From Chondromyces sp. (lineage in GTDB: Bacteria > Acidobacteriota > Thermoanaerobaculia > Thermoanaerobaculales > Sulfomarinibacteraceae): a DNA stretch of 64,000 nt. Where the stretch lies: contig DATIVB010000056.1 in the NCBI GenBank assembly GCA_035466375.1, forward strand, positions 10,075 to 74,074, read 5' to 3'. Made by a program: the position numbers and the translations under genes. The notes under the pieces are model-generated. The model was not told the origin of the DNA and did not search any database. It was given only the letters and a program-made list of their open reading frames with translations. Every line of letters begins with the position of its first letter. Within the stretch, counting starts at the first letter, position 1. This document shows, one piece after another, positions 1-64,000 of the stretch.

Positions 1-73
1 AATCCGAAATCCGAAATGGGCGGGCGGGCGGCATTCCGAATTCCTAATTCCGAATTCCGAATTTCGAATTTCC
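1..73. repeat. Window-truncated modular simple-repeat element. It has AATCCGA x2 (1-17), the G-tract GGGCGGGCGGGCGG (18-31), then six ATTCCGA/ATTCCTA/ATTTCGA-type 7-mers (32-73).
   Basis: Read directly from the sequence. It has the same architecture (short AT-richer tandem units plus a G3N1 tract) as the elements at 1646-1893 and 62993-63867. Confidence 0.8.
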
Positions 74-78
74 CCCGT

Positions 79-87
79 CTGCTATCC
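79..87 (+). promoter_or_regulatory. Extended -10-like motif TGCTATCCT upstream of guaA
   Basis: TGn + TATCCT lies 20 nt upstream of the guaA ATG (107), immediately after the repeat element. No convincing -35 was seen. Confidence 0.3.
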
Positions 88-106
88 TCCGCCGCGGGGA
101 GCACTG

Positions 107-1639
107 ATGCAGCACCAGGTCATCCTCATCCTCGACTTCGGTTCGCAGTACACGCAGCTGATCGCGCGCCGCCTGCGCGAGCTCGGAGTCAAAACAGTGG
201 TCGAGCGCGGCGATCTCGAGGCCGCCCGGATCGAGGCGGCGGCACCGATCGCGGTGGTGCTCTCCGGGGGGCCTGCGAGCGTCTTCGAGGCCGGCGCGCT
301 GCAGGTCAGCCCCAAGGTCTTCGAGCTCGACGTGCCGGTGCTCGGCATCTGCTACGGCCTCCACCTCATGGCCCGCGACCTCGGCGGCGAGGTGCGCTCG
401 TCGAGCCGCCGCGAGTACGGCTTCGCCGAGCTCGAGGTGGTGGCGGAAGGACCGGTGTTCGGCGGCACGCCGCGCCGCCAGCCGGTGTGGATGAGCCACG
501 GCGACCTCGTGGTGCGGGTCCCGCCCGGCTTCGAGGTCCTGGCGCGCACCCCGACCACGGAGGCCGCCGCGGTCTTCGACCCGCAGCGGCGCTTTCTCGG
601 GCTGCAGTTCCACCCCGAGGTCCGGCACACCCCGCACGGCATGCGGGTGCTGGAGAGCTTCATCGAGCTCGCGGGGGCGCGCCGCGACTGGAGCCCGTCG
701 GTGATCCGGCAGGAGCTCGTGGCGCAGCTGGCGGCGCGGCTCGGCGAGGGGCGGGTGATCTGCGGCGTGTCCGGCGGGGTCGACTCGTCGGTGACGGCGA
801 TGCTCCTGCGGGAGGCGATCGGCGAGCGCCTGCTGCCGATCTTCGTCGACACCGGCCTGCTGCGCAAAGACGAGGGCGACCGGGTCGAACGGAGGTTCGC
901 AGAGTTCGGTCTGCAGCTCGACCGGATCGACGGCAGCGAGCGCTTCTTCGCCGCGCTCGAAGGAGTCGACGACCCCGAGGCCAAGCGGCGCATCATCGGC
1001 CGCGAGTTCGTGGAGATCTTCGAGGCCGAAGCGGCGCGCCACCCGGACGCCCGCTTCCTCGCGCAGGGAACGCTCTACCCCGACGTCATCGAGTCGTCCG
1101 GGGTGCGAGGCACCGCGGCGGTGATCAAGACCCACCACAACGTGGGCGGGCTGCCGGAGCGCCTCGGCCTCGAGCTCGTGGAGCCGCTGCGCGACCTCTT
1201 CAAGGACGAGGTACGCCGGGTGGGGGAGGAGCTCGGCCTGCCGCAGGACTTCGTGTGGCGCCACCCCTTCCCGGGCCCCGGCCTTGCGGTCCGAGTCCTC
1301 GGCGCCGTCGACCGCGCCCGCGTCAGGACCCTGCAGGAGGCCGATGCGATCGTCGTCGAGGAGATCCGTGCGGCCGGCCTCTACGACGACATCTCGCAGG
1401 CCCTGTGCGTGCTGCTGCCGGTCAAGAGCGTCGGCGTGATGGGCGACTCGCGGACCTACGAGAACGTGCTCGCGGTGCGGGCGGTGACGACCAGCGACTT
1501 CATGACCGCCGACTGGTACCGCTTCCCGCCCGAGGTTCTCGACCGCATCGCCCGCCGCGTCGTCAACGAGGTCAAGGGCATCAACCGCGTGGTCTACGAC
1601 GTCACGTCGAAGCCGCCCGGCACCATCGAGTGGGAGTAG
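107..1639 (+). CDS. guaA: GMP synthase (glutamine-hydrolysing)
   Basis: 510-aa ORF. It has an N-terminal class-I amidotransferase (ILILDFGSQYTQLIARRLRELGV, GICYG catalytic Cys, FHPE), the ATP-PPase SGGVDSS motif, and a C-terminal dimerisation domain ending KPPGTIEWE. Confidence 0.97.
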   Translation: MQHQVILILDFGSQYTQLIARRLRELGVKTVVERGDLEAARIEAAAPIAVVLSGGPASVFEAGALQVSPKVFELDVPVLGICYGLHLMARDLGGEVRSSSRREYGFAELEVVAEGPVFGGTPRRQPVWMSHGDLVVRVPPGFEVLARTPTTEAAAVFDPQRRFLGLQFHPEVRHTPHGMRVLESFIELAGARRDWSPSVIRQELVAQLAARLGEGRVICGVSGGVDSSVTAMLLREAIGERLLPIFVDTGLLRKDEGDRVERRFAEFGLQLDRIDGSERFFAALEGVDDPEAKRRIIGREFVEIFEAEAARHPDARFLAQGTLYPDVIESSGVRGTAAVIKTHHNVGGLPERLGLELVEPLRDLFKDEVRRVGEELGLPQDFVWRHPFPGPGLAVRVLGAVDRARVRTLQEADAIVVEEIRAAGLYDDISQALCVLLPVKSVGVMGDSRTYENVLAVRAVTTSDFMTADWYRFPPEVLDRIARRVVNEVKGINRVVYDVTSKPPGTIEWE

Positions 1640-1645
1640 CGCGCC

Positions 1646-1693
1646 GAATTCAGAATGAGGAATGAGGAATGAGGAATGCCTCCCACCCCCGCC
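1646..1693. repeat. Left arm of a modular inverted-repeat element: GAATGAGG-type 8-mers x3-4, then the C-tract CCTCCCACCCCCGCC
   Basis: Tandem gaatgaggaatgaggaatgaggaatg followed by cctcccacccccgcc. It is an imperfect reverse complement of 1831-1877. Confidence 0.8.
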
Positions 1694-1830
1694 AGGGAGT
1701 CCAGGTTCGTCGGATCGGATGTTCTTATCCGGCTCGATGCGCCTCGAGGACGTAGACCAGAGCCCACCGTCTCTTGCGACACGTTGAACGGTTCTGTCTG
1801 CGAAAGTTGCGGACCACATGCACGTCCTCC

Positions 1831-1893
1831 GGGGGGAAGGTCGGGATTTCCTAATTCCTCATTCCTCATTCCTAACTCGGTCCGGGTGGGTGG
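1831..1893. repeat. Right arm of the modular inverted-repeat element. It has a G-tract (GGGGGGAAGGTCGGG), CCTCATT/CCTAATT-type repeats, then GGGTGGGTGG.
   Basis: atttcctaattcctcattcctcattcctaact is the complement type of the left-arm repeats. It is flanked by G-runs and abuts the TAGAAT box. Confidence 0.8.
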
Positions 1894-1899
1894 TAGAAT
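1891..1899 (+). promoter_or_regulatory. Extended -10 promoter motif TGGTAGAAT
   Basis: TGn + TAGAAT lies 86 nt upstream of the ATG at 1985. The same TGnTAGAAT is seen at 63898-63906, and a TAGAAT hexamer occurs on the minus strand at 15792-15797. Confidence 0.4.
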
Positions 1900-1984
1900 G
1901 CCCCCCGCCGCCGGTTCAGCTTTACCCGGCGGCGCATCCACCGGGGCGGGGCGCCCCAGCGGTGGACACCCCTGGAGGACAATC

Positions 1985-3307
1985 ATGGCTCGGACGAAGG
2001 TCGTCATCATGGGCGCGGCCGGCCGCGACTTCCACAATTTCAACTGCCTGTACCGCGACAACGAGGCCTACGAGGTCGTCGCGTTCACGGCCACCCAGAT
2101 TCCGGACATCGAGGGCCGCACCTACCCGGCGGAGCTCGCGGGCTCGCTCTACCCCGACGGCATCCCGATCCATCCCGAGTCGGACCTCGAATCGCTGGTC
2201 CGGGAGCACCACGTGGATGAGGTGTGGTTCAGCTACTCCGACGTGCCGCACACCTATGTCATGAACATCGCCAGCCAGGTGATCGCATGGGGCGCGCACT
2301 TCGGCGTGTGCTCGGCGACCAGGACCATGATCGAGTCGAGCCTGCCGGTGATCGCCGTGACCGCGGTGCGCACCGGCGTCGGCAAGTCGCAGACCACGCG
2401 CTACGTCTCCCGGCTGCTCAAGGCGATGGGCAAGAAGGTGGTCGCGATCCGCCACCCCATGCCCTACGGCGACCTCGCGAAGCAGGCCTGCCAGCGGTTC
2501 GAGAACTACGAGGACCTCGACCGCCACCAGTGCACCATCGAGGAGCGCGAGGAGTACGAGCCCCACATCGACAACGGCTTCGTCGTCTACGCGGGCGTAG
2601 ACTACGAGAAGATCGTCCGCGAGGCCGAGAAGGAGGCCGAGGTCATCCTCTGGGACGGCGGCAACAACGACACCCCCTTCTACCGCCCCGACCTCCACAT
2701 CACGCTCGTGGACCCCCACCGCGCCGGCCACGAGCTGAGCTACTACCCCGGCGAGACGAACCTCCGCATGGCCGACCTGCTGATCGTCAACAAGGTCGAC
2801 ACCGCCGACCCGGTCAAGGTCGAGCAGGTTCTCGACACCTGCCGCACCGCCAACCCCGGCGCGCGGGTCATCAAGTGCCGCTCGCTGATCACCGTCTCGC
2901 AGCCCGAGCTGATCGCCGGCAAGAAGGCGCTGGTCGTCGAGGACGGGCCGACCCTCACTCACGGCGGCATGAGTTACGGCGCCGGCTGGTTCGCGGCCAA
3001 GAACGCAGGCGCGGCCGAGATCGTCGACGCCCGTCCCTATGCCGTGGGCAGCATCAAGGAGACGTACGAGAAGTACCCCAACGCGGCCAAGATCCTGCCT
3101 GCGATGGGCTACGGCGACGCCCAGGTGCGGGAGCTCGAGGAGACCATCAACTCGACGCCGGCCGACGTGGTGGTCGAGGGGACCCCGATCCAACTGTCGC
3201 GGATCCTCAAGGTCAACAAGCCCATTGCCGACGTGACATACGAGCTCGAGGAGGTCGAGCCGGGGACCATTGAGGAGATGGTGGCGAAGGCCGTCTCCAA
3301 GGCCTGA
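1985..3307 (+). CDS. COG2403-type P-loop protein (cyclic 2,3-diphosphoglycerate synthetase-like / predicted GTPase family)
   Basis: The ATG at 1985 (MARTKVVIMGAAGRDFHNF) follows a GGAGG SD. There is a Rossmann-like N-terminus, and VRTGVGKSQTTRYVSRLLKAMGKKVVAIRHPMPYGD resembles the COG2403 family as I recall it. The family assignment is from memory and was not searched. The upstream part of the 1676 ORF is repeat sequence and is not coding. Confidence 0.65.
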   Translation: MARTKVVIMGAAGRDFHNFNCLYRDNEAYEVVAFTATQIPDIEGRTYPAELAGSLYPDGIPIHPESDLESLVREHHVDEVWFSYSDVPHTYVMNIASQVIAWGAHFGVCSATRTMIESSLPVIAVTAVRTGVGKSQTTRYVSRLLKAMGKKVVAIRHPMPYGDLAKQACQRFENYEDLDRHQCTIEEREEYEPHIDNGFVVYAGVDYEKIVREAEKEAEVILWDGGNNDTPFYRPDLHITLVDPHRAGHELSYYPGETNLRMADLLIVNKVDTADPVKVEQVLDTCRTANPGARVIKCRSLITVSQPELIAGKKALVVEDGPTLTHGGMSYGAGWFAAKNAGAAEIVDARPYAVGSIKETYEKYPNAAKILPAMGYGDAQVRELEETINSTPADVVVEGTPIQLSRILKVNKPIADVTYELEEVEPGTIEEMVAKAVSKA

Positions 3308-3313
3308 GCGGCG

Positions 3314-4192
3314 ATGGCGACCGCGTCGTCCCGCTGGGTGTCGGTGGTGCTGTGGGTGGCGGCGTTCGCCGTCACCGTCATGCTGGCCGTGTTCCAGCGG
3401 ATGACCGGCCCGAGCTACCCCCTGCGAGGAGTGCTGCAACTGGCCGACAGCAGCGAGATACGTTACCGGCTGCCGCGCTCCAGCCAGGGCCGGGACTCCC
3501 TCGTGATCTCGGTGCCGAGGCTGCCGGGGACCGACGCCGCGGTCCTCGAGTGGCGCCGCTATCCCACCGACGAGCCGTATCGGCGCCTGCCCATGTTCGG
3601 AACGGAGGACGGCAGCTTTCGAGCCGAGATCCCACGCCAACCCGCGGCCGGCAAGGTCGAGTACGTCGTGCGGCTCGCGGGCGCAGGCCACGAGCGAGTG
3701 CTGCCCGCGGGCGAGCCGGTGGTGGCGCGCTTCCGCGACCCGGTGCCGGCGGCCGTCCTGGTGCCGCACATCATCCTGATCTTCGGGAGCATGCTGGTCT
3801 CGACGCGCGCCCTGCTCGAGGTCCTCAGGCGAGGTGCGCCCACAGCGAGGGGGCTCGTCCTCGTCGCCATGGGGCTGCTGATCTTCGGCGGCCTGGTGCT
3901 CGGGCCCGTGGTGCAGAAGTTCGCCTTCGGCGCCTACTGGACCGGCTGGCCGCTGGGCACCGACCTCACCGACAACAAGACCCTGTGGGCCTTTCTCGCC
4001 TGGCTTCCGGCGACGGTCGTGGCGCTGAGCGGCCGGCGCACGCGGTGGGCGGTCGTGGTCGGCTGGGTGGTGATGATGGGCGTGTTCCTGATCCCACACA
4101 GCCTCCGCGGCTCCGAGCTCGACTGGTCGCAGCCATCGGCGGTCGGCGAGGCCGCCGGAGAGGGCGGCGCAGGAGACGTGACTCCGCAGTGA
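3314..4192 (+). CDS. Hypothetical integral membrane protein (N-terminal anchor, extracytoplasmic domain, C-terminal multi-TM region)
   Basis: 292-aa ORF 6 nt after the previous stop. Hydrophobic segments include VVLWVAAFAVTVMLAV, VLVPHIILIFGSMLV, LVLVAMGLLIFGGLVLG and VVGWVVMMGVFLI. No family was recognised. Confidence 0.7.
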   Translation: MATASSRWVSVVLWVAAFAVTVMLAVFQRMTGPSYPLRGVLQLADSSEIRYRLPRSSQGRDSLVISVPRLPGTDAAVLEWRRYPTDEPYRRLPMFGTEDGSFRAEIPRQPAAGKVEYVVRLAGAGHERVLPAGEPVVARFRDPVPAAVLVPHIILIFGSMLVSTRALLEVLRRGAPTARGLVLVAMGLLIFGGLVLGPVVQKFAFGAYWTGWPLGTDLTDNKTLWAFLAWLPATVVALSGRRTRWAVVVGWVVMMGVFLIPHSLRGSELDWSQPSAVGEAAGEGGAGDVTPQ

Positions 4193-4205
4193 TATCCTGA
4201 TCCCC

Positions 4206-4670
4206 GTGGGGGCGGAACTGCAGGCGGTTCAGCGAGATCAGCGCTTCCTTCTGGTTCGGGCCGGGGGCGTGTGCTACGGGATCGCCGCCGAACAGGTGCG
4301 GCACCTGGTGCGCGGCCTGACCTGTCACCCTCTGCCCGGCTCGAACCCGCGGCTGCTCGGCCTGGCACAATTCGGAGGCGAGCCGCTGGCGGTGCTCGAC
4401 CTCCACGCGCTCGCGGAAGGCGGGCCGGCGCTCAGCGGCCAGTGGGTGACCGTCATTCTCGGCCGCGGCGACCGCGACTCGTGGTCGGCGATCGGCCTCG
4501 CCGTCGACGAGGCCCTGCGGGTGGAGGTCCTCGACCGCCAGCCGTCGGGCGGACGGGGCCGCCGTCTGGTCGAGGGCGTGGTCGAGCTCGGCGACTGCGC
4601 GGTCAAGGTGCTGGACACGTCGCTGCTGCTGGCGGACGGACGGCAGGGCGGAGGAGGGGACGATGACTGA
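4206..4670 (+). CDS. cheW: CheW-like chemotaxis coupling protein
   Basis: GTG start. FLLVRAGGVCYGIAAEQVRHLV...LLGLAQFGGEPLAVLDLHAL is the typical CheW-domain pattern. It overlaps the MCP start by 8 nt. Confidence 0.85.
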   Translation: MGAELQAVQRDQRFLLVRAGGVCYGIAAEQVRHLVRGLTCHPLPGSNPRLLGLAQFGGEPLAVLDLHALAEGGPALSGQWVTVILGRGDRDSWSAIGLAVDEALRVEVLDRQPSGGRGRRLVEGVVELGDCAVKVLDTSLLLADGRQGGGGDDD

Positions 4671-6294
4671 AGCGCGCGGGCTCCGGCTCCTGGGGCCGTG
4701 GACGGGTCTGCTGCTGCTCGCCGTGCTGGCGCTCGCGGCGTGGGCGTTGATGGTCTCACTCGCCGACCAGGCGCACCAGGCGTGGCCGGTGCGGGTCTTT
4801 CTGGTCGTCGCGATGGTCGTCGCCGTGGCCTACGTGGCGCTGGTCCACATTCCGCAGCGCCGGCTGGCGCAACGTCTTGCCGATCTGCAACAGCGCCACG
4901 ACGAGCAGTGCGCGGCGCTGATCTCGTCGCTCGAAGAGCTCCGCCACGGGGACCTGGTGGCGATGCTCGAGCCGACCGCGGTCCTGCCGGATGCCATGCG
5001 TGATTCGGTCGGCCTGGCGGCCCGGGCACAGGCCGCGCTGATCCAACAGATCCAGTCGTCGTCGGTCGAGGTGGCGGGGGCGGCGGGCACGGTGCAGCGG
5101 ACGTCCTCCGAGCTGGCGACGGCATCCAATCAGCAGGCCGCTGCGGTGATCGAAATCACCGCCAGCACCGAGGAGCTGGCCCGGACCGCCGGCCAGATCG
5201 CCTCCAACTCGGCCGCCCAGGCGCAACTGGCCGGGCGCTCGCAGTCGTCGGGCGACGAGGGCGCGGCCTCGGTGGAATCGGCGGTGGCGGGGGTTGAAGC
5301 GGTCCGCCGGCACATGGCGGGCATCGCGAGCCGGGCCGACACGCTCGGCCGCCGCTCGCGCGAGATCTTCCGCGTGCTCGACCTGGTCACCGAGATCTCC
5401 CAGGAGACCCACATCCTGGCCCTCAACGCGGCCATCGAAGCGGCGTCGGCCGGCGAGCACGGGGAGCGCTTCGCGGTGGTGGCCGCAGAGGTGCGCCGCC
5501 TCGCGGAACGCTCGCGCGAGTCGATCGACTCGGTGCGCGATCATCTCGACGAGTTCGCGGCCGCGATCCGCGGTGTGACGCTGGCGACCGAGGACGGGAG
5601 CAAGTCGGCGGAGCAGGTGCTGCGCCAGAGCCGCACCGCGCAGAGCGCGATTTCGGAGCTGCGCTCGGCGCTGACCGAGACCGCACAGGCCGCACGGGAG
5701 ATCTCCCTGGCCACCGAAGAGCAGCGGGCCGCCTCGGACCAGGTGGCGAGCGCGCTGCGCGAGGTCAGCGAGGTCATCCAGCGGATCGCCGACGGACTCG
5801 GGCGCTACACCGAGGCCGCCGAGCAGCTCAACGAGCTCGCCCTTTCCATCCAGCTCCTGACCCAGAGCTTCCGCATCGACTCGCCACACTCGCTGAAGAA
5901 CCAGCTCCTGCGCTGGACCGACCGGCTGCGCGACCTGTCGGGCAACCTCGAGGCCGTGGAGGGATCGCTGTCGGCGCTCCTCGAGGACCACCCTTTCCTC
6001 GAGGTGGTCTACCTGGTCGACCCGTCGGGGAGCATGGTCGCGTTCGCGGTCAACCGCGAGCTGGTGGGGTCGCGGCAGCTTCCCGGCAGTATCGCGGCCG
6101 GTCAGTCCTACGCCGACCGGCCCTGGTTCCAGGCGGTGGCGCGCGACCGGCGCTCGGCGGTGACGCCGATCTACAGCTCGTTGCTCACCGGGGACCACTG
6201 TTTCACGATCGCGGTGGCGATCCACGACGCGGACGGCGCGATGGCGGGCACCCTCGGCGTCGACGTCAATCTCCGCAACTGGACGGAGATCTGA
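4663..6294 (+). CDS. Methyl-accepting chemotaxis protein with two N-terminal TM helices, almost no periplasmic loop, and a C-terminal Cache/PDC-like domain
   Basis: TM1 and TM2 are separated by about 10 residues. The MCP signalling hairpin reads EITASTEELARTAGQIA...ILALNAAIEAASAGEHGERFAVVAAEVRRLAERS. The C-terminus reads YADRPWFQAV...VTPIYSSLLTGDHCFTIAVAIHDADGAMAGTLGVDVNL, which is a Cache-type motif. Confidence 0.9.
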   Translation: MTEARGLRLLGPWTGLLLLAVLALAAWALMVSLADQAHQAWPVRVFLVVAMVVAVAYVALVHIPQRRLAQRLADLQQRHDEQCAALISSLEELRHGDLVAMLEPTAVLPDAMRDSVGLAARAQAALIQQIQSSSVEVAGAAGTVQRTSSELATASNQQAAAVIEITASTEELARTAGQIASNSAAQAQLAGRSQSSGDEGAASVESAVAGVEAVRRHMAGIASRADTLGRRSREIFRVLDLVTEISQETHILALNAAIEAASAGEHGERFAVVAAEVRRLAERSRESIDSVRDHLDEFAAAIRGVTLATEDGSKSAEQVLRQSRTAQSAISELRSALTETAQAAREISLATEEQRAASDQVASALREVSEVIQRIADGLGRYTEAAEQLNELALSIQLLTQSFRIDSPHSLKNQLLRWTDRLRDLSGNLEAVEGSLSALLEDHPFLEVVYLVDPSGSMVAFAVNRELVGSRQLPGSIAAGQSYADRPWFQAVARDRRSAVTPIYSSLLTGDHCFTIAVAIHDADGAMAGTLGVDVNLRNWTEI

Positions 6295-6300
6295 GCGGCG

Positions 6301-8313
6301 GTGACGAGCGACCGCCGCGACGAGCTGCTGCCCCTCTTCCTCGACGAGGCGGGGGAGCGCCTGGAACGGCTCAACGAGCTGGTGCGGAGGGTTGACGACG
6401 ATCCGGAGGCCGCGGTCGCGGTGCGGCGCGAGCTGCACGCCCTCAAGGGCGCGAGCCGGATGATGGGCCTCGGAGAGTTGTCCGCCGTCTGCCACGAGGC
6501 GGAGGACGCGGTCGCGGCGGCCGCCGGCGGCGAGCGGCGCGAGCTCGCCGAGCACTGCGCCGAGATCGGCCGACAGCTGGATGAGCTGGGCGACGCCGCG
6601 GCGGCTTCCGGAACTGCCCCGGTGCGCCCGGGGACGCGCCCGAATGGTCCGTCGGACGGACGGCACGGAGGGCGGCGGGGCGAGATCCGCGTGCGGGCTG
6701 CGGTCGTCGACGAGCTGGCCGACCGTGGCGCTCGGCTGCGGGTGATCGCCGCGGCCGCGGGCGGGCTGGCGGACCGCGTGCTGCGGCTCGCGTCCCTGGC
6801 CGAGCTCGGAGTCGGGGAGCCCGAACCGAGGCAGGTGCTGGCGACGCTCGCGACCTCGCTGCGGCAGACGGCGCTGGAGATCGAGAACGGGCAGCGGATC
6901 TTCAGCCGCCTCTCGGAGCGGCAGCTGGAGACCCTGTTGCGCCTCCAGGTGCAATCCCTCGCGCCCTTCATGCGGACCCTGGCGGGGCACGCCCGCGAGC
7001 TGGCCGACTCGCTCGGCAAAGAGGTGGAGCTGCGCGTCGCTGCGGGCGAGGCCGAGCTCGACCGCCGCATCGTCAACACCCTCAGCGAGGCCTTTCTGCA
7101 CCTGGTGCGCAATGCCGTCGACCACGGCATCGAGCGCCCTGCGGAACGGAGGGCCGCGGGCAAGCCCGCAGCGGGGCTCATCCAGCTGCGCGCGGTCACC
7201 GAGGGCGACCGGGTGCGCTTGCAGGTGATCGACGACGGCCGCGGCATCGACCCGGCGGCGGTCGCAGCAGCCACGGTCGCACGCGGGCTGCTGGGGGCCG
7301 AGGACGCCGCGGAGCTGGGTCCGTCGGAAACCCTGCAGATGCTGATGCAACCCGGTTTCACGACCCGTGACGAGACCTCCGAGGTGTCGGGTCGCGGTAT
7401 CGGGCTCGATGCGGTCGCCGCGGCCGTCCGCGCCGTCGGAGGCGATGTCTGGCTGGAGTCGGAGCCGGGCAGGGGCACCGTGGTGACCGTCGAGGTCCCG
7501 GTCGCGCGGCGGGGAGAGCGGGTGCTCGTGCTGCGGGCCGGCGGTCACCTCCTGGCGTTGCCGGCGGCTCCGGTGCAGGCCTTCCGCCGCGTGCATCCGG
7601 GCGTCGTCGACGAAATCGACGGGAGGTACGTGGTCCGCCTGCGGGGGCGGACCATCGAGCCGAGCTTTCTCTCCGGCCCCGGGGGGCGATCCGGTCCGCA
7701 CGGCGTGCTCCTGGAGATGATGGTGGGCGGGACGGTGGTCGCGGTCGTGGCCGACGAGGTGGTGGGGGAGGAGGAGGTCATCGTGCGGCCGATGCCGCCG
7801 GCGGCAGGCGCTCCGCGCAGCGTCGAGGGGATCGCGCTGCTCGCCTCGGGTCGGCCGGTGGCGGTGCTGTCGCCGAGGCAACTGGTGCGGGGCGCCGACG
7901 TCGATGCCGTAGTGCGCGAGGACGGCAGTCGGACCGGAAAACCGTTGCGCGTCCTCCTCGTCGACGACTCCGAATCGACGCGGGAGATGTTCCGCCGTCT
8001 GCTCGAGGACGGCGGGTTCGCGGTGGTCAGCGTCGGTACCGCCGAGGAGGCGGTGCGCGCGCTCGACGGCGCCGAGTTCGACTGCATCGTGACCGATATC
8101 GAGATGCCCGGCATGAGCGGGCTCGATCTGACGAGGACGCTGCGCGCCGAACCGCGTTTCGCCGACCTGCCGGTGATCGTGGTCTCGACCCTCGACCGTC
8201 CGGCGGACCGCCTCGAAGGGCTCAAAGCGGGAGCGGACGCGTATCTGAGCAAGCAGGGCCTGGACGCGCGCGAGCTGGTGGCGCTGGTGGGGCGGGTCGG
8301 AGGCGCGGCGTGA
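6301..8313 (+). CDS. cheA: CheA histidine kinase fused to a C-terminal receiver domain (CheA-REC hybrid)
   Basis: GTG start. Domains read in order are HPt (ELHALKGASRMMG), HATPase (HLVRNAVDHGIE, DDGRGID, GRGIGLD), a CheW-like P5 domain, then REC (RVLLVDDSESTREMF...DCIVTDIEMPGMSG...ADAYLSK). Confidence 0.92.
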   Translation: MTSDRRDELLPLFLDEAGERLERLNELVRRVDDDPEAAVAVRRELHALKGASRMMGLGELSAVCHEAEDAVAAAAGGERRELAEHCAEIGRQLDELGDAAAASGTAPVRPGTRPNGPSDGRHGGRRGEIRVRAAVVDELADRGARLRVIAAAAGGLADRVLRLASLAELGVGEPEPRQVLATLATSLRQTALEIENGQRIFSRLSERQLETLLRLQVQSLAPFMRTLAGHARELADSLGKEVELRVAAGEAELDRRIVNTLSEAFLHLVRNAVDHGIERPAERRAAGKPAAGLIQLRAVTEGDRVRLQVIDDGRGIDPAAVAAATVARGLLGAEDAAELGPSETLQMLMQPGFTTRDETSEVSGRGIGLDAVAAAVRAVGGDVWLESEPGRGTVVTVEVPVARRGERVLVLRAGGHLLALPAAPVQAFRRVHPGVVDEIDGRYVVRLRGRTIEPSFLSGPGGRSGPHGVLLEMMVGGTVVAVVADEVVGEEEVIVRPMPPAAGAPRSVEGIALLASGRPVAVLSPRQLVRGADVDAVVREDGSRTGKPLRVLLVDDSESTREMFRRLLEDGGFAVVSVGTAEEAVRALDGAEFDCIVTDIEMPGMSGLDLTRTLRAEPRFADLPVIVVSTLDRPADRLEGLKAGADAYLSKQGLDARELVALVGRVGGAA

Positions 8314-9656
8314 GAGACGTCGTGCTCGAGCTCGCGCGCGAGATCGAAGCCACGAGCGGCTTCGTCATTCCGCCGCGAGGGCTCGAGCCCCTGGCGGCGC
8401 TCGCGCGCGAGCGGGCGATGGCGCTCGGCGTGGCCGGCATCGACGGGTATCTGGCCCGGCTGCGTGCGCAGCCGGAGAGCCACGAGTGGCGAAGCCTGCT
8501 GAGCCGCATCACGGTCAAGGAGTCCAGGCTCTTCCGCGGCCGGCCGCAGATCGAGGCCCTCGCACAGAGGATCGTGCCCGAGTTCGTCGCCGGACGGGCG
8601 GCGGGGAGGCTCCGGATCTGGAGCGCCGGCTGCGCCCGCGGCGAGGAGGCGGCGACCCTAGCCCTCGTCCTCGCGGACCATCCGCTCCTCGCGGGCTGGC
8701 AGTGGTCGATCCTCGCCACCGACGTGGACGACGCGGCGCTCGCCGATGCCGAGCAGGGCCTGTACGGCGTCCGGGCGATGGGCGGGGTCCCGGCTGAAGT
8801 GGTCGAGCGCCACTTCGAACGCCGCGGTGAGCTGTACGAGATGCGGCCCCGCATCAGGTCGCACATCCACTACCGGCACCAGAACCTGGCGGCGCCGCAA
8901 CTCGATCTACCGGAGGCGCCGTTCGACGTGATCTTCCTGCGCAACGTGCTCATCTACTTCAGCGCCGAGGTGCAGCGCCGGGTGGTGGCCTCGGTCGAGC
9001 GGGTCCTGGCCCCGCGGGGATGGCTGTTTCTGGGTCCGAGCGAGAGCCTGCTGCCCCTCGAGGTCGCGCTCCGCCCGCGGGACCTCGGCACGTGCTTCTG
9101 TTACGGATGGCCGAGCCGCCCAGCCTCCCCATCGGCGGGCCCCGATGCCCCCTCCGTTCTCCCGGCCGCCGAACCTGCCGCCGCCGGGGAGGGGAGTGAC
9201 CGGCCGCCGATGCCTCTCCCTCCGGCGCCGGCGCGGCTCCCATTCGAGGAGCAGGCGGCGGCGATGCTCGCGTTGCTCGACGCGGCCGAACCGGAAACCG
9301 GCAGGCGCGCGGCCTCGCAGCTCCGGCTCGACTACCCCGAAAGCCCCGCCGCGCACCTCCTGGAAGGGCTCGGATGGCTGCGGTCGGGTCTGCCGGAGCG
9401 CGCCCTGTTGGCGTTCCGGGCCGCACGCTATCTGGCGCCGGAGCTCGCGGAGATCCGGTTTCTCCTGGGGCGAACGCTCGCCGAGCTCGGCAGGCGCGAC
9501 CAGGCGCGACGGGAGTTTCGGGCGGCGCTGGCCGCCTCCGAGCGCCCGGCAGGAGCGATCTGGGCCGAGCTGCCCCGACTCGGCGTGCCGGACCTGGAGA
9601 CGATCAGGGTGCGCTGCCGCGAGCTCGTCGGGGGCGAAACGAATATCTCGGATTAG
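8310..9656 (+). CDS. cheR: CheR-type protein-glutamate O-methyltransferase with a C-terminal TPR-like extension
   Basis: GTGA overlap with the cheA stop. The SAM-binding region reads LRIWSAGCARGEEAATLA ... FDVIFLRNVLIYF. A Pro/Ala linker is followed by TPR-like helices (AAHLLEGLGWLRSGLPERALLAFRAARYLAPE). Confidence 0.9.
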   Translation: MRDVVLELAREIEATSGFVIPPRGLEPLAALARERAMALGVAGIDGYLARLRAQPESHEWRSLLSRITVKESRLFRGRPQIEALAQRIVPEFVAGRAAGRLRIWSAGCARGEEAATLALVLADHPLLAGWQWSILATDVDDAALADAEQGLYGVRAMGGVPAEVVERHFERRGELYEMRPRIRSHIHYRHQNLAAPQLDLPEAPFDVIFLRNVLIYFSAEVQRRVVASVERVLAPRGWLFLGPSESLLPLEVALRPRDLGTCFCYGWPSRPASPSAGPDAPSVLPAAEPAAAGEGSDRPPMPLPPAPARLPFEEQAAAMLALLDAAEPETGRRAASQLRLDYPESPAAHLLEGLGWLRSGLPERALLAFRAARYLAPELAEIRFLLGRTLAELGRRDQARREFRAALAASERPAGAIWAELPRLGVPDLETIRVRCRELVGGETNISD

Positions 9657-9678
9657 CTGAGATTTCCGCGACGGATGC

Positions 9679-10275
9679 CTACCAGGAGACTTCGACTTTG
9701 CGAGGCTTGCCGCCGAAACGGTCCACCTGAACCCATCGGTTGCGCTTGCCGAAGTCGTAGAGGTCGCGCGTCACCCGAACGTCCTCCCGACAGTACTCGG
9801 CGATCTTGTCGATCTCGCCCTGACGCCACCACTCCAGGGCCTGCAGCCCGTCGGCGCTCTTGCCCACCCCGAGCGTCGGCACCGCGACGCTCTCGAGCTT
9901 GGGGCGAAAGCCCAGCCGCTCCTCGAGGTCGTACATGAGGTCGAAGGTCGGCAGCTCGTGCAGGTCCTCGTCGGTGTAGGCGCGCAGGACCTCGTAGTCG
10001 AAGCCGCGGATGTTGTAGCCGACCACCAGATCGGCGGCGAGGAGCAGTGAGATCAGCCGATCGACCGTCTCCTCGGTGACGACCAGAAACTCCTCGGTGT
10101 CGTAGCGGTAGGCGACTCCGACCGAGAGGCCGAGACGGTGCAGCTGACTGCGCCCGCCGACCTCGGCGAACGAACGTCGGGTCTCGAGATCGAAGACGAC
10201 CACCTTGCGGCCCGGCTCGACCTCCCGGTGCGGGGCTTCCTCGAACAACCCCATCTGTCCGTCCCAGTACTCCAC
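9679..10275 (-). CDS. RNase H-like / DEDD-type 3'-5' exonuclease family protein
   Basis: 198-aa ORF. VVVFDLETRR (Exo I-like DxE), VVGYNIRGFDYEVL (Exo II-like) and YCREDVRVTRDLY (Exo III-like) match the DnaQ/PolB-exonuclease fold pattern. Confidence 0.7.
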   Translation of the reverse strand: MEYWDGQMGLFEEAPHREVEPGRKVVVFDLETRRSFAEVGGRSQLHRLGLSVGVAYRYDTEEFLVVTEETVDRLISLLLAADLVVGYNIRGFDYEVLRAYTDEDLHELPTFDLMYDLEERLGFRPKLESVAVPTLGVGKSADGLQALEWWRQGEIDKIAEYCREDVRVTRDLYDFGKRNRWVQVDRFGGKPRKVEVSW

Positions 10276-10346
10276 GCGCGCATCCTCCGGGTCTTTTTCA
10301 GCGGCGGAGAGTGTAGCATCGCCCTCGCCGCGCTCCGGCGGGTGCG

Positions 10347-11171
10347 GTGGCGACGCGCCGGGGATCTGCCTGTATACTCCCCGCCGTGAACGTCCAGGTG
10401 GAGGAGGTCCACGGTCCCGCGGTCGAGCTTGCCGTGTTCAGCGGCCCGCTCGACCTGCTTCTGCATCTCATTCGCAAGAATGAGGTCTCGATCTACGACA
10501 TTCCGATCTTCAGCATCTGCGACCAGTACAACGAGCACCTGCAGGCGATCCAGGACCTCGACCTCGACGTCGCGGGGGAGTTCCTGTGGATGGCCTCGTG
10601 GCTGCTCCACCTCAAGTCGAAGATGCTCCTGCCGCAGGTCGCCGAGGGCGGGGAGGACCCCCGCGAGGAGTTGGTGGAGCGGCTGCTCGCCTATCGGCGG
10701 GTCAAGGAGCTCGCGTCCTTCCTCCACGACAGCGACACGGTCCGACGGTGCCTCTGGACATCGGCGATGCGAGCGCCGATCGAAACACCCCAGGAGGTGG
10801 AGCTCGACTGGGAGGACGTCGATCTCCGGCTCCTCGCCCGGACCTACCTCGAGGTCATGCAGCGATTCGAGGCGGCGCACCCGCCGCCGCTGGAGATCGT
10901 GCCTCTCCGCTACAGCGTCGAGGAGAAGATGAAGGACATCTACACCCGGGTGATGCACGGGGGCGTGATGCCGCTGCTCCGCCACCTGCACTCGCGCTCG
11001 GACCCCGACGAGGTCGTGGCGGTCGTCGTGGCGACCCTCGAGCTGGTGCGGCTGCGGGGGGTCTTCGCCGAGCAACGCCGGCCCTTCGCGGAGATCTACC
11101 TGCGCCCCGGGGACCGCAACCTGAGCGTCTCCGAGCTGCTGCAGCGAGAGGCGGCCGTCAGTGAGGGATGA
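10347..11171 (+). CDS. scpA: Segregation and condensation protein A
   Basis: FSGPLDLLLHLIRKNEVSIYDIPIFSICDQY is the ScpA signature. The true start may be the GTG at 10386 (VNVQVEEV), which lies just downstream of a TATACT box. Confidence 0.9.
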   Translation: MATRRGSACILPAVNVQVEEVHGPAVELAVFSGPLDLLLHLIRKNEVSIYDIPIFSICDQYNEHLQAIQDLDLDVAGEFLWMASWLLHLKSKMLLPQVAEGGEDPREELVERLLAYRRVKELASFLHDSDTVRRCLWTSAMRAPIETPQEVELDWEDVDLRLLARTYLEVMQRFEAAHPPPLEIVPLRYSVEEKMKDIYTRVMHGGVMPLLRHLHSRSDPDEVVAVVVATLELVRLRGVFAEQRRPFAEIYLRPGDRNLSVSELLQREAAVSEG

Positions 11172-11706
11172 GCAGATCGCCGCCGTCGAAGCCATGCTGA
11201 TGACCGCCGGCGGCACGGTCACCGAGGCCGCGGTCGCGGAGGCTCTGGATGATCCGACGGTCGGGACCGCCGAGGTACGGGAGGCGCTCGAGACCATCGG
11301 CCGGGCGTGGAACCGCCCGGACAGCGGCCTGCAGCTGGAGAAGGTCGCCGACGGCTGGCGCTGCGTCACCCCGCCGGCGCTCGACCCCTACCTGCGCGCG
11401 TTCCACGGGGTGACGGCCCGTCAGCGGCTGTCGCAGGCCTCGTTGGAGGTCCTGGCGATCGTCGCCCACCGGCAGCCGGTGACCCTGCCCGAGATCAACT
11501 TCATCCGCGGCGCCAACTCGGCGAGCGTCCTGCGCACGCTCCTCGACCGGCGGCTGCTGCGCCTCGCCGGGCGCAAGAAGGTCGTCGGCAAGCCCTTCCT
11601 GTACCGGACCTCGCGCGAGTTTCTGGTCCACTTCGGCCTCGAGCGGCCTGAGGACCTTCCGGACCCGGAGGAGCTGCTCAAGGACGAGGCCGCCGCCATC
11701 GAGTGA
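11161..11706 (+). CDS. scpB: SMC-Scp complex subunit ScpB
   Basis: 181 aa and overlaps the scpA end. QASLEVLAIVAHRQPVTLPEINFIRGANSASVLRTLLDRRLL..GKPFLYRTSREFLVHFGL is typical of ScpB winged-helix domains. Confidence 0.9.
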   Translation: MRDEQIAAVEAMLMTAGGTVTEAAVAEALDDPTVGTAEVREALETIGRAWNRPDSGLQLEKVADGWRCVTPPALDPYLRAFHGVTARQRLSQASLEVLAIVAHRQPVTLPEINFIRGANSASVLRTLLDRRLLRLAGRKKVVGKPFLYRTSREFLVHFGLERPEDLPDPEELLKDEAAAIE

Positions 11707-11726
11707 CGGGCGGCCGGGGAGGGACG

Positions 11727-12128
11727 ATGGACGACAGCCGGATCCAGCCCAAGGGTCGGGTCCTGATGATGCCGCGCGATACCAACGCCGCCGGCACCAT
11801 TTTCGGGGGCGTCATTCTCTCCTACATCGACCAGGCCGGCGCGGAGGAGGCCCTGTACCAGGGCGCGCGACGCGTCCTGACGGTGGCCATGAAGGAGGTC
11901 GTGTTCCACCAACCGGTGTACGTCGGCGATCTGGTGTCGTTCTACACCTCGCCGGTCCGGATCGGACGCACCTCGATCACGGTCCGGGTGCAGGTGACGG
12001 CGGCCCGTCACCGCGATCGCACCGAGGAGGTGCACGTCACCGACGCCGAGATCACCTACGTCAACGTGGATGACAACCGGCGGCCGCTGCCGATCCGCGA
12101 CCGGGCGCCGACCACCGGCGATGGCTGA
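11727..12128 (+). CDS. Acyl-CoA thioesterase (hotdog fold)
   Basis: ATG at 11727 after a GGGAGGG SD. MMPRDTNAAGTIFGGVILSYIDQAG and SFYTSPVRIGRTSITVRV match the YciA/acyl-CoA hydrolase pattern. Confidence 0.8.
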   Translation: MDDSRIQPKGRVLMMPRDTNAAGTIFGGVILSYIDQAGAEEALYQGARRVLTVAMKEVVFHQPVYVGDLVSFYTSPVRIGRTSITVRVQVTAARHRDRTEEVHVTDAEITYVNVDDNRRPLPIRDRAPTTGDG

Positions 12129-13224
12129 TCGCGGCGGGCCGGTCCACACCCTCCTCGAGCGGGCCGTTCGGGCTGGCCAGGTCGCCGGGGCAGTCGCCGT
12201 GTGGGGGAGGGACGAGGCCTCGTTGCGGAGCGTCCGCGCCGGCTGCGCGGCTCTGCGGCCGGTTGCCGTCCCGGCCGTCGACGAGACCTGGTTCGATCTC
12301 GCGTCGCTCACCAAGCCCCTGGTCACGACCACTCTCTGCCTGCTCGGGTTCCGGACCGGCGCCCTCGAGCCGACGGACCGGATCGGCGAGCTCCTTCCGG
12401 AGACCCGCGGGTCGGAGATCGAGGACCTCGAGCTCGCCTCGCTCCTGACCCACAGCTCGGGGCTGCCCGCGTGGCTTCCCCTGTACTGCCTGGCCGAGGG
12501 GGAGCCGCGGCGTCTGCCCGAGCGACTGGGGCGCATCGGGCTCGAGGCGCGCCCCGGGACGAGGGTCCGGTACTCCTGCGTCGGCTTCGTCATCGCCGCT
12601 GTGATGCTCGAGCGGGCCACGGGGAGGTCCCTCGAGCAGCTGTTTTCCGAGCAGGTGCTGCACCCGCTCGGCCTCGAGGAGCGGCTCGGCTTTCATCCGG
12701 ACCCGGGACGCCGGCCATTGGCCGGCGCGGCCACGGCGCCTGATGCCGAGACCCTTCTGGTGCGCGAGCTCGGGGCCGACCCGGCCTTCATCCCTCCGGT
12801 CGGTCCGGGGCTGCCGGATGACGGCAACGCCCGCTTTCTCGGAGGCGCTGCCGGCAATGCCGGGCTCTTCGGTTCGGCGCGCGGCGTGTGGCGGCTCGCG
12901 GCCGAGTACGCCAACCCCACGGGCGCACTGCTGACGGCCGGCGAGGCGGCGGCCGCGACCCGGTCCCACACCGACGGCTTGGAGCAGGCGCGCGGTTACG
13001 GCTGGCAGCTGGCCGCAACCGCCGGTTGCTCGGCGGGCCCGGCGCTGCCGCCGAGCGCCTTCGGGCACACGGGTTTCACCGGGGTCTCGGTGTGGGCGGA
13101 GCGCGGCGGGGCCACCTACGTGCTGCTCGCCAACCGCGTCCATCCGGCCCATCGCAACCTCGACCTGCACCCGCTGCGCCGCCGCTTTCACCAGCTGGCA
13201 AAGGCCACCACCCCGCGTTGCTGA
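12121..13224 (+). CDS. Beta-lactamase-family serine hydrolase
   Basis: ATG at 12121 (MADRGGPVHTLLERAV). It has an SxxK motif (DLASLTKPLVTT), plus HSSGLPAW and FGHTGFTGVSVW, which are typical of class C / PBP-like esterases. Confidence 0.8.
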   Translation: MADRGGPVHTLLERAVRAGQVAGAVAVWGRDEASLRSVRAGCAALRPVAVPAVDETWFDLASLTKPLVTTTLCLLGFRTGALEPTDRIGELLPETRGSEIEDLELASLLTHSSGLPAWLPLYCLAEGEPRRLPERLGRIGLEARPGTRVRYSCVGFVIAAVMLERATGRSLEQLFSEQVLHPLGLEERLGFHPDPGRRPLAGAATAPDAETLLVRELGADPAFIPPVGPGLPDDGNARFLGGAAGNAGLFGSARGVWRLAAEYANPTGALLTAGEAAAATRSHTDGLEQARGYGWQLAATAGCSAGPALPPSAFGHTGFTGVSVWAERGGATYVLLANRVHPAHRNLDLHPLRRRFHQLAKATTPRC

Positions 13225-13250
13225 GCGGCCGGCGTGAGGGTCCGGGCGGT

Positions 13251-13268
13251 GTCGGCATGCCGACACTG
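13251..13268. repeat. Perfect 18-bp palindrome GTGTCGGCATGCCGACAC between convergent genes
   Basis: Read directly. It could act as a hairpin between the convergent serine hydrolase and lptFG genes, although there is no U-tract. Its 16-bp core recurs at 16367-16382. Confidence 0.7.
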
Positions 13269-13296
13269 CGGGTCGGCGATGTCCGGTGCGGCGCCC

Positions 13297-15747
13297 TCAG
13301 GTGCGCAGGGTGGTCAGGCGGTTGACGCCGAAGAGGACGGCGAGCAGGATCGGCGACCACGCGCCGAGCGCCGGCGGCAGGATCTCGACCTCGCCGAGCT
13401 TGCCGAAGAGCGCGATCAGCATCGAGTAGACGATGCCGAGCGTGAGCGCGACCGCGATCCCCTGCATGGTGGTCACCCGGCGCCCACCCCGGCTGAGGGC
13501 GAAGGGCAGCGCGAGCAGCACCATCGCGAAGGTCGAAAGGGGGTAGGTGAGCTTCTGGTGCCAGCGCACGATGAGGTTCACCGGCCGGTAGCCGGAGTCC
13601 ACGAGCTCCTCGATGTAGGCGCGCAGCTCGCCCAGCGACATCTCGGACGGACGGCGGTACTCCTGGCTGAAGTACGACGGCCCCTCCTCGATGTCGAGGG
13701 CCATGGGGGAGGTGATCCTGCGGAACTCGTCGGTGCCGTCACTGTAGAACTGCCGGAACCAGCCGGAGTCCGCGATCCAGGCGCCGTCGAGGTAGCGGGC
13801 GCGGCGGGTGGAGAGGTGAAAGCGCAGGTTCATGTCGTCGTCGAGCCGGAACATGGTGAATCGGACCAGGGTGCGCGACGGTTCGTCGTAACGGAGGAAG
13901 TTGTACAGGGTCTCGTCATCGCGGGACAGCATCCACTGGCGGTCGCTCGCCATGTACGAGCGGGCCGTATCCCGCCCCTCGATCCGGTCCAGCAGTCGCT
14001 GTGCCTCGCGGTTCGCGTCCGGAACCACCACCTCGCCAAGGAACCACAGCCCGACCGCGGCCACCGCCGCGACCAGCAGGATCGGTACCATCAGCCGGTA
14101 CAACGAGATCCCCGCCGCCTTGACTGCGGTCAGCTCCTGGTGTCGCTCCAACATGGTCAACAGGATGAGGACCGAGATCATCAGCGCGAACGGCGTCACG
14201 TCGAGGAAGACCTGCGGCACCAGGTTGGCGTAGTACCGGACGATTACCTCGATGGAGATCCTGTTCTTGGTCATGGTCTCGAGGTTGTCGCTGAGATCGC
14301 CCACCACGTAGAGCAGCGCGGTACTGCCCAGGACCAGAAGCAGGGGAGGGATGAGGCGGCGGGTGAGGTAGCGGTCGAGGAGCGCCGGAAAACGGTTGGC
14401 GTAGCGGCGCCGCTGGATGACGATGGGGAAGCTGCCGCTCATTTCGGTCGCCAGCTTGCCCTGCCTCGTGCCGGCGCGCCAGGAGCGCCAGCGCTCGACG
14501 GCCGCCTTGATGAGCCGAGCCAGGGGACCCTCGCGGCCCTCCCGCTCGCCGAGCCAGCGCCCCATGCGCGCCATCAGGACCAGCGCCACCGCCGTCAGCA
14601 CGATGTTCGGCAGCCAGATCCCGAGAAACGGCGGCAGCACGCCCTCGATGGCGAGAATCTCGCCCTGGTTGGCGACCAGATAGTAGGCGAGGACCACCGC
14701 CACCGAAATCACGAATCCCCTGCCGCGGCCTCCGGAGCCCGAGCCCACCCCGAGCGGCAGCGCGAGCAGGGCGAAGACGACGCTCGCGAAGGGAATCGCC
14801 ACTCGTTTGTTGAGCTCGATGCCCGCGTGGCGGCGTCCGGGGTCGCCCTCCGCCTCGAGGTCCGGCGCCTCCTTGTCCTCGACGGCGTCATCGAGCGTGC
14901 CGCCGCGCAGGTAGCGTAGGAGCTCGCCACTGCTGCGCTCGCGCATGCTGAGTCGATATCGAACCTGGTTTCGGCTGCCGAGAGCCGGGCGCACGAGCTG
15001 CGTCGTGTTCCGGTTGACGCGATAGGTCTCCGGGTCCTCGCGCGAAAACTGGTGGGTGACGACATCCTCGAGGCGGATCCACTGCTCGACCTCCGGCAGG
15101 TTGCCGCCCGGGGAGTGGGGGATCACCTGGCCGGGACCGCCGGTGAGGACCATGCGGCCCCGGCGCGCCAGGGTGAGACGCTCCTCCTGGGGGTCGGTGG
15201 TGTCGAAGAGGAGGATGTCGCGCCAGTCCCCGCTGGCCGGGTCGATGTCCCGGAGGTACAGGAGGACGTTCGGAATCTCCTCGTGGAAGACCTTCGGTTC
15301 GAGACGGCCCAGATTTCTGGCTTCGGTGAAGAGCCGCACCTTGAGCTCGCGGAGGTTGCGGCTCGATTGGGGGATGAACTGCAGGTAGAGGTAGCCGTTG
15401 GCGACCGTCAGCAGGACGCCGATCAGGAGGACGGGCCGCAGCAGGCGGCGCATCGGGATGCCACCGGCCTGGAGGGCGATCAGCTCGTTGTCGGCGCTCA
15501 TCCGCCCGACCGCCAGCAGAACCCCGAACAGGAAGCTCATGGGAATGGTCAGGATCACCACGTGCGGCAGGGTGATGAGGAGGACCTTGGCGGCATCGAC
15601 CATCGACACGCCGCGCACCAGGACCTGCTCGATGAGGCCGTACAGACCGCGCAGGACGATCAGGAAGGTGTAGGTGATGAAGCCGAGGATGGTCGGCGGC
15701 AGCACCTCGCGGATCACCAGCCGGTCGACGGTGCTGATAAGCCTCAT
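13297..15747 (-). CDS. Fused LptF-LptG LPS export permease (two YjgP/YjgQ permease modules in one 816-aa polypeptide)
   Basis: The N-terminal half starts RLVIREVLPPTILGFITYTFLIVL and the second half starts LLDRYLTRRLIPPLLLVLGSTALLYVVGDL. Each half has a periplasmic insert followed by C-terminal TM helices, which is the LptF/LptG pattern seen twice. Confidence 0.8.
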   Translation of the reverse strand: MRLISTVDRLVIREVLPPTILGFITYTFLIVLRGLYGLIEQVLVRGVSMVDAAKVLLITLPHVVILTIPMSFLFGVLLAVGRMSADNELIALQAGGIPMRRLLRPVLLIGVLLTVANGYLYLQFIPQSSRNLRELKVRLFTEARNLGRLEPKVFHEEIPNVLLYLRDIDPASGDWRDILLFDTTDPQEERLTLARRGRMVLTGGPGQVIPHSPGGNLPEVEQWIRLEDVVTHQFSREDPETYRVNRNTTQLVRPALGSRNQVRYRLSMRERSSGELLRYLRGGTLDDAVEDKEAPDLEAEGDPGRRHAGIELNKRVAIPFASVVFALLALPLGVGSGSGGRGRGFVISVAVVLAYYLVANQGEILAIEGVLPPFLGIWLPNIVLTAVALVLMARMGRWLGEREGREGPLARLIKAAVERWRSWRAGTRQGKLATEMSGSFPIVIQRRRYANRFPALLDRYLTRRLIPPLLLVLGSTALLYVVGDLSDNLETMTKNRISIEVIVRYYANLVPQVFLDVTPFALMISVLILLTMLERHQELTAVKAAGISLYRLMVPILLVAAVAAVGLWFLGEVVVPDANREAQRLLDRIEGRDTARSYMASDRQWMLSRDDETLYNFLRYDEPSRTLVRFTMFRLDDDMNLRFHLSTRRARYLDGAWIADSGWFRQFYSDGTDEFRRITSPMALDIEEGPSYFSQEYRRPSEMSLGELRAYIEELVDSGYRPVNLIVRWHQKLTYPLSTFAMVLLALPFALSRGGRRVTTMQGIAVALTLGIVYSMLIALFGKLGEVEILPPALGAWSPILLAVLFGVNRLTTLRT

Positions 15748-15791
15748 GGCCCCGGTCCCCGGTTGCTGTCAGCCGTTGCACGCATCCTGGA

Positions 15792-15797
15792 ATTCTA
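15792..15797 (-). promoter_or_regulatory. TAGAAT -10-like hexamer upstream of lptFG
   Basis: The minus strand reads cccgtgTAGAATtcc about 45 nt upstream of the lptFG ATG (15747). The same hexamer occurs in the other putative promoters in this window. No clear -35 was seen. Confidence 0.3.
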
Positions 15798-15854
15798 CAC
15801 GGGTTTGCTGGCCGGGCGGCACCGTCGGGCGGCGCGGAAACCTCGGTGGGCGCG

Positions 15855-15892
15855 GTTTCCACAAGATTTCCACAAGCGGTCGAAACTCCACA
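15855..15892 (+). promoter_or_regulatory. Cluster of three co-oriented DnaA-box-like 9-mers
   Basis: The three 9-mers are GTTTCCACA (15855-15863), ATTTCCACA (15866-15874) and AACTCCACA (15884-15892). The first two are each 8/9 matches to TTWTNCACA and form an 11-bp-spaced direct repeat TTTCCACAAG. Confidence 0.4.
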
Positions 15893-15900
15893 CCCGTGGC

Positions 15901-15953
15901 CGATATTTCAATGTCCGATAAGATATATTATGTAAACCTGAATATCTGATGAC
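15901..15953. other. Local AT-rich tract (candidate DNA-unwinding element or UP-like region)
   Basis: The stretch cgatatttcaatgtccgataagatatattatgtaaacctgaatatctgat has 36 of its first 50 nt as A/T by direct count. This contrasts strongly with the GC-rich surroundings. Confidence 0.5.
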
Positions 15954-16016
15954 GCCCTCGAACAGGCCGAAAACCCCTCGCGGCGATCTTGAACGACGGA
16001 ATTCCCTGCCCCTCAC

Positions 16017-16958
16017 TCAGTTCGCGGCGTCGCTCTCGCCACCACCCTCGATCTCGGCTTCGATCTCGCGGATCATGGCGCGCAGGGCTTCAATGACCTG
16101 CTGCGGCTCGGGCTCGGACTCGGTTCGGAAGGCCAACGACACCGAGACCGTGCGATCGGAGCTGCGGAACTGGAAACGGAATGGCTTGCGGCCCGGGACC
16201 GCGTCGTCGGCCGGTGAACCTCCAGCCTCGGATTCTTCGAGCTCGTGCCGGCGGTCGCGCAGAGCCGCGCGATCGAGCCGCAGCTCGATGATCTCACGCA
16301 CCAGCTGTTCCATCGCAGCCTCGTCGGGCGCACGGGCGATCTCCAGGAGCACGCTCTTGGCGGTGATGTCGGCATGCCGACACAGATCCCGGATGGATGG
16401 CGGGATGCGGAGGGTCTGCAGGCTCTCGGTGACCGTGACCCGGGAGCGCCCAACCGCCTGCGCCACCTGCTCGTGGGTGTAGCTGTACTTGTCGATGAGG
16501 GTGCGGTAGCCCTCGCCCTCCTCGAACGGCGTCAGGTCCTTGCGTTGGAGGTTCTCGATCAGCGCGATCTCGAGCGCCTGCTGGTCGGTGACGGTGAGCT
16601 CGATGCACGGGACCTCGGTGAGGCCCACGGCCATGGCCGCGTGGAACCGGCGCTCGCCGGAGACCAGCTCGTAGTTGCCCTCGCCGAGAGGACGCACCAG
16701 GAGCGGCTCGAGAATGCCATGGGCGTCGATGGACGACTCGAGGTCGTCGAGGTCGCCGAGGTTCGAACGCGGCTGGTCCTGGTTGCTGGTAATGGCGGTG
16801 ATGCGGACCATCCGGCCGATGCCCTCGCCCATTCGTTGCGTGAGCTCGTCGACGAAGTGTCGATCGTGGCGCATGCGCCGGTGGGACGGCAGGCCGGCCT
16901 TGGGTTTAGTCGGACCCGACACGCTGCAGGACCTCCTCACAGAGACGGTAGTACTCAT
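16017..16958 (-). CDS. parB: ParB/Spo0J chromosome partitioning protein
   Basis: Motifs are ILEPLLVRPL..YELVSGERRFHAA (ParB box), an HTH (YTHEQVAQAVGRSRVTVTESL) and a C-terminal dimerisation region. The start is uncertain: the ORF maximum overlaps parA, and the GTG at 16922 or ATG at 16874 are alternatives. Confidence 0.9.
   Translation of the reverse strand: MSTTVSVRRSCSVSGPTKPKAGLPSHRRMRHDRHFVDELTQRMGEGIGRMVRITAITSNQDQPRSNLGDLDDLESSIDAHGILEPLLVRPLGEGNYELVSGERRFHAAMAVGLTEVPCIELTVTDQQALEIALIENLQRKDLTPFEEGEGYRTLIDKYSYTHEQVAQAVGRSRVTVTESLQTLRIPPSIRDLCRHADITAKSVLLEIARAPDEAAMEQLVREIIELRLDRAALRDRRHELEESEAGGSPADDAVPGRKPFRFQFRSSDRTVSVSLAFRTESEPEPQQVIEALRAMIREIEAEIEGGGESDAAN
16367..16382. repeat. 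Perfect 16-bp palindrome TGTCGGCATGCCGACA inside the parB coding sequence
   Basis: Read directly. It is identical to the core of the palindrome at 13251-13268. Confidence 0.7.
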
Positions 16959-17667
16959 AGGCGCCGCTCGACGAGGGCGCGTGGCTGAAGATGCTGGACC
17001 GGTGCGCCGGGGACTCCTCCAGGCGCACCGACTTGGTGATCAGGGTATCGAACACCAGGTCACCGAAGACCTGGTCGATCTCCTCCTTGACCTGACGCGC
17101 GAGCACGGTGCGGCGGTCGAACATGGTGACCAGGACCCCCAGCATCCGCAGCTCGGTATTCGGCCGCGCCTTGATCTTATCGATGGTCTCGAGCAGGTCG
17201 TCGGTGCCCTCGAGTGCGAAGTAGGACGCCTGGATCGGCACCAGCACATGGGTTGCCGCGACCAGCGCGTTGACGGTCAGCAGGCCCAGCGTCGGCGGCG
17301 TGTCGATGATGACCGCGTCGAAGTGGCGCTCGAGCCTCTCGATGGTGTCCTTGAGGCGGTAGGGTGCATCGAGCTCCCCCACCAGGTGGACCTCGAGCTT
17401 GGCCATCGCGATGCGTGACGGTGCGATCCAGAGATTGGCGTCCGCCCCGTCGACGATCACATCCTCGAGTGTCCGCAATCCCCGCATGACATCGTACATG
17501 TTGCCGTCCAGAGACTCCATGTCGACGTTCGACATCGTGGAGTTGGCTTGCGGATCGAGATCTATCAGCAGGGTCTGCAACCCCTTCTGGGCGAGCCCCG
17601 CCGCGAGGTTGATGGCGGTGGTGGTCTTGCCCACACCACCCTTCTGATTGGTGATGGCGATTCTCAT
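16906..17667 (-). CDS. parA: ParA/Soj chromosome partitioning ATPase
   Basis: Starts at MRIAITNQKGGVGKTTTAINLAA (deviant Walker A), followed by LLIDLDPQANST and VIIDTPPTLG. Confidence 0.94.
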   Translation of the reverse strand: MRIAITNQKGGVGKTTTAINLAAGLAQKGLQTLLIDLDPQANSTMSNVDMESLDGNMYDVMRGLRTLEDVIVDGADANLWIAPSRIAMAKLEVHLVGELDAPYRLKDTIERLERHFDAVIIDTPPTLGLLTVNALVAATHVLVPIQASYFALEGTDDLLETIDKIKARPNTELRMLGVLVTMFDRRTVLARQVKEEIDQVFGDLVFDTLITKSVRLEESPAHRSSIFSHAPSSSGAYEYYRLCEEVLQRVGSD

Positions 17668-17767
17668 GCATGCTCCGGGACCCGCGGACGTCGACGGCGG
17701 TGCTGGAGCCACTATAGGGGTGCCGGGTTTCAGGTGTCAACGAAAGGCTGCGAGGCGGGCGCGGCGC

Positions 17768-18268
17768 TCACATCTCGTACTCGCCCAGATCCTCCGGACG
17801 CAGGTTTTCCAACATCTCGCGAACCGTCTCCTCGAGGGATTTCTCGCTCAGCACCGCACGCTCGAGCACCGATGGGTCGACCAACACGTCGACCTTGGCG
17901 CGCAGGGCGAGCGCGATGGCGTCCGAGGGTCGCGAGTCCACCTGATGGGTGATCGAGCGGGCGTCGCGCAGCTGGATCCAGGCCTTGAAGACGCTGTCTT
18001 CCAGGCTGTGGATGAAGATGTGGTCGACGACACAGCCCGCGGTCTCGATGAGATTACGAATCAGATCGTGTGTCATCGGGCGCGGCGGGGCAACGCCTTC
18101 GAGCTCCAGGGCGATGGAGTTGGCCTCGCAGACGCCGATCCAGATGGGGAGGAAGGTGTTGCCGTCGCTGTTCTCGAGGATGACCACGGGCATATTGGAG
18201 TTGGGGTCCATGACCAGGCCTCGCACCTGCATCTTGACGGCCTTGTCGCGGTCGCGGGTCGGTTCCAT
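17768..18268 (-). CDS. Bifunctional nuclease family protein (DUF151-type DNase/RNase)
   Basis: VRGLVMDPNSNMPVVILENSDGNTFLPIWIGVCEANSIALELEGVAPPRPMTHDL matches the BFN-domain pattern. Confidence 0.8.
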   Translation of the reverse strand: MEPTRDRDKAVKMQVRGLVMDPNSNMPVVILENSDGNTFLPIWIGVCEANSIALELEGVAPPRPMTHDLIRNLIETAGCVVDHIFIHSLEDSVFKAWIQLRDARSITHQVDSRPSDAIALALRAKVDVLVDPSVLERAVLSEKSLEETVREMLENLRPEDLGEYEM

Positions 18269-18299
18269 ACCCCTAATGTGTCGGTGCCGGCGGCCGATG

Positions 18300-19646
18300 T
18301 CAAGCCGCTCCGTCGCGGCGCTCCACCACCGGCAGCCTGCCGCCGCTCGGCGGGCGCTCGCCGGCGAGCGAGTGTGGCCCGGCGCGGAGGATGTTTACGT
18401 CGACAATCTCCCCCACCCCCTCGCGGCCCGTCTTGGGGAAGTTGACGATGCGGTTGTCCTCGCCCCTCCCCTGCCAGGTCCCGGGGTCGCGCCGGCTGTC
18501 GCCGTCGATCAGCACCGGCACCACCGCGCCCACGAGCTCCCGGTTGAGCTCGAGCGTGATCCGGTCGGTGAGCTCGAAGAGCCGATGCAGTCGGTCCTTC
18601 TTGACCCCCTCGGGCACCTGCAGCTCATAACGCGCAGCCGGCGTGCGCGGGCGCGGCGAGTAGGCGAAGGCGAAAACCTGGCCGAAGCGGACCGTCTCCA
18701 GCAGCTCCATGCTGCGGCTGAAGTCGGCCTCGTCCTCGCCCGGGAAGCCCACGATCACGTCGGTCGAGAGGTTGATGCCGGGCACGGCCTCGCGGAGCCG
18801 CGCCACCAGGTCCAGGTACTCCGCGCGCGTGGACCGCCGGTGCATCCGATCGAGAATGCGGTCGGATCCCGACTGGATCGGCAGGTGCAGGTAGCGTGAG
18901 ACCTTCGGGTTGGCGGCGAGGGTGTCGATGAGGCGCTGGTGGAAGTGGCGCGGATGGGAGGTGACGTAGCGCACCCGCTCGATCTCCTGGACCGCGGCGA
19001 CGTTGGCGAGCAGATCACTGAAGTCGGCGCCGGTCCGCGGGCAGCTGTAGGAGTTGATGGTCTGGCCGAGGAGCTCAACCTCTTTGAGGCCGGAATCGGC
19101 GAGCGCCTGCACCTCGCAAATGATGTCCGGCATGGGGCGGCTGAGCTCGCGCCCGCGGGTGTAGGGCACTACGCAGAAGGTGCAGAACTCGTTGCAGCCC
19201 TCGACCACGGTCACCATGCCGCGGGTCGGGCTGGAGCGGAAGTGGAGCTCGAAGTCGTGCTCCCGCTCGGGGTCGAAATCGATCAGCACCGGCCGGCCGC
19301 CGGTCGCGACCATGCGCAGCGCCTCCCCCACCCTGCCCACCGCTCCCGGGCCGAGCACGAAGCCGACCCGCTTCGAGCGCGCCAGCAACGAGTCGCCCTC
19401 CTGCTGTGCCACGCAGCCGCAGACGCCGATGAGCGGAGGTCGCGGGAGCTTCTCGAGGGCGCCGATCCGGCTGGTGATCTTGTGCACCGGGCGCTCGCGG
19501 ACCGAGCAGGTGTTGAGGATCACCAGGTCGGCGTCGTCGGCGGCCGCCGACGGGCTCAGGCCGTGTCGGCGGAGCTGTCCCTCGATCAGCTCGCTGTCGT
19601 GCTGATTCATCTGACAGCCCCAGGTTTCGATGAAATAGCTTCTCAT
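18300..19646 (-). CDS. miaB: tRNA-i6A37 methylthiotransferase MiaB
   Basis: It has the UPF0004 domain (FIETWGCQMNQHDSE), radical-SAM CNEFCTFCVVPYTRG and a C-terminal TRAM domain. The ATG at 19646 or 19652 could be the start. Confidence 0.93.
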   Translation of the reverse strand: MRSYFIETWGCQMNQHDSELIEGQLRRHGLSPSAAADDADLVILNTCSVRERPVHKITSRIGALEKLPRPPLIGVCGCVAQQEGDSLLARSKRVGFVLGPGAVGRVGEALRMVATGGRPVLIDFDPEREHDFELHFRSSPTRGMVTVVEGCNEFCTFCVVPYTRGRELSRPMPDIICEVQALADSGLKEVELLGQTINSYSCPRTGADFSDLLANVAAVQEIERVRYVTSHPRHFHQRLIDTLAANPKVSRYLHLPIQSGSDRILDRMHRRSTRAEYLDLVARLREAVPGINLSTDVIVGFPGEDEADFSRSMELLETVRFGQVFAFAYSPRPRTPAARYELQVPEGVKKDRLHRLFELTDRITLELNRELVGAVVPVLIDGDSRRDPGTWQGRGEDNRIVNFPKTGREGVGEIVDVNILRAGPHSLAGERPPSGGRLPVVERRDGAA

Positions 19647-19729
19647 TCGCAAATCCGCGTCCGGGCGCGGCGAGTGTAGCCTCTGAACCTGCGCCCGGCA
19701 AGCCTCGAGCCCCCGGCGCGTCGTCAGGA

Positions 19730-20431
19730 TCAGTCGCGCACCGCCCCCGGCGGCGGGGTCGGGGGGAGCGGTGCCGGGGTCGGGATGCCGCGGAACCAGC
19801 CCGGCTCGGCGCCGTCCGCGCGGGCCTGGCTTTTGATCTCGCTGAGTCGCGGCCCGGCGGCGGCCAGCTGCTCCTCGAGCTTCTGACGGCGTGCCATCGC
19901 GGCATCGAGCTCCGGCTTGATGACGCCGTCGCGATAGGCCGGATCGTCGCGCGAGTAGAACTCCCTCCAGAGCCCCGGAATTTTCTGGTCGAGGATCTGG
20001 ATCTGCCGCTGCAGGCCCTCGATGAGCTCGACCTGACTCTCGTACTGGTTGCGCCAGTAGCGCCGGCGCTCGTCGGTGTGCTGGGGGTCGGACTCCACAA
20101 CGGTGACCTGGCCGGGCTGCCGCACCGGCCGCCGGCCGGCACCGCTCCCCGCGCCCTTCTCGACCGAGGTCACCGAGCCCTGCTCGGCGATCTCGGCGAG
20201 GTTCTCATTGCTGATCACGATCGGCGTGCCGGTCTCACCGCCCTTGAGCTCGGTGTCCTTGCCGATCTCCCTGAGAGACTGGCCACCCGCCGGGCGCGGC
20301 GTCGGCGACTGGGTCGGAGTCGCCGTCGGAGTCGGCGTCGGCCGGTCCTCGGCCATGCCGGGGACGGAGGCCGCGGCCAACAGCCCTGCGACCACCATGC
20401 CGCGAATCGTCGTCCGCTTCCTGATCTTCAT
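19730..20431 (-). CDS. Hypothetical secreted protein (signal peptide, Thr/Pro linker, coiled-coil-like C-terminal half)
   Basis: The signal peptide is MKIRKRTTIRGMVVAGLLAAASVPGMA and the linker is TPTPTATPTQSPTP. No family was recognised. The start was chosen at the signal peptide. Confidence 0.6.
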   Translation of the reverse strand: MKIRKRTTIRGMVVAGLLAAASVPGMAEDRPTPTPTATPTQSPTPRPAGGQSLREIGKDTELKGGETGTPIVISNENLAEIAEQGSVTSVEKGAGSGAGRRPVRQPGQVTVVESDPQHTDERRRYWRNQYESQVELIEGLQRQIQILDQKIPGLWREFYSRDDPAYRDGVIKPELDAAMARRQKLEEQLAAAGPRLSEIKSQARADGAEPGWFRGIPTPAPLPPTPPPGAVRD

Positions 20432-20480
20432 CGGCGCCCCCTTGACCCGGGCCTCGCACCCGGTCACCAGTGAGACCGGC

Positions 20481-20852
20481 TCACGGTGCATTGGTTCCCT
20501 TCCGCCCGTAGCGGTCCTCCAGCCGAACCACGTCGTCGAGGTGGTTGGTCGAGACCTCGAGCAGCCGGCAATCGGTGGCCGCCACCATCCGGTGGAGCTC
20601 CCCTGGCGAGACGTGGAACACGTCCCCGATCCGCAGCCGCTGTGTCTGCAGGCTCTCCACCGCTGCGCCGAACACCATGTCGAGCTCGCCGTCGAGAACC
20701 CGCAGGGTCTCCTCCTTGCGCTCGTGGTACTGCAGGCTCAAGGCCTCGCCGCGGCGGATGAAGAGGATCTTCCCGACGTAGCCCTCGGTTTCGGCGAAGA
20801 TCTCCTCGTGCCCCCACGGTTTGTCGACGACGCGTGCGCTGTGGAGTCCCAT
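20481..20852 (-). CDS. Cupin-domain protein (type II mannose-6-phosphate isomerase-like)
   Basis: ATG at 20852. KPWGHEEIFAETEGYVGKILFIRRGEALSLQYHERKEETLRVLDGEL is a typical cupin motif. Confidence 0.75.
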   Translation of the reverse strand: MGLHSARVVDKPWGHEEIFAETEGYVGKILFIRRGEALSLQYHERKEETLRVLDGELDMVFGAAVESLQTQRLRIGDVFHVSPGELHRMVAATDCRLLEVSTNHLDDVVRLEDRYGRKGTNAP

Positions 20853-20860
20853 GACCGCTC

Positions 20861-22627
20861 CTACACGTGAATTTTGTTCCTGGCGAGCAGGAACGCAAGC
20901 CGCTCGAGGAGGTATTCCTCGACGTCGCGGGCGGTCACCATCTGCAGCGCGCGGCGCGCGATCTGCGCCGACTCGCGGAACGAGAGGTGGCGCACCAGGC
21001 CGCGCACGACCGGGATGGCGTGCGGGTTGACGCTGAACTTCTCGAGCCCGAGCCCGATGAGTACCGGGACCATCAGCGGGTCGGCGGCCATCTCCCCGCA
21101 CATCGAGACATCCACCCGCTCCTCGCGCCCCGCCGCGATCACCTCGGCGATCAGCCGCAGGATCGCCGGGCTGGTCGGCTTGTACAAGCCCGCCACCAGG
21201 TTATTCGAGCGGTCGACGGCGAGCACGTACTGAATCAGGTCGTTGGTGCCGATGGAGAGGAAGTCCACCTCGCGGGCGAGATCGCGCGCCATCACCGCGG
21301 CCGACGGCACCTCGACCATGGCTCCAAGGGGCACCTCGGCGTGGGTGGGGTGGCCGGCCGCAGCGAGCTCCGCGGTGATCTCCCGCACCAGCAGGCGCAC
21401 GATGCGGAACTCCTCGATGCCGCTGATCAGGGGAAACAGGATGCGGACCCGACCGGGCGGAAACTCGCCCGCCACCCTCAGGATGGCGCGCAGCTGGGTG
21501 CGGAAGAACTCGGGCTGCGAGAAGCACAGGCGGATGCCGCGCAGCCCCAGCACCGGGTTGGCCTCGGCCCCCCCGCCGATGATCTCGCGGGCCAGCTTGC
21601 GGCCTCCGAGGTCGAAGGTTCGGATGGTGACCGGGGCCTCACCCATCTTCGACACCATCTCGCGATAGGTCTGCAGGTGCTGCTTCTCGGTCGGCAGGGC
21701 GGGGCTCATCAGCATGTAGAGGAACTCGGAGCGGTAGAGGCCGACCCCGGAAGCGTTCCACATCAGGGCCTTGTCAACCTCCGCCGGGAGCTCGATGTTG
21801 GCGTGGAGCTCGATCACCCGCCCGTCGCGGGTGACGGTCGGCAGGCCGCGCATGTCCAGCAGGGCGGACTGCTGCTCCCGGTACTCGCGCTGCCGCGACT
21901 CGTACTCGGAGAGATCGGCCGGCTTGGGGTCGAAAACGATCTTGCCCTCGAAGGCATCGAGCGCCAGCAGACGTGAGCGTTTGGCCTGCTCGCAGGCGCC
22001 GGCGGCGCCGACGATGACCGGGATGCCGAGTGAGCGCGCGATGATCGTGGTGTGGGAGGTCGGGCCGCCCATCTCGAGGGCGAAGCCGAGCATTTTGTCG
22101 AGCGGGAGCTGGACGGCGGCCGACGGCGGCAGGTCGTCGGCGACGAGGATGACGGGGCGATCGAGTCTGTCGAGCTGGCCGAGATCGAGACCGTGCAGCG
22201 CTCCGAGGATCTGGGTCGCGACGTCGAGCACGTCGAGCTTGCGATCGGCGAGGTACTCGTCGGGCAGAGCCTCGAAACGCGAGATCAGCTGCTGGAGCAC
22301 CTGGTCGACCGCCCACCCGGCGTTGACTCCGTCCTCGCGAATCACCTTCTCGACGGTCTCGGTGAAGGTCGGGTCGGAGGCGATCAACTGGTGCGCCTCG
22401 AAGATCGCGGCGTACTCCTCCCCCATCTGCTGCGCCGCGCGGTCGCGGTTTTCCTTGATGCGCTCGATGGCGGTGGCGATCGCGGCGTGAAACCGCTCGA
22501 CCTCGGCCTCGACCCGGTCCGGAGGCACGGTGATCCGCAGAGTCGAGATCGGCCGGGTCTCGTGGACCACGGGCTCACCGATCGCGATCCCCGGGCTCAC
22601 GCCGAGGCCGGACAGGGTCTGGCTCAC
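20861..22627 (-). CDS. ptsI: Phosphoenolpyruvate-protein phosphotransferase (PTS Enzyme I)
   Basis: 588 aa. Motifs are GLGVSPGIAIG, GGPTSHTTIIARSLGIP (active His), GLYRSEFLYM and FLSIGTNDLIQY. Confidence 0.95.
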   Translation of the reverse strand: MSQTLSGLGVSPGIAIGEPVVHETRPISTLRITVPPDRVEAEVERFHAAIATAIERIKENRDRAAQQMGEEYAAIFEAHQLIASDPTFTETVEKVIREDGVNAGWAVDQVLQQLISRFEALPDEYLADRKLDVLDVATQILGALHGLDLGQLDRLDRPVILVADDLPPSAAVQLPLDKMLGFALEMGGPTSHTTIIARSLGIPVIVGAAGACEQAKRSRLLALDAFEGKIVFDPKPADLSEYESRQREYREQQSALLDMRGLPTVTRDGRVIELHANIELPAEVDKALMWNASGVGLYRSEFLYMLMSPALPTEKQHLQTYREMVSKMGEAPVTIRTFDLGGRKLAREIIGGGAEANPVLGLRGIRLCFSQPEFFRTQLRAILRVAGEFPPGRVRILFPLISGIEEFRIVRLLVREITAELAAAGHPTHAEVPLGAMVEVPSAAVMARDLAREVDFLSIGTNDLIQYVLAVDRSNNLVAGLYKPTSPAILRLIAEVIAAGREERVDVSMCGEMAADPLMVPVLIGLGLEKFSVNPHAIPVVRGLVRHLSFRESAQIARRALQMVTARDVEEYLLERLAFLLARNKIHV

Positions 22628-22893
22628 TGACCCTCTCCGAACTTGTCGGCGAAGAGGGCGGCGATCGCCCGCACGGCCGCTTCCTCGTCGGCGCCCTCGG
22701 CGCGGACATTGAGCGGCGTGCCCTTGCTGGCGGCAAGGGTCAGGATCCCGAGAATCGACTTCGCGTTGACCTCTTCGTGGTCGGTCCCGATGTAGATCTC
22801 GGACTCGAACTCGCTGGCGGTGTGGACGAGCTTGGCCGCCGCGCGGGCGTGGAGGCCGAGCTTGTTGGTGATGATCACCTGCTCCCGTTTCAT
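22624..22893 (-). CDS. ptsH: Phosphocarrier protein HPr
   Basis: 89 aa from MKREQVIITNKLGLHARAAAKLV (His-15 context), with NAKSILGILTLAA (Ser-46 context). It has a 4-nt overlap with the ptsI start. Confidence 0.9.
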   Translation of the reverse strand: MKREQVIITNKLGLHARAAAKLVHTASEFESEIYIGTDHEEVNAKSILGILTLAASKGTPLNVRAEGADEEAAVRAIAALFADKFGEGQ

Positions 22894-23002
22894 TCCTGGC
22901 GACTCCTCGGTGGTTGAACTTCCGTGAGCAGGGTTGCGCGGCGTGGGCCCAACCTCGGCTCCCATTGTATCTGGGGTGCTTCCCGGCCCTGAGGGCCGAT
23001 GC

Positions 23003-23422
23003 TCAGCCCGGCGACGACCGGGCGTTCAGGAACTCGCTCGCGACCTGGATGCTCTTCTGGCCGGCGGCGGTGAGCCCGGCGGCGAGCTCCCGCAGCGGCA
23101 TGGGACGCGCCTTGAGCGAGCCGAGCTTGACCAGCATCGGCAGATTGACGCCGGTCACGACCTCGACCTTGTCGGGCTCCAGAAATGGGAGGGCGAGATT
23201 GGTGGCGGTGCCCCCGAACATGTCGGTCAGAATGAGCGCGCCCTCGCCGCGGTCGAGCTCGCGCAGCAGCTTCTTGAGCGAGCGGCTGGCCTCGTCGGAG
23301 TCCACGTCCCACGGCAAGGACATGGCGGAGGTCATCTCGCTCAGGTTGGGGTCTATCGTACAGGCGGCCTGGAGGAGCTCGGTGGCGAGGTTGCCGTGGG
23401 TGAGGACGAGGACCGGGATCAT
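23003..23422 (-). CDS. PTS EIIA component, mannose/fructose class
   Basis: MIPVLVLTHGNLATELL (active His near the N-terminus) and ILTDMFGGTATN are typical of EIIA-Man. It has an ATGA overlap with the rapZ stop. Confidence 0.85.
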   Translation of the reverse strand: MIPVLVLTHGNLATELLQAACTIDPNLSEMTSAMSLPWDVDSDEASRSLKKLLRELDRGEGALILTDMFGGTATNLALPFLEPDKVEVVTGVNLPMLVKLGSLKARPMPLRELAAGLTAAGQKSIQVASEFLNARSSPG

Positions 23423-24300
23423 GATGAGTACCTCCAGCGTTCCTTGTCGCGGTGGTGCACCACCACCTCATGACCGGCGCCGGCGAGCTCGCGCGCCACC
23501 CTCTCAGCCGCGTAGACCGATCGGTGTTTGCCGCCGGTACAGCCGAGCGCGATCCCGAGGTGCGTCTTCATTTCCTTGACGTACCTCGGCAGCAGGAACG
23601 ATACCAGGTCCATGATGTGGCTGACGGCTTCCTCGACCTCGGGGTAGGCGTCGAGCCAGGTCTTGACTGCGTCGTCGTCCCCCGAGAGTGCCCGGAGCTC
23701 CTGCACGAAGAACGGGTTGGGGAGAAATCTCACGTCGAACACCAGGCTTGCGGTGGCGGGGACCCCCTGCATGTAGGAGAAGCTCTGCACCTCGATGGTG
23801 AGCCGTGAACGGCGGTCGTCGCCGCCGCCCAGGGTCTGCACCTGCCGCCTCAGGTCGTGCGGCGACAGGTTCGTGGTGTCGATGATCAGGTCGGCGAGCT
23901 CGCGAAACTCGGCCAGCGCGGACCGCTCCTCGGTGATGGCCCTCTCCAGCGTCAGGTCGCGCAGCGGGTGCGGCCGGCGGGCGACCGAAAATCGCCGCAG
24001 CAGGATCTCCGGGGAGGCCTCCACGAACACCAGACGGACCCCCGGGTACGTGCTCCTGAGCTCTCTGAAGAACTCCGGAAAGAGCTGGATCATGCCCCTG
24101 GTGCGGACGTCGAGAACCACCACCAGACGGTCCTTCTCCTCCTCGGTGCGAGCGAAGAGGAGAGGCACCAGCTCGAGCGGGATGTTGTCCACGCAGAGGT
24201 AGCCGATGTCCTCCAGGCTGCGGCTGAGCAGCGTCTTGCCGGCGCCGGAGAGACCGGTGATCACGAACGGACCGTTGAACGTGGGCTCAGCCGCCGTCAC
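23419..24300 (-). CDS. rapZ: RNase adapter protein RapZ (YhbJ-type P-loop ATPase)
   Basis: Motifs are FVITGLSGAGKTLLSRSLEDIGYLCVDNIP, DVRFLPNPF and GCTGGKHRSV. Confidence 0.9.
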   Translation of the reverse strand: MTAAEPTFNGPFVITGLSGAGKTLLSRSLEDIGYLCVDNIPLELVPLLFARTEEEKDRLVVVLDVRTRGMIQLFPEFFRELRSTYPGVRLVFVEASPEILLRRFSVARRPHPLRDLTLERAITEERSALAEFRELADLIIDTTNLSPHDLRRQVQTLGGGDDRRSRLTIEVQSFSYMQGVPATASLVFDVRFLPNPFFVQELRALSGDDDAVKTWLDAYPEVEEAVSHIMDLVSFLLPRYVKEMKTHLGIALGCTGGKHRSVYAAERVARELAGAGHEVVVHHRDKERWRYSS

Positions 24301-25279
24301 GGTGACCGCCCTGAGCCATCAGGTTGACGTTCTCCAGGAAACCGCGCTCGTCCTGGATGCCCCGCTGCGCCAGCAGACACTTGCGGACCGCGGTCTCGAC
24401 CATGATCGCGAGGTCGCGACCCGGCGCCACCACCATGGTGTACTTCGGGACCTCGACGCCCAGAATCTCCTGGGTCGATGTCCACGCGCTGGGGCGCTCC
24501 ATCATCTCCTCGCGCCACCGCTGCTCCATCTCCCGCGCCTGGGGTGTCAGCTTGGTGAGCTGGATGACCAGCGACACCGACACCGCCGGCGAAGTGGCGG
24601 TCATGCCGAAGTGCTTGCGCACGTCGATGATCCCGACGCCGCGCAGCTCGAGGTAATTCTCGAGCAGCTCGTGCGGGCCGCCGAGGAGGCCGTGGTGGTG
24701 GGTGCGCCGGATGACGACAGTGTCGTCGGCGACGAGGCGGTGGCCCCGGTACACGAGCTCCAGCGCACACTCGCTCTTGCCGATGCCCGGGTCGCCGATG
24801 ATCAGGGTGCCGAGCGAGAACACGTCGATCAGCACGCCGTGCAGCTGGACCCGCGGCGCCAGGGTGTCCTCGAGGTAGTCGGAGATCAACTCGATGGCCT
24901 CGGCGGTTTTGACCGGCGTGACCAGCAGCGGCACCTCGGCCGCGTCCGCGGCCGCGCAGACGCCAGGGCTGGGGCGCTTGCCTTTGGTCGACACGACGCA
25001 CGGCACCTCGAGCTGCATCAGGCAGGCCAGCCGGCGCTCGGCCTCGGCCTCGGGAAATGTGGCCAGGAAATCGTATTCCGATTCGCCGAGGATCTGCAAC
25101 CGTCCGGGCTTGACGTACGGGAGGTAGCCGGCCAGCGCGAGGCCGGGTTTCTGGATGCGTGGGTTGGAGATCCGGCGTCGGGCGAGGCCCGCTGTGCCGG
25201 CCACGACCTCGAGGCGGAGCGGCTCGAGCCGCTTCTCCTCGAGGAGGAGGGAAACCGATGTCGCCCGCGGAGCGGTCAC
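24287..25279 (-). CDS. hprK: HPr kinase/phosphorylase
   Basis: HGVLIDVFSLGTLIIGDPGIGKSECALELVYRGHRLVADD (P-loop) and LELRGVGIIDV match the HprK pattern. Confidence 0.9.
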   Translation of the reverse strand: MTAPRATSVSLLLEEKRLEPLRLEVVAGTAGLARRRISNPRIQKPGLALAGYLPYVKPGRLQILGESEYDFLATFPEAEAERRLACLMQLEVPCVVSTKGKRPSPGVCAAADAAEVPLLVTPVKTAEAIELISDYLEDTLAPRVQLHGVLIDVFSLGTLIIGDPGIGKSECALELVYRGHRLVADDTVVIRRTHHHGLLGGPHELLENYLELRGVGIIDVRKHFGMTATSPAVSVSLVIQLTKLTPQAREMEQRWREEMMERPSAWTSTQEILGVEVPKYTMVVAPGRDLAIMVETAVRKCLLAQRGIQDERGFLENVNLMAQGGHRDGG

Positions 25280-25740
25280 AGCCCCTCCGCGGCGGCGGTT
25301 TCGCAGACAGCCGCGGCGACCTCTTTCGCGGTGGCCGCCGCCAGCAGCGCCGACCGCAGGTCGCGGCGCTTGAGGACGCGGGCGATCTGCGACAGGACCT
25401 GCAGGTGCGCAGCCGGCTGGTCCGGCGGCGAAAGGACCACGAACATGAACGAAACCGGCGTTTCGCTGCCGTCACCGAAGTCGACTCCCGTCCGCAGACG
25501 GGCGAGCGAGATGGCGATCGTCCTCAGCCCCTGCAGCTTGCAGTGCGGAATCGCGAAGCCCTCCCCCACCGTGGTCGAGCCCAATGCCTCCCGCGCCAGC
25601 AGGCCCTCCACGAGCTCTTTCCGGTCGAGGTCGAGCGCCGGTCCCCAGCGCTCGGCCACCGCCGCCAAAGCGGACCGCACATCCTCGGCTTCGATGTCGA
25701 GGAAGACGTTTTCGGGGTCGATCAGGTTGTGGATCTTCAT
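25276..25740 (-). CDS. ptsN: PTS EIIA-Ntr (nitrogen regulatory IIA)
   Basis: 154 aa. REALGSTTVGEGFAIPHCKL carries the phosphorylatable His. The gene sits in the rpoN-hpf-ptsN order. Confidence 0.85.
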   Translation of the reverse strand: MKIHNLIDPENVFLDIEAEDVRSALAAVAERWGPALDLDRKELVEGLLAREALGSTTVGEGFAIPHCKLQGLRTIAISLARLRTGVDFGDGSETPVSFMFVVLSPPDQPAAHLQVLSQIARVLKRRDLRSALLAAATAKEVAAAVCETAAAEGL

Positions 25741-26288
25741 CAGAGCTCGGGAGTGATCAATCCCAGGTTTCTGTCATCGCGACGGTACAGAACGTTGATC
25801 CGATCGGTGGTGGCATTGCGGAAGACCAGGAAGCCCTGCCCCAGGTCGTCGAGTTGGAGGACCGCCTCCTCGATCGACATCGGCTTGATGGCGATCGAGC
25901 TGCGCTCGACGATCCGCGGCTCGCCGGACGCGATCGACTCGCTCTCGAGGACGTCGAGCGTCCATCCCTGGTCGACCTTGGCTTCCGAGCCGGCGCGTTT
26001 CTTGTGGTCCTTGAGCCGCGCTTTGGCGCGCCGAGCCTGGATCTCCAGCTTGTCCACCGCCTCCTGAATGGCGGCCGTCATGTCCTTGTTCTGGGTCCTC
26101 GATTGGACGTCGAAGTCCTTGCCCTTGATCGACAGGTCGACGACGTGCAGGTGGCGCTCGAGGCCGACCTCCAGCCGGATGTCCAGGATGTCGTTGAAGT
26201 ACTTGGAGATCCTGGCCAGCTTCTTCTCGGCCAGCTGCTTCGATTGATCGGTCAGGACGACTTTTCGGGCGATGTAGTCGACTTTCAT
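25740..26288 (-). CDS. hpf: Ribosome hibernation promoting factor (long HPF)
   Basis: It has an N-terminal S30AE/YfiA domain (LTDQSKQLAEKKLARISKYF) and a C-terminal dimerisation domain (IAIKPMSIEEAVLQLDDLGQGFLVFRN). Confidence 0.9.
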   Translation of the reverse strand: MKVDYIARKVVLTDQSKQLAEKKLARISKYFNDILDIRLEVGLERHLHVVDLSIKGKDFDVQSRTQNKDMTAAIQEAVDKLEIQARRAKARLKDHKKRAGSEAKVDQGWTLDVLESESIASGEPRIVERSSIAIKPMSIEEAVLQLDDLGQGFLVFRNATTDRINVLYRRDDRNLGLITPEL

Positions 26289-26301
26289 GGCATTCTCCCG
26301 T

Positions 26302-27795
26302 TCAGAATATCTTCTTCCGCTTGTCCGACGAGGGGATCATCATCTCCTCGCGGTACTTGGCGACGGTGCGCCGCGCGAGCCTGATGCCTTCCTTCTGCAG
26401 CATCCGCATGATCTTGGAATCGGACAGGGGGCGTTCCGGGTCCTCGGCCTCGATCAGCTTGCGGATCCGCTCCTTGACCACCATCGACGAGATGTTCTCG
26501 CCCCGCGCGGAGTCCACCCCGGAGTGGAAGAAGTACTTCATCGGAAACATCCCACGCGGGGTGTACATGTACTTGTTGCTGACCACCCTGGAGATCGTCG
26601 ACTCGTGCATGCCGATGTCCTCGGCCACCTGGCGCAGAACCATCGGTCGCAGGTGCTCGATCCCGTGGTCGAGAAAATCGCTCTGGAAGCTGACGATGCT
26701 CTGCGCCACCTTGTAGATCGTTCGCTGGCGCTGGTCGATGCTCTTCATCAGCCACAACGCCGAGCGCATCTTGTCCCGCAGGTACTCGTTGGCCTGCGGG
26801 TCCAGGCTGCGGCCCTTGAGCAGATTGTGGTAGCGGGAGTTGATGCGCAGCCTGGGGAGACCGTCGTCGTTGAGCGTGATGACGTGCTCTCCGTCCACCT
26901 TGCGCACGTAGACGTCGGGTTCGATGTACTGGTTGTCGTCCCGGGTGTAGGCGCGCCCGGGCTTCGGCTCCAGGCTCTGGATGACGTCCAGGATCGGCCG
27001 CAACTCCGCGACCTCCGCACACCCGATCGCCGCCGCGAGCGGATCCCAACGTTGGTGCAGGAGATCGTCCCAGCAGTTCGAGATCGCCAGCCGGGCTCGC
27101 TCCAGCACCTCGATCTGCTCGGGCTCGGTGCAGTCCCGCAGCAGCTGCTCCACCTGCGCCGCGAGGCACTCCTGGAGGTTCGAAGCCGCGATCCCCGGCG
27201 GGTCGAGCGAGCGCACCACCTCGACGGCGGCCATGGCGCAGGCCTCGCCGCAGCCCGTCCCATCCATGATCTCCTCGGTCGAGGCGCGCAGGAAACCGTC
27301 TTCGTCGAGGTTGCCGATGATGAACTCGCAGGCCTCCAGGATCTCCGGCGGACAGTCGAGGAGATGGAGCTGCCACAGCAGGTGGTCGTACAGGCTCCCG
27401 CTCGCGGAGACGATGTTCTCGAGCCGGTTGTCCTGCTCGGTCGACGGCGCCGACATCGACGGGCCCTCGTTGCGGGCGTCGCCCAGGTAATCGGCGAAGA
27501 AGGCCTCGACGTCGATGTCGGCGTAGGTCTCCTCCTCCGACGGCAGCCCGTCGTCCGCTGGCGCCGCGGTCTCGGCGGTCGCCTCGTCCCCGGGGCCGTC
27601 GAGCTGGCCTTCGCCGGCGACCGCGTCGTCGGGCGGTTCGTCGTCCTCGAGCATCGGGTTCTCGAGGATCTCCTGCGCGAGCGTCTCCTCGAGCTCCAGC
27701 CGCGACAGCTGGAGCAGCTTGATCGCCTGCTGCAGCGACGGTGTCATCACCAGCCGCTGCGCCAGCTTCAAGCGGAGTTTCTGTTCCAATGCCAT
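26302..27795 (-). CDS. rpoN: RNA polymerase sigma-54 factor
   Basis: It has an N-terminal Gln/Leu region (MALEQKLRLKLAQRLVMTPSLQQAIKLLQLS), a core-binding region, an HTH (QVAEDIGMHESTISRV) and the RpoN box ARRTVAKYR. Confidence 0.96.
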   Translation of the reverse strand: MALEQKLRLKLAQRLVMTPSLQQAIKLLQLSRLELEETLAQEILENPMLEDDEPPDDAVAGEGQLDGPGDEATAETAAPADDGLPSEEETYADIDVEAFFADYLGDARNEGPSMSAPSTEQDNRLENIVSASGSLYDHLLWQLHLLDCPPEILEACEFIIGNLDEDGFLRASTEEIMDGTGCGEACAMAAVEVVRSLDPPGIAASNLQECLAAQVEQLLRDCTEPEQIEVLERARLAISNCWDDLLHQRWDPLAAAIGCAEVAELRPILDVIQSLEPKPGRAYTRDDNQYIEPDVYVRKVDGEHVITLNDDGLPRLRINSRYHNLLKGRSLDPQANEYLRDKMRSALWLMKSIDQRQRTIYKVAQSIVSFQSDFLDHGIEHLRPMVLRQVAEDIGMHESTISRVVSNKYMYTPRGMFPMKYFFHSGVDSARGENISSMVVKERIRKLIEAEDPERPLSDSKIMRMLQKEGIRLARRTVAKYREEMMIPSSDKRKKIF

Positions 27796-27875
27796 GTTCG
27801 TATCAGCACCTCGTCAGCGACGGGCGACCGTGTCGCGCTTCTCGGGACCCGGCGGCGACCTCGAGCCTTCGCGGC

Positions 27876-28610
27876 TCAGAGTCTGAAGTCCTCGCCGAGG
27901 TAGATTCGACGCACATCCAGGTTTTCAGACAGATCGACCGGCTCGCCCGTAGCAAAAATCTTGCCGTCTTTGATTATATAGGCGCGATCCGTGATCTTCA
28001 ATGTCTCGCGAACGTTGTGATCCGTAATTAAAACACCTATACCCAATGACTTGAGCCTTCGAATGATGCGCTGGAGGTCGAGCACCGCGAGCGGGTCGAT
28101 GCCGGCGAAGGGCTCGTCGAGGAGAATGAAGGTCGGTTCGGTGGCCAGCGCGCGCGCGACCTCGAGCCGCCGGCGTTCGCCGCCGGAGAGGGTCTCGGCG
28201 CGCTGCCCGTGCAGGTTGGCGAGGCCGAAGTCCTCGAGCAGGTTCCGGATCCTGCGGTGAGCCTCCTTGGCATCGACGCCGAGCGCCTCGAGGATCAGCC
28301 AGATGTTGTCCTCCACCGTCAGGCGCCGGAACGAGCTCGGCTCCTGCGCCAGGTACGAGACACCCATCCGGGCCCTGCGGTACATGGGCTCGTGCGTGAT
28401 CTCGCGGTCGCCGAGGATGACCCGGCCCTCGTCGGGGCGCACCAATCCGACCATCATGTAGAAGGTGGTCGTCTTGCCTGCGCCGTTGGGCCCCAGCAGC
28501 CCGACGATTTCTCCCGGCGCGATGTCGAGGGTGATGTCGTCGACCACCCAGCGCCCGCGGTAGGCCTTGCGCAAGCCCTTCGCCGCCAGGTCGAGCGCTT
28601 TCGGGCTCAA
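27876..28610 (-). CDS. lptB: LPS export ABC transporter ATP-binding protein LptB
   Basis: The TTG start at 28610 forms a TTGA overlap with the upstream stop. Motifs are [31 protein letters not shown] and [12 protein letters not shown]. The longer 27876-29132 ORF is not supported upstream of the TTG. Confidence 0.9.
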
Positions 28611-30559
28611 GGCCGCTCCTCCGGGAAGTAGATGGTCTCGGTCCCTCCGGTGACCGAGACCGTACCATCGGCCTGATTCCAGGTCAACGAAGACCCCGAG
28701 ACCTCGTTGCCGCGGGGGTCGGCGATCTTCACCGGCGAGCCGGTCACCGTCACCAGCTGGGTGCTGGTCTCGCGCCGCGCGAACTGCCCGGTCATGCGAC
28801 GCCCCGTCTCCAGGATGACGATCTCCACCGCCCCGACAGCCTCCACCGCCGCGATGTCGTCGTTGTCGTCGAAGAAAATGCTCAGCTCGGCCGCAGCCAG
28901 CGTGTGCTCCGGGTCCGAGTACCGGACGTTGCCGCGGTACACCGCCGAGGCCACGGCCTGGTCGTAGTCGAGCGACCTCGCCACCACCACGACGTCCGCG
29001 CCGGGCTCGCCCTCGACCCCGAACTCGGCGGCCGGAAAGGTCGTTCGAACGTGACCCGAGGCGCGCAGGCTCACCGGATCGGCGTGGTGGAGGACCACGT
29101 CGTCGGCGAGCAGCAGGCGGTGCCCTTGCCACAGTCGGGCCGATCCGCTCAGGTGGTAGACCGACCCTTCCTCCGTCACCTCGAGTGTGTCGCTGGCGAA
29201 GTGCGCGGGCTGGCCGGCGGCCGCGTCGGCGCCGCCCACCAGTGACACGTCGCGAATCTCGCCCTGCACGTTGCCGCGGGCCTCGGACCTCCCCTCACGG
29301 TTGAAGAGCTGCGCCTGATCGCAGCTCAGCCGCCCCCGCTCGGACGTCAGCAGCACCCGTTCCGGTCCGGTGGGGTCGCCGTGCAGCATGACCAGGCCGG
29401 CCTGCGGCGCCATGCGGGCCCGGTGCCCCCTCGCCTCCACTCCCTCGCTGCGGACCATGACGTTGCGCAGCAGCTCCACGTCCGTCGCGCGGCCGTCGGC
29501 GAACCACACCCGGGCGGCGACGGACTCTCCCAGTCGGACCGCGCCTTCGGTCGGGACCTCTCGAATGCAGACGCCTCCCTCCGCACGCAGGTTCACGAGC
29601 CCTTCCGGGCCCAGCGCTGCGCGCATGACCCAGCTCTCCAGCTCGCGCTCGAAGTACCCCTCGCCGCCGACGAAGCGCACCCGGACCCAGGGTCCGGTGG
29701 TCGTGGCGTCCACCTGCCAACGCCCGGCGCCGTCGCGGACGGCGACGACACGCTCCATCCAGGCCTCGACTTCGCCGCCGCCGTCCGGCGTCAGCGAGCG
29801 GGCCTCGACCCCGCCCGACATCTCCACCCTCCGCGGCGGGCCTTCGCCGGGCTCGAGGTCCGCCGCCATCGCCGGCGCCTCGATCCGGGTGTCCGCGAAG
29901 CGGAGCTCGGCGCCCTCGGGGAAGGCCACCCTGCCCCGCGTGCGCTCGTAGACAGTCCGCGGAGCGATCAGGGTGGCGCCTTCTCCGGTGTGGAGGGTCG
30001 TCCCCCCGTCGAGGACGATCTCATCCCGCTCGAGGTCGTAGCTGGCGCTCCCCGCCCGGCCGAAGGTCGCGCCGGAGACGAATCGCACCTCTGCGCCGGC
30101 CGTGAAGACGCGTGAGCTCGCGGAGAAGCTGCCGGCGTCGGTGGTCAGGCTGGCGCCGCTCGGCAGCTCCAGTCGCACGCTCCCCGCGAGCTCCGCGTCA
30201 CGCGTCTGAATGTTGAACCGGGCGCCGTCGCAGGTCAGGACCGGCCCCGGCTCACCGTCGCGGTAGAACTGCAGGCGCACGCCCTCGATCTCGTGCCAGC
30301 CGGATGACAGGCCGAGGGTCCGCTTGGACAGCAGCCGGAAGATCTCGCGCCCCGCGACCCGCTCGACGAACTCGAACCCCGTGTAGATGCCGACCGCCCG
30401 GTCGCCGTCGCCGTTGCTGATCTGGTCGCCGTCGAGCGCTTCGATGGGCGTCTTCAGCAGCCGCAGGCGGTCGGCGATGAAGCCGCCGAGGGTCAGGAGG
30501 AGGAGGACGATCCCGGCCGCGCTCACCCTGCGGATCCAACGCCGCGATGCGACGCTCAT
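28607..30559 (-). CDS. Membrane-anchored periplasmic protein with LptC-like and OstA/LptA-like beta-jellyroll modules (650 aa)
   Basis: It has an N-terminal anchor ([15 protein letters not shown]) followed by repeated beta-strand-rich segments. The C-terminal part ([26 protein letters not shown]...[36 protein letters not shown]) resembles LptA/OstA_N. Its position directly upstream of lptB-rpoN matches the usual lptC-lptA slot. Confidence 0.6.
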
Positions 30560-30647
30560 CGCCGCCGCTCCGAGGGCGTCCGGGCCCCGCCGAGTGCGCG
30601 CCGCGTCGGGGACTGGAGCTCACTGGAACGGTGCATCGACTCGCCGA

Positions 30648-31604
30648 TCAACGGTCGCTGAAGATCCCCATCGCCCTGAACTTCTTGTAGCGTCGGGCCA
30701 TGAGCGCATCCGGCTTGACCTTGCGCAGGGCGCGCAGGTTGCGCTGGATCGCGGCCGCAATGGTCTCGGCCATCCGCGGCGGATCCATGTGGGCGCCGCC
30801 CGGGGGCTCGGGTAGGATCTCGTCGATCACGCGGAACCCCTTGAGGTCTTTGGCGGTCAGGCGCAGGGCCCGGGCGGCGTCCTCGGCGCGGGCCTGGTCC
30901 TTCCACAGGATCGCGGCGCAGCCCTCGGGCGAGATCACCGAGTAGATGGCGTGCTCGAGCATCAGCACGCGGTCGCCGATCCCCAGCGCGAGAGCACCCC
31001 CCGAGCCACCCTCCCCGGTCACGATGACGATGACCGGTACCGGCAGAGCGGCCATCTCGATCAAGTTGTTGGCGATCGCCTCGGCCTGGCCCCGTTCCTC
31101 GGCGTCGATCCCCGGGTAGGCGCCCGGCGTGTCGACGAAGGAGATGATCGGCCGCCGGAAGCGGGCCCCCATCTGCATCACCCGCAGCGCCTTCCGATAG
31201 CCCTCGGGCCGCGGCATGCCGAAGTTGCGCCGCAGCTTCTCGGCCGTGTCGCGGCCCTTCTGGTGGCCGACCACGACCACTGGTTCGCCTTGGAAGCGGG
31301 CGAGGCCGGCGACCACCGCGGCGTCGTCGGCGTAGCGTCGGTCTCCGTGGAGCTCCGTGAAGTCGGTGAAGATGCTGTGCGTGTACGCCAGGGTGTGGGG
31401 ACGTTCCGCGTGCCGCGCGAGCTGGCACTGCTGCCACGGCGTGAGGGAGGAAAACACCTGCTTGATCGTCGCTTCGAGCTCGTGCCGGGCGATCTCGAGG
31501 TCCTCGGCGGTATGCGGGTCCGAGGTGCCCGCAGACTCCAGCTCGAGCACGCGCGCGCGCAACTCCTGGATCGTGTCGAGAAACTGTGGCGTCGGTGCAG
31601 CCAT
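30648..31604 (-). CDS. accA: Acetyl-CoA carboxylase carboxyltransferase subunit alpha
   Basis: 318 aa. Motifs are RPHTLAYT, FVDTPGAYPGIDAEERGQAEAIANNL and GEGGSGGALALG. Confidence 0.95.
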   Translation of the reverse strand: MAAPTPQFLDTIQELRARVLELESAGTSDPHTAEDLEIARHELEATIKQVFSSLTPWQQCQLARHAERPHTLAYTHSIFTDFTELHGDRRYADDAAVVAGLARFQGEPVVVVGHQKGRDTAEKLRRNFGMPRPEGYRKALRVMQMGARFRRPIISFVDTPGAYPGIDAEERGQAEAIANNLIEMAALPVPVIVIVTGEGGSGGALALGIGDRVLMLEHAIYSVISPEGCAAILWKDQARAEDAARALRLTAKDLKGFRVIDEILPEPPGGAHMDPPRMAETIAAAIQRNLRALRKVKPDALMARRYKKFRAMGIFSDR

Positions 31605-31641
31605 CCCGCGACTCTACCCTTAAACGTCCCCGAAATCCACT

Positions 31642-33339
31642 TCAGGGCGCAGCCGGCCGCTGCTTTTGGCGCACCAGAGGCGACAGATAATCGTCTGGTG
31701 GGGCGAAGCCGAGCATGAGGAGCAGGGTCGGCGCGAGATGGGCGATGCCGGGTTCGGGCGGGAGCTCCGGGTTGGGCTCGAAGCGCTCCGCCATCTCGCC
31801 GCTCAGGCACCAGGGCACAGGCGACAGGGTGTGGCTGGTCTTGAGCTGCGGCCGTCCATGAAGGTCGCGCTTGACGGCCCCGCTCTCAGTGTCCACTTCC
31901 CACATCATCTCGAGGTTGCCGTGGTCGGCGGTCACGATCAGGGTCGCCCCGGCGCTCCGCGCTGCGGTCTCGATCCTGCCCACGCACTCGTCGACGACCT
32001 CCATCGCCCGCACTGCGGCCGCCAGAGAGCCGGTGTGGCCCACCATGTCCCCATTGGCGAAGTTGGCGCGAATGAAGCGGTGCGAGCGGGCGTTCAGGCT
32101 GTCGACGACGACCTGGCAGACCTCGCGCGCCTTCATCTCCGGTTGGCGGTCGAAGGGCAGGTCGTCGCTTGGAACCTCGACCCAGGTTTCCATCGAGCGG
32201 TCGAAAGGCTCGGAGTTGTTGCCGTTCCAGAAGTAGGTCACGTGGCCGAACTTCTGGGTCTCCGCCGTCGCCAACTGCGTGATGCCGTTGTGCGCCAGGT
32301 ACTCCGAGACCGTGCGCGAGATCGCGGGCGGGCTCACGAGGTAGCGCGGCGGGATCTTGAGATCGCCGTCGTACTCCATCATCCCGGCGTACAGCACGTC
32401 CGGCGTGCGACCGCGGTCGAAGACGTCGAAGTCCTCCTCGGTGAAGGCGCGGGAGATCTCGATCGCCCGGTCGCCGCGGAAGTTGAAGAACACCACCGAG
32501 TCGCCGTCTCGCATGGGGCCCAGCGGCAGGCCGTCGGGATCCGTGATCACGAAAGGCGGCAGGTCCTGGTCGATGATGTCGGGGTGCTCCCGCCGCAGGG
32601 TCTCCACCGCTTCCAAGGCGCTGCGAAACGGCCGCGCGTCGCCGTGCACGTGGGTCTCCCAGCCCCGGCGCACCATCTTCCAGTCGGCGCCGTAGCGGTC
32701 CATGGTGATCTTCATCCGCCCGCCGCCCGACGCCACCGCGGCGTCGGTGCCGGCGGCGCGGACCTCGGCGAGCACCTCCTCGAGGCGCTCCAGGTAACGG
32801 TGGTAGGACACCGGCTCGACGTCGCGTCCGTCCGCGAGCGCGTGAACCCGGACTCGCGCGACGCCCTCCTCCGCCAGCCTGCGGATCAGAGCCGTGAGGT
32901 GGTCGATGTGGCTGTGGACGTTGCCGTCGGAAAGCAGCCCCACCAGGTGGAAGGTACCACCGCGGGCCTTGACCCGGTCGACGAGCTCGCGCCAGCTCGA
33001 GCCCGCGAACAACGTACCGTCGGCGATGGCGCCGTTGACGAGCCGCGCGCCCTGCTCGAAGATCCGCCCCGCGCCCATCGCATTGTGGCCGACCTCCGAG
33101 TTGCCCATGTCGGCGTCGCTCGGCAGACCGACCGCCGTACCGTGCGCTTTGAGCTTCATGAAGACCCGCGCCTCGGCGAACAGGCGGTCGAGGTGGGGGG
33201 TTGCCGCGAGGTCGTAGGCGTTGCCCTCGTAACCCTCGGCCCGGCCCTTGAACAAGCCGACGCCGTCCAGAATCAACAGCACCAGCTGACCTGGAACTCC
33301 TGCGAAACCGGCGTGCGGCTCGAGCTTGAATGCGTCCAT
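31642..33339 (-). CDS. gpmI: 2,3-bisphosphoglycerate-independent phosphoglycerate mutase
   Basis: ATG at 33339 (MDAFKLEP). Motifs are LLILDGVG, GNSEVGHNAMGAGR, FANGDMVGHTG and TADHGN. Confidence 0.93.
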   Translation of the reverse strand: MDAFKLEPHAGFAGVPGQLVLLILDGVGLFKGRAEGYEGNAYDLAATPHLDRLFAEARVFMKLKAHGTAVGLPSDADMGNSEVGHNAMGAGRIFEQGARLVNGAIADGTLFAGSSWRELVDRVKARGGTFHLVGLLSDGNVHSHIDHLTALIRRLAEEGVARVRVHALADGRDVEPVSYHRYLERLEEVLAEVRAAGTDAAVASGGGRMKITMDRYGADWKMVRRGWETHVHGDARPFRSALEAVETLRREHPDIIDQDLPPFVITDPDGLPLGPMRDGDSVVFFNFRGDRAIEISRAFTEEDFDVFDRGRTPDVLYAGMMEYDGDLKIPPRYLVSPPAISRTVSEYLAHNGITQLATAETQKFGHVTYFWNGNNSEPFDRSMETWVEVPSDDLPFDRQPEMKAREVCQVVVDSLNARSHRFIRANFANGDMVGHTGSLAAAVRAMEVVDECVGRIETAARSAGATLIVTADHGNLEMMWEVDTESGAVKRDLHGRPQLKTSHTLSPVPWCLSGEMAERFEPNPELPPEPGIAHLAPTLLLMLGFAPPDDYLSPLVRQKQRPAAP

Positions 33340-33377
33340 CGGATCCTCCGTGCCTGTCAACCGCTCTGTCGGGGCGG

Positions 33378-34193
33378 TCATTCCTCGGCCGCGCCGAGCC
33401 CCCACGCCCTCTGCAGGCGCCGGACGGCCTCGACGAAACCCTGCGGACCGGGGCTGGCGATCCGCTGCACCCCGGCCGGCACGGCTGCGGCTTCGACCGC
33501 GTCGCCGAGGAGGAAGCCGAGCTCGACCCGCTCGAGCATCGGCAGATCGTTCCAGGCGTCGCCGACCGCCGCCGTCGCCTCAGGACGCCCGGCCGGCCAG
33601 GAATCGCACAACGCGGCGACGGCGGTGCCCTTGTCGACCCCCGCGCCGAGAAGGTGCCAGAAGCGCCCCCCGCGAGCGATCTCGGCCCCGTGCGCGCCTG
33701 CCGTCTCCCGCATCAGCTCGAGCTCCCGGGTACCGAGCTCACCGAGCGCGACGAAGGGTTCGGAACCCGAGCGCTGCATCGCCCGGGCGGCGGCGGCCGC
33801 CGTCAAGCCCGTGCGGCTGCACACTTCCTCCACCGTCATCTGTGACATGCCGCGAACAGGCAGCGCCAGACGCTGCATCTCGCGCAACACCTCGAGCAGG
33901 GCCGCTCTCGGCGGCCCGATCAGGCTCTGACGCCCGCTCTCCCCGAGCACCACGGCGCCCCCCTCCGTCACCGCGGGGCCCGTCAGCCCGAGCTCCGCCA
34001 TCAGCGGCGCCACCTCCGCGGCGGTCTTCGAGCTCACGGGCACCACCGCCACCCCCGCCGCCTCGAGCGCCCGCAGGGCCGCTCTCGCCTCGTCCGTCGG
34101 CTGGTAGCTGTGAAAATCGATCAGGGTCCCGTCGAGGTCGGAGAAGAGCGCGAATCGGGGACTCTGCGGTCGGCGCGAGAACGGCGCCTTCAC
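33378..34193 (-). CDS. HAD-IIB family phosphatase (mannosyl-/glucosyl-3-phosphoglycerate phosphatase-like)
   Basis: Motifs are LFSDLDGTLIDF (HAD motif I), VPVSSKT (motif II) and GDAWNDLPML (motif IV). The start is placed at the GTG at 34193, 4 nt after the PP2C stop. The ORF maximum extends to 34250. Confidence 0.7.
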   Translation of the reverse strand: MKAPFSRRPQSPRFALFSDLDGTLIDFHSYQPTDEARAALRALEAAGVAVVPVSSKTAAEVAPLMAELGLTGPAVTEGGAVVLGESGRQSLIGPPRAALLEVLREMQRLALPVRGMSQMTVEEVCSRTGLTAAAAARAMQRSGSEPFVALGELGTRELELMRETAGAHGAEIARGGRFWHLLGAGVDKGTAVAALCDSWPAGRPEATAAVGDAWNDLPMLERVELGFLLGDAVEAAAVPAGVQRIASPGPQGFVEAVRRLQRAWGLGAAEE

Positions 34194-34197
34194 GGAC

Positions 34198-35004
34198 TCA
34201 CGCCGGTTGCTCGGGCACCTGCTTCGGCCGCAGCAGCACCACGCTGACATTGTCGTTGCCGCCCCGCTGGTTGGCGGCGCTGATCAGCCGCTCGCAGGTT
34301 TCCTCGAGGGACCCCTCGGGCTCGAGCAGGCCCGCGATCTCGTCGTCCGTGAGCATGGAGTTGAGGCCGTCCGAGCACAGCAGGAAGAGATCGCCCTTCT
34401 CGAAGGCCACCTCGCGCACGTCGACCCGGGGTTCGCTACTTCCCCCGAGGGCCTGGGTGACGACGTTCTTCAGCGGGTGGGTGCGGGCCGCCTCCTCGGA
34501 GAGAAACCCGGCCGCCACCTGCTCGTGGACCCAGGAGTGGTCGCTGGTCAGGAGGTGGAGGTGGCCATCGCGGAGGCAGTATGCGCGGCTGTCTCCGACG
34601 TGGCAGATGACCAGCGTCTTCTTGCCCAGTTCGTGCACCGCCACCACGACGGTCGTCCCCATGCCCTTGAGGTCCATGTCGTCGTTCATCACATCGGTGA
34701 CGCGATGATGGCCGGCGACGACAGCGTCGACGAGCAGGTTCGCGGCGGCGCTGCGCCTGGGGTCCCAGTGCTCGGGCCAGTCTTCGCCGCTGCCCTGCCT
34801 GAATATCCGCAGGATCTCCTCGGCCGCCACCCGCGACGCCACCTCGCCCGCCGCGTGCCCGCCCATGCCGTCGGCAACCAGGTAGAGATCGTGCTCGGGG
34901 TCGAGAACGAAGACATCCTCATTGATGCGGCGCTTCATGCCGACGTCGGTCTTCCCCGTCGCCTCGATCTCGAATCGACCGTTTGCAGGTCCGACCACCC
35001 TCAC
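34198..35004 (-). CDS. PP2C-family Ser/Thr protein phosphatase
   Basis: Motifs are GKTDVGMKRRINEDVF, VADGMGGHAAGEVAS, LLCSDGL and GGNDNVSVVLL. The start is uncertain: GTG at 35004 or 34998, the latter preceded by GAGGTGAG. The ORF-track ATG at 35091 would overlap the upstream gene. Confidence 0.85.
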   Translation of the reverse strand: MRVVGPANGRFEIEATGKTDVGMKRRINEDVFVLDPEHDLYLVADGMGGHAAGEVASRVAAEEILRIFRQGSGEDWPEHWDPRRSAAANLLVDAVVAGHHRVTDVMNDDMDLKGMGTTVVVAVHELGKKTLVICHVGDSRAYCLRDGHLHLLTSDHSWVHEQVAAGFLSEEAARTHPLKNVVTQALGGSSEPRVDVREVAFEKGDLFLLCSDGLNSMLTDDEIAGLLEPEGSLEETCERLISAANQRGGNDNVSVVLLRPKQVPEQPA

Positions 35005-35005
35005 C

Positions 35006-35671
35006 TCAATTCCGGCGCCTGAAACGTTGCAGCAGGCCGCCGCCCTTTTCGCCGTCGGCGGCCTTCGCCTGGCTGAGCACCTCGCTCGCACGAGCGTTGG
35101 TCGGATCGAGGCCGAGGGCCTCGTCGGCGAGGCGTGCGGCGCGGCTCTTCATGCCCGCTGCCAGAGCCAGTGCGGAGGCCTCCGCCTTCATGGTCGCGTT
35201 ACCGGGCTCGAGCGACGCCGCCCGTTCCATGTGGCGCAGCGCGTCGGGCGCCTTGCTCGGGACCTTGCCGAGGGCGAGGCCGTAAAAATAGTGGGCCCGC
35301 GCGTTGTCGTCATCGTGGTCGATGGCGGCCTTGAGGGTCTCGAGGGCTTCGGCCACCTTCCCCTCGCGCAGGCACTGCGAGCCCTTGGCAGCCAGCCGCC
35401 GGGAGATTTCGCGCACGTCCATCGCCTGATTGTTGGTGCCCTTGGAGATCTCGATGTCGTACTTTTCACGGCTGCGTGGGTGGCTCAGGACGTTGAAAGC
35501 CTCGGTAATGCTCTGGAACCGTTCCTCGGCCGCCGACCTCTTGTCGCCCGAATAGCGATCCGGGTGGTGCTGCAGCGCGAGACGGCGGAATGCCCCCCGA
35601 ACCTGCTCGTCCGTCGCATCGCGCTCGATGCCCAGGGTGTCGTAATGGGTTAACTTGCGACGCATCCTCAC
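35006..35671 (-). CDS. J-domain (DnaJ-like) protein with C-terminal TPR repeats
   Basis: THYDTLGIERDATDEQVRGAFRRLALQHHPDRY carries the HPD motif. It is followed by TPR-like helices (AEALETLKAAIDHDDDNARAHYFYGLALGK). Confidence 0.8.
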   Translation of the reverse strand: MRMRRKLTHYDTLGIERDATDEQVRGAFRRLALQHHPDRYSGDKRSAAEERFQSITEAFNVLSHPRSREKYDIEISKGTNNQAMDVREISRRLAAKGSQCLREGKVAEALETLKAAIDHDDDNARAHYFYGLALGKVPSKAPDALRHMERAASLEPGNATMKAEASALALAAGMKSRAARLADEALGLDPTNARASEVLSQAKAADGEKGGGLLQRFRRRN

Positions 35672-35692
35672 TCACTCCAAGACTACGATTCG

Positions 35693-35721
35693 AAACTACC
35701 ACGTCCCTCAAACCCATGCAA
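35693..35721 (-). promoter_or_regulatory. Possible sigma-70-type promoter TTGCAT-N17-TAGTTT upstream of the J-domain gene
   Basis: The minus strand reads TTGCAT (35716-35721), a 17-nt spacer, then TAGTTT (35693-35698), about 20 nt upstream of the ORF start. Confidence 0.3.
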
Positions 35722-35757
35722 CGAAATCGGATCTCGGGCCGGAGCGCACCCGGACGA

Positions 35758-36837
35758 TCAGCTGCGACGGGTGCTGAGGAGGCGGGCGGCCATCTGCCGC
35801 GTCACGGGATTGATGTTGCGGTCCCGCGACACCCGCACCTTGTCGCGCTGCGACAACCGCGGCAGGATCTTGGTGGCCGTATAGACCGGCGTCTTGGGAT
35901 TGAGGGCGAGCGCGATGATCACCGGGTAGAAGCGCGTCCAGCGGCGGTTGTCGGCGATCTGGATGATGACCTCCTCGGCGACGCTGCGCGACGAGGCGAA
36001 GCGTTCGATCTCGAGGTCCGTGAGCTTCGGGCTCGCCAGCACCGAGCGCTGCACGAGCCGGTTGCGGCTGTTGATGAGGATCGCCCGTTCCTCCTTGCTT
36101 CCGCGCAGGGCCCGGCCGATCCGCTCGTGGACGCTCATCCGGAGCAGGCGGGCGTGGGCGTCCTGGTGGGCGGAGTGCTTGATGGCCTCGGCCAGGGAGG
36201 GGTCGTCGGCCTCCGGGTACGGCATCGAGTCCTCTTTCGGGATGTGGGCGCCGATCGAGTGCAGCGCCTCGATGGCTTCCTCGATACTCTGACGCGAGGC
36301 CTCGAGAGCCTCCTCCTGCTCGGCGAGGACCTTCTGGATGAACTCCTCCTCGAACTCGCGCACCCGCCGCAGGACGACCTGGTTGACCTGCTTGTTGGCT
36401 CGCAGATCATCGAGGATCTCGAGGCAGTTGAGGAGCCGCACCTGGTTGGTGATGATGATGTCCTGAACCAGGGGGTTGGCGTTGCGCGCCAACACCCGCA
36501 GGGTCTCGTCGGAGACGTTCGGATGGCTCGCGACTGCGCTCCAGATCGCCTCGCCGTCCCGCACGCGGATCAGGAGATCGAGGACCAGCGAGCTCGGCGG
36601 ACTGTGGCGCAGCCACGCCAGAAGAGTCTCCTCGTCCTCGCCCCGGATCGAGTTCGCGGCGATCTCGGCGAGCTCCTCGTCGGGGTCCGCAGAGAGGATC
36701 ACCTGCAGGCTGAGCAGGTCCTCCCGCGCCACCGGCAGCAGGCCCTGGGCCGCGAACAGCCGCACCTGCCGCGGCACCTCGCCCTTCACGATACCGCGGA
36801 TCAGGCTCTCGGCCGAGGTCGCCCTGGCGTCACTCAC
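35758..36837 (-). CDS. Hypothetical alpha-solenoid repeat protein (LRV/HEAT-like repeats)
   Basis: 359 aa. It has recurrent ..NP.TP.. / ..SP.L.. helix-repeat units (LASPKLTDLEIERFA, LALNPKTPVYTATKIL). No enzymatic motif was recognised. Confidence 0.6.
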   Translation of the reverse strand: MSDARATSAESLIRGIVKGEVPRQVRLFAAQGLLPVAREDLLSLQVILSADPDEELAEIAANSIRGEDEETLLAWLRHSPPSSLVLDLLIRVRDGEAIWSAVASHPNVSDETLRVLARNANPLVQDIIITNQVRLLNCLEILDDLRANKQVNQVVLRRVREFEEEFIQKVLAEQEEALEASRQSIEEAIEALHSIGAHIPKEDSMPYPEADDPSLAEAIKHSAHQDAHARLLRMSVHERIGRALRGSKEERAILINSRNRLVQRSVLASPKLTDLEIERFASSRSVAEEVIIQIADNRRWTRFYPVIIALALNPKTPVYTATKILPRLSQRDKVRVSRDRNINPVTRQMAARLLSTRRS

Positions 36838-37654
36838 TGCGAGCCCTCGGGCCCAGGATCTCGAGGCCGTCCGAGCTCACCTCGGTGTGGACGACCTGCC
36901 CGGGCCGTCCGAGCTCGGCGTAGACCTTGCCGCCGACCTCGACGCTCGCCGCCCCGGCATCACCGACCGTGAGCTTGATCGGGCCGGCGAGCTCGATTTT
37001 CTCCACCGTCCCTCCGCCCAGCAATCGCCCGCCGGCCGCTCCGTTGTGGTCCCGGTAATGGATCCAGCACTCGGTCCCGGGCCGGACCCTGATCACGAGC
37101 GAGACGACATCGGGCTCGTCGGCGATCCTCGATGCGGAAGCAACGGGCGACGCCGTCGGCCGGGACTCGGCGAGCGAAGCCGGCGCGGTCCTCAGGCCGG
37201 CGCGGTCGACCGGCACCACGACCCGCTGGCCGGCATCGAGCTCACTCTGGAGGACCGAGCTCCGCCAGATCACCGCCACCGCGACGATGGCGATGGCGGC
37301 CGCCGCAAAGACCGGGCCCCAGAAGCGCCAGCGGATCGTGCGCACCAACGGAACCTCGTCGACGACCAGGCTCGGGTAGGATCCGGAGGCGAGCTGGAAG
37401 CGCTCCCAGGCGGCCTCGAAGGCGTCGACGAGACTGGAAGGGTTCGCCCCGACGATGCTCGCGTACTGCGCGACGAAGTTACGGCAGAAGATCTTCTGGG
37501 GCAGGAACTGAAAGTCCCCGTTCTCGAGGTTGCTCAGGATCTGGCGCGAGATCTTGGTCTCCGCCGCGATGTCGTCGACGCTCAGCCCCGCGCTCTCGCG
37601 CAGACGCTGCATCTCCTCACCGAAGGTCTTCGGGTGGTTGGGCGGCCCCTCCAT
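36830..37654 (-). CDS. RodZ-like HTH (XRE-type) membrane protein with a DUF4115-like C-terminal domain
   Basis: Starts at MEGPPNHP. The HTH is LRESAGLSVDDIAAETKISRQILSNLENGDF..KIFCRNFVAQYA. A single TM (FWGPVFAAAAIAIVAVAVIW) is followed by a beta-rich C-terminus. Confidence 0.75.
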   Translation of the reverse strand: MEGPPNHPKTFGEEMQRLRESAGLSVDDIAAETKISRQILSNLENGDFQFLPQKIFCRNFVAQYASIVGANPSSLVDAFEAAWERFQLASGSYPSLVVDEVPLVRTIRWRFWGPVFAAAAIAIVAVAVIWRSSVLQSELDAGQRVVVPVDRAGLRTAPASLAESRPTASPVASASRIADEPDVVSLVIRVRPGTECWIHYRDHNGAAGGRLLGGGTVEKIELAGPIKLTVGDAGAASVEVGGKVYAELGRPGQVVHTEVSSDGLEILGPRARSE

Positions 37655-38393
37655 CGCCGTGATCACCTTCGGAGTGTACCACCCCGCGAAGACCGCGTGC
37701 CTCGCGCTCGAGCAGCGACTCCGCGGCACTTCGGACGTCGTCTTTGAGGTCGCGCCGGTCGAGCATCGAGCGCAGCTCGCCCGGGGTCAGCAGGACGAGG
37801 AGGCTGAGGGCCAGGGGAAGCGGGGTGTGCGGCGATCCGGCGAGTGCCCGGCGCACATCGCGGTACTGCCCCCAGCGCGGATGGCGCGCGAGCTCCTGGA
37901 GAAACTCGGCGGGGGCCTCGGCGGTGTTGACGACCACCAGGATGTCGTTTTCGACGAGGCGGGGGTTGTTGAGCAGCGCGATCAGGATCTGCGGGTCGTC
38001 GGTCGTGGTCAGGGCGCGGAACAGCGCGCGGTGGGCGCGCCGCGCGAGCGCGATCTTCTCGCCCAGCGCCATCGACGGCAGGTGCAGCAGCAGCTTGCGC
38101 TCGGCCTGGCGCCGGATCACGGGAGGGGTCCTCGGGGTCTGCGACAGCGCGAGCAGCGAGTTCCAGGGAAGGGTCGCGAGGAGGTCGACGGCCCGGGCGA
38201 AGTTGAGGCCCGGGAAGCCGGCCAGGAGCTCGCGCACACCGTGCAGGCCGAGGAGGCCCCGGTCGGACGCGATCAGCTCGGCGATCTGCGGCGTGCAGTA
38301 GGGGCTCCTCAGGACCCGCATCGCCTCGAGGTCGTCGAGCCTTCCGCTGCGAACGAGCTCGAGAAGCTCGTGCGAGTCGAGATCTGCGATCAT
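37617..38393 (-). CDS. Hypothetical alpha-solenoid repeat protein (LRV/HEAT-like), second copy flanking the RodZ-like gene
   Basis: ATG at 38393 (MIADLDSHELLEL). Repeats include LLNNPRLVENDILVVV and LAGSPHTPLPLALSLL. It uses the same repeat grammar as 35758-36837. Confidence 0.6.
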   Translation of the reverse strand: MIADLDSHELLELVRSGRLDDLEAMRVLRSPYCTPQIAELIASDRGLLGLHGVRELLAGFPGLNFARAVDLLATLPWNSLLALSQTPRTPPVIRRQAERKLLLHLPSMALGEKIALARRAHRALFRALTTTDDPQILIALLNNPRLVENDILVVVNTAEAPAEFLQELARHPRWGQYRDVRRALAGSPHTPLPLALSLLVLLTPGELRSMLDRRDLKDDVRSAAESLLEREARGLRGVVHSEGDHGDGGAAQPPEDLR

Positions 38394-38490
38394 CGGGTCT
38401 CCCACCCCATGGTACCTGCCGACCGCCGTCGGCCGACCTCGAACGCCTTCTTTCAACAGATTTTTGACAATCGGCGCCGCAGCTCGGACG

Positions 38491-39504
38491 TCAGTCGTCC
38501 GCCGGATTCAGTGGAGACAGGATCGCCCGCAACCGCTGTCGCAGCCGCACCACCTCGAGCGAGGCGATGGCTGCTTCGTTGCGCGGCAGATGGCGCAGGG
38601 CCTGCTTGCGGAAGGCGACCCGGGTCAGCAGGCGGGCGATCACCGTCCGCTCGGCACGGTTGGGCCACCAGTCGCCGCGCACCCGACGCCGGTAGTACGG
38701 AATGACGTCCACGACCCAGGGCGGCGCGAGCTGCAGCGCCACTTCCTCCGCGAGCTGCCGCTTGAGGATGCGCTGCTCCGAATGCAGAAATGCGGCCAGG
38801 ACCACCAGGTAGCCGCCGTAGACGATCGGCACCACGAGCAGCCAGCCGCGCAGCCTGCCGAGGTCGGAGAACGGCCCGACCAGGACCAGGGCCGCGTTCC
38901 ACGCCCCGTGCAGCACTACGGCGGCGACCAGCCCGGCCGCCGCCCACGCCACGCGGACGCTGCGCCGGCGCGAGAGCAACGCGTAGCCGAGAAAGCCGCC
39001 GAAGGTCGCGCTGCTGACCGCGTGCACGCCGGCCGAGAACAGGGTCCTTCCCACCGACAATGCCAGCACGCCCTGCCCGTCGAACGGCAGAGTGGCGCCG
39101 AGACCTATTCCGTAGAGCGAGTTCTCGGCCACCGCGAAACCGAGGCCCGCCGCGGTGCCGTAGACCATGCCGTCGGTCGGGTTGTCGAAGTTCCGCGTCA
39201 GCAGCACGACCAGGACGACGCCGAGCGCCTTGGCGACCTCCTCGACCAGGGGACCCGCGATCCCGACGCCCGCCAACGACTGCGAGGCGATCCCGATCCC
39301 GTGCATCACCGGCTCGACCGCTTTGAAGAAGAGAATGGTCGCGGTGGGCGCGACGGCCGCGCCCCACAGGAAGACGGCCGCCACCATGTGCAGCGGCTCG
39401 CGGTCGTAGCGGTCCACGAACCAGACGACCAGCACCACCAGGAGAAGAAACGCGGCAGAGACCACCAGCGACGAGAGCAGCACGAGGACGCTGCCGACGC
39501 TCAC
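38491..39504 (-). CDS. PrsW-family intramembrane metalloprotease
   Basis: It is multi-TM, with GPLVEEVAKALGVV (EExxK), FAVAENSLY, and the HAVSSATFG / HGAWNA His motifs typical of PrsW. Confidence 0.75.
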   Translation of the reverse strand: MSVGSVLVLLSSLVVSAAFLLLVVLVVWFVDRYDREPLHMVAAVFLWGAAVAPTATILFFKAVEPVMHGIGIASQSLAGVGIAGPLVEEVAKALGVVLVVLLTRNFDNPTDGMVYGTAAGLGFAVAENSLYGIGLGATLPFDGQGVLALSVGRTLFSAGVHAVSSATFGGFLGYALLSRRRSVRVAWAAAGLVAAVVLHGAWNAALVLVGPFSDLGRLRGWLLVVPIVYGGYLVVLAAFLHSEQRILKRQLAEEVALQLAPPWVVDVIPYYRRRVRGDWWPNRAERTVIARLLTRVAFRKQALRHLPRNEAAIASLEVVRLRQRLRAILSPLNPADD

Positions 39505-40466
39505 GGCAGGACCAGCTTCAGGTGGTCGACCGGTTGCCCCGCGAAGTACCGACGTGCGTCCTCGGCGTCGCGACGGATCTGCGCCATCAACTGGGCGGTG
39601 GATGCGAAGGTTCGCTCCTCCCGCAGCCGCTCGAGGAAGAACAGTCGCACCCGCTCGCGATACACGTCGGCGGTGAAGTCCAGCAGGTGACTCTCGATGG
39701 TCGTCAACGAGTTCTGGTACACGGTTGGCCGCACGCCGATGTTGGTGACCGCCGGGAAGGTGCGGGCGAAGGAGGGGATGTGGACGGCGGTGACGTAGAC
39801 GCCGTGTCCGGGTTCGATCTCGTTCTCGACCTCGATGTTGAGGGTCGGGAAGCCCAGCTTGCGGCCGAGGCGCTTGCCCTCGAGCACGTGGCCGTCGATG
39901 AAGTGTGACCTTCCGAGCAGCTCGGCGACCTCCTCGACCCGCCCCGCGGATACCGCCTCGCGGACCCGGGTCGACGACACCACTCCACCGGCGGCCTCGA
40001 CGATCGGCGAGGACTCGGCGCGAAAGCCGAGCTCGGCGCCCATCTCGCGCAGGAGCGCGACGTCGCCGCCGCGGTCCGCGCCGAAGCGGAAGTTCTTGCC
40101 GATGTAGATCTCCTCCACCGCCAGCAACGCCACGAGCACCTCGCGGACGAACTCGGCGGCGGTCATGCGAGCGAGCCGGTGGGTGAATGGGGTCACCAGC
40201 GTCGTGTCGATCCCGGTGCGGGCGACGAGATCGAGGCGCTGGTCGAGCGTCGTCAGCAGACGCGGGGCCTCGTTCGGCCGCAGCAGCTTCACCGGGTGGG
40301 GGTCGAAGGTCATGGCAACGGCCGCCGTCTGCTGCTCTCGCGCCCTGCCCACCACGTGCCTCAGCACCGCCTGGTGCCCGAGGTGCACGCCGTCGAAGTT
40401 GCCGATGCTCATCACCGCTCCGCGCGGAGGATCATCGTCGCCGAGCGGGTCGCGGAGGATCAGCAT
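39501..40466 (-). CDS. ribF: Bifunctional riboflavin kinase / FMN adenylyltransferase
   Basis: Motifs are MSIGNFDGVHLGHQAV, a FAD synthetase N-domain, and a C-terminal riboflavin kinase (GFPTLNIEV, HLLDF). Confidence 0.93.
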   Translation of the reverse strand: MLILRDPLGDDDPPRGAVMSIGNFDGVHLGHQAVLRHVVGRAREQQTAAVAMTFDPHPVKLLRPNEAPRLLTTLDQRLDLVARTGIDTTLVTPFTHRLARMTAAEFVREVLVALLAVEEIYIGKNFRFGADRGGDVALLREMGAELGFRAESSPIVEAAGGVVSSTRVREAVSAGRVEEVAELLGRSHFIDGHVLEGKRLGRKLGFPTLNIEVENEIEPGHGVYVTAVHIPSFARTFPAVTNIGVRPTVYQNSLTTIESHLLDFTADVYRERVRLFFLERLREERTFASTAQLMAQIRRDAEDARRYFAGQPVDHLKLVLP

Positions 40467-40476
40467 CGCCGCGCCT

Positions 40477-41892
40477 CTACCCCATCACCGGCAGCCGGAC
40501 GGCGGGTCGCGTGCCGGCACGGAGGACCCGGACGATGCCCCCGACGAGGTCGTAGGGATGGGCGTCGGTGAGCTCGACCTCCACCAGCGATCCTGCCGGC
40601 GCCGTGCCGTCGTTGATCAGCAGGCGGCCGTCGATTTCGGGAGCCTGCCGGCGCAGTCTGCCTTCAAGGAGCAGCTCCATCTCCGGCAGGGGCCCTGCGA
40701 CCAGGGCCTCCAGGGTCGACCCGATCAGGCCACGGTTCCTCTCGAGGGCGATGGCCTGCTGCGTCTCGAGCAGGATCTCCCGCCGGCGGACCTTGTCCTC
40801 CGCGGCGACGGGGTCGCCGAGCGATGCTCCGGGGTTCTCCTCCTGCCAGGAGTAGCTGAAGGCCCCGAGGTGGTCGAAGCGGATCTCGCGCACGAAATCG
40901 AGCAGCTCCTCGAACTCGGCCTCGCCTTCGCCCGGGAAGCCGACGATGAACGTGGTCCGGACCGCGAGCTCGGGGACGATCGAACGCGCGCGTTCGATCA
41001 GCGCGCGGTAGCTTCGCGCGTCGCCTCCCCTCTTCATGGCCTTGAGGACGCGGCGGCTGGCGTGCTGCAGCGGAATGTCGAGGTAGGGTACGAACCGCGG
41101 CTCGGCGGCCATGAGCTCGAAGAGCCCCTCGTCCAGCGTCGCGGGGTAGGCGTAGAGGAAACGCAGCCAAGGCACCGAGGTCCCGGCGATCAGGGCCTCG
41201 ACGAGCGTGCGCAACCCGGTCTCGAGACCGAGGTCCTCGCCGTAGCGGGTGGTGTCCTGGGCCACCAGGACCAACTCCTGCACGCCCTGCTCCTCGAGCG
41301 ACTGCGCTTCGCGGACCAGGTCGTCGATCGCACGCGAGCGGAACGACCCACGCATCGCCGGGATGTGGCAGAAGGTACAGGGGTTGTTGCAGCCCTCGGC
41401 GACCTTGAGGTAGGCGTAGCTGCCGGTCGACACCACGCGCGGGCTGCTGTGGTCGTAGACCCTGACCGCTCCCCGCTGGTCGGGGAGATGGGCTCCGAGC
41501 TCGCCCCGGACCGCTTCTGCGATGCGTTCGAGCTCGTCGAGGCCGATGAAGGCGTCGATCTCCGGGATCTCGCGCTGCAGCTCGGAAGCGTAGGCCTGCG
41601 CCATGCAGCCCGCGACCACCAGCCGCCGCACCCGCCCCTCCTCCTTGGCCCGCACGATCTCGAGGATCGCGTCGATCGACTCGCGCTTGGCCTCGTCGAT
41701 GAAGCCGCACGTGTTGACCACCACGACGTCCGCTTCGCCCGCGTCCGCGGTCAACTCGAGCTGCGCCCGCTGGAGATGCCCCAGCATCAGCTCGCCGTCG
41801 ACCAGGTTCTTGGCGCAGCCGAGGCTGATCATGCCGACCCGGAGTCGCGGCAATGGCGGCTGCTGAGCGGTCTTTCGATCGTCCTCGGTCAC
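40477..41892 (-). CDS. rimO: Ribosomal protein S12 methylthiotransferase RimO
   Basis: Motifs are MISLGCAKNLVDGE, radical-SAM CNNPCTFCHIPAMRG and a C-terminal TRAM domain. Confidence 0.93.
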   Translation of the reverse strand: MTEDDRKTAQQPPLPRLRVGMISLGCAKNLVDGELMLGHLQRAQLELTADAGEADVVVVNTCGFIDEAKRESIDAILEIVRAKEEGRVRRLVVAGCMAQAYASELQREIPEIDAFIGLDELERIAEAVRGELGAHLPDQRGAVRVYDHSSPRVVSTGSYAYLKVAEGCNNPCTFCHIPAMRGSFRSRAIDDLVREAQSLEEQGVQELVLVAQDTTRYGEDLGLETGLRTLVEALIAGTSVPWLRFLYAYPATLDEGLFELMAAEPRFVPYLDIPLQHASRRVLKAMKRGGDARSYRALIERARSIVPELAVRTTFIVGFPGEGEAEFEELLDFVREIRFDHLGAFSYSWQEENPGASLGDPVAAEDKVRRREILLETQQAIALERNRGLIGSTLEALVAGPLPEMELLLEGRLRRQAPEIDGRLLINDGTAPAGSLVEVELTDAHPYDLVGGIVRVLRAGTRPAVRLPVMG

Positions 41893-41967
41893 GGTGCCTC
41901 CTCCAGACGGAGGATTCTAACCCAACCGCCGATCCCGCCGCGCCGCATGCCGGGCGCGGCCATCAGA

Positions 41968-43152
41968 TCATCCGGCTCCGGCGTCGGCGAGATGCTCGGC
42001 GACCGCCTCGGCGGCGGTGCGCGACGCACCCTGCCCGCCGAGGCGCCGCCGCACCGTGGCGAGGCCCCGCCTCTGCTCGGCGCCCGCACCGCGCAGCAGC
42101 TGCTCCGACTCCCGCGCGAGCACGCCGGGATTCCACGCACTCTGCAGGAGCTCCGGCACCACGGCCTCTTCGGCGATGAGGTTCACCAGGGCCACGTGCG
42201 GTACCCGGACCAGGAGCTTGGCGAGCGCGAAGGAGAATGCGCGCAGCCGGTAGCCCACGATCATCGGCACGTCGAGCAGGGCGCACTCCAGGGTCGCGGT
42301 CCCGGAAGCCGTCCACGCCAGGGACGCTCGCGCCAGCTCGTGCCGGCGCCCGTCGCCCCGCACCCTGCGCACGCGGCCGTCGGCCGGGCAGTCCGCGAGC
42401 ACCTTGTCGGTGAGCTCCCCGACGCCCGGCGCCTCGACCAGGATCGCCTCCTGAACCAGCTCCGCGGGAAGCGCCCGCAGCGTGTCGATCATCACGGGCA
42501 GGAGCTGGCGGATCTCCATCGCCCGGGAGCCCGGCAGCAGCGCGAGCCGGCCCGGCTCCGGGTTCAGTCCGTGGTCGAGGAGCCCGACCCGCGCGATCTC
42601 GTCCACCAGCGGATGGCCCACGTAGCGCGCCCGCACGCCGTGGGCGGCATAGAACGGCACCTCGAACGGCAGCAGGCACAGGACCTCGCGCGCGAGCCGA
42701 GCCACCGCCCGCACCCTCCCGCGCCGCCAGGCCCACAGCTGGGGCGACACGTAGAGCACCACCGGGACGCCGATGGCTCCAAGCCGTGCCGCGAGCCGCA
42801 GGTTGAAGTCGGGCGAGTCGACGAGCACGGCGAGCGCCGGGCCTCTGCGCCGCGCCTCGGCCACGAGCCTGCCCATCAGGCGGCGGATTCGCGGCAGCTC
42901 GCGCAACACCTCGACCAGTCCCATGTGCGACAGCTCGTCGCTCGTCGCGACGGCCTCGAGCCCGGAGTCGACCAGCCGCTCCCCTCCGACGCCGAAGGCG
43001 TGGACGTCCGGCGCGAGCGCGCGCAGCTCGCGCAGCAGGTTGCCGGCGTGGGTGTCGCCCGAGACCTCCCCCGCCACGATCAGCAGCTCAGCTCGAGCCA
43101 CGGTCCACCCCGAGGCCACGGGCCGGGACCAGGATCGCGAGGGATCGCCCAC
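41968..43152 (-). CDS. lpxB: Lipid-A-disaccharide synthase
   Basis: LLIVAGEVSGDTHAGNLLRELR and YVSPQLWAWR match the LpxB pattern. The true start may be the GTG at 43101. Confidence 0.88.
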   Translation of the reverse strand: MGDPSRSWSRPVASGWTVARAELLIVAGEVSGDTHAGNLLRELRALAPDVHAFGVGGERLVDSGLEAVATSDELSHMGLVEVLRELPRIRRLMGRLVAEARRRGPALAVLVDSPDFNLRLAARLGAIGVPVVLYVSPQLWAWRRGRVRAVARLAREVLCLLPFEVPFYAAHGVRARYVGHPLVDEIARVGLLDHGLNPEPGRLALLPGSRAMEIRQLLPVMIDTLRALPAELVQEAILVEAPGVGELTDKVLADCPADGRVRRVRGDGRRHELARASLAWTASGTATLECALLDVPMIVGYRLRAFSFALAKLLVRVPHVALVNLIAEEAVVPELLQSAWNPGVLARESEQLLRGAGAEQRRGLATVRRRLGGQGASRTAAEAVAEHLADAGAG

Positions 43153-43183
43153 CCCGGGACACGAACGGCCTCATCGTCGCCCG

Positions 43184-43351
43184 TCAGGGAAAGGGGTACA
43201 TCAGCCAGCCGAGCACGGTGCTGCCGACGACCATGATGAGGAAGGTCTTGAGGAAGAGATTTCGACGCCCGCGCCCCGAGGAGCGCCACAGAAAGGCGAA
43301 GAACACCGAGACCAGAAGGGCGTGCCAGAACATCAGCAGCAGGTGGTCCAT
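43184..43351 (-). CDS. Small hydrophobic protein, 55 aa (below the ORF-track cutoff)
   Basis: Manual translation gives MDHLLLMFWHALLVSVFFAFLWRSSGRGRRNLFLKTFLIMVVGSTVLGWLMYPFP, which contains two predicted TM helices. Its ATG shares one nt with the upstream TGA (TGATG), suggesting translational coupling. Confidence 0.45.
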   Translation of the reverse strand: MDHLLLMFWHALLVSVFFAFLWRSSGRGRRNLFLKTFLIMVVGSTVLGWLMYPFP

Positions 43352-43815
43352 CACGCCTTCTCCCCGCGTGCGATGTCCGAGACATCGAGCACCAGGAGCA
43401 GGTTCATCAGACCGCCGGTGTAGAAAAACGTATTGCCGTAGGCGAAGCCCCCCGATGTCGCGTCGCCGCCGCCGGCGAGCCCGAAGGGCAGGGCGCTGAT
43501 CAAATCACCGAGGCCGTTGAGCCACGCGATCCGGGCAACGTACAGGAGACCGTTGCCGAAGCACGCGAAGGTCGCCAGCCACGAGAACGGCTGGTGCGGC
43601 TTCGGAGTTCCGAGCTCTCCTTCAAGGAGCACCCCGGTGCAGAACGCGCTGACCACGATGACGGCGAACACGATCGCCCGGAGGCGCTTCCCGAGGATCC
43701 AGTGCCCGAGCCCGGGCACCGCCCACGACGCCGCCAGCAGCCACGCGGCGGCTCGCGTTCCCGAGCCCTCGGCTCGCACCGAGATCCCCTCGTCGGTCGA
43801 TTCAGCGCCCTTCAC
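43351..43815 (-). CDS. Hypothetical membrane protein
   Basis: The GTG start at 43815 forms a GTGA overlap with the HIT gene stop. Hydrophobic segments include AAWLLAASWAVPGLGHWILGKR, AIVFAVIVVSAFCTGVLL and YTGGLMNLLLVL. Confidence 0.6.
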   Translation of the reverse strand: MKGAESTDEGISVRAEGSGTRAAAWLLAASWAVPGLGHWILGKRLRAIVFAVIVVSAFCTGVLLEGELGTPKPHQPFSWLATFACFGNGLLYVARIAWLNGLGDLISALPFGLAGGGDATSGGFAYGNTFFYTGGLMNLLLVLDVSDIARGEKA

Positions 43816-44327
43816 CGGCTCACCTCCCGCATTCTGCGGAGCGCTTCCCGCAGCCGCTCGTGGGTCACGGCGAGGTCTTCGGGGATCACCCGCGTGCCGC
43901 CGATCACGGTCATCATGTTGGCGTCGCCGCGCCACCTCGGAACCACGTGCAGGTGGAGGTGCTCCTCGATGCCGGCACCGGCTGCTTCGCCGAGATTGAA
44001 CCCGACGTTGAAGCCGTGCGGGTGGTAGAGCTCGCGTAGCGCGGCCGTGAGGTCCCTGGCCACGGACATGATCTCCGTCAGGGCCTCGACCGACACGTCG
44101 GTGAGCGCTTCACAGTGCTTAATCGGAGCGACCATCGCGTGCCCGGTCGTGTACGGATAGAGGTTGAGAAGGGCGAATGAGTGGCGGCCGCGGTACAGGG
44201 TGAGCGTCGCCCGGTCGTCGGAGGACCCGAAGGCCTCGCAGAAGACGCACTTACTCCGGTCGCGGCGGTCGGCCGAGGACACGTAGGCGAGCCGCCACGG
44301 GGCGTAGAGAATGGCCGCCACCTTCAC
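43812..44327 (-). CDS. HIT (histidine triad) family nucleotide hydrolase/transferase
   Basis: Motifs are CVFCEAF, YPYTTGHAMVAP and the histidine triad EEHLHLHVVPRW. Confidence 0.85.
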   Translation of the reverse strand: MKVAAILYAPWRLAYVSSADRRDRSKCVFCEAFGSSDDRATLTLYRGRHSFALLNLYPYTTGHAMVAPIKHCEALTDVSVEALTEIMSVARDLTAALRELYHPHGFNVGFNLGEAAGAGIEEHLHLHVVPRWRGDANMMTVIGGTRVIPEDLAVTHERLREALRRMREVSR

Positions 44328-44612
44328 TCACTGCTGCAGCAGCTCTTCTCTGAGGTGTTTGCCGGGCTTGAAGTAGGGGATTTTCTTGGGCGGCACGTGC
44401 ACCTGGTCACCGGTCTTGGGGTTGCGTCCCGTGCGCTCGCCGCGCTGCCGGATGCGGAAGGACCCGAAGCCGCGCAGCTCGACCTTCTCATTGTTGCGAA
44501 GCGCGGAGATGATGCTCTCCAAAATCACCTGAACGACTTCGTCTGCCTGCTTGCGCGGGACATCCACGGCGTCTGCGACGGTCTCCACCAGGTCCGCCTT
44601 GGTCATGGTCAT
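44328..44612 (-). CDS. ihfB: Integration host factor beta-like protein (HU/IHF family)
   Basis: MTMTKADLVETVA...VELRGFGSFRIRQRGERTGRNPKTGDQVHVPPKKIPYFKPGKHLRE matches the HU/IHF pattern. An AAGGAG SD lies 8 nt before the ATG at 44612. The gene sits in the conserved cmk-rpsA-ihfB order. Confidence 0.85.
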   Translation of the reverse strand: MTMTKADLVETVADAVDVPRKQADEVVQVILESIISALRNNEKVELRGFGSFRIRQRGERTGRNPKTGDQVHVPPKKIPYFKPGKHLREELLQQ

Positions 44613-44651
44613 CGGTGGTGCTCCTTGGTCCCCTGCTGTCTCGTGTTCCAC

Positions 44652-46649
<1,998 letters not shown>

Positions 46650-46706
46650 GACTCATCCTCCTCGCTAGATACACCCCATTGTGAACCTAGCCTCCGTAAT
46701 TCCATG

Positions 46707-46735
46707 ACCTTAGGGGTTCTCATGTAGACTGTCAA
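46707..46735 (-). promoter_or_regulatory. Sigma-70-type promoter TTGACA-N17-TAAGGT upstream of rpsA
   Basis: The minus strand has a consensus -35 TTGACA (46730-46735, overlapping the cmk stop), a 17-nt spacer, then TAAGGT (46707-46712). Confidence 0.5.
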
Positions 46736-47454
46736 GCGCCCTCCGACAAATGCTGACGCACCTCGGACACCAGCCGCTCGACGACCTCGTCGAGACTCGA
46801 TCCGGTGGTGTCCACGACCAACGACCCGGAGGCGACCTGGAGCGGCGACTCGCTCCGTGACGTGTCCTGCAGGTCGCGTTGCTGCTGCTGCCTGCGGACC
46901 TCGTCGAGGCTGATGTCCGGGCCGGGGGAAGCCTGGAGGTCACGGTGCCGGCGGCGGGCGCGCTCGTCGGCGCTCGCTGTGAGAAAGAACTTGAATGCGG
47001 CATCCGGGAGCACGACGGTGCCGATGTCCCGACCCTCGACCACCCCGCCGCCGACCTCGGCCAGCCGTCGCTGCAGCGGCACCAGGGCGCGGCGGACCTC
47101 GGGCAGGGCGGACACCGACGAGGCCATCAGCGAACACTCGGCGCTGCGGATCTGAGCGGCCACGTCCTCGCCGTCGATGAGCACCCTGGTGCCGTCGACC
47201 TGGGCCTCGACCTCGATGCGATGCGTCTCGAGGAGCCCCCTCACCGTCTCCGCGTCGTCGTCGGCGAGAGGCGGCCGCAACCCGTGCCGCAGAGCCAGCA
47301 AGCCGACCGCGCGGTACATCGCGCCGGTGTCGATGTAGGGAATGCCGAGCCGCATCGCGAGGCGGGCCGCCACCGTCGACTTGCCGGCGCCGGCAGGCCC
47401 GTCGATGGCGATCAGGATGCGCGGAGCGGCTTCTGGAGAGAGTGCTGGCGACAC
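46732..47454 (-). CDS. cmk: Cytidylate kinase
   Basis: GTG start at 47454. Motifs are ILIAIDGPAGAGKSTVAARLAMRLGIPYIDTGAMYRAV and VVEGRDIGTVV. The upstream part of the 963-nt ORF is Arg/Pro-rich and unlikely to be coding. Confidence 0.9.
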   Translation of the reverse strand: MSPALSPEAAPRILIAIDGPAGAGKSTVAARLAMRLGIPYIDTGAMYRAVGLLALRHGLRPPLADDDAETVRGLLETHRIEVEAQVDGTRVLIDGEDVAAQIRSAECSLMASSVSALPEVRRALVPLQRRLAEVGGGVVEGRDIGTVVLPDAAFKFFLTASADERARRRHRDLQASPGPDISLDEVRRQQQQRDLQDTSRSESPLQVASGSLVVDTTGSSLDEVVERLVSEVRQHLSEGA

Positions 47455-47542
47455 CGGGGCGGGTCCTTTCGCGGCCGGACGAGCGGCGATTGTACAGGGT
47501 GTCGGTTCATCGGCCAAACGCCGCCCGTCGCCGGCGAGCCCT

Positions 47543-48769
47543 TCAGCGCCCGCCCGCGGCGCCCGGCGTCCTCTGCGGGGCCCGCACCGGCCGCCGGCTC
47601 GCGGCTCGCGAGGGCGCCACCAGCACCGGCACCTCGACCCGGGCGTGCTCGCCATCGTCGGTCGTGACCCGGATCCAGCCGCGCACTCCGGCACCCAGCC
47701 GGTCGGCGTCGAGCGCCTCGGCCAGACGGACCCGGAGCAATTGCCGCGTCCCCGCCACCTGCGGAGTCGGGACGGCCGAAAAGAGCTCCGGGTGGGAGAC
47801 CTCGACGCCGGCGATCGAGAACGCGCGGCCGCCGTTGTGGCTGAGGCTCAGCAGCAGGGAACGGCCGGAATCGTTGGATGGCGCGGTCGCCCACAGGCGC
47901 ACCGCCTCGGGATGGGCTTCCAGGATCGGCCGCACGCGCACCGTGTACGGGAGCTCGATCTCCGGCGCATCGGGATGGTTGGTGACCACCCGCAGGGTGC
48001 CGGAGTAGACCCCCGGCGCCGTGACCGGAGCGACGCTCAGTTCGAGCCAGACGTCGCCGGGCCCCGCTTCGGGCTCTCGTGCACCCCTCCGCGCCTGGCC
48101 CCATGGAGCGGGAGCGTCGGGGGCGGCCGGTTTCGCCGGCGATCCAGGCTGAGCGTCCGCGGCGCGGGCGGTCACCGTCAGGCCCGCCGCCTCGAGCTCG
48201 GGCGGGACGATCCGGAGGGCCTGCCCGTCGTCCCTGGACAGCAGCAGGCGCGCGCTGCCGGAGCCGCCCTCGATGAGCGTGATCGCCAGGGCGGGGCTCG
48301 GCTTCACCGTCACCGGCATGTAGAGTTCGACGGCGAAACGGAGGCGGAGCTCGCGCGCCGCGGCGGCGTCGGTGACGACCCCGATCGACTTCGAGACGCG
48401 GCCGCTCTGGGTGCTGCGGGTGGACATCTTCGCGCTCAGCGTGCCCGACGAACCTGCCGGGATGACCGAGTCGTACTCGGCCACCGCGCACCCTCAGGAG
48501 GGCGCTGCGCGCAGGATCCGCACGTCCCGGTCGGTGTCGTTGACGAACTCGAAGGTGGCCGTCACCGTCGATCCCGCGACCGCTCGGCCGAGGTCGAGGT
48601 CGGCGTCCTCCACCCGGAAGCCAGCCGGCTCCTCCCCCGCCGCCGCGACGGCACTCAGCGCGAGAGACACCGCCACGAACACGCGGCAGAGTCGTCGGGG
48701 ATCTTCCTTCATCGGGGCCTCCGGGCTGCTCTTTGGGTCCTCGCGGTGCCCGCAGAGCAACGACGGCAC
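47543..48769 (-). CDS. DUF1573-like secreted protein interrupted by one in-frame TGA (48494-48496) at the first Cys of the SCGC motif. It is either a selenoprotein candidate or a pseudogene.
   Basis: The N-terminal piece (48494-48769) has a signal peptide and TVTATFEFVNDTDRDVRILRAAPS, then TGA. The same frame continues GCAVAEYDSVIPAGSSGTLSAKM into the 47543-48484 ORF. DUF1573 domains normally read ..S-C-G-C-.. Confidence 0.55.
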
Positions 48770-48788
48770 CCCGAGGCCACCGATTGTA

Positions 48789-49559
48789 TCAGCCGGCGAC
48801 CCGGTGCTCGGACAGGACCCGTCCCCCGGTCGTCACGACCACGCATTCCACCGGCACCTGGCGCCGGGCGCGGCGGGCGGCCTCCTCGGCGAGACCGACG
48901 AGGCCGCGGCAGCACGGGACCTCCATCACCACCACCTGCAGCGAGCGGATCCCGGCCTCGTCGATCATCGCCACCAGCTTCTCGAGGTACACCTCCTGGC
49001 GGCTGTCGAGCTTGGGACAGGCGATCGCCAGGGACCGCCCCGCGAGGAAGCGCTGGTGGAAATCCCCCGTCGCGAAGGCGACGCAGTCGGCTGCGAGCAG
49101 GACGTCCGCGCCGCGGAAGAAGGGCGCCGACGGAGGCACGAGGTGGAGCTGGACCGGCCAGTGCCGGAGCTGCGACGGCGACCCCTCGCCCGAAGCCGCG
49201 GCAGGCGCGGCGGCGGGCTCGAGGAACTGTGCGCGCGAGCCGGGGCAGCCGCCGCCGGGCGCGGGCTGTGCGACGACGTGCAGCGCCGGCCGGCGAGGCG
49301 CCGGCTCCGTCGCCTGCCGCTGCGCGAGGTGGCGGGCGACCGCCGCCTCGTCGAAGGCCTCCGCGTCGCGCCGGGTGACCGTGATCGCCCCCTGGGGGCA
49401 GTGCCCGAGGCACGCGCCGAGGCCGTCGCAGTAGGCGTCGCTGATCAGCCTCGCCTTGCCTTCGATGATGGCGATCGCACCCTCGGCGCAGGAGCTCACG
49501 CAGTCGCCGCAGCCGTCACAGAGCTCGTCGTCGATCTCGACCACGTCGCGGATCGGCAT
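48789..49559 (-). CDS. 4Fe-4S dicluster domain-containing protein
   Basis: It has two ferredoxin-type Cys clusters (CDGCGDCVSSCAEGAI and CDGLGACLGHCPQGAI) plus a Cys-containing C-terminal domain (ACPKLD, EVPCCRG). Confidence 0.8.
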   Translation of the reverse strand: MPIRDVVEIDDELCDGCGDCVSSCAEGAIAIIEGKARLISDAYCDGLGACLGHCPQGAITVTRRDAEAFDEAAVARHLAQRQATEPAPRRPALHVVAQPAPGGGCPGSRAQFLEPAAAPAAASGEGSPSQLRHWPVQLHLVPPSAPFFRGADVLLAADCVAFATGDFHQRFLAGRSLAIACPKLDSRQEVYLEKLVAMIDEAGIRSLQVVVMEVPCCRGLVGLAEEAARRARRQVPVECVVVTTGGRVLSEHRVAG

Positions 49560-49562
49560 GGT

Positions 49563-49922
49563 TCACTCCGCCCGAGCTTCGCGCAGCATGGTCAGCAGCA
49601 TCCGGCACGGTTCAGGCGCCCGCAACGCGTGCGGAACCCCCGCCGGCATGCGCACGATCTCGCCGCCGCCCACCATCACGTCCTTGCCGCCGATGGTCAG
49701 CTCGAGCGATCCGTCCAGAACCTGAACCAGGGCGTCGAAGGGCGCCGTGTGCTCGGACAGGCCCTGGCCGCCGTCGAAGGCGAAGAGCGTGACGCTGCCG
49801 CCGCTGCTCTTGGCGAGCACCCGGCTGACGATCGAGCCCTCCGCGACCTCGATCAGCGCCGCGAGGGAGCTCGCACGGTCGCCGGGAAGCTGTTCTGCTG
49901 ACTTCGAACCCGTTGTCTTCAT
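49563..49922 (-). CDS. Cupin-domain protein
   Basis: ATG at 49922 (MKTTGSK). GGSVTLFAFDGGQGLSEHTAPFDALVQVLDGSLELTIGGK...GEIVRMPAGVPHAL is a cupin motif. Confidence 0.75.
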   Translation of the reverse strand: MKTTGSKSAEQLPGDRASSLAALIEVAEGSIVSRVLAKSSGGSVTLFAFDGGQGLSEHTAPFDALVQVLDGSLELTIGGKDVMVGGGEIVRMPAGVPHALRAPEPCRMLLTMLREARAE

Positions 49923-49997
49923 ATTGAACCTCCGCTGTCTGTCTCGGATCACCGGACCCAGTGTGCCCTGGGTGGCGCTCCGCGTCCTTGACGCCGG

Positions 49998-51269
49998 TCA
50001 AGTGCGCCGCTGGTACACGGCCCGGGACGTCATCACGCCGACCGTCGCACCGGGCCGCAGCGAGCGCCACTCATCGGCGACCGTCTCCGGGTCCGGGGCG
50101 GGATCGAAGCCGAGCCGGCGCGCCAGGTCCTCCTCGAGGCTGGAGCAAAGACGGACGCGGAAGCGCCCCGTCTTCTCGACCAGGCGCAGGGTCGTGTGCC
50201 CGTACTGGACCCAGCCTTCGGAGAGCCGGCCGAGGATCGCCCCCGGCCTGGGATCGTGGAGGAAAGGCGCCATCGCCTCCGAACCCGCTCCGCGGTCGAG
50301 GGCGGCGAGGAAGAGCAGCTCACCGCCCGGAGCCAGAAAGGAGCATGCGGCGTCGAGCGCCTTGTGGGCCTGGATCAGGGTGGCATCCGAAGGCCCCCCT
50401 CCTGCGCTCGCAACCATGAGTTCGAAAGGCTCCCCCGTCGCCACCTCGAAGCCCGCCCGCACCCGCGCGACGGCCGCATGGAAGGCGTCCCGCCACGGGC
50501 CGGCGAAAGCTCCGGCGACGCCGCCGTCGCGCCCCGGCACGAGACAGATCGCCATCGCCGGCGGACAGAGCTCGGCGGCCCTCGCGATCTCCTCCGCCAC
50601 CGGGTTGCCCTCGAGGCACCCCGGCCCGCAGGCAGGGTGGCGCCGCCACGAGTTGCCGCTGGCCGACTCCAGCACCAGGGCGTGGTTGGCCTGAATCTCA
50701 GCGTGACCGGCCACGCCGGGGAAGACCATCTTCGGGCCGCCGCCGAAACCCGCGAAGTAGTGGTGGCTCACGGTGCCGACCGTGATCAGCAGGTCGCACG
50801 CGAGCGCGCTGCGGTGGAGGCGCAACGGCAGCCCCGGGCGCAGATCCCCCACCGCCACCAGCGAGGCGTCGTCGCGGCTGTCGTGCTCGACGAGCAACAC
50901 GCCCTCCGGCAGGGGCCCGACGATCTCGCCGAGGCGCTTGGGACCGGCTGCGGGATGGGTGCCGCAGGCAACGAGCACGGTCGTTCGCCGCGCCTCGACG
51001 CCGCCTTCGCGCAGGCGCGCGAAGATCGGCGGCAACACCTGCGGCAGCGCGGCGTTCCGCGTCCCATCCGGCACCACGATCGTCGCGCTCCCGACGCCGC
51101 CGGCGAGGCTCGTGAGCGCCGGTCCGGCGAGCGGAAGGTCCACGGCCGCCGCGACCAGAGGCGCGGGATCGCTCGCGGCTGCGGGTGCCGAAGGTGCGAG
51201 GGGGCGCACCTTCAAACCCCGCAGGTCGACGGCCAGATGGCCGTCCGCGTACGGGAGTTTGACAATCAC
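49998..51269 (-). CDS. LarA-like (nickel-dependent lactate racemase family, DUF2088 N-domain) protein
   Basis: 423 aa. ATIVVPDGTRNAALPQVL, VLVACGTHP and TVSHHYFAGFGGGPKMVFPG resemble the LarA family. The assignment is from memory and was not searched. Confidence 0.75.
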   Translation of the reverse strand: MIVKLPYADGHLAVDLRGLKVRPLAPSAPAAASDPAPLVAAAVDLPLAGPALTSLAGGVGSATIVVPDGTRNAALPQVLPPIFARLREGGVEARRTTVLVACGTHPAAGPKRLGEIVGPLPEGVLLVEHDSRDDASLVAVGDLRPGLPLRLHRSALACDLLITVGTVSHHYFAGFGGGPKMVFPGVAGHAEIQANHALVLESASGNSWRRHPACGPGCLEGNPVAEEIARAAELCPPAMAICLVPGRDGGVAGAFAGPWRDAFHAAVARVRAGFEVATGEPFELMVASAGGGPSDATLIQAHKALDAACSFLAPGGELLFLAALDRGAGSEAMAPFLHDPRPGAILGRLSEGWVQYGHTTLRLVEKTGRFRVRLCSSLEEDLARRLGFDPAPDPETVADEWRSLRPGATVGVMTSRAVYQRRT

Positions 51270-51303
51270 AGCGGCACCATATCATTGTGGCGTGGTGGTG
51301 GAG

Positions 51304-51879
51304 ATGACCCGGGCCCCCGCGTTCGAACCGATCGGCAGCGAGGCGCGGAGCTTCCTGCTGCGACTGGCGCGCGCCACCATCGCCGCCAGGCTCGAAGGTC
51401 GGGCGCTGCCAGCGGCAGCCCCCGAAAATCCGGTGCTCCTCGAGCCCCGCGGGGCCTTCGTCACGCTCACCTCGGGCGGCCGCCTGCGGGGCTGCATCGG
51501 GCACGTCGTCGGCGTGTCGCCGCTGTGGATGTCGGTCCGCGACAACGCCCTCGTCGCGGCATTCGACGACCCCCGTTTCCCACCTTTGGCCGGCCACGAG
51601 CTGCCGGGGGTGCACATCGAGATCTCGGCGCTGAGCCCGCTCGTCGAGTGTGCGCCGGAAGAAATCACCGTGGGCGGCGACGGGGTCCTGGTCGAACGCG
51701 GCGCCGCCCGCGGGCTGCTGCTCCCGCAGGTCGCCGTCGAGCACGGCTGGGACCGCGAAACCTTCCTCGATCACACCTGCCGCAAGGCGGGCCTCGCAGC
51801 GAGCTCCTGGCGCGACCCGGCCATCGTCCTCTTCAGGTTCTCGGCGGAGGTTTTCGGGGAAGAAGCGGTCAGTCCGTGA
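51304..51879 (+). CDS. AMMECR1-domain protein
   Basis: ATG at 51304. PRGAFVTLTSGGRLRGCIGHV and DPRFPPL are the AMMECR1 signature. Confidence 0.85.
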   Translation: MTRAPAFEPIGSEARSFLLRLARATIAARLEGRALPAAAPENPVLLEPRGAFVTLTSGGRLRGCIGHVVGVSPLWMSVRDNALVAAFDDPRFPPLAGHELPGVHIEISALSPLVECAPEEITVGGDGVLVERGAARGLLLPQVAVEHGWDRETFLDHTCRKAGLAASSWRDPAIVLFRFSAEVFGEEAVSP

Positions 51880-53821
51880 CCCCCAGCACTTTCCTCTGAT
51901 AATGCTCCAGAGACGGGAACGACTGCGGCGGGCGCCCGCGGGCGGCCTCCTGGTTCGGCATGGGGATCGCCGAGGAGGCGTCGATCACGCGGGTCACGAA
52001 GGTCCAGAAGGACACCATGCGGTCTTCGCCACCGACCATGGTGCGCGGATCGAAGCTGTCGCTGAAGATGCGGGTCGCCGGGAGCTTGCCGTTGCACTGC
52101 CCCGGCTGCTCGAACAGGAGGTCGACGAGCGCGACCGGCTTCCGGCCGTGGCGCGCGAGCAGCGCGGCCGCCACCGCCTGCACGGAACGGAGGTCGATGG
52201 ACTGGAAGTGGCCGCTGCAGTCGACGGTCAGCTCGTGACCCTTGATGGCGAACGGCACCACGGTCGTCACCTGGATGCCCGCCATCTTGTCGGCTCCCGG
52301 CGGCAGCTCCGGTCGGACCCGTACGTCGGTGACGGTCGCAGCGGACGGCACGAGGCGGCGCTTGTCGATGCCCCAGAGGGCCACCTCGAGCTCCGGTCGG
52401 GCATCGCCCGGGACCTCCGGGTTGGCCAGCGCCGCCCGCACCATCGCCTCGGCGCTCGGCGCCTCGATGGCGAGACCGAGCCTGGCCATGCGCAGCAAAA
52501 CGGCGCCCGGCGTCGAGTCATCGGTGCGCCGCAGCGCCAGCTCGAGGGTCTCGACCGCCGACATCACGCGCTGTGCATCGTCGAGGATCTCCGCGATGCG
52601 CACCGCGAGCAGAGGATCGACCTCGGCCTCGGGATCGTGGATCAGCACCTCCTCCCAGTGCGAGATCACGAAGCCCTGATCGCCCGTCCGCACCGCCCCG
52701 GTGATGGCGCGCAGGATCGGCTCCACCCCGCGATGCGCCTGACCGCGGGTGACAGCGAGGTTCCACAGCGCCATCGCGGCGTCGACGTTGTCCGGATCTG
52801 CGGCGATCTCGCGTTCCAACGAAGCCAGTGCCCAGTCAAGGTCACCCTTTCCGGCGCGCGCGAGCGCCGTCTCGACGGCGACGTTGTCGAGCATCGTGAC
52901 CTTGGACTCGATGGCGGGGTGCAGGTAGCGTTCCTCGATCCGGAAGTGCGCCATCGCCCAGGCGAACACGACCCCGAAGGCGAAGCCCCAGACGTGCGCC
53001 CAGAATGCGACCCCTCCCGTAGCTCCCTCCGGGAGTCCGGCATCCATGAAATGCGCCGAAGCCAGCTGAATGGCGAACCACATCGGGAACAGCACCCAGG
53101 CCGGCGCCTGCAGGGGCCCGATCGGGACCGCGACCCACAACACGAATCGGATGCGGCTGCGCAGGTAGCGGACCAGAAAGGCCCCCATCACGCCGGCCAC
53201 CGCGCCCGAGGCCCCGACGAGCGGCAGCTCGAGCTCCGGGTACCGGACCGCGAACATGACACCGGCGACGGCGCCGGCGGCGAGGTAGAACCCGGTGAAC
53301 AGGGGCCGCCCCCACACATCCTCGACGAAGGGCGCGACGACGAAGAGCATCAGCAGATTGAAGAGCAGGTGCAGCCAACCCGAGTGGAGGAACGGATAGG
53401 TGAAGAGGTTCGCCGCCTTCAATTCCGCCGGGACCAATCCGAAGCGGCTGAGCATGGACCGCTGCAGGCTCTGGTGATAGCCCTCCACCATGATGTCGAA
53501 GCGCCGCTGTTGGTGGGCCAGGACCGCCTCGTCCCGCGGGGCCTGAGGCCCCACTTGCCGCATGTACTCGGTGAGGGCTTCCGCCTCCTCGACGCCGAAA
53601 TCGCTCGCGAAAATTCGCTGGAAGCGCGGGTCGATCTCCAGGTAGGGGTGCTGGGTGAAGTAGCCGAGCGCCTGGTGGAGACGGAAGAAGCTCTCCATCT
53701 GGTTGTGATGCTCGCCCGGCGCCATCAACACGAACACGACGACGCAGATGGCCATGATCGCGAAGGTCACCCACGGCAGCCGTCGCACGCTCGTCTGCTC
53801 GTGCCCGAGAGGAATGATCAT
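51869..53821 (-). CDS. Rhomboid-family intramembrane serine protease with a ~350-aa C-terminal soluble extension
   Basis: The rhomboid core has HSGWLHLLFNLLML, GASGAVAGVMGAFLV (GxSG) and AFWAHVWGFAFG (catalytic His). The C-terminal half has TPR-like helices and then an unrecognised domain. Confidence 0.8.
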   Translation of the reverse strand: MIIPLGHEQTSVRRLPWVTFAIMAICVVVFVLMAPGEHHNQMESFFRLHQALGYFTQHPYLEIDPRFQRIFASDFGVEEAEALTEYMRQVGPQAPRDEAVLAHQQRRFDIMVEGYHQSLQRSMLSRFGLVPAELKAANLFTYPFLHSGWLHLLFNLLMLFVVAPFVEDVWGRPLFTGFYLAAGAVAGVMFAVRYPELELPLVGASGAVAGVMGAFLVRYLRSRIRFVLWVAVPIGPLQAPAWVLFPMWFAIQLASAHFMDAGLPEGATGGVAFWAHVWGFAFGVVFAWAMAHFRIEERYLHPAIESKVTMLDNVAVETALARAGKGDLDWALASLEREIAADPDNVDAAMALWNLAVTRGQAHRGVEPILRAITGAVRTGDQGFVISHWEEVLIHDPEAEVDPLLAVRIAEILDDAQRVMSAVETLELALRRTDDSTPGAVLLRMARLGLAIEAPSAEAMVRAALANPEVPGDARPELEVALWGIDKRRLVPSAATVTDVRVRPELPPGADKMAGIQVTTVVPFAIKGHELTVDCSGHFQSIDLRSVQAVAAALLARHGRKPVALVDLLFEQPGQCNGKLPATRIFSDSFDPRTMVGGEDRMVSFWTFVTRVIDASSAIPMPNQEAARGRPPQSFPSLEHYQRKVLGVTD

Positions 53822-53860
53822 CGGCTCACCGGTTTCCCTCCGCGGTTATTATAGCTTTCG

Positions 53861-54601
53861 ATGTCAGTCGCTGCCGTCATCCTCGTGGAACCCTCGCAGG
53901 CGGGAAACCTCGGGGCCGTCATGCGGGTCGCCGCCAACTTCGGCATACCCCGCCTCGAGCTGGTGAGGCCGGCGGTCGACTTCGAGGACGAAGAGGTTCG
54001 GAACTGGGCCTGCGGCGGCGACCGGCGGCTCGAGTGCCGCTCATGGGGCAGTCTCGCCGAGGCGGCTGCCTCCTACCGCACCCTCGCCGCCGCGGCCTCC
54101 GGCCGTGGGCGCCTGCGGCTGCCGGCGCTGGCCCCGCGGCAGGCGGTCACGCTGCTGGCCGACCGCGGCCTCGAAAGCACGGCGCTGGTGTTCGGCAACG
54201 AGACCCGCGGACTCTGCCGCGACGACATCGACCGCTGCGACCTGGTCATCACCATCCCGACCGAGCCGGACTTTCCCGTCCTCAACCTCGCACAGGCGGT
54301 CGCGATCCTGGCCGCCGAGGCCCACGCCGTCGACCCCGATCTCCGGCAGAGCGCGCACGAGCCCGCGACCCTGAAGATGGTCGAAGGGCTCATGGCCCAC
54401 CTTCAGAGCAGCCTGCTGCGGATCGGCTTCCTCGATCCCGCGAACCCGCAGCGCATCTTGCGCAAGCTGCGGCGCCTGCTCGGACGCGCCGGGGTCACCG
54501 CCGAAGAGGTCAAGATCCTGCGCGGCGTCTGCCGTCAGATCGAGTGGGCCGCCGGCGCGAAACCGCCTCCGATCGAAGGACCCGGGGCCGATCCCGACTG
54601 A
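53861..54601 (+). CDS. SpoU/TrmH-family RNA 2'-O-methyltransferase (TrmJ-like)
   Basis: VILVEPSQAGNLGAVMRVAANFG, LVFGNETRGL and IPTEPDFPVLNLAQAVAI match the SpoU/TrmH pattern. Confidence 0.85.
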   Translation: MSVAAVILVEPSQAGNLGAVMRVAANFGIPRLELVRPAVDFEDEEVRNWACGGDRRLECRSWGSLAEAAASYRTLAAAASGRGRLRLPALAPRQAVTLLADRGLESTALVFGNETRGLCRDDIDRCDLVITIPTEPDFPVLNLAQAVAILAAEAHAVDPDLRQSAHEPATLKMVEGLMAHLQSSLLRIGFLDPANPQRILRKLRRLLGRAGVTAEEVKILRGVCRQIEWAAGAKPPPIEGPGADPD

Positions 54602-54663
54602 CACCGCTCGGTCCGGACCCGCCTGCGACCGGGCGCACCGCCTGCCCCGCCGACGTCGCGACT

Positions 54664-55917
54664 CTATCTCGCTCCGATCTCGCGCCGCAGGCGTTCGGTC
54701 AGCTCGAGCAGGACCGGGTCGGTCGGATGGCGGTCGAGGGCCAGCGAGACCGTGATCGCGGCTTCGGCGTACCGGCCCTGGCGAATCTGCAAGGCCACCA
54801 GGCGCGCCGCCGCAGCGGAGGAATCCGGGTCGACCTCGACCGCCCTCTCGAGGGCCAGCAGCGCATCGGCCGGCCGCCCGGCCTGCTCGGCGACGCGCGC
54901 GATCCGCGTCAACAGACCGACATCCGTCGGCGACATCCCCCAGGCTCGGCGCAAGTGGCCGAGGGCGGCCTCGAAATCCCCACGGCTCTCGGCAAGCGCG
55001 GCGAGAGCCATCCATGGGTGCGGCGATTCGGGCTCGAGCGCGAGCGCCCGGTCGGCGGCGGCGAGCGCCCCGGCGCCGTCGCCCTCGAGCTCGCGCACCA
55101 GCGCCAGCATCGACCATGCTCGCGAGCGCAGTCCCCGCGGGCAGGCCCGGTTGGCGATGACCCCGTCGAGCCGGTGCGCCGCGCCGGCGCGATCGCCGTC
55201 GGCCAGGGCCCACCGCGCCCTCTCGAGCTGCACTTCCGGATGTTGGTCGTACGCGGCCAGAATGTCCTCCGCCCCCGCAGCGTCTCCCGCCGTCCGCAGT
55301 GCGCGCGCGAGCGCCAGAGCGTTGTCGACCCGGCGCCGCGGGTAATACCGGTCCCGGAGCTCGAGCGCCCGCACGCGGACCCGGGCCTCCTGCTCCGCGA
55401 TCAGCTGCACCGGCGGGCTGCGGAGTCCGGGCGCGATCGCTTCGGCGACCGCCAGCGCCTCGAGAGCTTCCGCGAGCTCGCCCTGCATCAGCAGCACCGC
55501 GGCCGCCATGCGCTGGAGGCGCGCCGACGTCGGGCTCCTGGCGAGGGCCGCGTCGAGGTGGTCTCCGGCCTCGTTCACGCGCCCGCGGACGAGCTCGGCT
55601 CGGGCGAGGTCCGTGAAACCTCCCGGATGCGCAGGAAGCCAGGCCCGCTGCAGGCCGCCGAAGCGATCGAGCAGAGCCGCGAGATTCGGCCGCGGCACCG
55701 ACTCGAGAGCGGCCGTGGGCAGTCGCCGGGCCCGCGCGACCATCGGCGGCAGGGCCGCGAGCCCCGACTCGCGGAGGCGACCGGCAGCGGCGGCCGGATT
55801 GACGCGGGCCAGGGCCTGCACCTGCTGCCACCACCACCAACCCGCGGTCTCGGCGGCCATCACCGCGACCGCCGCCGACGCCAGGATGACCCGCCCTCGG
55901 TAGCCCCTCCCGGTCAC
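54664..55917 (-). CDS. Membrane-anchored TPR repeat protein
   Basis: The GTG at 55917 forms a GTGA overlap with the murB stop. There is an N-terminal anchor (ILASAAVAVMAAETAGWWWW) followed by multiple TPR-like units. The upstream part of the 659-aa ORF overlaps murB and is not supported. Confidence 0.7.
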   Translation of the reverse strand: MTGRGYRGRVILASAAVAVMAAETAGWWWWQQVQALARVNPAAAAGRLRESGLAALPPMVARARRLPTAALESVPRPNLAALLDRFGGLQRAWLPAHPGGFTDLARAELVRGRVNEAGDHLDAALARSPTSARLQRMAAAVLLMQGELAEALEALAVAEAIAPGLRSPPVQLIAEQEARVRVRALELRDRYYPRRRVDNALALARALRTAGDAAGAEDILAAYDQHPEVQLERARWALADGDRAGAAHRLDGVIANRACPRGLRSRAWSMLALVRELEGDGAGALAAADRALALEPESPHPWMALAALAESRGDFEAALGHLRRAWGMSPTDVGLLTRIARVAEQAGRPADALLALERAVEVDPDSSAAAARLVALQIRQGRYAEAAITVSLALDRHPTDPVLLELTERLRREIGAR

Positions 55918-56825
55918 GGGTCGATCGCTCCGCCATCCTCGTCGACGAACCGCAAGGCCGAGCGAAGTTCGCGGCCGGTCAAGCGAACCGCCTCCTCCTT
56001 CACCGCGCGTGTGAGCTCCAGCACGTCGGTTGCCCGCGTGGACCTGGAGGTGCAGACCCGGTTGACGTGGTCCGCCGACAGCTGGGCGCCGCCCACCGCC
56101 AGCCCCCGGCGTCCCATGCCGGCGACCAGATCCTCGGCCCGACTCCCCGGCTCGACGATGACGAAGGGCCATGTCGAGCGCGGCTCTCGGATCGAAGCCG
56201 GCCGCGGGGTCTCGTCCGTTCCCTTCGGCGCCTTTGGCGGCGGGACGCGGGAAAGCTGCAGCCGCGCCCGCACGACCACCCCCCGGCTGAGGTCGAATCC
56301 CGATCCGGAAGCCCCGGCGTCGCCGAAGGCAACCCGCTCGACCACCCGCCCGGGCCGCGCGACATCCATCCACTTGATGAGGCCGTTGAAGGGGTGGTTT
56401 TCTCGCAGCGAGGTCTCGACTGCCCCTCCGATCGTCCCCGGAGCGGCAACCGAGGTGTCGAAGGCCGGGAGCCCGGTTCGTGCCGCGGCGCGACACACCT
56501 GTGCCAGGTTGGCACCGCCACCGGCCACCGCTCCTACGAGGTCGAGCTCCCAGAGACCCAGGGTTCCGCTGAGGTTCAGCAGTGGGACCCGCAGGCCCCG
56601 GTCGGGGGGGACGAGACGGCTGCCGGAGCCGAGAACCAGCCAACGCCGGCCATGGGTCGCGAGCAGGTCGAGAGCGCGCTGAAGCCCGTCAGCACTGCGA
56701 CATCGGATCAGCAGGTCGGCCGGACCTCCGACCCCGAGAGCGGTCCACGCGCGGAGATCGACCCGCTCGTGAACCTCCGGATCACCGCCCTGCTGCACGC
56801 TCCGCAGATCGGATTTGAGGCTCAC
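55914..56825 (-). CDS. murB: UDP-N-acetylenolpyruvoylglucosamine reductase
   Basis: GTG start at 56825. It has the FAD-binding pattern TALGVGGPADLL...WLVLGSGSRLV, a GTIGGAV motif, and a C-terminal MurB domain (GGAQLSADHVNRVCT). Confidence 0.9.
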   Translation of the reverse strand: MSLKSDLRSVQQGGDPEVHERVDLRAWTALGVGGPADLLIRCRSADGLQRALDLLATHGRRWLVLGSGSRLVPPDRGLRVPLLNLSGTLGLWELDLVGAVAGGGANLAQVCRAAARTGLPAFDTSVAAPGTIGGAVETSLRENHPFNGLIKWMDVARPGRVVERVAFGDAGASGSGFDLSRGVVVRARLQLSRVPPPKAPKGTDETPRPASIREPRSTWPFVIVEPGSRAEDLVAGMGRRGLAVGGAQLSADHVNRVCTSRSTRATDVLELTRAVKEEAVRLTGRELRSALRFVDEDGGAIDP

Positions 56826-56849
56826 GCGGCTGATCCGCCCGATTTCACG

Positions 56850-56927
56850 CTACTCCCTGGAATACTGGCACGCGCCTTGCTTATTGTCCGGGTGCCGGGC
56901 ACACGACGATCCGGTACACGACATCAT
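56850..56927 (-). CDS. Possible 25-codon ORF (MMSCTGSSCARHPDNKQGACQYSRE) behind a 16-nt polypurine SD. Speculative.
   Basis: Manual reverse-complement translation. AGGAGGAAGGAGGAGG lies immediately upstream of tandem ATGs (56927, 56924). Third-position GC is lower than in neighbouring genes. It is entirely antisense to the candidate sRNA. Confidence 0.3.
   Translation of the reverse strand: MMSCTGSSCARHPDNKQGACQYSRE
56866..56881 (+). promoter_or_regulatory. Sigma-54 (-24/-12) promoter: cTGGCACGcgccTTGCT
   Basis: It matches YTGGCACG-N4-TTGCW with the GG and GC elements at the canonical spacing. It is located in the bEBP-murB intergenic gap on the strand opposite to both genes. Confidence 0.7.
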
Positions 56928-56969
56928 ACCTCCTCCTTCCTCCTGCGGGCTTTCGGGCCCGCCTTTTTT
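56892..56969 (+). ncRNA. Candidate sigma-54-dependent small RNA (~78 nt) with a CU-rich single-stranded tract
   Basis: It is bounded by the sigma-54 promoter (predicted +1 near 56892) and an intrinsic terminator. It contains a 5' hairpin (56894-56915) and ACCUCCUCCUUCCUCCU (56928-44). There is no plausible plus-strand ORF before the terminator. Confidence 0.55.
56945..56969 (+). terminator. Rho-independent terminator (GCGGGC-UUUCGG-GCCCGC followed by C-UUUUUU)
   Basis: A 6-bp all-GC stem and 6-nt loop are followed by a T6 run. The T-run is on the plus strand only. Confidence 0.7.
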
Positions 56970-57051
56970 ATGGGGATCCGGATGGGGCGTCGTCCACGGA
57001 CCGGGAGGTTCTCGCGCACTCGACGTCGGCGACCGATTCGAAAGCTCCGCC

Positions 57052-60000
57052 TCACCCGGTGTCCTTGAGGCCGAGATTCCGGAGGTGGTAGAGCAGCGCC
57101 TGGCGAGAGATGCCGAGCTCGCGCGCGGTTGCGCTGCGGTTGCCCCCGTTGCGCTGCAGCGCGGCGCTCAGGAAGCGACGGCGGAACTCGCGCTGCGCCA
57201 CGTCCCAGGAGCCCCCGACTTCGGAGCTCGGGGCGGCGATCGGCAGGTACTCGGGGCGGACCGTCTCCCCCTGGGCCCGCACCATCGCCACCTCCACCAC
57301 CTGCCGCAGCTCGCGGACATTTCCCGGCCAGTGGTAACGGCGGAGCAGGGCCTCGGACTCGGGGCTCCAGGTCGGCCTCGGCAGCCCGTGGCGGGCGTGG
57401 GCCTCGCGTTCGAAGAGCTCCCGCAACAGCGGAATGTCCTCGGTGCGGGCGCGCAGCGGGGGGATCGGCACCGCCGGAGCCGCGATGCGGAAGTAGAGGT
57501 CGCGCCGGAAGTCGCCTTCCCGGATCTGCCGGTCCAGATCGCGGTGGGTCGCCGACACGAACCGCACGTCGACCTCCCTGCTGACGTGGGTACCGACCGC
57601 TCGCACCTCGCGAGACTCGATGAAGCGCAGGAGCTTGACCTGGAGCGCGGGCTCCAGGTCGCCGATCTCGTCGAGAAACAGGGTGCCTCCGTCGGCTGCG
57701 ATCGCGAGACCGCGCCGCGACCGGTCGGCGCCCGTGTAGGCCCCTTTCACCGAACCGAAGAGCTCCGCCTCGAGCAGGGTCGCGGGAATCGCCGCGACGT
57801 TGACCGCGATGAAGGCGCCCTTTCTCCGCGAAAGCGTGTGCAGCGCCCGCGCCGCAACCTCCTTGCCGACCCCAGTCTCTCCCAACAGAAGCACGGGCAG
57901 GTGGGTTGGCCCGAGCTCGCGCAGCTCGCGCCGAAGCGCGCGCGCCGCATCGGACACACCGAAGAAACCGGTCTCGTCGGCGCCGCTGTCCGCCGTCTCC
58001 GGCCGCCTCGGCAGCACGAGATCGAGCACGCCGAGCAGGAGGCGCCCTGAGGGGCCCTCGTCCAGAATGCCCCCGAGCGGCACGGCTACCAGTCGTCCGT
58101 GGCGCACCTCACCGCCGGGCGCGCCGTGTCCGTGCCGCCAGACCGGGGTCCCGTCGACGGCATCCCGGATCTCCAACCCGGTAACTCCGAGACTCGCCTC
58201 GAGCCTTTCGACGTCCTGCGGATCGAGGGTCTCGAGGCCGCGCGCCTCGACGACCCGGGCGAGGACGGAGACCACGGCGCCGGCCCGCTCCCCGAGGCCG
58301 CTCAGGGACTCCGCCCAGCCCTCGAGACCCGAGCGGCGAAGCAGCGCCGTGAGACGCGACCGAAGCTCCGCGGACACCGGGAATCTCTCCCCCCGCACGC
58401 GTTCACCGAGCGCGAGCGCGAAACCGTCTCCGAGGCGGTCCGCCCGGAGGCCGAGCATCGCCGCCTTCGTTGCCTCGGGCCCGGAACCGCGTACGAGCTC
58501 CGCCGCGAGCGACACGCCCCACGCATCCGGTTCGGCCGACTCTACGGGCTCACCGGCGACGGCTGTTGCGAGGGCCCTCCAGCTCTCGCCCTCCTGCCCC
58601 GCACGCGCCAGCAGGCTTCTCGCGCGCCGCGGCTCGCCGTCGAGGAGGGCGCGGGCACCGCGCAGCAATGCGAGGCCCTCCGCGAAACGCGGGTCTTCGG
58701 CGTCGATCTCGTGCTCGAAATCCTCCAGGCGTCGACGGAACAGGGGCTCGTCGCCGGTCGCGAGAGCAAGCCGCGCGCATTCCCCGAGCACGAACGGCTC
58801 CCGGGGCTCGTCGGCCGCCAGGTCGCCCAGGCGCTCGGAGGCCCGAGGCACCCGCAGCTGGTCCACGTCGGCGACCGCGAGGTTGAAGAGCGGCAGCGAG
58901 GTTCGATGGCGAAAACCGGCCGCGCGCAGCAGGTGGAACGCACGCAGGTGGTGGCCTTCCGCCTCCCGGCTCCGCCCTTCGCTCAGCGCCACCGCCCCGA
59001 GGTCGAGCTCGACCATGCCCCGCAGTCCGGGGCCGACAACGTCCCGCGCGACCACCTCGAGGAGGCGCCGCGCCGTGCGCGGCTTGCCGCAGTCGAGATG
59101 CCAGAGCGCCCGGCGGTGCGCGAGCTGGGCGCGGAGGCCGGGGTGTCCGGCCGTGGCAAGGTGCCGCCAGGCGGGGTCGTCGAGCCGTTCGGGCGTGAGG
59201 CGGTAGGCGAGCTCGATTTCGAGACGGCGGGGCAGCAGCTCCTCGAGGCGGCGACGGCAGCTGTCGATCATCGCAGCCGCCTCGGAGGCAGCCGAGCGCT
59301 GCGAGCGACCGATGTCGTCGAGCACCAGAGCGGCCGTCTCCGCCGCCGCCCGCGGGTTCTCCGCCGCATCGCGGGGCCCCGGCAGGCGCCGTGGCACGGC
59401 GGGTTTCGGATCGAGGGCTTCGCACCACAGCTCGGCGGCCACCCGACTCTTTTCAGACAGTGGCGCCAGGGCGGAGCGTGCGCCGAAAAGATCCAGTACG
59501 GCAAGACAGGCCTCCGCCAGCAGCAGCTGCACGGCTTCGCCGAGAGCGCCGCTGGCGACCATCGACAACAGCTCGCGCACCGGAATCGCTTCGAGGCGGT
59601 CCAATCCCGACCTCGCCCAGGCCTCGAGCTCCGCGGTGTCGCCGTTGCCGAGGGCGGTGTGCAGGAGGTGCAGCGGATCATCGGGCGGATAGAGCCCGGC
59701 CACCTTCAGGTGCCGCGGGTCGGTCTCGAGGGGCACCGGCTCGGGCAGGCGCCAGCGCGGTCCGGCCTCCACCACAGCCGACCTCCGCCGCTCGACCTCG
59801 AGCTGAGCGGGAGCCAATCCGCCCTGCAGCGCGATGAAACCCGGAGGCAGTCCGTCGGGCGACAGCGCTAACCAGCTCGTCAGCGCGCTGCCGGTGAGGC
59901 CGCGACCCGCCGTGCTGCGGCCGGAACGGCGCGGCGCCAGGGCGCCGCGGAGACTCTCGGTCAGGGCCATCCGGTCGGAATCCTCGAACGGTGCGAAGCG

Positions 60001-60957
60001 GTCCTGTCGCCCCTCGACGAATCTCCGCGCGACATCGGGCGGCAACCCGGCCACCGCGAGATGCCCGGTCAGAGACCCGCGGCCCCTCGGCGGTGGCTCC
60101 GCCCGCCAACCACGCGGGAAAAGGCCGATCCCGACGGCGCTGCAACCGCTGCGGGCGGCCCACCGCGCCATCGAGTTGAGCTCCCCGTTCGACAGCCGGC
60201 CGACGATGATCACCGTGCCGTCGCCACGGACTGCCGGAACCGGCGGCGGGCCCGACGCGCCGTCCTCGGCCGGCCACACCCAGGCCCGCCCGCCGCGCCT
60301 GCGGAGCTCGCACCACAACGCCGCCCCCAGGCGCCGTGCAGCCGTCGGCACGGGCACCCGCCACAGCGCGATCAAGCCCTCCTCCGGCGGTGGCAACGGG
60401 TTCCATCTCAGCGCCCACAGCGCCCGGGCGGTTTCGTGGTCGAGCGGCTGGTGCAGCTCCCGGAGCTGGCGCGCAATCAGCGTATCGAAGGACGACAGGC
60501 CCGGGCCCGGCCGTTCGACCTCGAGCTCGGACGTGGAAAGGCCGACAGCGTCGCCGATCCGTCCCATCACCGCCGACCACGCCGCCTCCGTTGCGGCCTC
60601 GCCGCCGCCGAGACGGTCGACCAGTTGCGACAGCGGCAGAGGATAGCGCGCGAAGACCGGACGGATGCCGTCGGGCGTGCGGAACAGGCAATCTCCCGAG
60701 AATGCGGATCGAGGCAGCCAGAGGTCGAACTCGGCGAGCAGCGCGGCGGCCGCGGTCATCCGGGCCGCGGCGCGGTAGCGCTCGCGCTTCGGCAGCGAGG
60801 CCGGGCGCACCGCCGACGACAGCTCCCCCGCCCCCTCGCGAACGGCCCCCGTAATCTCCGGCTCGGGGAGCGTCGGGTGCTCGACGAGCAGTGCCGCCGG
60901 GTGCGGGATCCGCACGCCTGCCCCTACGCCGGCGGGAGCTCCGTGAGCCGGGCCCAC
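57052..60957 (-). CDS. Sigma-54-dependent transcriptional activator (bEBP, Fis-type HTH) with a very large (~850 aa) unrecognised N-terminal region
   Basis: The C-terminal AAA+ sigma-54 interaction domain reads VLLLGETGVGKEVAARALH, EAELFGSVKGAYTGA, TLFLDEIGDL, VRFVSATHRDL and WPGNVRELRQVV. The Fis-type HTH is GGNRSATARELGISRQALLYHLR. The start is uncertain: the ORF maximum overlaps the aroA end, and the GTG at 60915 or ATG at 60759 are possible. Confidence 0.85.
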   Translation of the reverse strand: MGPAHGAPAGVGAGVRIPHPAALLVEHPTLPEPEITGAVREGAGELSSAVRPASLPKRERYRAAARMTAAAALLAEFDLWLPRSAFSGDCLFRTPDGIRPVFARYPLPLSQLVDRLGGGEAATEAAWSAVMGRIGDAVGLSTSELEVERPGPGLSSFDTLIARQLRELHQPLDHETARALWALRWNPLPPPEEGLIALWRVPVPTAARRLGAALWCELRRRGGRAWVWPAEDGASGPPPVPAVRGDGTVIIVGRLSNGELNSMARWAARSGCSAVGIGLFPRGWRAEPPPRGRGSLTGHLAVAGLPPDVARRFVEGRQDRFAPFEDSDRMALTESLRGALAPRRSGRSTAGRGLTGSALTSWLALSPDGLPPGFIALQGGLAPAQLEVERRRSAVVEAGPRWRLPEPVPLETDPRHLKVAGLYPPDDPLHLLHTALGNGDTAELEAWARSGLDRLEAIPVRELLSMVASGALGEAVQLLLAEACLAVLDLFGARSALAPLSEKSRVAAELWCEALDPKPAVPRRLPGPRDAAENPRAAAETAALVLDDIGRSQRSAASEAAAMIDSCRRRLEELLPRRLEIELAYRLTPERLDDPAWRHLATAGHPGLRAQLAHRRALWHLDCGKPRTARRLLEVVARDVVGPGLRGMVELDLGAVALSEGRSREAEGHHLRAFHLLRAAGFRHRTSLPLFNLAVADVDQLRVPRASERLGDLAADEPREPFVLGECARLALATGDEPLFRRRLEDFEHEIDAEDPRFAEGLALLRGARALLDGEPRRARSLLARAGQEGESWRALATAVAGEPVESAEPDAWGVSLAAELVRGSGPEATKAAMLGLRADRLGDGFALALGERVRGERFPVSAELRSRLTALLRRSGLEGWAESLSGLGERAGAVVSVLARVVEARGLETLDPQDVERLEASLGVTGLEIRDAVDGTPVWRHGHGAPGGEVRHGRLVAVPLGGILDEGPSGRLLLGVLDLVLPRRPETADSGADETGFFGVSDAARALRRELRELGPTHLPVLLLGETGVGKEVAARALHTLSRRKGAFIAVNVAAIPATLLEAELFGSVKGAYTGADRSRRGLAIAADGGTLFLDEIGDLEPALQVKLLRFIESREVRAVGTHVSREVDVRFVSATHRDLDRQIREGDFRRDLYFRIAAPAVPIPPLRARTEDIPLLRELFEREAHARHGLPRPTWSPESEALLRRYHWPGNVRELRQVVEVAMVRAQGETVRPEYLPIAAPSSEVGGSWDVAQREFRRRFLSAALQRNGGNRSATARELGISRQALLYHLRNLGLKDTG

Positions 60958-62198
60958 ATGTCCCAGAAATCGGGGAAGGACTTGCCGACGCAGCTGCCGT
61001 CGTCGAGCGCGAGCGTGCCGCCTCCGAGCGCCGCGACCGCCATCGCCATCGCGATGCGGTGGTCACCGGCCGCGACCACCGGGCGCGGCGGCCCGGCGAT
61101 GCGCTCAAGACTGGAGACCACCACCAGGGTGGAATTCGTCACCCCGAGTTCGGCGCCCAACCGACCCAGGTTCTCGACCATCGTCCGCAGGCGGTCGCTC
61201 TCCTTGTAGGCGAGGTGTTCGAGGCCGCTCATCCTCGAGCCCGGCGGCACGCACGCGGCGACGGCTGCAAGCGCCGGAAAGAGGTCGGGCGTGTGACCAA
61301 GATCGGCCACGATCGGGCGCGTCAGAGGTCCGTGGGCCACGAGCCGGTCGCCCTCCCAGCCGAGGTCGAGCCCCGCCCCGCCGAGAATCTCGACGATCGC
61401 GCGGTCTCCCTGGCGGCTCGCGCGATGGAGCGGACCGACGGCGATGCGGCCCCCGGCGACGGCGACCGCCGCGAGCGCGAAGGCGGCGGCCGACCAGTCG
61501 CCCTCGACCGTGACTGCGGCCGGGCGCAGCGAGCCAGGCGGCACCGTCCAATGCCGCCGGTCCGCGCTCGCGAGGACCCCGCTGCCGAATGCTCGCAGCA
61601 CGTCCTCGGTCAGGTCGAGGTAGGGCGCCGACGGCAGAGGGCCCTCCACCACGAGATCGAGGCCCCTCCGCATCAAGGGCGCGGCGAGCAGCAGCGACGA
61701 CACGAACTGCGAGGAGGACTCAGGCCGCAGGGTGAGGGCGCCCCCCTCGAGCTCGGCACCTTCCACGGTAACCGGCAGGCGACCGCCGGTGCTCCTGATC
61801 CGGGCCCCGAGGGACGCCAGGGCATCACAGAGAGGCGACATCGGACGCTCGCGGAGGCGGGCGCTTCCGGTGATCGTCGCGCCCCCGGGCATGACGCACA
61901 GAAGGCCGAGAAGCAGCCGCGCTCCGGTTCCCGAGTCCGCCAGGTCGAGAACCGGAGGCTCGTCGGGGATCGTGCGCCCGCCCACCTCGACCGCCGAACC
62001 CCACTCGAGGTGCCAGCCCGCGGTGCGGAGCGCCTCCGCGAGGACCCGGGTGTCGTGGCAGTCCAGCGGCCGCTCGATGCGGCCGCCGCCGGAAGCCGCG
62101 GCCGCGATCAGGGCACGGTTGGTGATGCTCTTCGAGGTCGGCACCTCGACGTCTGCCGCGAGGCCCGACAGCGGCCCGGGCAGCACTCGGGGCTTCAC
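60924..62198 (-). CDS. aroA: 3-phosphoshikimate 1-carboxyvinyltransferase (EPSP synthase)
   Basis: The GTG at 62198 forms a GTGA overlap with the upstream stop. Motifs are VPTSKSITNRALIAAA, DCHDTRVLAEAL, GNSG-like DSGTGARLLLG and KESDRL. Confidence 0.93.
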   Translation of the reverse strand: MKPRVLPGPLSGLAADVEVPTSKSITNRALIAAAASGGGRIERPLDCHDTRVLAEALRTAGWHLEWGSAVEVGGRTIPDEPPVLDLADSGTGARLLLGLLCVMPGGATITGSARLRERPMSPLCDALASLGARIRSTGGRLPVTVEGAELEGGALTLRPESSSQFVSSLLLAAPLMRRGLDLVVEGPLPSAPYLDLTEDVLRAFGSGVLASADRRHWTVPPGSLRPAAVTVEGDWSAAAFALAAVAVAGGRIAVGPLHRASRQGDRAIVEILGGAGLDLGWEGDRLVAHGPLTRPIVADLGHTPDLFPALAAVAACVPPGSRMSGLEHLAYKESDRLRTMVENLGRLGAELGVTNSTLVVVSSLERIAGPPRPVVAAGDHRIAMAMAVAALGGGTLALDDGSCVGKSFPDFWDMWARLTELPPA

Positions 62199-62977
62199 GG
62201 CCCGGCCCCGACCGGTTCCAGCGGTACGTGGCCGTCGATCTCGAGCGGCAGTGGTTCGAATTCCGTGCCGACCAGGTTCATCTCCCCCGCCGCACCAACG
62301 ACCAGGCTGGTCCGGGTCTCGAGCCACGCCGGCATCACCAGGGCCATGCGCTCGCCGCGCCTGCACATCCACGGCGAGTGGAAGTGACCCCACAGCAGCA
62401 CGTCCACCCCGTCCGCCCAGGCCCTTTCGGCGCTGCGCTCGAGGTCCTGAACCGGCTTCATGGATCGGAAGCGTTGGTTCGTCTTGGCCAGATGACTCTC
62501 CATGTGGCGGACGATGGCCACCGCCAGGCCGCGCGGTAAGAGCCTGGCCCACAGGCGGGCGACGCCGGACTTCGAGACCGTCGACCAGAATCGGTACGCC
62601 AGGTCCCTGCGGTTGACGAGATCGCCGTGGACCAGCAGAAAGTGCCTGCCGCCGGAAGAAAAGCTCCTGCTGCGTCCGCTCCAGTCGAGCTCGGCTGCGA
62701 GCTCGGGCTCGTCGAGGAAGAAGTCGCGGTTGCCCTCCACCACGCCGATCTGAACGCCCTGCGTCCGCAGCTCCCGCCACACGACCAGCACCTCATACAC
62801 CGACGAGGTCCAGAACTTCGACATGCCGATCAGGTACTGGAAGGCGTCGCCGAGGTAGATGATCTCGCCGATGCCGCGCCGGGCGGCGAGCCGGAGATGG
62901 GCGTTCATGGCGGCCGCGTCGTCGTCCCCTTGGCCGACGTGCGAGTCTGCGATGATGAGACGTTGCACGCCGGCCAT
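62195..62977 (-). CDS. Calcineurin-like metallophosphoesterase (LpxH-like UDP-2,3-diacylglucosamine hydrolase family)
   Basis: ATG at 62977 (MAGVQRLIIADSHVG). Motifs are YLGDAFQYL, VEGNRDFF, LVHGDL and WGHFH. The upstream part of the 306-aa ORF lies in repeat sequence. Confidence 0.75.
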   Translation of the reverse strand: MAGVQRLIIADSHVGQGDDDAAAMNAHLRLAARRGIGEIIYLGDAFQYLIGMSKFWTSSVYEVLVVWRELRTQGVQIGVVEGNRDFFLDEPELAAELDWSGRSRSFSSGGRHFLLVHGDLVNRRDLAYRFWSTVSKSGVARLWARLLPRGLAVAIVRHMESHLAKTNQRFRSMKPVQDLERSAERAWADGVDVLLWGHFHSPWMCRRGERMALVMPAWLETRTSLVVGAAGEMNLVGTEFEPLPLEIDGHVPLEPVGAGP

Positions 62978-62992
62978 GGTAGCGCACGCCAG

Positions 62993-63219
62993 AACGTCGT
63001 GACACGTTCGAACGTTCAAACGTTGCACGTTCCGCCCACCCACCCAAAACCACAGAGGCACAGAGGGCACAGAGGGAACACAGAGCCGCCCACCCACCCA
63101 GAACCACGAAGACACCAGGTCACGAAGAAATCACGAAGGCCGCCCGCCCGCCCCAAAACGCAAAGGCGCAGAGGCGCAAAGCCCGACCAGCCCTCCACCC
63201 ACGCAAAGACGCTGCAGCG
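62993..63219. repeat. Left arm of a large modular inverted-repeat element. It has four to five blocks of 7-8-bp tandem repeats (ACGTTC-, CACAGAGG-, CACGAAG-, GCGCAAAG/GCGCAGAG-type) separated by C-tracts (CCGCCCACCCACCC and similar).
   Basis: Read directly. The C-tracts are at 63032-63045, 63086-63099, 63140-63154 and 63182-63200. The blocks are imperfect reverse complements, in mirrored order, of those at 63591-63849. Confidence 0.85.
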
Positions 63220-63590
63220 AGCCACGAGAGTTCAGCGGTGTGACGAGGTTTCCGGCCGTCGGACGGCCGGAAACCGCCGGGACGGGACTCCGTGTCGAAC
63301 CCGAGCGTTCGCCCCGGAGTCCCGCCCAGACGGCCCGCGCTCTCGAAGAGCGCAGGCCTCGCCAGTTGTCATCTTCAATCACGAGGATGGAGATGGGACC
63401 TTCTCTACCATTGACAGTGGGAAGGGCGAGAGGCAGAACCGCCGTGCCCCGGGCCCGGCGGCCGGTGAGAAGCGCGGCGACGACGAACGCTCGCGTTCGG
63501 AGCTCGCCGCGCTTATCACCGGCGGCAGGCGATCCGATCGCCTGCCGTTCTGCCGCCACACTGCGGAAGAGCGCCCCTCCCGGCACCAGT
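63220..63590. other. Hairpin-rich core between the two arms (possible structured RNA or DNA element)
   Basis: There is a perfect 12-bp stem GGTTTCCGGCCG/CGGCCGGAAACC (63247-63275). A 9-bp stem GGGACTCCG/CGGAGTCCC has a nested GAAC/GTTC stem (63284-63323). Further stems are GCGCTC/GAGCGC (63337-63353), CGAACGC/GCGTTCG (63484-63499) and the 11-bp GGCAGGCGATC/GATCGCCTGCC (63524-63546). Confidence 0.5.
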
Positions 63591-63867
63591 CCCTTTGCGT
63601 CTTTGCATCTTTGCGCCTTTGCGTCTTCTCGTTTTCGGGTGGGCGGGTGGCCTTCGTGAATCCTTTGTGACTTGGTGCCTTCGTGTTTCTGGGTGGGTGG
63701 GCGGCTCTGCGACTCTGCGCCTCTGCGCCTCTGCGTTTCCGGGTGGGTGGGGGGCCTTCGTGATTTCTTCGTGTCTTCGTGCCTTCGTGGTTGCGACGTG
63801 GGCGGATGGGTGGGAACGTGCAACGTTCGAACGTTCGAACGTTCCAACGATGGCGGGCGGGCGGGTG
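63591..63867. repeat. Right arm of the large modular inverted-repeat element. It has CTTTGCG-, CTTCGTG-, CTCTGCG-, CTTCGTG- and AACGTTCG-type tandem repeats separated by five G3N1 tracts.
   Basis: The G-tracts are GGGTGGGCGGGTGG (63637-50), GGGTGGGTGGGCGG (63691-704), GGGTGGGTGGGGGG (63741-54), GGGCGGATGGGTGGG (63800-14) and GGCGGGCGGGCGGGTG (63852-67). Their starts are spaced 50-59 bp apart. Confidence 0.85.
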
Positions 63868-63897
63868 CTCCCTGCTCCCCGGTTCGACGCTTCGGCT

Positions 63898-63906
63898 TGC
63901 TAGAAT
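63898..63906 (+). promoter_or_regulatory. Extended -10 promoter motif TGCTAGAAT
   Basis: TGn + TAGAAT lies 52 nt upstream of the ATG at 63958. It is the same motif as at 1891-1899 and lies directly downstream of the repeat element. Confidence 0.4.
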
Positions 63907-63957
63907 CCCGAAACCGGCGGCGCCGATCGCCGTACGAGTGCCAGGGAGGAAGCCGCA

Positions 63958-64000
63958 ATGAACGCACGTTTCTCGATTGTCATTCTTGCTGCCCTGCTCG
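63958..64000 (+). CDS. 5' end of a gene encoding a probable secreted or membrane protein (truncated by the window)
   Basis: The ATG is preceded by GGGAGGAAG. MNARFSIVILAALL looks like a signal peptide. Only 14 codons are visible. Confidence 0.5.
   Translation, partial: MNARFSIVILAALL

What the first reader, a model, noticed from the sequence alone, without database searches (positions are those of the whole stretch)
1640..1900. Second, smaller copy of the same element grammar in the guaA / COG2403-gene spacer, ending in a TGnTAGAAT promoter
Seen in sequence: the left arm gaattcaGAATGAGGAATGAGGAATGAGGAATGcc plus CCTCCCACCCCCGCC (1646-1693) is an imperfect reverse complement of the right arm GGGGGGAAGGTCGGG plus atttCCTAATTCCTCATTCCTCATTCCTAact (1831-1877). 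Together they enclose a ~140-bp core closed by a 9-bp long-range complement (GAGGACGT near 1747 with ACGTCCTC near 1822). Next comes GGGTGGGTGG fused directly to TAGAAT (1891-1899: TGGTAGAAT).

The repeat unit (GAATGAGG) differs from those at the 63-kb locus, but the layout is the same: tandem 7-8-mers, a C-tract, a core, a G-tract, complementary 7-8-mers, a G-tract, then a promoter.

Inference: the two loci are members of one element family whose unit sequence is free to vary. This argues for selection on structure or periodicity rather than on a fixed binding sequence.
Basis: partly seen in the sequence, partly recalled or inferred. Interest (0 to 1): 0.55.

Follow-up and report, generated by a model that had tools for sequence, protein, structure and literature searches.

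The report
Fast-changing inverted tandem-repeat spacer element
The gap between two genes of an uncultured marine acidobacterium is filled by a pair of mirror-image short tandem repeats that nearly identical strains have swapped for different repeats of the same layout, while the promoter and RNA hairpin just downstream stay fixed; this is an unusual, undescribed variant of bacterial intergenic repeat DNA.

Summary
Arms 1644-1680 and 1844-1880 each carry 3.7 heptamers and are about 88% complementary (z about 14-19). TGGTAGAAT at 1891-1899 is a promoter conserved across relatives. The claimed core closure is only 8 bp and is at chance level.

The organism is a Thermoanaerobaculia (Sulfomarinibacter-like) MAG. 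Twelve orthologous guaA/cDPG-synthase-like spacers carry tandem 6-8-mer arrays that start 0-11 nt after the guaA stop codon and run up to the -10. In seven spacers the two arrays are inverted complements, each with a different unit.

Relatives with 92-94% identical third codon positions have the whole segment replaced, with the layout kept. Units are not free. A limited repertoire recurs across loci and species, up to 31/31 identity. The 63-kb element is about 90% conserved in a sister species.

Best reading (0.4): a satellite-like, recombining foldback repeat. Its arms would close the spacer into a long dsRNA stem in guaA read-through RNA, acting as an RNase III-type processing site or insulator ahead of an autonomous promoter.

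Rivals: selfish IVS/MITE-like DNA, paired protein operators, and non-B DNA.

The closest precedent is the inverted GGGAATC heptamer pairs of Xanthomonas. I class this as a new variant of a known kind.

The parts
107..1639 (+). guaA (GMP synthase). Its TAG stop at 1637-1639 is the left boundary of the variable segment.
   Evidence: Pfam GATase plus GMP_synt_C. Identity with L085 runs through the stop codon and then breaks down.
1644..1680 (+). Left arm: CCGAATTCA plus (GAATGAG)x3.7 (array 1653-1678). It starts 5 nt after the stop codon.
1679..1693 (+). C tract CCTCCCACCCCCGCC. It is homologous to the C tract of L085. It is only a weak complement of 1831-1845, and a 9/10 complement of 1884-1893.
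1694..1830 (.). Core or loop. It is not conserved in any relative and has no second copy, no RNA-family match and no significant structure of its own.
1831..1845 (+). G-rich tract GGGGGGAAGGTCGGG.
1844..1880 (+). Right arm: (TTCCTCA)x3.7 (array 1848-1873) plus AACTCGG. It is the reverse complement of the left arm. It is also 77% identical, as a direct repeat, to the guaA-upstream array at 38-68.
   Evidence: (I2, D1).
1884..1893 (+). (GGGT)2.5 tract abutting the -10.
1891..1899 (+). Extended -10 promoter TGGTAGAAT of the downstream gene. This is the right boundary of the variable segment.
   Evidence: TGnTAnnAT is conserved in about 20 orthologs at a fixed distance from the 5'UTR hairpin. It is rare in the window. 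No -35 was found.
1908..1932 (+). Conserved 5'UTR hairpin P1 (CCGCCGG / loop UUCAGCUUUAC / CCGGCGG). It is not part of the repeat element. It marks where conservation resumes.
   Evidence: no broken pairs, 2 compensatory pairs, 8 U.G variants.
1985..3307 (+). COG2403 / cyclic 2,3-diphosphoglycerate synthase-like GTPase gene.
1..88 (+). Right end of a sister element upstream of guaA: (AATCCGA)x2.4, GGGCGGGCGGGCGG, (ATTCCGA)x5.4, then TGCTATCCT (80-88).
63004..63865 (.). Large sister element. Nested inverted modules of 8-mer arrays are separated by (GGGY)3.5 / (RCCC)3.5 tracts around a roughly 400-nt core. TGCTAGAAT follows at 63898-63906.
   Evidence: (z -21).

Best explanation
**What it is (shown).** The guaA / cDPG-synthase-like spacer is filled, from the stop codon to the -10, by one member of a clade-specific class of satellite-like foldback repeats. 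The clade is Sulfomarinibacter-like Thermoanaerobaculia. Each element has two inverted arrays of a 6-8-nt unit, C/G tracts and an unconserved core.

The class evolves by concerted change of both arms and by wholesale, cassette-like replacement. It draws on a limited repertoire of modules that also occur at other loci. The promoter and the 5'UTR hairpin downstream are separate, conserved functional parts.

**How it most likely works (inferred).**
- guaA has no intrinsic terminator, so RNA polymerase reads into the spacer.
- The two arms then pair into a stem of about 33-37 bp with an 18-bp perfect run. This closes off the whole spacer as one double-stranded RNA domain.
- Such a stem is the kind of substrate RNase III cuts, and a barrier to 3' exonucleases.
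- The stem would therefore define the guaA 3' end and uncouple guaA from the downstream gene.
- The downstream gene is expressed from its own -35-independent promoter, which tolerates any upstream sequence.
- Only pairing matters in this model. Units can then be replaced, provided both arms change together.
For: **Arms**
- The arms are significant.

**Position across relatives**
- Arrays start 0-11 nt after the guaA stop in every one of the 12 array-bearing orthologs. They end just before the -10.
- In 20 kb around the gene in L086, L087 and L089, this spacer is the only non-coding 7-mer array locus. The site is therefore held over long divergence, as terminators are: conserved in place, not in sequence.
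- Sister lineages with short spacers (42-176 nt) place the -10 right after the stop.

**Pairing kept while the unit changes**
- Seven spacers keep inverted complementarity with six different units.
- Pairs are inverted and never merely direct, unless the unit is itself palindromic.

**Replacement**
- The window and L085 differ at 8% of third codon positions, yet both arms have changed in concert and the interior is unalignable.

**No alternative end to the guaA transcript**
- No canonical terminator is found in 1-2200.

**Precedents for tandem heptamers as an arm of an RNase III-cut RNA hairpin**
- The H. influenzae hmw 5'UTR (PMC12721329).
- The Coxiella 23S IVS (PMC4990558).
- A cargo-bearing sister element with array arms carries an IVS-type PF05635 gene (L096 3229-4110).
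Against: - No expression data exist, so transcription across both arms is assumed.
- There is no U tract.
- The loop between the arms is 50-270 nt.
- Of 20 arm mismatches in the significant pairs, 2 are G.U on the + strand, 4 are G.U on the - strand and 14 are neither. The adjacent genuine RNA hairpin shows 8 U.G and no broken pair.
- Five of the 12 orthologs have arrays without complementary arms.
- Sister elements lie between divergent genes (63 kb, and upstream of guaA), where no upstream gene reads in.
- Module sequences are conserved across species more than a pairing-only constraint predicts.
Confidence: 0.4

Rival explanations
1. This is selfish or neutral foldback DNA of an IVS/MITE-like kind. 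The arrays are terminal inverted repeats of small, mostly cargo-less elements. These elements spread or are exchanged by recombination or template switching. They persist because the zone between a stop codon and a -35-independent promoter is free of sequence constraint. Any RNA or DNA effect is incidental.
For: - Near-conspecific strains carry three different alleles at the same site.
- Identical or near-identical modules occur at different loci and in different species.
- The AACTCAAA allele is shared by L083 (99% aa to the window) and L004 (86% aa).
- The 63-kb element is absent in a 98% aa relative (L090). It differs by a precise 49-nt module indel and by module order in L091.
- The mismatch spectrum of the arms looks like random decay.
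- Short-read contigs repeatedly break inside arrays.
- L096 holds a 61-nt-armed element carrying a PF05635 IVS-protein gene.
Against: - No target-site duplication flanks the arms.
- No transposase or recombinase gene is associated with the element.
- No second copy of this element exists in 72 kb of the same genome or in 1.5 Mb of relatives.
- The same site is occupied in 12 species, while neighbouring intergenic regions are empty. That is unusual for random insertion.
- Bacterial deletion bias should remove 200-380 nt of useless DNA.
Confidence: 0.25
2. The two arrays are paired operators. Each tandem 7-8-bp unit binds one dimer of a ribbon-helix-helix-type or other oligomeric protein, as in MetJ metbox arrays or omega-protein heptads. 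The two inverted arrays are bridged by the protein, which loops out the core and controls the adjacent -10.
For: - There are 3-6 tandem units of 7-8 bp abutting a promoter that lacks a -35.
- Both arrays always carry the same unit.
- Array sequences are conserved across species, including their irregular variant order: 31/31 identity and about 90% at the 63-kb locus.
- There is no RNA wobble signature.
- The core is unconstrained, as a loop would be.
- Several units contain 6-bp palindromes: GAATTC, GTCGAC, TTCGAA/AACGTT, GATC.
- The elements also occur between divergent promoters.
Against: - At least a dozen unit types appear in a small sample, which would need as many specific proteins.
- A housekeeping spacer swaps unit type between near-identical strains.
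- The promoter works in relatives without any array.
- The strictly nested palindromic order with (GGGY)n punctuation at 63 kb looks like hairpin logic rather than independent operators.
- No candidate binding protein was identified.
Confidence: 0.15
3. This is a DNA-level non-B element. The tandem arrays would form slipped DNA, the G/C tracts would form quadruplex or i-motif, and the inverted repeats would absorb or transmit transcription-driven supercoiling upstream of promoters. Alternatively, the G tracts would seed gene conversion that shuffles the modules.
For: - (GGGY)n tracts are five-fold enriched and confined to the elements. G is always on the strand of the gene they face.
- The elements sit upstream of promoters and between divergent genes, where negative supercoiling is highest.
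- The arrays have lower G+C than the 70% G+C genome.
- Modules bounded by G tracts are the units that are shared and inserted or deleted.
- Xanthomonas heptamer arrays form G4 in vitro (PMC4692102).
Against: - At this locus no tract has four G3 runs (GGGTGGGTGG; GGGGGGAAGGTCGGG). A canonical quadruplex is therefore not predicted.
- By established knowledge, 171 nt between the arms makes cruciform extrusion from duplex DNA very unfavourable.
- Several orthologs (L086, L089) have arrays and arms but no G tract.
Confidence: 0.1
4. This is a chance similarity or an assembly artefact of a short-read metagenome.
For: Repeats and palindromes can be mis-assembled, and contigs often end inside these arrays.
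Against: - The same sequence occurs in an independent assembly (L001).
- The same grammar appears in more than 12 independent MAGs and contigs. These include long-read assemblies (L003/L096, a 766-kb contig).
- Shuffles never reach the observed scores.
Confidence: 0.02

Closest known systems
Intergenic heptameric SSR arrays of Xanthomonas (GGGAATC) and Nostoc (GGGGAYT), including 70-75 inverted pairs per Xanthomonas genome (Rehm et al. 2015, PMC4692102)
   Same: - Both have tandem 7-nt units, about 4 copies per array, in non-coding DNA.
[quoted passage not shown]
- They often come as convergent inverted pairs, and that type is preserved between species.
- Length and sequence vary between close relatives.
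- The units are similar (GGGAATC against GGAATTC / GGAATGA / GGATTTC here).
- The function is unknown.
   Different: - Xanthomonas uses one genome-wide unit that itself supplies the G tracts.
- Here there are many unit types, separate (GGGY)n punctuation tracts and nested multi-module palindromes.
- Here the whole element is replaced between near-conspecific strains.
- Here the elements also occur between divergent genes, where the Xanthomonas repeats are depleted.
H. influenzae hmw 5'UTR heptamer SSR hairpin processed by RNase III (PMC12721329)
   Same: Tandem heptamers form one arm of a long RNA hairpin with a complementary region. Expression depends on double-stranded RNA processing.
   Different: - There the repeat lies in the 5'UTR of the regulated gene, and copy number drives phase variation.
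- Here the arrays lie upstream of the downstream gene's -10, in the guaA 3' region.
- Here both arms are arrays.
- Nothing here has been tested experimentally.
23S rRNA intervening sequences (IVS) with S23p/PF05635 ORF (Coxiella, Leptospira; PMC4990558)
   Same: - Both are selfish foldback elements closed by a long stem that RNase III cuts.
- Both have tandem heptamers at the stem with strain-variable copy number.
- In both the core is dispensable.
- A sister element in L096 carries a PF05635 gene between array arms.
   Different: - This element is not in an rRNA gene.
- This copy has no ORF.
- The link to the L096 element is by layout and by one array type shared with the 63-kb locus, not by sequence homology to 1640-1900.
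MITEs and mosaic intergenic repeats (Neisseria Correia elements, pneumococcal BOX, REP/BIME) - comparison from my own knowledge
   Same: - They are small intergenic elements with inverted ends.
- They have a modular build with a variable number of internal units (BOX).
- They can supply promoters, terminators and RNase III sites (Correia).
   Different: - Those families have a conserved sequence in tens to hundreds of copies per genome, and MITEs have target-site duplications.
- Here copies share grammar and some modules, but not an overall consensus.
- No duplication flanks the arms here.
Tandem operator arrays of ribbon-helix-helix proteins (MetJ 8-bp metboxes; omega heptads of pSM19035) - from my own knowledge
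   Same: There are 2-10 contiguous 7-8-bp units next to or over promoters, in direct or inverted orientation. Some units are palindromic (GAACGTTC against AGACGTCT).
   Different: Those systems use one unit per regulator with a known protein. Here there are many units and no protein, and the two arrays are 50-270 bp apart.

Membership tests
Intrinsic (Rho-independent) terminator | Short G+C-rich stem with a 3-8-nt loop, followed by a U tract | tested here: not met
   The scan of 1-2200 finds none on either strand. The arms are A+T-rich and 171 nt apart, and are followed by GGUCCGGGUGGG.
MITE (e.g. Correia-like) | Terminal inverted repeats | tested here: met
   Arms of 33-37 nt at 86-88%.
MITE (e.g. 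Correia-like) | Target-site duplication flanking the inverted repeats | tested here: not met
   The flanks are ...TAGCGCG | and | TCCGGGT..., with no direct repeat.
MITE (e.g. Correia-like) | Many copies per genome sharing a consensus sequence | tested here: inconclusive
   No second copy of the arms or core is found in 72 kb of this genome or in about 1.5 Mb of relatives. Single modules recur elsewhere. No whole genome was available.
REP/BIME/REPIN | 20-40-nt imperfect palindromes of one conserved sequence, dispersed, and often partnered with a RAYT transposase | tested here: not met
   The arms are tandem heptamers unique to this locus. No conserved palindromic unit is shared by the three elements. 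RAYT presence is not testable on 72 kb.
Long-unit (heptameric) intergenic SSR arrays, Xanthomonas/Nostoc type | [quoted passage not shown] | tested here: met
   3.7 copies of a 7-nt unit start 14 nt after the stop (the arm starts at 5 nt), with a partner array inverted. The criteria come from PMC4692102.
Long-unit (heptameric) intergenic SSR arrays, Xanthomonas/Nostoc type | One genome-wide G-rich unit (GGGNATC) able to form a quadruplex by itself | tested here: not met
   The unit GAATGAG has no G3 run. At least 12 unit types are seen in the clade.
Canonical G-quadruplex motif | Four runs of at least three G separated by 1-7 nt | tested here: not met
   1884-1893 has two G3 runs plus GG. 1831-1845 reads G6, GG, G3. 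Sister elements have GGGYGGGYGGGYGG, which is three G3 runs plus GG.
23S-IVS-like foldback element | Long stem from inverted ends enclosing a dispensable core, often with an S23p/PF05635 ORF | tested here: inconclusive
   The stem and a dispensable core are present. This copy has no ORF. PF05635 is found only in the sister element in L096.
23S-IVS-like foldback element | Excision of the stem by RNase III | not testable with these tools
   This needs RNA end mapping or an in vitro cleavage assay.
Ribbon-helix-helix operator array | Contiguous 7-8-bp units at a promoter | tested here: met
   The right array spans about -20 to -50 relative to the -10.
Ribbon-helix-helix operator array | A cognate DNA-binding protein | not testable with these tools
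   No candidate was identified. This needs EMSA or pull-down.
Any Rfam RNA family / tRNA / tmRNA | Covariance-model or ARAGORN match | tested here: not met
   There are no matches at gathering score in the window. Only chance-level hits (E >= 0.77) occur in 1600-2000. No tRNA or tmRNA is found.
Extended -10 (TGn) sigma-70-type promoter | TGnTAnnnT, conserved in orthologs at a fixed distance from the transcript's first conserved feature | tested here: met
   TGGTAGAAT here. TGnTAnnAT lies 7-9 nt upstream of the P1 hairpin in about 20 orthologs. The transcription start itself is not mapped.

The most novel reading that the evidence does not exclude
Sulfomarinibacter-like Thermoanaerobaculia may possess a genome-wide system of G-tract-punctuated tandem-array cassettes. 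In this reading, the cassettes are copied between intergenic loci and between strains by short-patch gene conversion, seeded at the (GGGY)n tracts. This would make the region between stop codons and -35-less promoters a hypervariable, exchangeable regulatory or RNA-processing module. It would be a bacterial analogue of cassette-based variation, acting on non-coding DNA rather than on surface-protein genes.
Probability: 0.15. Interest if true: 0.85.

Novelty: new variant of a known kind. Interest (0 to 1): 0.6.

Why it matters
If the class is real genome-wide, it adds a new type of structured intergenic repeat from a poorly studied, uncultured phylum. It is defined by layout (inverted tandem arrays plus G-tract punctuation) rather than by a consensus sequence.

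Its turnover is far faster than neutral substitution at one site, yet it is strongly conserved at another.

It offers a natural test of two questions:
- whether heptamer-type repeats, long noted in Xanthomonas, cyanobacteria and Beggiatoaceae without a function, act as RNA-processing stems, protein operators or selfish DNA;
- how both arms of a palindrome evolve in concert.

In practice these arrays break short-read assemblies, and consensus-based repeat finders will miss them.

The work also exposes a conserved 5'UTR hairpin upstream of a cDPG-synthase-like gene. This hairpin is a candidate new cis-regulatory RNA.

Tried and rejected
**Searches that found nothing**
- Known RNA families: Rfam at gathering score and at E <= 10 gives nothing meaningful. 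There is no tRNA or tmRNA.
- Canonical terminator or -35/-10 promoter: none found.
- The core as an sRNA or small gene: it has no conservation and no second copy, and its fold z-score is only -1.9.
- MITE with target-site duplication: there is no duplication and no multicopy consensus.
- Additional PF05635 genes next to arrays: only one was found in 1.5 Mb.
- Literature searches for a prior description in Acidobacteriota or Thermoanaerobaculia: none found.

**Tests that gave no signal**
- A strand-specific RNA wobble signature in the arms: 2 against 4 against 14 at the guaA spacers, and 6 against 9 against 7 at the 63-kb arms. There is no signal for either strand.
- A direct rather than inverted relation of the arrays: rejected, except where the unit is palindromic.

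**Ideas considered by eye and dropped**
- CsrA-type GGA repeats. The left arrays of several orthologs contain GGA every 7 nt, and L003 even has CAGGAUG x4. The idea does not extend to GTCGACA, GCGTCC or the 63-kb octamers.
- Arrays as tandem restriction sites or palindromes. Only 4 of about 14 unit types contain a 6-bp palindrome, which is a weak excess.
- A parS-like half site in L009.
- UP-element or -35 mimicry. There is no consistent match, and relatives lacking arrays keep the promoter.

**Tool problems**
More orthologs came from the search for homologous proteins plus look-up of encoding contigs instead.
Full report
**1. The observation**

- Tandem Repeats Finder gives GAATGAG x3.7 at 1653-1678 and TTCCTCA x3.7 at 1848-1873.
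- The repeat finder gives arms 1644-1676 / 1848-1880 of 33 nt at 88% complementarity, 171 nt apart.
- A gapped alignment of the left half of the spacer against the reverse complement of the right half scores 46, against 16 +/- 3 for shuffles. The z-score is 14-19.
- The 261-nt stretch folds with the arms paired at -117.8 kcal/mol. The z-score is -4.6, and 0 of 200 shuffles fold as well.
- GGGTGGGTGG at 1884-1893 runs into TGGTAGAAT at 1891-1899.
- TGNTAGAAT occurs twice in the 64 kb, against 0.14 expected. Both copies lie just after an array element.
- GGGYGGGYGG occurs 17 times against 3.3 expected. Fifteen of these lie inside the three array elements of the window.

Three details do not hold.
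- The '9-bp' closure of the core is 8 bp, does not extend, and is about what chance gives.
- The core alone has a fold z-score of only -1.9.
- The C tract and the inner G tract are only about 60% complementary.

A third element, cut by the window start, is complete in an overlapping contig (L001 7570-8100).

**2. Organism and genes**

The flanking genes are guaA and a COG2403 / cyclic 2,3-diphosphoglycerate synthase-like GTPase. The closest genomes are MAGs of Thermoanaerobaculia, 'Candidatus Sulfomarinibacter(aceae)', within Acidobacteriota. The window has 70% G+C.

**3. Orthologous spacers**

guaA and the COG2403 gene are neighbours throughout the class.

In more distant members (L010, L011, L013, L017, L018, L023) the spacer is 42-176 nt. 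It has no arrays, and the -10 comes right after the stop codon.

In twelve members of the Sulfomarinibacter-like group the spacer is 256-464 nt. These are the window, L003, L004, L005, L006, L008, L009, L014, L085, L086, L087/L088 and L089. In each:
- tandem 6-8-mer arrays begin 0-11 nt after the guaA stop;
- a second array ends shortly before a TGnTAnnAT -10.

In seven of them the two arrays are inverted complements, with z-scores of 9-24. The units are:
- window: GAATGAG;
- L085: GGATTTS;
- L086: GGAATTM;
- L087: GTCGACA;
- L089: GCGTCC;
- L003: GGATGCA;
- L005: a partial contig.

The relation is inverted. It is direct only where the unit is itself palindromic. In L004, L006, L008, L009 and L014 arrays are present but the arms are not significantly complementary.

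In the 20 kb around the gene in L086, L087 and L089, this spacer is the only non-coding 7-mer array locus.

**4. Turnover**

Three close relatives were found.
- L085: 95.8% nt identity in the COG2403 gene, with third codon positions 91.6% identical.
- L083: 97.5% nt identity, third positions 94.1%.
- L084: 98.6% nt identity.

In L085, identity with the window runs through the guaA stop codon. For both L085 and L083 it resumes at GTGGTA of the -10. The L083 contig starts inside the spacer, so its left boundary is not seen. The 5'UTR is 81/85 identical to that of L085. Between those boundaries the sequence is replaced.
- L085 has (GGATTTS)x5, a C tract, an unrelated core of about 95 nt, a G tract and (AAATCCG)x4.5.
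- L083 has a G tract and (AACTCAAA)x3-4.
- The interior is barely more alignable than shuffled sequence.
- The -10 also differs (TATCAT against TAGAAT).

Only the frame of the left module (five heptads plus the C tract) lines up. So the grammar is kept while the content changes much faster than neutral sites do.

**5. The units are not free**
- The 31-nt array upstream of guaA in the window (ATTCCGAATTCCTAATTCCGAATTCCGAATT) is 31/31 identical, as reverse complement, to the guaA-downstream array of L086. That species is 88% identical in protein. The match includes the order of variant units.
- The 54-nt module GTGGGYGGGCGG-(AAATCCG)4.5-GGRCGGGCG is 91% identical between the window's guaA-upstream element and the right arm of L085's spacer.
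- L083 shares its AACTCAAA module with L004, which is 86% identical in protein.
- An array in L008 matches a 63-kb array.
- The guaA heptads are variants of GGAWKNN, and the 63-kb octamers are variants of CCTYTGYG.
- At the 63-kb locus, a species with 87% identical flanking protein (L091) keeps the arrays, the G tracts and two core hairpins at about 90% nt identity. It differs by a precise 49-nt module indel and by a different innermost array.
- A 98% relative (L090) lacks the big element and keeps only the promoter-proximal GAACGTTC array.
- Short-read contigs repeatedly end inside arrays. This is expected for sequences that are variable in the population or repeated in the genome.

**6. What is conserved next to the element**

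The -10 (TGnTAnnAT) lies 7-9 nt upstream of a hairpin. In about 20 orthologs the hairpin stem is CCGCCGG/CCGGCGG and its loop is invariant, UUCAGCYUUACC. In 19 aligned sequences no pair is broken, two pairs show compensatory changes, and there are eight U.G variants. This supports the promoter call.

The hairpin also gives an internal control. The genuine RNA hairpin shows the wobble signature. The arms of the repeat element do not. Of their 20 mismatches, 2 are G.U on the + strand, 4 are G.U on the - strand and 14 are neither. At the 63-kb arms the counts are 6, 9 and 7.

**7. Known families**
- No Rfam family, tRNA or tmRNA matches.
- There is no canonical terminator and no -35.
- There is no target-site duplication and no multicopy consensus, so this is not a standard MITE or REP.

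The closest published precedent is the Xanthomonas/Nostoc heptamer repeats. These have about four copies per array, are non-coding, lie within 50 nt of stop codons on the sense strand, and form 70-75 inverted pairs per Xanthomonas genome. The pair type is preserved between species, the content varies between close relatives, and no function is known (PMC4692102). The units are even similar (GGGAATC against GGAATTC/GGAATGA).

Two systems show tandem heptamers acting as an arm of an RNA hairpin cut by RNase III.
- The H. influenzae hmw 5'UTR (PMC12721329).
- The Coxiella 23S rRNA intervening sequence, a selfish foldback element with an S23p ORF and a strain-variable number of heptamers (PMC4990558).

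A sister element lies in the long-read genome of L003 (L096 3229-4110). It has 61-nt arms with outer (GAACGTTC)x4 arrays that abut two stop codons. Its 760-nt core carries a PF05635 (23S_rRNA_IVP/S23p) gene, with E = 4e-17. It is the only such gene in the 1.5 Mb held, so this is a lead, not a proof.

**8. Mechanism**

Shown:
- the anatomy;
- the positional conservation;
- the concerted change of both arms;
- the cassette-like replacement;
- the shared repertoire of modules;
- the conserved promoter and 5'UTR.

Inferred, and my best reading at 0.4:
- guaA transcription reads into the spacer, because no terminator is present;
- the arms pair into a double-stranded RNA stem of about 33-37 bp with an 18-bp perfect run, closing off the spacer;
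- this stem acts as an RNase III-type processing site or a 3' barrier that separates guaA from the independently promoted downstream gene;
- only pairing is needed, so units can be swapped if both arms change together.

Against this reading:
- there are no expression data and no U tract;
- the loops are long;
- there is no wobble signature;
- arms are missing in 5 of 12 orthologs;
- sister elements lie between divergent genes;
- some modules are conserved at the sequence level.

Rivals:
- selfish or neutral IVS/MITE-like foldback DNA, tolerated in the unconstrained zone upstream of a -35-independent promoter (0.25);
- paired protein operators with looping (0.15);
- non-B DNA, supercoil or G-tract-seeded gene conversion (0.1);
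- artefact (0.02).

**9. Verdict**

This is a real and statistically strong feature. Pairing is kept, but the unit is not free.

It is a new variant of a known but functionally unexplained kind, namely intergenic heptamer-type repeat pairs. Four properties are unusual:
- many unit types;
- (GGGY)n punctuation;
- nested modules;
- replacement between near-identical strains alongside strong conservation at another locus.

Interest: 0.6.

Noticed in passing
window 1908-1932 (with a variable second hairpin at about 1936-1967 and the SD at 1974-1979): A conserved 5'UTR hairpin lies upstream of the cDPG-synthase-like gene. It has a 7-bp stem and an invariant loop, UUCAGCYUUACC. It starts about 8 nt after the -10 and is present in about 20 Thermoanaerobaculia orthologs. 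No pair is broken, two pairs are compensatory, and there are 8 U.G variants. It has no Rfam match. It is a candidate new cis-regulatory RNA.
   Followed up: partly
window 63244-63326: Two hairpins in the core of the 63-kb element are about 93% identical to L091 1-84, although the flanking protein is only 87% identical. One is GGGACTCCG...CGGAGTCCC and the other is GGTTTCCGGCCGTCGGACGGCCGGAAACC. This may be a structured RNA or a binding platform.
   Followed up: partly
L096 3229-4110: This is a foldback element in the long-read genome of L003. Its 61-nt arms are 82% complementary. Outer (GAACGTTC)x4 arrays abut the stop codons of two convergent genes. The 760-nt core carries a PF05635 (23S rRNA intervening-sequence protein) gene. 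Two more GAACGTTC-type arrays lie at 4082-4110 and 6374-6403.
   Followed up: partly
window 63004-63032 and 63814-63849; L090 85-110; L091 about 270-300; L095 about 5955-5985: The palindromic octamer array (GAACGTTC)n next to the start of the LpxH-like/murA operon is kept in all relatives examined. It is kept even where the rest of the big element is absent (L090) or degenerate (L095). This looks like a sequence-specific operator or promoter element.
   Followed up: partly
window 22-63 and 1647-1688: guaA itself is bracketed by related inverted modules, a G tract plus (ATTCCNN)n upstream and (NNGGAAT)n plus a C tract downstream. They are 81% complementary over 42 nt and 1583 nt apart. The upstream array is also a 77% direct repeat of the right arm at 1845-1875 (I1 and D1).
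   Followed up: no
starts of L002, L005, L007, L012, L082, L083, L092, L093, L094: Independent short-read contigs end inside the arrays or G tracts of these elements. This suggests population heterogeneity or dispersed copies. It means such loci are under-represented in short-read MAGs.
   Followed up: partly
window 15856-15962: This is an A+T-rich island in a 70% G+C genome. It contains the 11-mer TTTCCACAAGA x1.9 and a stretch of about 60 nt with under 40% G+C. It was not examined.
   Followed up: no
L001 7700-7945 (upstream of window start): The guaA-upstream element contains a further inverted pair of 8-9-mer arrays, CAGTGACAG/TGGCAG... against CTGTCACTG/CTGCCA.... They lie around a core of about 70 nt, inside the AAATCCG and ATTCCGA modules.
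   Followed up: no

What the first reader, a model, noticed from the sequence alone, without database searches (positions are those of the whole stretch)
48464..48496. In-frame TGA exactly at the first Cys of the SCGC motif of a DUF1573-like protein, with a hairpin starting 11 nt downstream
Seen in sequence: the minus-strand reading is ...GTG CGG ATC CTG CGC GCA GCG CCC TCC TGA GGG TGC GCG GTG GCC GAG TAC GAC..., which translates to V R I L R A A P S [TGA] G C A V A E Y D. The two ORFs 48494-48769 (signal peptide plus the start of the domain) and 47543-48484 (the rest) are in the same frame and are separated only by this codon.

Established knowledge: DUF1573 domains characteristically carry a ...S-C-G-C-... 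motif at this point, TGA and TGC differ by one base, and Sec commonly replaces Cys in redox motifs. In E. coli fdhF the functional upper SECIS stem-loop must sit 11 nt after the UGA.

Seen in sequence: here GGCCGAGU-acg-ACUCGGUC (plus coordinates 48464-48482) begins after an 11-nt spacer. It has 7-8 bp and a G in the loop.

Inference: this could be a Sec-containing DUF1573 protein (U-G-C motif), which I am not aware of being described. Alternatives are a recent nonsense mutation (pseudogene), a sequencing error, or two separately translated pieces (a GTG at 48484 could restart translation).
Basis: partly seen in the sequence, partly recalled or inferred. Interest (0 to 1): 0.6.

Follow-up and report, generated by a model that had tools for sequence, protein, structure and literature searches.

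The report
Selenocysteine codon in a DUF1573 protein
The in-frame TGA is almost certainly a real selenocysteine codon in one secreted three-domain protein that public annotation splits in two, but this kind of selenoprotein (DUF1573 / OS_HP2, U-x-C motif) was already described in 2007-2008.

Summary

- **It is not a pseudogene, an error or a two-piece gene.** The TGA sits at the identical codon in all 42 Sec-type loci checked (31 distinct sequences, 34-100% protein identity). Both sides are under purifying selection. The GTG "restart" codon is absent in 12 of 31 sequences.
- **A syntenic orthologue has TGT (Cys) at this position.**
- **A 39-nt block after the TGA has almost no synonymous variation** (pS 0.11 against 0.58-0.59 in the flanks).
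- **H2 is the better candidate for SelB binding.** A distant Sec-type relative keeps only H2, and the Cys orthologue has lost H1 and changed the H2 loop.
- **The family is already known.** DUF1573/OS_HP2 selenoproteins with a U-x-C motif are listed in the literature and in NCBIfam NF041425. This Thermoanaerobaculia subfamily scores below that model's cutoff.
- **Not testable here:** whether the genome carries the Sec machinery. Protein function is unknown.

Verdict: a new member of a known kind, of modest interest.

The parts
47543..48712 (-). Complete selenoprotein gene: 389 codons plus stop, with one internal TGA. Public annotation splits it into a 72-aa and a 313-aa 'hypothetical protein'.
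   Evidence: Every orthologue has exactly one internal stop.
48783..48788 (-). -10-like box TACAAT (GATACAATCG), overlapping the stop codon of the upstream Fe-S gene. This is a likely promoter for the gene itself.
   Evidence: GATACAAT is found about 66-76 nt upstream of the ATG in most orthologous loci (30-40 nt in three, about 90 in one) and is absent in three. The assignment rests on this conservation only. The consensus scan did not list this site.
48718..48722 (-). Shine-Dalgarno GGAGG, 5 nt before the ATG at 48710-48712.
   Evidence: Read directly from the sequence. GGAGG/GGAG is conserved before the ATG in the orthologues.
48638..48712 (-). N-terminal signal peptide, about 25 residues: MKEDPRRLCRVFVAVSLALSAVAAA|GEE.
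   Evidence: All full-length orthologues share the pattern of basic N-region, hydrophobic core and small residues. This is inferred from sequence; no signal-peptide predictor was run. There is no conserved twin-arginine motif or lipobox.
48338..48613 (-). DUF1573 Ig-like domain (residues 34-125). It spans the TGA.
   Evidence: Pfam PF07610, 54.4 bits against cutoff 26.1. Best NCBIfam hit is NF041425 OS_HP2, 54.9 bits against cutoff 100.
48494..48496 (-). Sec codon UGA (residue 72) of the P-S-U-G-C motif.
   Evidence: TGA in 36 of 36 orthologous loci, in 5 more and in a distant relative. The syntenic Cys-type orthologue has TGT.
48488..48490 (-). Partner Cys74 (TGC) of the U-G-C motif.
   Evidence: TGC in 30 and TGT in 1 of 31 sequences.
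48443..48481 (-). Block with suppressed synonymous variation (codons +5 to +17). This is the SECIS candidate as a whole.
   Evidence: Third-position entropy is 0-0.5 bit here (0.9 at codon +17) against a median of about 1.4 elsewhere, Mann-Whitney p = 3.8e-6. Mean pS is 0.109 against 0.594 upstream and 0.581 downstream.
48465..48481 (-). Hairpin H1: GCCGAG-(U/C)(A/U)(C/U)GA-CUCGGU, 6 invariant base pairs.
   Evidence: RNAalifold consensus. Energy -7.7 to -8.6 kcal/mol. Destroyed in the Cys-type orthologue, -2.0 kcal/mol. Absent in the distant Sec-type L044.
48444..48461 (-). Hairpin H2: CCCGGC-AGGU(UC/GG)-GUCGGG. This is the proposed SelB-binding stem-loop. GGU occupies nt 43-45 counted from the U of UGA.
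   Evidence: RNAalifold consensus. Energy -7.6 to -13.2 kcal/mol across variants. The rare third bases A (GCA/CCA, 29/31) and T (GGT, 28/31) are kept although GC3 in this genome is about 0.9. L044 has a different stem but GGU at the same nt 43-45. The E. coli fdhF SECIS has a GCA-GGU-C loop.
47609..48322 (-). Two further Ig-like beta-sandwich domains (residues about 131-261 and 262-368). Domain 2 contains a disordered Pro/Ala-rich insert.
   Evidence: AlphaFold2 model of the C-terminal fragment: mean pLDDT 80, about 90 in domain 3. Foldseek hits are tandem Ig-like repeat proteins, mostly ciliary central-apparatus chains.
48789..51269 (-). Conserved upstream neighbours: Fer4/AF_0155 Fe-S protein (48789-49559), cupin (49563-49952) and a LarA_N-domain protein (49998-51269).
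   Evidence: Pfam hits. The same order is found in nearly every locus that extends far enough, including the Cys-type orthologue. A functional link is not shown.

Best explanation
Window 47543-48712 (minus strand) is one gene for an exported protein of about 39 kDa made of three tandem Ig-like domains. Residue 72 is selenocysteine, encoded by UGA.

Proposed mechanism:
1. Translation starts at the ATG at 48712, behind a GGAGG Shine-Dalgarno sequence.
2. At the UGA, SelB carrying Sec-tRNA(Sec) is recruited by a SECIS element inside the coding sequence, 15-53 nt downstream.
3. The SECIS consists of an invariant proximal hairpin (H1) and a distal hairpin (H2) that presents an A-GGU loop like that of E. 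coli fdhF. H2 is the likely SelB contact. H1 is a subfamily-specific accessory, for example a spacer or stabiliser.
4. The product is exported through the Sec translocon. It carries a P-S-U-G-C motif in a tight turn between two beta-strands of the first (DUF1573) domain. There the Sec72/Cys74 pair most likely forms a redox-active selenenylsulfide or binds a soft metal or metalloid.

What is shown: single gene, conserved UGA, Sec/Cys orthologue pair, RNA-level constraint, fold.
What is inferred: SelB use, the respective roles of H1 and H2, export, and the chemistry of the U-G-C motif.
For: 1. The TGA is at the identical codon in all 36 orthologous loci (31 distinct sequences; 34-100% protein identity in the part after the TGA), in 5 further loci and in a distant relative. 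These come from independent assemblies and sequencing runs. Three of them are identical to the window across the first 300 nt of the gene.
2. Each joined ORF has a signal peptide and only this one internal stop.
3. There is purifying selection on both sides of the TGA. The upstream 44 codons have pN 0.279 and pS 0.594, with pairwise dN/dS of 0.09-0.61. Downstream pN is 0.37 and pS 0.581.
4. A full-length orthologue in the same gene order (LarA_N, cupin, Fer4/AF_0155, this gene, cmk, rpsA) has TGT (Cys) at the site. More distant full-length homologues have C-G-C.
5. Synonymous variation collapses only in codons +5 to +17 (p = 3.8e-6).
6. This block folds into H1 and H2, each at or below -7.6 kcal/mol.
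7. The Cys-type orthologue serves as a natural control. It has six synonymous changes at sites that are invariant or nearly so in the Sec-type genes, has lost H1 and has a different H2 loop.
8. The distant Sec-type L044 has a different H2 stem but GGU at the same distance from the UGA.
9. TGA is the ordinary stop codon of 45 of 52 predicted genes in the window, so there is no genome-wide reassignment.
10. DUF1573/OS_HP2 with a UxC motif is a recognised selenoprotein family. Sec use is documented in Acidobacteriota.
Against: - No selA, selB, selD or tRNA-Sec gene lies in the 64-kb window or in any fetched locus.
- Neither hairpin meets the published bacterial SECIS consensus in full. H1 has no G in the first two loop positions. 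The H2 loop starts 38 nt after the UGA, and the consensus range is 16-37 nt.
- There is no covariation in either stem, because both are almost invariant. The structure therefore rests on conservation, not on compensatory change.
- Part of H2's pairing potential follows from the protein motif P-x-G-G-x-G, and some of it persists in the Cys-type gene (-9.0 kcal/mol).
- There is no protein-level evidence for selenium.
- The function of the motif is inference only. The fold searches returned generic Ig-like repeats.
Confidence: 0.88

Rival explanations
1. SECIS-independent read-through. The UGA is decoded by a near-cognate or suppressor tRNA (Trp, Cys, Gly or Arg), and the conserved downstream RNA only stimulates read-through. 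No selenium is involved.
For: The Sec machinery could not be shown. Neither hairpin fits the bacterial SECIS consensus completely.
Against: The UGA replaces a Cys of a C-G-C motif, exactly as in the catalogued DUF1573/OS_HP2 selenoproteins. The H2 loop has the G-G-U typical of SelB-binding loops, and its GCAGGU matches E. coli fdhF. Keeping a leaky stop for more than 40 diverged lineages when TGC or TGT is one mutation away is hard to explain unless the inserted residue is better than Cys.
Confidence: 0.06
2. Two separately translated products: a 72-aa secreted peptide, and a 313-aa protein restarted at the GTG at 48484. This is how all public annotations call it.
For: UGAGGG provides a Shine-Dalgarno-like GAGG 7 nt before the GTG. 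Gene callers consistently choose this start.
Against: The codon at that position is GTG in only 17 of 31 sequences and TTG in one. GTT, GTC, GTA, GCA and CTG occur in 12, and CTG is at best a rare start; the other four are not starts. The split falls in the middle of one Ig-like domain. It would leave the large piece without a signal peptide. The Cys-type orthologue is a single ORF.
Confidence: 0.02
3. A recent nonsense mutation, so the gene is a decaying pseudogene.
For: TGA differs from TGC or TGT by a single base.
Against: The same TGA is present in 42 loci down to 34% protein identity. There are no other stops or frameshifts, except in two MAG contigs (L015, L042). In L042 many neighbouring genes are fragmented as well. 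dN/dS is below 1 on both sides of the TGA.
Confidence: 0.01
4. A sequencing or assembly error at 48494-48496.
For: None beyond the prior possibility.
Against: The identical TGA appears in independent assemblies of the same population from several runs (SRR30765334, SRR30765337, SRR30765339, ERZ27272642) and in all relatives.
Confidence: 0.005

Closest known systems
OS_HP2 / DUF1573 selenoprotein family (Zhang & Gladyshev 2007, PMC1976440; GOS survey 2008, PMC2398784; NCBIfam NF041425)
   Same: Same Pfam domain (PF07610) and same U-x-C (U-G-C) motif. Sec replaces the first Cys of the conserved S-C-G-C. Cys-type homologues are in the majority. Function is unknown. NF041425 is the best NCBIfam hit.
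   Different: It scores 54.9 bits against the model's cutoff of 100, as do all relatives tested (55-96 bits). NCBI's pipeline therefore does not recognise it, and it is deposited as two ORFs. This is a Thermoanaerobaculia lineage with three Ig-like domains and a fixed genomic context. I could not obtain OS_HP2 DNA to compare the SECIS elements.
E. coli fdhF SECIS (the reference bacterial SECIS)
   Same: A stem-loop inside the coding sequence just after the UGA. The apical loop contains G-G-U, preceded by GCA: GCAGGUC in fdhF, GCAGGU(U/G) here.
   Different: In fdhF the GGU starts 19 nt after the UGA. From established knowledge, the minimal stem-loop must start 11 nt after the UGA. Here the GGU starts 40 nt after the UGA, and a separate invariant hairpin (H1) fills the gap. 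I found no bulged U in the consensus H2.
Published bacterial SECIS consensus (bSECISearch model, as summarised in PMC13188914 Fig. 2)
   Same: H2 has a 6-nt loop, a 6-7 bp stem, G at loop position 2 followed by G-U, and MFE at or below -7.5 kcal/mol.
   Different: The H2 loop begins 38 nt after the UGA (39 nt in L044; in L005/L006 the local fold has 8 pairs, which by my count puts the loop at 39 nt). The stated range is 16-37 nt. H1 lies within the range (18 nt) but has no G in its first two loop positions.
Cys-type syntenic orthologue P0032 (358 aa, JGI metagenomes)
   Same: Same gene order, same three-domain architecture, same P-S-C-G-C-T-V-A-D-Y-D-x-V-I-P-A-G-G motif, 42% identity.
   Different: It has TGT in place of TGA. 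H1 is lost and the H2 loop is changed. The sites that are invariant in the Sec-type genes vary freely here.

Membership tests
Bacterial selenoprotein gene (UGA-Sec with an in-frame SECIS) | The in-frame UGA aligns with a conserved Cys in homologues (a Sec/Cys pair). | tested here: met
   The syntenic orthologue P0032 has TGT. P0016, P0139, P0142, P0156, P0157 and P0167 have C-G-C.
Bacterial selenoprotein gene (UGA-Sec with an in-frame SECIS) | The UGA is conserved in orthologues, with coding constraint on both sides. | tested here: met
   TGA in 42 of 42 Sec-type loci. dN/dS is below 1 both upstream and downstream.
Bacterial selenoprotein gene (UGA-Sec with an in-frame SECIS) | A downstream stem-loop that fits the bacterial SECIS consensus: loop 3-9 nt, stem 4-16 bp, G in the first two loop positions, 16-37 nt from the UGA, MFE at or below -7.5 kcal/mol. 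| tested here: inconclusive
   H1 meets all criteria except the loop G. H2 meets all except the distance (38 nt). Both are under strong RNA-level constraint. bSECISearch itself was not available.
Bacterial selenoprotein gene (UGA-Sec with an in-frame SECIS) | The genome encodes selA, selB, selD and tRNA-Sec. | not testable with these tools
   None are present in the window or the loci. Sec use is reported in other Acidobacteriota.
Bacterial selenoprotein gene (UGA-Sec with an in-frame SECIS) | Selenium is incorporated into the protein. | not testable with these tools
   This needs 75Se labelling or mass spectrometry.
Pfam PF07610 (DUF1573) | Score above the gathering threshold, with the conserved S-C-G-C position. 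| tested here: met
   54.4 bits against 26.1, residues 34-125. The motif is P-S-U-G-C.
NCBIfam NF041425, OS_HP2 family (seleno)protein | Score at or above the curated cutoff of 100 bits. | tested here: not met
   54.9 bits for the window protein. Relatives score 55-96 bits, including the distant Sec-type L044 and Cys-type homologues. It is the best-scoring model, but below threshold.
E. coli fdhF-type SECIS | An upper stem-loop with a GGU(C) loop and a bulged U, starting 11 nt after the UGA. | tested here: not met
   The hairpin at 11-12 nt (H1) lacks the GU loop. The GGU-loop hairpin (H2) starts 32 nt after the UGA.

The most novel reading that the evidence does not exclude
The SECIS of this subfamily may be a two-hairpin element that falls outside the current bacterial consensus. 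In this reading, the SelB-binding GGU loop lies 38-39 nt from the UGA, and an invariant proximal hairpin (H1) folds away about 18 nt. That would bring the distal loop into register with the ribosome, or pause the ribosome. This would be a distinct class of bacterial SECIS, and it would explain why SECIS-based predictors and NCBI's pipeline miss these genes. A second, weaker reading is that the exported U-G-C protein works together with the always-adjacent LarA-like, cupin and Fe-S proteins as one redox or metal-handling module.
Probability: 0.25. Interest if true: 0.45.

Novelty: new member of a known kind. Interest (0 to 1): 0.3.

Why it matters
- **Annotation.** The result corrects a systematic error. 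In every public record I saw, this gene is deposited as two "hypothetical proteins". About 80 of the best 150 cluster representatives of the wider family begin just after the U-G-C, in the way expected for the same truncation. I confirmed the TGA in DNA for only one distant member. The curated OS_HP2 model therefore appears too narrow.
- **A test system for the SECIS.** The data give a clean natural experiment on which nucleotides a SECIS needs. Sec-type and Cys-type orthologues sit in the same genomic context, and a 39-nt block is frozen only in the Sec-type genes. The GGU loop lies slightly beyond the accepted distance window, which makes the spacing rule of bacterial SECIS elements directly testable.
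- **Limits.** It does not reveal a new kind of biology. The selenoprotein family has been known since 2007, and its function remains unknown.

Tried and rejected
- **tRNA-Sec and Rfam:** no tRNA or tmRNA gene in the window and no tRNA-Sec in the 35 loci scanned. There were no Rfam matches at gathering threshold, and only chance-level matches around the site.
- **Window annotation with Pfam**: housekeeping, chemotaxis, PTS/rpoN and LPS genes. No sel genes and no other known selenoprotein family.
- **Scan for other in-frame TGAs** with coding signal on both sides: only ordinary gene boundaries and antisense frames. There is no second selenoprotein candidate, and no second copy of H1 or H2 in the window.
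- **Covariation test**: uninformative, because both stems are invariant.
I folded the C-terminal fragment and the Cys-type homologue P0016 instead.
- **Solved structures:** a profile search gave nothing. Foldseek gave only generic Ig-like repeats.
- **Literature on Sec use in Thermoanaerobaculia:** nothing found.
- **Word-indexed search with the N-terminal domain** found only truncated fragments. The Cys-type orthologue appeared only in the exhaustive HMMER search.
Full report
**1. The observation**

The minus strand reads ...CTG CGC GCA GCG CCC TCC TGA GGG TGC GCG GTG GCC GAG TAC GAC TCG GTC..., exactly as reported. The TGA is at 48494-48496. The two ORFs, 48494-48769 and 47543-48484, share a frame.

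From the ATG at 48712, which has GGAGG 5 nt upstream, the joined reading frame has 389 codons. With Cys written at the TGA it matches Pfam DUF1573 over residues 34-125, so the match runs across the TGA (54.4 bits, cutoff 26.1).

The hairpin GGCCGAGU-acg-ACUCGGUC lies at 48464-48482, 11 nt after the TGA. In the window's own sequence it can extend to 11 bp. On its own the fold is not remarkable for DNA with 70% G+C: z = -1.47 for the 71-nt context.

**2. One gene or two?**

A protein search returned 15 relatives with 39-99% identity. All were called as proteins of 256-314 aa, and the twelve that reach this point start at M/V-A-E-(Y/F/H)-D-S-V, which is just after the TGA. The other three (283 aa) start 19 residues further on.

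I fetched their DNA and then scanned genome and metagenome collections.

- **The TGA is conserved.** Every one of 36 orthologous loci (31 distinct 180-nt segments) has TGA at the identical codon. None has TGC or TGT. Five more loci show the same. These include three whose first 300 nt are identical to the window, from separate runs and assemblies.
- **The ORFs are intact.** Each joined ORF has a signal-peptide-like N-terminus and no other stop.
- **Both sides are under purifying selection.** The 44 codons upstream of the TGA have mean pN 0.279 and pS 0.594, with pairwise dN/dS of 0.09-0.61. The downstream part has pN 0.37 and pS 0.581.
- **The restart codon is not conserved.** It is GTG in 17 and TTG in 1 of 31 sequences. 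GTT, GTC, GTA, GCA and CTG occupy the position in 12, and CTG is at best a rare start.
- **TGA is the normal stop codon here.** It ends 45 of 52 predicted genes in the window, so the codon is not reassigned genome-wide.

These results exclude a pseudogene, a sequencing error, a two-piece gene and an altered genetic code.

**3. The Sec/Cys pair**

An exhaustive profile search found 2572 relatives, 89 of them with E at or below 1e-30. About 80 of the best 150 cluster representatives begin at their own residue 1-3, aligned to the first 8 profile positions. This is what truncation just after the U-G-C would produce. About 14 are full length.

One full-length hit, P0032 (358 aa, 42% identity), is a true orthologue. 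It lies in the same gene order: SpoU, rhomboid, AMMECR1, LarA_N, cupin, Fer4/AF_0155, this gene, cmk, rpsA. Its motif reads P-S-C-G-C, with TGT at the site. More distant full-length homologues also have C-G-C.

A distant truncated member from a different genomic context (P0120, locus L044) has TGA at the same site...A-K-A-G-U-G-C-T-V-T-E-F-D....

A rough neighbour-joining tree, without support values, places the Cys-type P0032 inside the Sec-type clade and places the Sec-type L044 next to a Cys-type protein. This suggests repeated Sec/Cys exchange.

**4. The RNA signal**

Among conserved four- and six-fold degenerate codons along the whole gene, third-position entropy is typically 1.2-1.9 bits. 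It falls to 0-0.5 bit at codons +5, +9, +10, +12, +13, +14 and +16, and is that low at only one other site in the gene (Mann-Whitney p = 3.8e-6). Mean pS in codons +5 to +17 is 0.109, against 0.58-0.59 in the flanks.

The frozen block is GCC GAG nnn GAC TCG GTC ATC CCG GCA GGT (GGG/TCG) TCG GG(A/C), at 48443-48481. RNAalifold folds it into two hairpins:

| Feature | H1 | H2 |
|---|---|---|
| Sequence | GCCGAG-NNNGA-CUCGGU | CCCGGC-AGGU(GG/UC)-GUCGGG |
| Window coordinates | 48465-48481 | 48444-48461 |
| Distance from UGA to loop | 18 nt | 38 nt |
| Energy | -7.7 to -8.6 kcal/mol | -7.6 to -13.2 kcal/mol |

There is no covariation, because both stems are invariant.

The published bacterial SECIS consensus requires a loop of 3-9 nt, a stem of 4-16 bp, a G in the first two loop positions, 16-37 nt from the UGA, and MFE at or below -7.5 kcal/mol (PMC13188914). 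H1 fails only the loop-G rule. H2 fails only the distance rule, by 1 nt.

Three observations favour H2 as the SelB contact:

- Its loop keeps the rare third bases A (GCA or CCA in 29 of 31) and T (GGT in 28 of 31) in a genome with GC3 of about 0.9. This gives GCA-GGU, as in the E. coli fdhF SECIS, whose sequence I verified.
- The stem variants in L011, L033 and L005/L006 refold with a G-G still at the start of the loop.
- The distant L044 has no H1. It does have a different stem, CCGCCCC/GGGGUGG, that presents GGU at the same nt 43-45.

The Cys-type orthologue acts as a natural control. In the same 13 codons it has six synonymous changes at sites that are invariant or nearly so in the Sec-type genes. 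H1 is destroyed (-2.0 against -8.6 kcal/mol), and the H2 loop reads GGGAGG.

H2-like pairing partly survives in the Cys-type gene (-9.0 kcal/mol). This is because the protein motif P-x-G-G-x-G encodes a C-run followed by a G-run. That may have predisposed the family to acquire a SECIS, but this is inference.

**5. The protein**

AlphaFold2 models were built for the C-terminal fragment (mean pLDDT 80) and for the Cys-type homologue P0016 (mean pLDDT 79). Between them they indicate three tandem beta-sandwich domains. In P0016 the C-G-C lies in the turn between two strands of domain 1.

Foldseek returns tandem Ig-like repeat proteins, mostly ciliary central-apparatus chains, and an uncharacterised P. 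gingivalis protein, 2qsv. A sequence search against solved structures found nothing.

Apart from one Cys in the signal peptide, Sec72 and Cys74 are the only Cys-type residues in the protein. From established knowledge of C-x-C motifs, I infer a selenenylsulfide redox couple or a site for a soft metal or metalloid in an exported protein. This is not shown.

**6. Organism and context**

Titles of the related genome records name Thermoanaerobaculia, Candidatus Sulfomarinibacteraceae and Acidobacteriota, and one MAG is labelled Deltaproteobacteria. The NCBI entry for the identical N-terminal fragment is labelled 'Chondromyces sp.', which looks like a mislabel.

The window carries no sel gene and no tRNA-Sec. 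None of the 35 loci scanned carries a tRNA-Sec. The genome-level test for Sec machinery therefore remains open. Sec use is documented elsewhere in Acidobacteriota.

**7. Comparison with what is known**

The family is already catalogued:

- OS_HP2 was reported as a new selenoprotein in 2007 (PMC1976440).
- It was equated with pfam07610, motif UxC, with 2 Sec and 354 Cys sequences, in the 2008 GOS survey (PMC2398784).
- It is listed as 'DUF1573 domain-containing protein, UGC' in reviews from 2022 and 2026.

NCBIfam NF041425, 'OS_HP2 family (seleno)protein', is the best NCBIfam hit, but it scores 54.9 bits against a cutoff of 100. Six relatives score 68-96 bits. This explains why these genes are deposited as two ORFs.

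**8. Verdict**

This is a genuine selenoprotein gene by the usual in-silico criteria, and I put my confidence at about 0.88. It is a new member of a known family. Two details are modestly new: a two-hairpin SECIS with its GGU loop slightly beyond the accepted spacing, and a lineage in which 41 of the 42 orthologues whose DNA I read are Sec-type. Protein function and the Sec machinery remain untested.

Noticed in passing
window 48789-51269 (minus strand); also L001-L042 and the P0032 contig: A three-gene set always sits immediately upstream of the selenoprotein gene: a LarA_N-domain protein, a cupin and a Fer4/AF_0155 Fe-S protein. This holds for the Cys-type orthologue as well. The Fe-S protein is much better conserved (60-75% identity) than the selenoprotein (34-59%) outside the closest relatives. 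Whether this reflects a functional module or inherited gene order within one lineage is open.
   Followed up: partly
window 48781-48790 (minus strand) and 47489-47517 (minus strand): GATACAATCG overlaps the stop codon of the Fe-S gene. It is found about 66-76 nt upstream of the selenoprotein ATG in most orthologues. A similar TACAATCG, with TTGGCC 17 nt upstream, precedes cmk. Both look like -10 boxes, so these genes probably have their own promoters. The 5' UTR of about 65 nt was not examined for structure.
   Followed up: partly
(P0017) compared: The NCBI record for the identical N-terminal fragment (locus tag VLT81_01450) is labelled 'Chondromyces sp.'. The closest genome records are labelled Thermoanaerobaculia, Candidatus Sulfomarinibacteraceae or Acidobacteriota. 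The taxonomic label of the source MAG is probably wrong.
   Followed up: no
L015 (after about 10300) and L042 (whole locus): The orthologue in L015 shifts frame after SINVFTG. In L042 the orthologue is cut short at 143 aa, and many neighbouring genes are fragmented as well. These look like assembly indels in the MAG contigs, not biological decay.
   Followed up: no
window 13297-15747 (minus strand): A single 816-aa ORF gives two matches to the LptF/LptG permease family, so it appears to be a fused LptF-LptG.
   Followed up: no
window 20861-29132 (minus strand): An rpoN-type cluster: ABC ATPase (LptB-like), sigma-54, a ribosome hibernation factor, PTS EIIA-2, HPr kinase, RapZ, EIIA-man, HPr and enzyme I. 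It is ordinary, but it confirms a Gram-negative sigma-54 regulatory layout. A 1301-aa sigma-54 activator with a long N-terminal region that has no Pfam match lies at 57052-60957.
   Followed up: no
window 4206-9656 (plus strand): A chemotaxis cluster (CheW, MCP with Cache domain, CheA-CheY hybrid, CheR). It is preceded by two ORFs without Pfam matches (1676-3307 and 3314-4192).
   Followed up: no
NCBIfam NF041425 (OS_HP2) scores 55-96 bits, below its cutoff of 100, on every Sec-type and Cys-type member of this wider family that I tested. The curated model appears too narrow to catch a large share of U-G-C DUF1573 selenoproteins.
   Followed up: partly

What the first reader, a model, noticed from the sequence alone, without database searches (positions are those of the whole stretch)
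56866..56969. Near-consensus sigma-54 promoter driving a ~78-nt terminator-bounded RNA with a CU-rich anti-Shine-Dalgarno tract, beside a giant sigma-54 activator gene
Seen in sequence:
- Plus strand 56861-56883 reads aatacTGGCACGcgccTTGCTtat. This matches the sigma-54 -24/-12 consensus (YTGGCACG-N4-TTGCW) at essentially every specified position. The other TGGCAC/GTGCCA occurrences I noticed by eye (not an exhaustive scan) lacked the TTGC element.
- With the usual spacing, transcription would start near 56892.
- 53 nt downstream an all-GC hairpin (GCGGGC-uuucgg-GCCCGC, 56945-56962) is followed by C-TTTTTT-A. The T-run exists only on the plus strand, so this is a plus-strand intrinsic terminator.
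- In between lie a possible hairpin GCCGGG/UCCGGU (56894-56915) and an apparently unpaired ACCUCCUCCUUCCUCCU tract (56928-56944), which is complementary to GGAGG-type ribosome-binding sites.
- No plus-strand ORF fits between promoter and terminator.
- The only bEBP gene in the window (57052-60957) ends 83 nt away, convergently, and rpoN is also in this window.

Established knowledge: sigma-54-dependent sRNAs encoded next to their cognate activator are known (Vibrio Qrr with LuxO, Myxococcus Pxr).

Inference: this is an undescribed bEBP/sigma-54-controlled sRNA. It could titrate SD sequences in trans. It could also act in cis on the bEBP-murB transcript, to which it is antisense.
Basis: partly seen in the sequence, partly recalled or inferred. 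Interest (0 to 1): 0.78.

Follow-up and report, generated by a model that had tools for sequence, protein, structure and literature searches.

The report
Sigma-54-driven anti-Shine-Dalgarno small RNA
This is very probably a real, previously undescribed small regulatory RNA gene of about 78 nt, with a sigma-54 promoter and its own terminator, that is conserved almost letter for letter beside the same giant activator gene in about 70 related, mostly uncultured Acidobacteriota (Thermoanaerobaculia) sequences; its exposed CU-rich stretch looks built to block ribosome-binding sites.

Summary
Window 56866-56881 (+) is an exact TGGCACG-N4-TTGCT box (0.01 expected per window). It is followed by a 5' hairpin, a roughly 27-nt unpaired stretch (CAUCAU-ACCUCCUCCUUCCUCCU) and a GC hairpin plus U-run.

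Loci were retrieved through the flanking proteins only, not through the element. The same unit was found in 64 of 64 MurB-like loci with enough upstream DNA. It was also found in 6 of 7 further loci, where flanking proteins are down to 36-44% identical.

- The promoter boxes, the RNA body and the terminator are conserved.
- The promoter spacer, the 12-15 nt before the RNA, the terminator loop and all 3' flanks vary.
- Both helices keep pairing (99.5%), with compensatory changes.
- Indels of 1-3 nt rule out the minus-strand mini-ORF.

There is no Rfam family and no literature on it. rpoN is in the window, and the adjacent 1301-aa activator is the only bEBP.

Corrections: the upstream neighbour is aroA, not murA, and "murB" is a divergent MurB-like gene.

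The mechanism is inferred: anti-TIR base pairing, in cis on the MurB-like leader and/or in trans. Transcription and activator dependence are untested. This is a new member of a known kind.

The parts
56866..56881 (+). Sigma-54 promoter: -24 box TGGCACG (56866-56872), 4-nt variable spacer, -12 box TTGCT (56877-56881).
   Evidence: Exact consensus, expected 0.01 per window. In 53 distinct relatives TGGCA, TTGC and the 12-nt GG-to-GC distance are invariant while spacer positions vary. The family consensus is GGAAttTTGGCACGccGtTTGCTTaT. A box is present in 62 of 64 MurB-retrieved loci and in all six RNA-bearing loci fetched later (L069-L071, L073-L075).
56892..56969 (+). Predicted sRNA of about 78 nt (5' end inferred, +/-2 nt; 3' end in the U-run).
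   Evidence: The covariance model built from 49 distinct homologues hits 56889-56974 (+) at 93 bits, E = 5e-22. It is the only significant hit in the window with filters off. Sequence conservation begins 12-14 nt after the -12 GC and stops at the U-run.
56892..56917 (+). 5' hairpin: stem GCCGGG (56894-56899) with UCCGGU (56910-56915), extended by G-C and U-A pairs in this genome; conserved loop CACAC(A/G)ACGA.
   Evidence: Folds. Across 44 sequences 99.2% of cells pair. G-U changes to G-C or A-U at two pairs, and G-C changes to A-U or C-G at a third. Two pairs are G-U on the plus strand in most sequences, which would be A-C mismatches on the minus strand.
56918..56944 (+). Unpaired effector region. 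It holds CAUCAU (56922-56927, complementary to AUG start codons) and ACCUCCUCCUUCCUCCU (56928-56944). The latter contains three CCUCC anti-SD cores and is a tandem UCCUCCU heptamer.
   Evidence: Unpaired in all predicted folds. The tract is invariant in all but three distinct sequences (L061, L060/L064, L004) among the 49 aligned, including lineages where the flanking proteins are 36-44% identical. CAUCAU is not universal (L059, L074, L075).
56945..56969 (+). Intrinsic terminator: GC hairpin 56945-56962, then C and U6 (56964-56969).
   Evidence: Terminator scan. The stem has compensatory G-C to A-U changes (10-12 sequences) and C-G to U-A changes (4 sequences). The loop is variable. A U-run of 5-9 follows in every homologue, on this strand only.
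57052..60957 (-). Giant bEBP, the presumed activator. The longest ORF is 1301 aa; homologues suggest a start near 60915. It is convergent with the sRNA.
   Evidence: Pfam Sigma54_activat 1.9e-57, AAA_lid_14, HTH_8. It is the only such domain in the window. The orthologue ends just before the RNA in every locus with enough DNA. The N-terminal 986 aa model has pLDDT 85.7. It shows an alpha/beta region, a long TPR superhelix and a small beta domain.
55914..56825 (-). MurB-like FAD-binding gene. Its start codon lies about 41 nt upstream of the -24 box, so any leader RNA that begins beyond 56969 is fully antisense to the sRNA.
   Evidence: Pfam FAD_binding_4 and MurB_C, both weak. NCBIfam scores are below all murB cut-offs. 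It forms an operon with an overlapping TPR gene in relatives.
56501..56515 (.). Perfect palindrome GTGCCA-N3-TGGCAC inside the MurB-like coding sequence, 384 bp upstream of the predicted sRNA start. It is a candidate enhancer (activator-binding site). This role is an inference.
   Evidence: Synonymous third positions carry 1.5-1.8 bits here, against 0.05-0.4 in neighbouring invariant Gly/Ala codons. The arms are invariant and the centre variable in all main-clade loci that cover the site (58), all at the same codon position. It is the only exact copy in the window. It is degenerate or absent in the most divergent lineages.
26302..27813 (-). rpoN (sigma-54), followed by hpf, ptsN and hprK.
   Evidence: Pfam Sigma54_AID, Sigma54_CBD and Sigma54_DBD, E = 1e-16 to 1e-65.

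Best explanation
A stand-alone gene for a small RNA of about 78 nt lies on the plus strand.

Proposed sequence of events:
1. RNA polymerase carrying sigma-54 binds the -24/-12 box at 56866-56881.
2. The complex is opened by the adjacent 1301-aa TPR-containing enhancer-binding protein. That protein possibly binds the GTGCCA-N3-TGGCAC palindrome inside the MurB-like gene.
3. Transcription starts near 56892 and stops at the hairpin/U-run at 56945-56969.
4. The RNA consists of a protective 5' hairpin, an unpaired stretch of about 27 nt and the terminator hairpin.
5. The unpaired stretch (CAUCAU-ACCUCCUCCUUCCUCCU) is complementary to a Shine-Dalgarno sequence plus an AUG. It pairs with purine-rich translation-initiation regions and blocks ribosome loading.

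The one target that must be complementary is the leader of the MurB-like/TPR operon on the other strand, if that mRNA starts upstream of the element; the read-through aroA-bEBP transcript is a likely source. The near-invariance of the 17-nt tract across deep lineages suggests additional trans partners.

Shown: the sequence elements, their conservation, the covariation and the synteny. Inferred: transcription, dependence on this activator, the RNA ends, and all targets.
For: Promoter:
- It matches the consensus exactly, with 0.01 expected by chance.
- It is conserved as two boxes with a drifting spacer in 53 distinct sequences.

Retrieval was by flanking proteins, so it is unbiased for the element:
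- 64 of 64 MurB-like loci with upstream DNA carry one copy, always on the strand opposite to the MurB-like gene.
- 3 of 3 further MurB-retrieved loci carry it.
- 3 of 4 loci retrieved through the N-terminus of distant bEBPs carry it. The exception, L072, also lacks the MurB-like gene and any sigma-54 box.

Boundaries of conservation coincide with promoter boxes, RNA start and U-run.

Structure:
- 99.5% of cells pair, against 25-47% when partners are slid.
- Compensatory changes occur in three pairs.
- Four divergent representatives give the same fold, z = -1.8 to -4.6.

Strand: the U-run is on the plus strand only, and G-U pairs fit the plus strand.

Not coding: the ATGATG mini-ORF is 3-202 aa long and the conserved bases are read in three frames.

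sigma-54 and the activator:
- sigma-54 is present, and the neighbour is the only bEBP in the window.
- This is the only sigma-54 box in 10-21 kb around the bEBP in six loci.

Precedents:
- Architecture: streptococcal csRNAs carry anti-SD and anti-AUG in the unpaired region between two stem-loops (PMC3091779).
- Genetic layout: pxr lies next to nla19 (PMC5568312) and crcZ next to cbrB (PMC5113210).
Against: - There is no expression evidence of any kind.
- The activator-promoter link rests only on adjacency and synteny.
- The candidate enhancer is unusually far away (-384) and is missing in the most divergent lineages.
- No convincing trans target was found in the 64-kb window or among neighbouring genes. 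The best non-self duplex (7751-7790, -34 kcal/mol) is inside a coding region.
- One distinct sequence (L060 = L064) keeps the RNA but lacks a canonical -24/-12 box.
- A purely cis-antisense role would not by itself explain the sequence invariance. Conversely, the invariance could come from the purine strand.
Confidence: 0.62

Rival explanations
1. Dedicated cis-antisense regulator only. The RNA exists solely to pair with the aroA-bEBP to MurB-like read-through transcript or MurB-like leader. The pairing would trigger RNase III cleavage or occlusion of the leader. Convergent transcription, or a parked sigma-54 closed complex, would add interference. There would be no trans targets.
For: - Complementarity to the opposite strand is perfect (-59 kcal/mol).
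- The RNA gene is locked to the 5' end of the MurB-like gene. ATGATG lies 101-109 nt from the aligned start of the MurB-like gene in all but three distinct sequences (124-126 nt there), and the -24 box about 40 nt away.
- L072 has lost the MurB-like gene and the RNA together while keeping the bEBP.
- No minus-strand terminator separates the bEBP from the element in the window.
Against: - A cis-antisense pair stays complementary whatever the sequence, so it does not explain a 17-nt tract that is invariant while the flanking proteins fall to 36-44% identity.
- The start of the MurB-like mRNA is unknown, so the leader may not include the tract.
Confidence: 0.2
2. Protein- or ribosome-factor sponge. 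The tandem UCCUCCU repeats resemble the 16S rRNA 3' tail (AUCA..CCUCCU). They would sequester a pyrimidine-tract or anti-SD-binding protein (for example S1, an RNase or a toxin) rather than pair with mRNAs.
For: - The repeated short motif lies in an unpaired region, and sequence conservation is extreme.
- CrcZ is a precedent for a sigma-54/bEBP-dependent sponge encoded beside its activator (PMC5113210).
- The loop of the 5' hairpin is also conserved without an obvious pairing role.
Against: - No candidate binding protein has been identified.
- The RNA is short and has only 2-3 motif copies, whereas CrcZ- and CsrB-type sponges are longer and carry more (my own knowledge).
- The CAU-plus-CCUCC order is exactly what base pairing with SD-AUG needs.
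Confidence: 0.1
3. The functional strand is the minus (gene) strand. The conserved block would be a leader of the MurB-like operon: a very strong SD (AGGAGGAAGGAGGAGG) plus AUGAUG acting as a standby site or uORF, or TATGAT acting as a -10 box. The sigma-54 box would be incidental, or a roadblock site.
For: - The purine tract followed by AUGAUG would be an extremely strong ribosome-loading site.
- The start codon of the MurB-like gene itself has little or no SD.
- The minus-strand consensus also folds moderately well (z = -2.4).
Against: - The two promoter boxes with correct spacing and a drifting spacer are kept in about 60 distinct sequences.
- A U-run follows the hairpin only on the plus strand.
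- Helix 1 has G-U pairs that become A-C on the minus strand.
- uORF length and frame are not conserved, and its stop lies anywhere from -98 to +497 relative to the aligned start of the MurB-like gene.
- The minus-strand fold of the window region is not better than shuffles (z = 0.15).
Confidence: 0.06

Closest known systems
Streptococcal csRNAs (CiaR-dependent small RNAs)
   Same: The architecture is the same. Two stem-loops flank an unpaired region that carries an anti-start-codon CAU 5' of an anti-SD CCUCC-type sequence, read as blocking translation-initiation regions (PMC3091779). They are of similar size (my own knowledge).
   Different: csRNAs are driven by CiaR-dependent promoters, not by sigma-54 and a bEBP. 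They usually occur in several copies at variable loci. There is no sequence or Rfam similarity. Here there is a single copy per locus, fixed antisense to one gene's leader, with a tandemly repeated anti-SD.
Qrr sRNAs with LuxO (Vibrio)
   Same: Qrr transcription depends on sigma-54 and the bEBP LuxO, and the sRNAs act post-transcriptionally (abstract of bioRxiv 10.1101/2021.07.01.450815). From my own knowledge, qrr1 lies beside luxO, the RNAs have an exposed seed and feed back on the activator mRNA, and LuxO sites are short palindromes with a 3-nt centre, like the palindrome seen here.
   Different: There is no homology: Rfam finds no hit. The Qrr seed is not an anti-SD repeat. LuxO is a response regulator, whereas this activator has a roughly 1000-aa TPR/STAND-like sensor. 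The orientation is convergent and antisense to the neighbour's leader.
CrcZ with CbrB (Pseudomonas) and Pxr with Nla19 (Myxococcus)
   Same: The sRNA gene lies immediately next to the gene of a sigma-54 activator and is transcribed from its own -24/-12 promoter (PMC5113210; PMC5568312).
   Different: CrcZ and Pxr lie downstream of the activator gene; crcZ is co-transcribed with cbrB, so it is co-directional. CrcZ antagonises Hfq/Crc, via A-rich motifs (my own knowledge). Pxr has three stem-loops. Neither has a CU tract, and Rfam finds no match.
GlmY (Enterobacteriaceae)
   Same: It is a sigma-54-dependent small RNA (PMC3162934). From my own knowledge, it is encoded next to the glrK-glrR activator operon.
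   Different: From my own knowledge, GlmY acts by protein mimicry (RapZ) and has overlapping sigma-70 and sigma-54 promoters. Here no sigma-70-like site was found. The apparent cell-wall link dissolved once the upstream gene proved to be aroA.

Membership tests
Sigma-54 (-24/-12) promoter | GG and GC doublets 12 nt apart, within TGGCAC-N5-TTGCW. | tested here: met
   Exact match at 56866-56881.
Sigma-54 (-24/-12) promoter | The boxes are conserved in orthologous positions while the spacer drifts. | tested here: met
   In 53 distinct sequences TGGCA and TTGC are invariant and the spacer positions are mixed. 62 of 64 loci have the box. The selection regex fixed some positions, but the loci themselves were chosen through proteins.
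Sigma-54 (-24/-12) promoter | The genome encodes sigma-54 and a bEBP. | tested here: met
   rpoN at 26302-27813. The bEBP is adjacent.
Sigma-54 (-24/-12) promoter | Transcription depends on sigma-54 and on ATP hydrolysis by an activator. | not testable with these tools
   This needs genetics or in vitro transcription.
Bacterial trans-encoded base-pairing sRNA | A discrete non-coding transcription unit with its own promoter and a Rho-independent terminator. | tested here: met
   Promoter and terminator are conserved at fixed spacing. There is no conserved reading frame on the minus strand. The plus-strand ORFs crossing the site cannot keep frame either, because of the 1-3-nt indels (inference).
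Bacterial trans-encoded base-pairing sRNA | A conserved secondary structure with an accessible seed. | tested here: met
   RNAalifold and pair counts. The tract is unpaired in all folds.
Bacterial trans-encoded base-pairing sRNA | Identified trans mRNA targets. | tested here: inconclusive
   Only 64 kb plus syntenic loci were available, and no convincing TIR target emerged.
Cis-antisense RNA | It overlaps a transcript on the opposite strand. | tested here: inconclusive
   The gene lies between the bEBP stop and the MurB-like start, with no minus-strand terminator in between. The ends of the minus-strand mRNA are unknown.
Known Rfam sRNA families (Qrr, GlmY/GlmZ, CrcZ, Pxr, csRNA and others) | A match to the family covariance model at its gathering score. 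| tested here: not met
   No family reaches its gathering score anywhere in the window. A permissive scan of 56780-57060 gives only SorX at E = 3.9, 11.6 bits against a gathering score of 46.6.
Small protein or leader peptide (minus-strand ATGATG ORF) | Reading frame and peptide are conserved among orthologues. | tested here: not met
   Lengths run from 3 to 202 aa. Three different frames cover the same conserved bases, and indels of 1-3 nt occur.

The most novel reading that the evidence does not exclude
The RNA is a sigma-54-triggered mimic of the 16S rRNA 3' tail. Its tandem anti-SD heptamers (UCCUCCU x2, preceded by AUCAUACC) would compete with ribosomes for Shine-Dalgarno sequences genome-wide. 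Alternatively they would decoy a factor that recognises the anti-SD. Either way it would be a global translation throttle set by a TPR-sensor activator, rather than a regulator of a few mRNAs. A still more exotic variant: the homopyrimidine mirror repeat lets the RNA form a triplex on its own purine-pyrimidine DNA tract.
Probability: 0.12. Interest if true: 0.8.

Novelty: new member of a known kind. Interest (0 to 1): 0.62.

Why it matters
- As far as the searched literature and Rfam show, it would be the first regulatory RNA described for Thermoanaerobaculia, and the first sigma-54/bEBP-dependent sRNA in Acidobacteriota.
- It gives an orphan family of giant TPR-bEBPs (about 86 proteins of mostly 1200-1340 aa) its first candidate output promoter.
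- It offers a clean test case: one promoter, one RNA, an invariant 17-nt anti-SD tract and a candidate enhancer hidden in synonymous sites of a neighbouring gene.
- On the practical side, it explains mis-annotated N-terminal extensions of the MurB-like proteins in public databases.
- It also supplies a covariance model with which the RNA can be annotated in MAGs.

Tried and rejected
1. Minus-strand 25-aa ORF (MMSCTGSSCARHPDNKQGACQYSRE, with a strong SD). Rejected: frame and length are not conserved.
2. Translational coupling of that uORF to the MurB-like gene. Rejected: the stop positions scatter from -98 to +497.
3. Known RNA family. None found.
4. Extra copies (Qrr-like paralogues). None were found in the window with filters off, nor in about 390 kb of loci. 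Whole genomes could not be scanned.
5. Trans targets in the window and among neighbouring TIRs. Nothing convincing.
6. A cell-wall theme (murA-bEBP-murB). Rejected: the upstream gene is aroA (TIGR01356, 319 bits, above its cut-off) and murB is only MurB-like.
7. An enhancer at the usual -100 to -170 position (ATCCAC-N6-GTGGAT within the IHERVD codons). The arms are not conserved as an inverted repeat.
8. Sensor domain of the bEBP. There are no Pfam or PDB sequence hits. The structure model shows a TPR superhelix with a STAND-like N-terminal region but no ligand clue.
9. Phage-borne copies. None.
10. Literature search for the tract or the RNA. Only unrelated human sequences turned up.

Full report
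**Observation**

The sequence reads exactly as reported.
- TGGCACG-cgcc-TTGCT lies at 56866-56881 on the plus strand.
- A hairpin pairs GCCGGG (56894-56899) with UCCGGU (56910-56915).
- A pyrimidine tract, ACCUCCUCCUUCCUCCU, lies at 56928-56944.
- A GC hairpin at 56945-56962 is followed by C and T6.

The exact sigma-54 pattern occurs once in the window and is expected 0.01 times. The terminator is the only plus-strand terminator-like site in 52-64 kb. The 78-nt RNA folds into a 5' hairpin, an unpaired stretch and a terminator hairpin (-25.4 kcal/mol, z = -2.4). The opposite strand of the same region folds no better than shuffles.

**Context**

The window is 70% G+C. On the minus strand the gene order is:
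- an EPSP-synthase gene, which NCBIfam identifies as aroA (319 bits, above its cut-off), not murA;
- a 1301-aa sigma-54 activator;
- the element;
- a divergent MurB-like FAD protein that scores far below every murB cut-off.

rpoN, with hpf, ptsN and hprK, is at 26302-27813. No other sigma-54 AAA+ domain is in the window.

**Relatives**

A genome scan with the MurB-like protein returned one Thermoanaerobaculia MAG (57% identity). Its intergenic region carried the same promoter, RNA body and terminator. It also had a 2-nt deletion that breaks the minus-strand mini-ORF.

A protein search found more than 160 homologues in Acidobacteriota. Many are annotated 328-389 aa long because gene callers run through the element. 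Their spurious N-termini read the complement of the promoter in different frames (..NKQTACQ.. versus ..SKRRAKF..).

A metagenome scan with a MurB-like alignment gave 67 loci. Because the loci were chosen through a protein, they are unbiased with respect to the element.
- All 64 loci with enough upstream DNA carry one copy. It lies on the strand opposite to the MurB-like gene, about 40 nt from its start.
- 62 of them have TGGCA(C/T)-N5-TTGC.
- Three further loci fetched through MurB-like proteins also carry it.
- So do three of four loci fetched through distant bEBP N-termini (36-38% identity).
- The exception, L072, has the bEBP but no MurB-like gene, no RNA and no sigma-54 box.
- In six loci of 10-21 kb this is the only sigma-54 box near the bEBP.

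**Pattern of conservation**

Conserved:
- the two promoter boxes (family consensus GGAAttTTGGCACGccGtTTGCTTaT);
- the RNA from about 12-14 nt after the -12 GC;
- the terminator stem;
- the U-run.

Variable:
- the promoter spacer;
- the 12-15 nt between the -12 box and the RNA;
- the terminator loop;
- everything 3' of the U-run.

This is the signature of a promoter plus an RNA gene.

RNAalifold predicts the same two helices. On 44-49 distinct sequences 99.5% of cells pair, against 22-47% when partners are slid. Compensatory changes are G-C to A-U (10-12 sequences) and C-G to U-A (4 sequences) in the terminator, and G-C to A-U or C-G in the 5' hairpin. Divergent lineages replace GCCGGG/CCUGGU by GCCAGA/UCUGG or GCCAAGAG/CUCUGGC. 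Two pairs of the 5' helix are G-U on the plus strand in most sequences, which would be A-C on the minus strand. Four divergent representatives fold identically, with the tract unpaired.

**Not coding**

From ATGATG the minus-strand ORF is 3 to 202 aa long. The conserved bases are read in three frames (MMSCTRSLCAR, MMSYQVVVCPA, MMRLPGRCVPG). This is caused by 1-3-nt indels between GGUA and CAUCAU. Its stop lies anywhere from -98 to +497 relative to the aligned start of the MurB-like gene.

**Not known**

No Rfam family reaches its gathering score in the window. A permissive scan of the region gives only a chance-level SorX match. Full-text searches for the tract, for sigma-54-dependent sRNAs and for Thermoanaerobaculia or Acidobacteria found nothing on it. 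A covariance model (R1) finds a single copy in the window (93 bits). It finds no second copy in about 390 kb of loci. There are no copies in viral contigs.

**How it probably works (inferred)**

The unpaired region has CAU (anti-AUG) 5' of CCUCC cores (anti-SD). That is the order needed to pair with SD-AUG. It is also the architecture described for streptococcal csRNAs (PMC3091779).

The tract is a tandem UCCUCCU heptamer preceded by ACC, giving three CCUCC cores. It is invariant even where CAUCAU is not (L059, L074, L075).

Perfect complementarity to the opposite strand is automatic, so a cis-antisense effect on a read-through aroA-bEBP to MurB-like/TPR transcript is plausible. No minus-strand terminator intervenes, and the RNA and the MurB-like gene are lost together in L072. 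However, cis pairing does not require sequence invariance, which argues for conserved trans partners such as SD regions or a protein. I could not identify trans targets from the DNA available.

Gene layouts with an sRNA beside its sigma-54 activator are known:
- pxr with nla19 (PMC5568312);
- crcZ with cbrB (PMC5113210);
- Qrr with LuxO and GlmY with GlrR, where the papers read here show sigma-54 dependence and the adjacency is my own knowledge.

**Activator and a possible enhancer**

The bEBP family is clade-specific: about 86 proteins of mostly 1200-1340 aa. Its N-terminal 986 aa have no Pfam or PDB sequence match. The region models confidently (pLDDT 85.7) as an alpha/beta region, a long TPR superhelix and a small beta domain. 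Fold matches are to APC/C TPR subunits and a STAND-TPR protein. The signal is unknown.

Inside the MurB-like coding sequence lies the palindrome GTGCCA-N3-TGGCAC (56501-56515), 384 bp upstream of the predicted start.
- It is invariant at synonymous sites (1.5-1.8 bits, against 0.05-0.4 nearby).
- Its centre varies.
- It sits at the same codon position in all main-clade loci that cover the site (58).
- It is degenerate or absent in the most divergent lineages.

It is a good candidate for the activator's binding site, but that is an inference, and the distance is unusual.

**Verdict**

This is a real, conserved, undescribed sRNA gene with a sigma-54 promoter: a new member of a known kind. I put the existence of the gene at about 0.9. 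I put the specific anti-TIR base-pairing mechanism at about 0.6. The split between cis and trans action is open.

Noticed in passing
window 56501-56515 (inside the MurB-like gene): Perfect palindrome GTGCCA-N3-TGGCAC. It is conserved at synonymous codon positions in all main-clade loci that cover the site (58), with a variable centre. It lies 384 bp upstream of the sRNA start. It is either a candidate enhancer/regulator site or a small mRNA hairpin.
   Followed up: partly
window 56931-56944; L061:109-193 (-): The CU tract is a tandem repeat of the mirror-symmetric heptamer UCCUCCU. The only locus with a substituted tract (L061) differs by four changes to C. Those are exactly the changes that create a perfect 21-nt homopyrimidine mirror repeat (1 of 210 ways). 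This could be chance, sequencing error, or selection for triplex-prone symmetry.
   Followed up: no
window 60924-62180 (-): The gene upstream of the bEBP is aroA (EPSP synthase, TIGR01356 above its cut-off), not murA. In relatives its stop codon overlaps the bEBP start (ATGA), so aroA and the bEBP form an operon.
   Followed up: yes
proteins P0008, P0011, P0012, P0018, P0022, P0023, P0031, P0063, P0081, P0107: Public MurB-like proteins annotated at 328-389 aa carry spurious N-terminal extensions. These come from translating through the sRNA gene and its promoter on the opposite strand.
   Followed up: yes
L072:9800-10200: One genome has the aroA (split) and bEBP genes but lacks the MurB-like gene, the sRNA and any sigma-54 box. 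A truncated TPR gene follows instead. This is a natural joint loss of the RNA and the MurB-like gene.
   Followed up: partly
L060:1506-1588 (-) and the identical L064: The RNA is present with a different 5' hairpin (GCCAAGAG/CUCUGGC) and a shortened tract. No canonical -24/-12 box lies upstream and the palindrome is absent. The promoter may have been replaced.
   Followed up: no
L001:5800-5860 (-), also L003, L004, L020, L024, L048, L049, L051: Directly after the sRNA U-run many loci have a second long hairpin whose flanks (a U-run and an A-run) can pair with each other. Its sequence is not conserved between loci and its function is unknown.
   Followed up: no
window 57052-60957 (-), residues 1-986: The bEBP sensor region models as an alpha/beta region, a TPR superhelix of about 480 aa and a small beta domain. 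The family is clade-specific (about 86 proteins) and has no Pfam domain in this region.
   Followed up: partly
window 56757-56759 (-), the Asp codon of the ERVDLRAW motif in the MurB-like gene: The Asp codon is almost always GAT (1.77 bits) despite the high G+C content. GATC or GATT is thereby conserved about 130 bp upstream of the sRNA start. Unexplained.
   Followed up: no
window 7751-7790 (+): This is the best non-self duplex with the sRNA seed (GGGGGAGGAGGAGGUCAUCGUG, -34 kcal/mol). It lies inside a coding region, and its conservation was not examined.
   Followed up: no
window 20861-30619 (-): A classic rpoN neighbourhood: LptA-like, rpoN, hpf, ptsN (EIIA-Ntr), hprK and ptsP (Enzyme I). 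Ribosomal protein S1 is at 44652-46652.
   Followed up: partly
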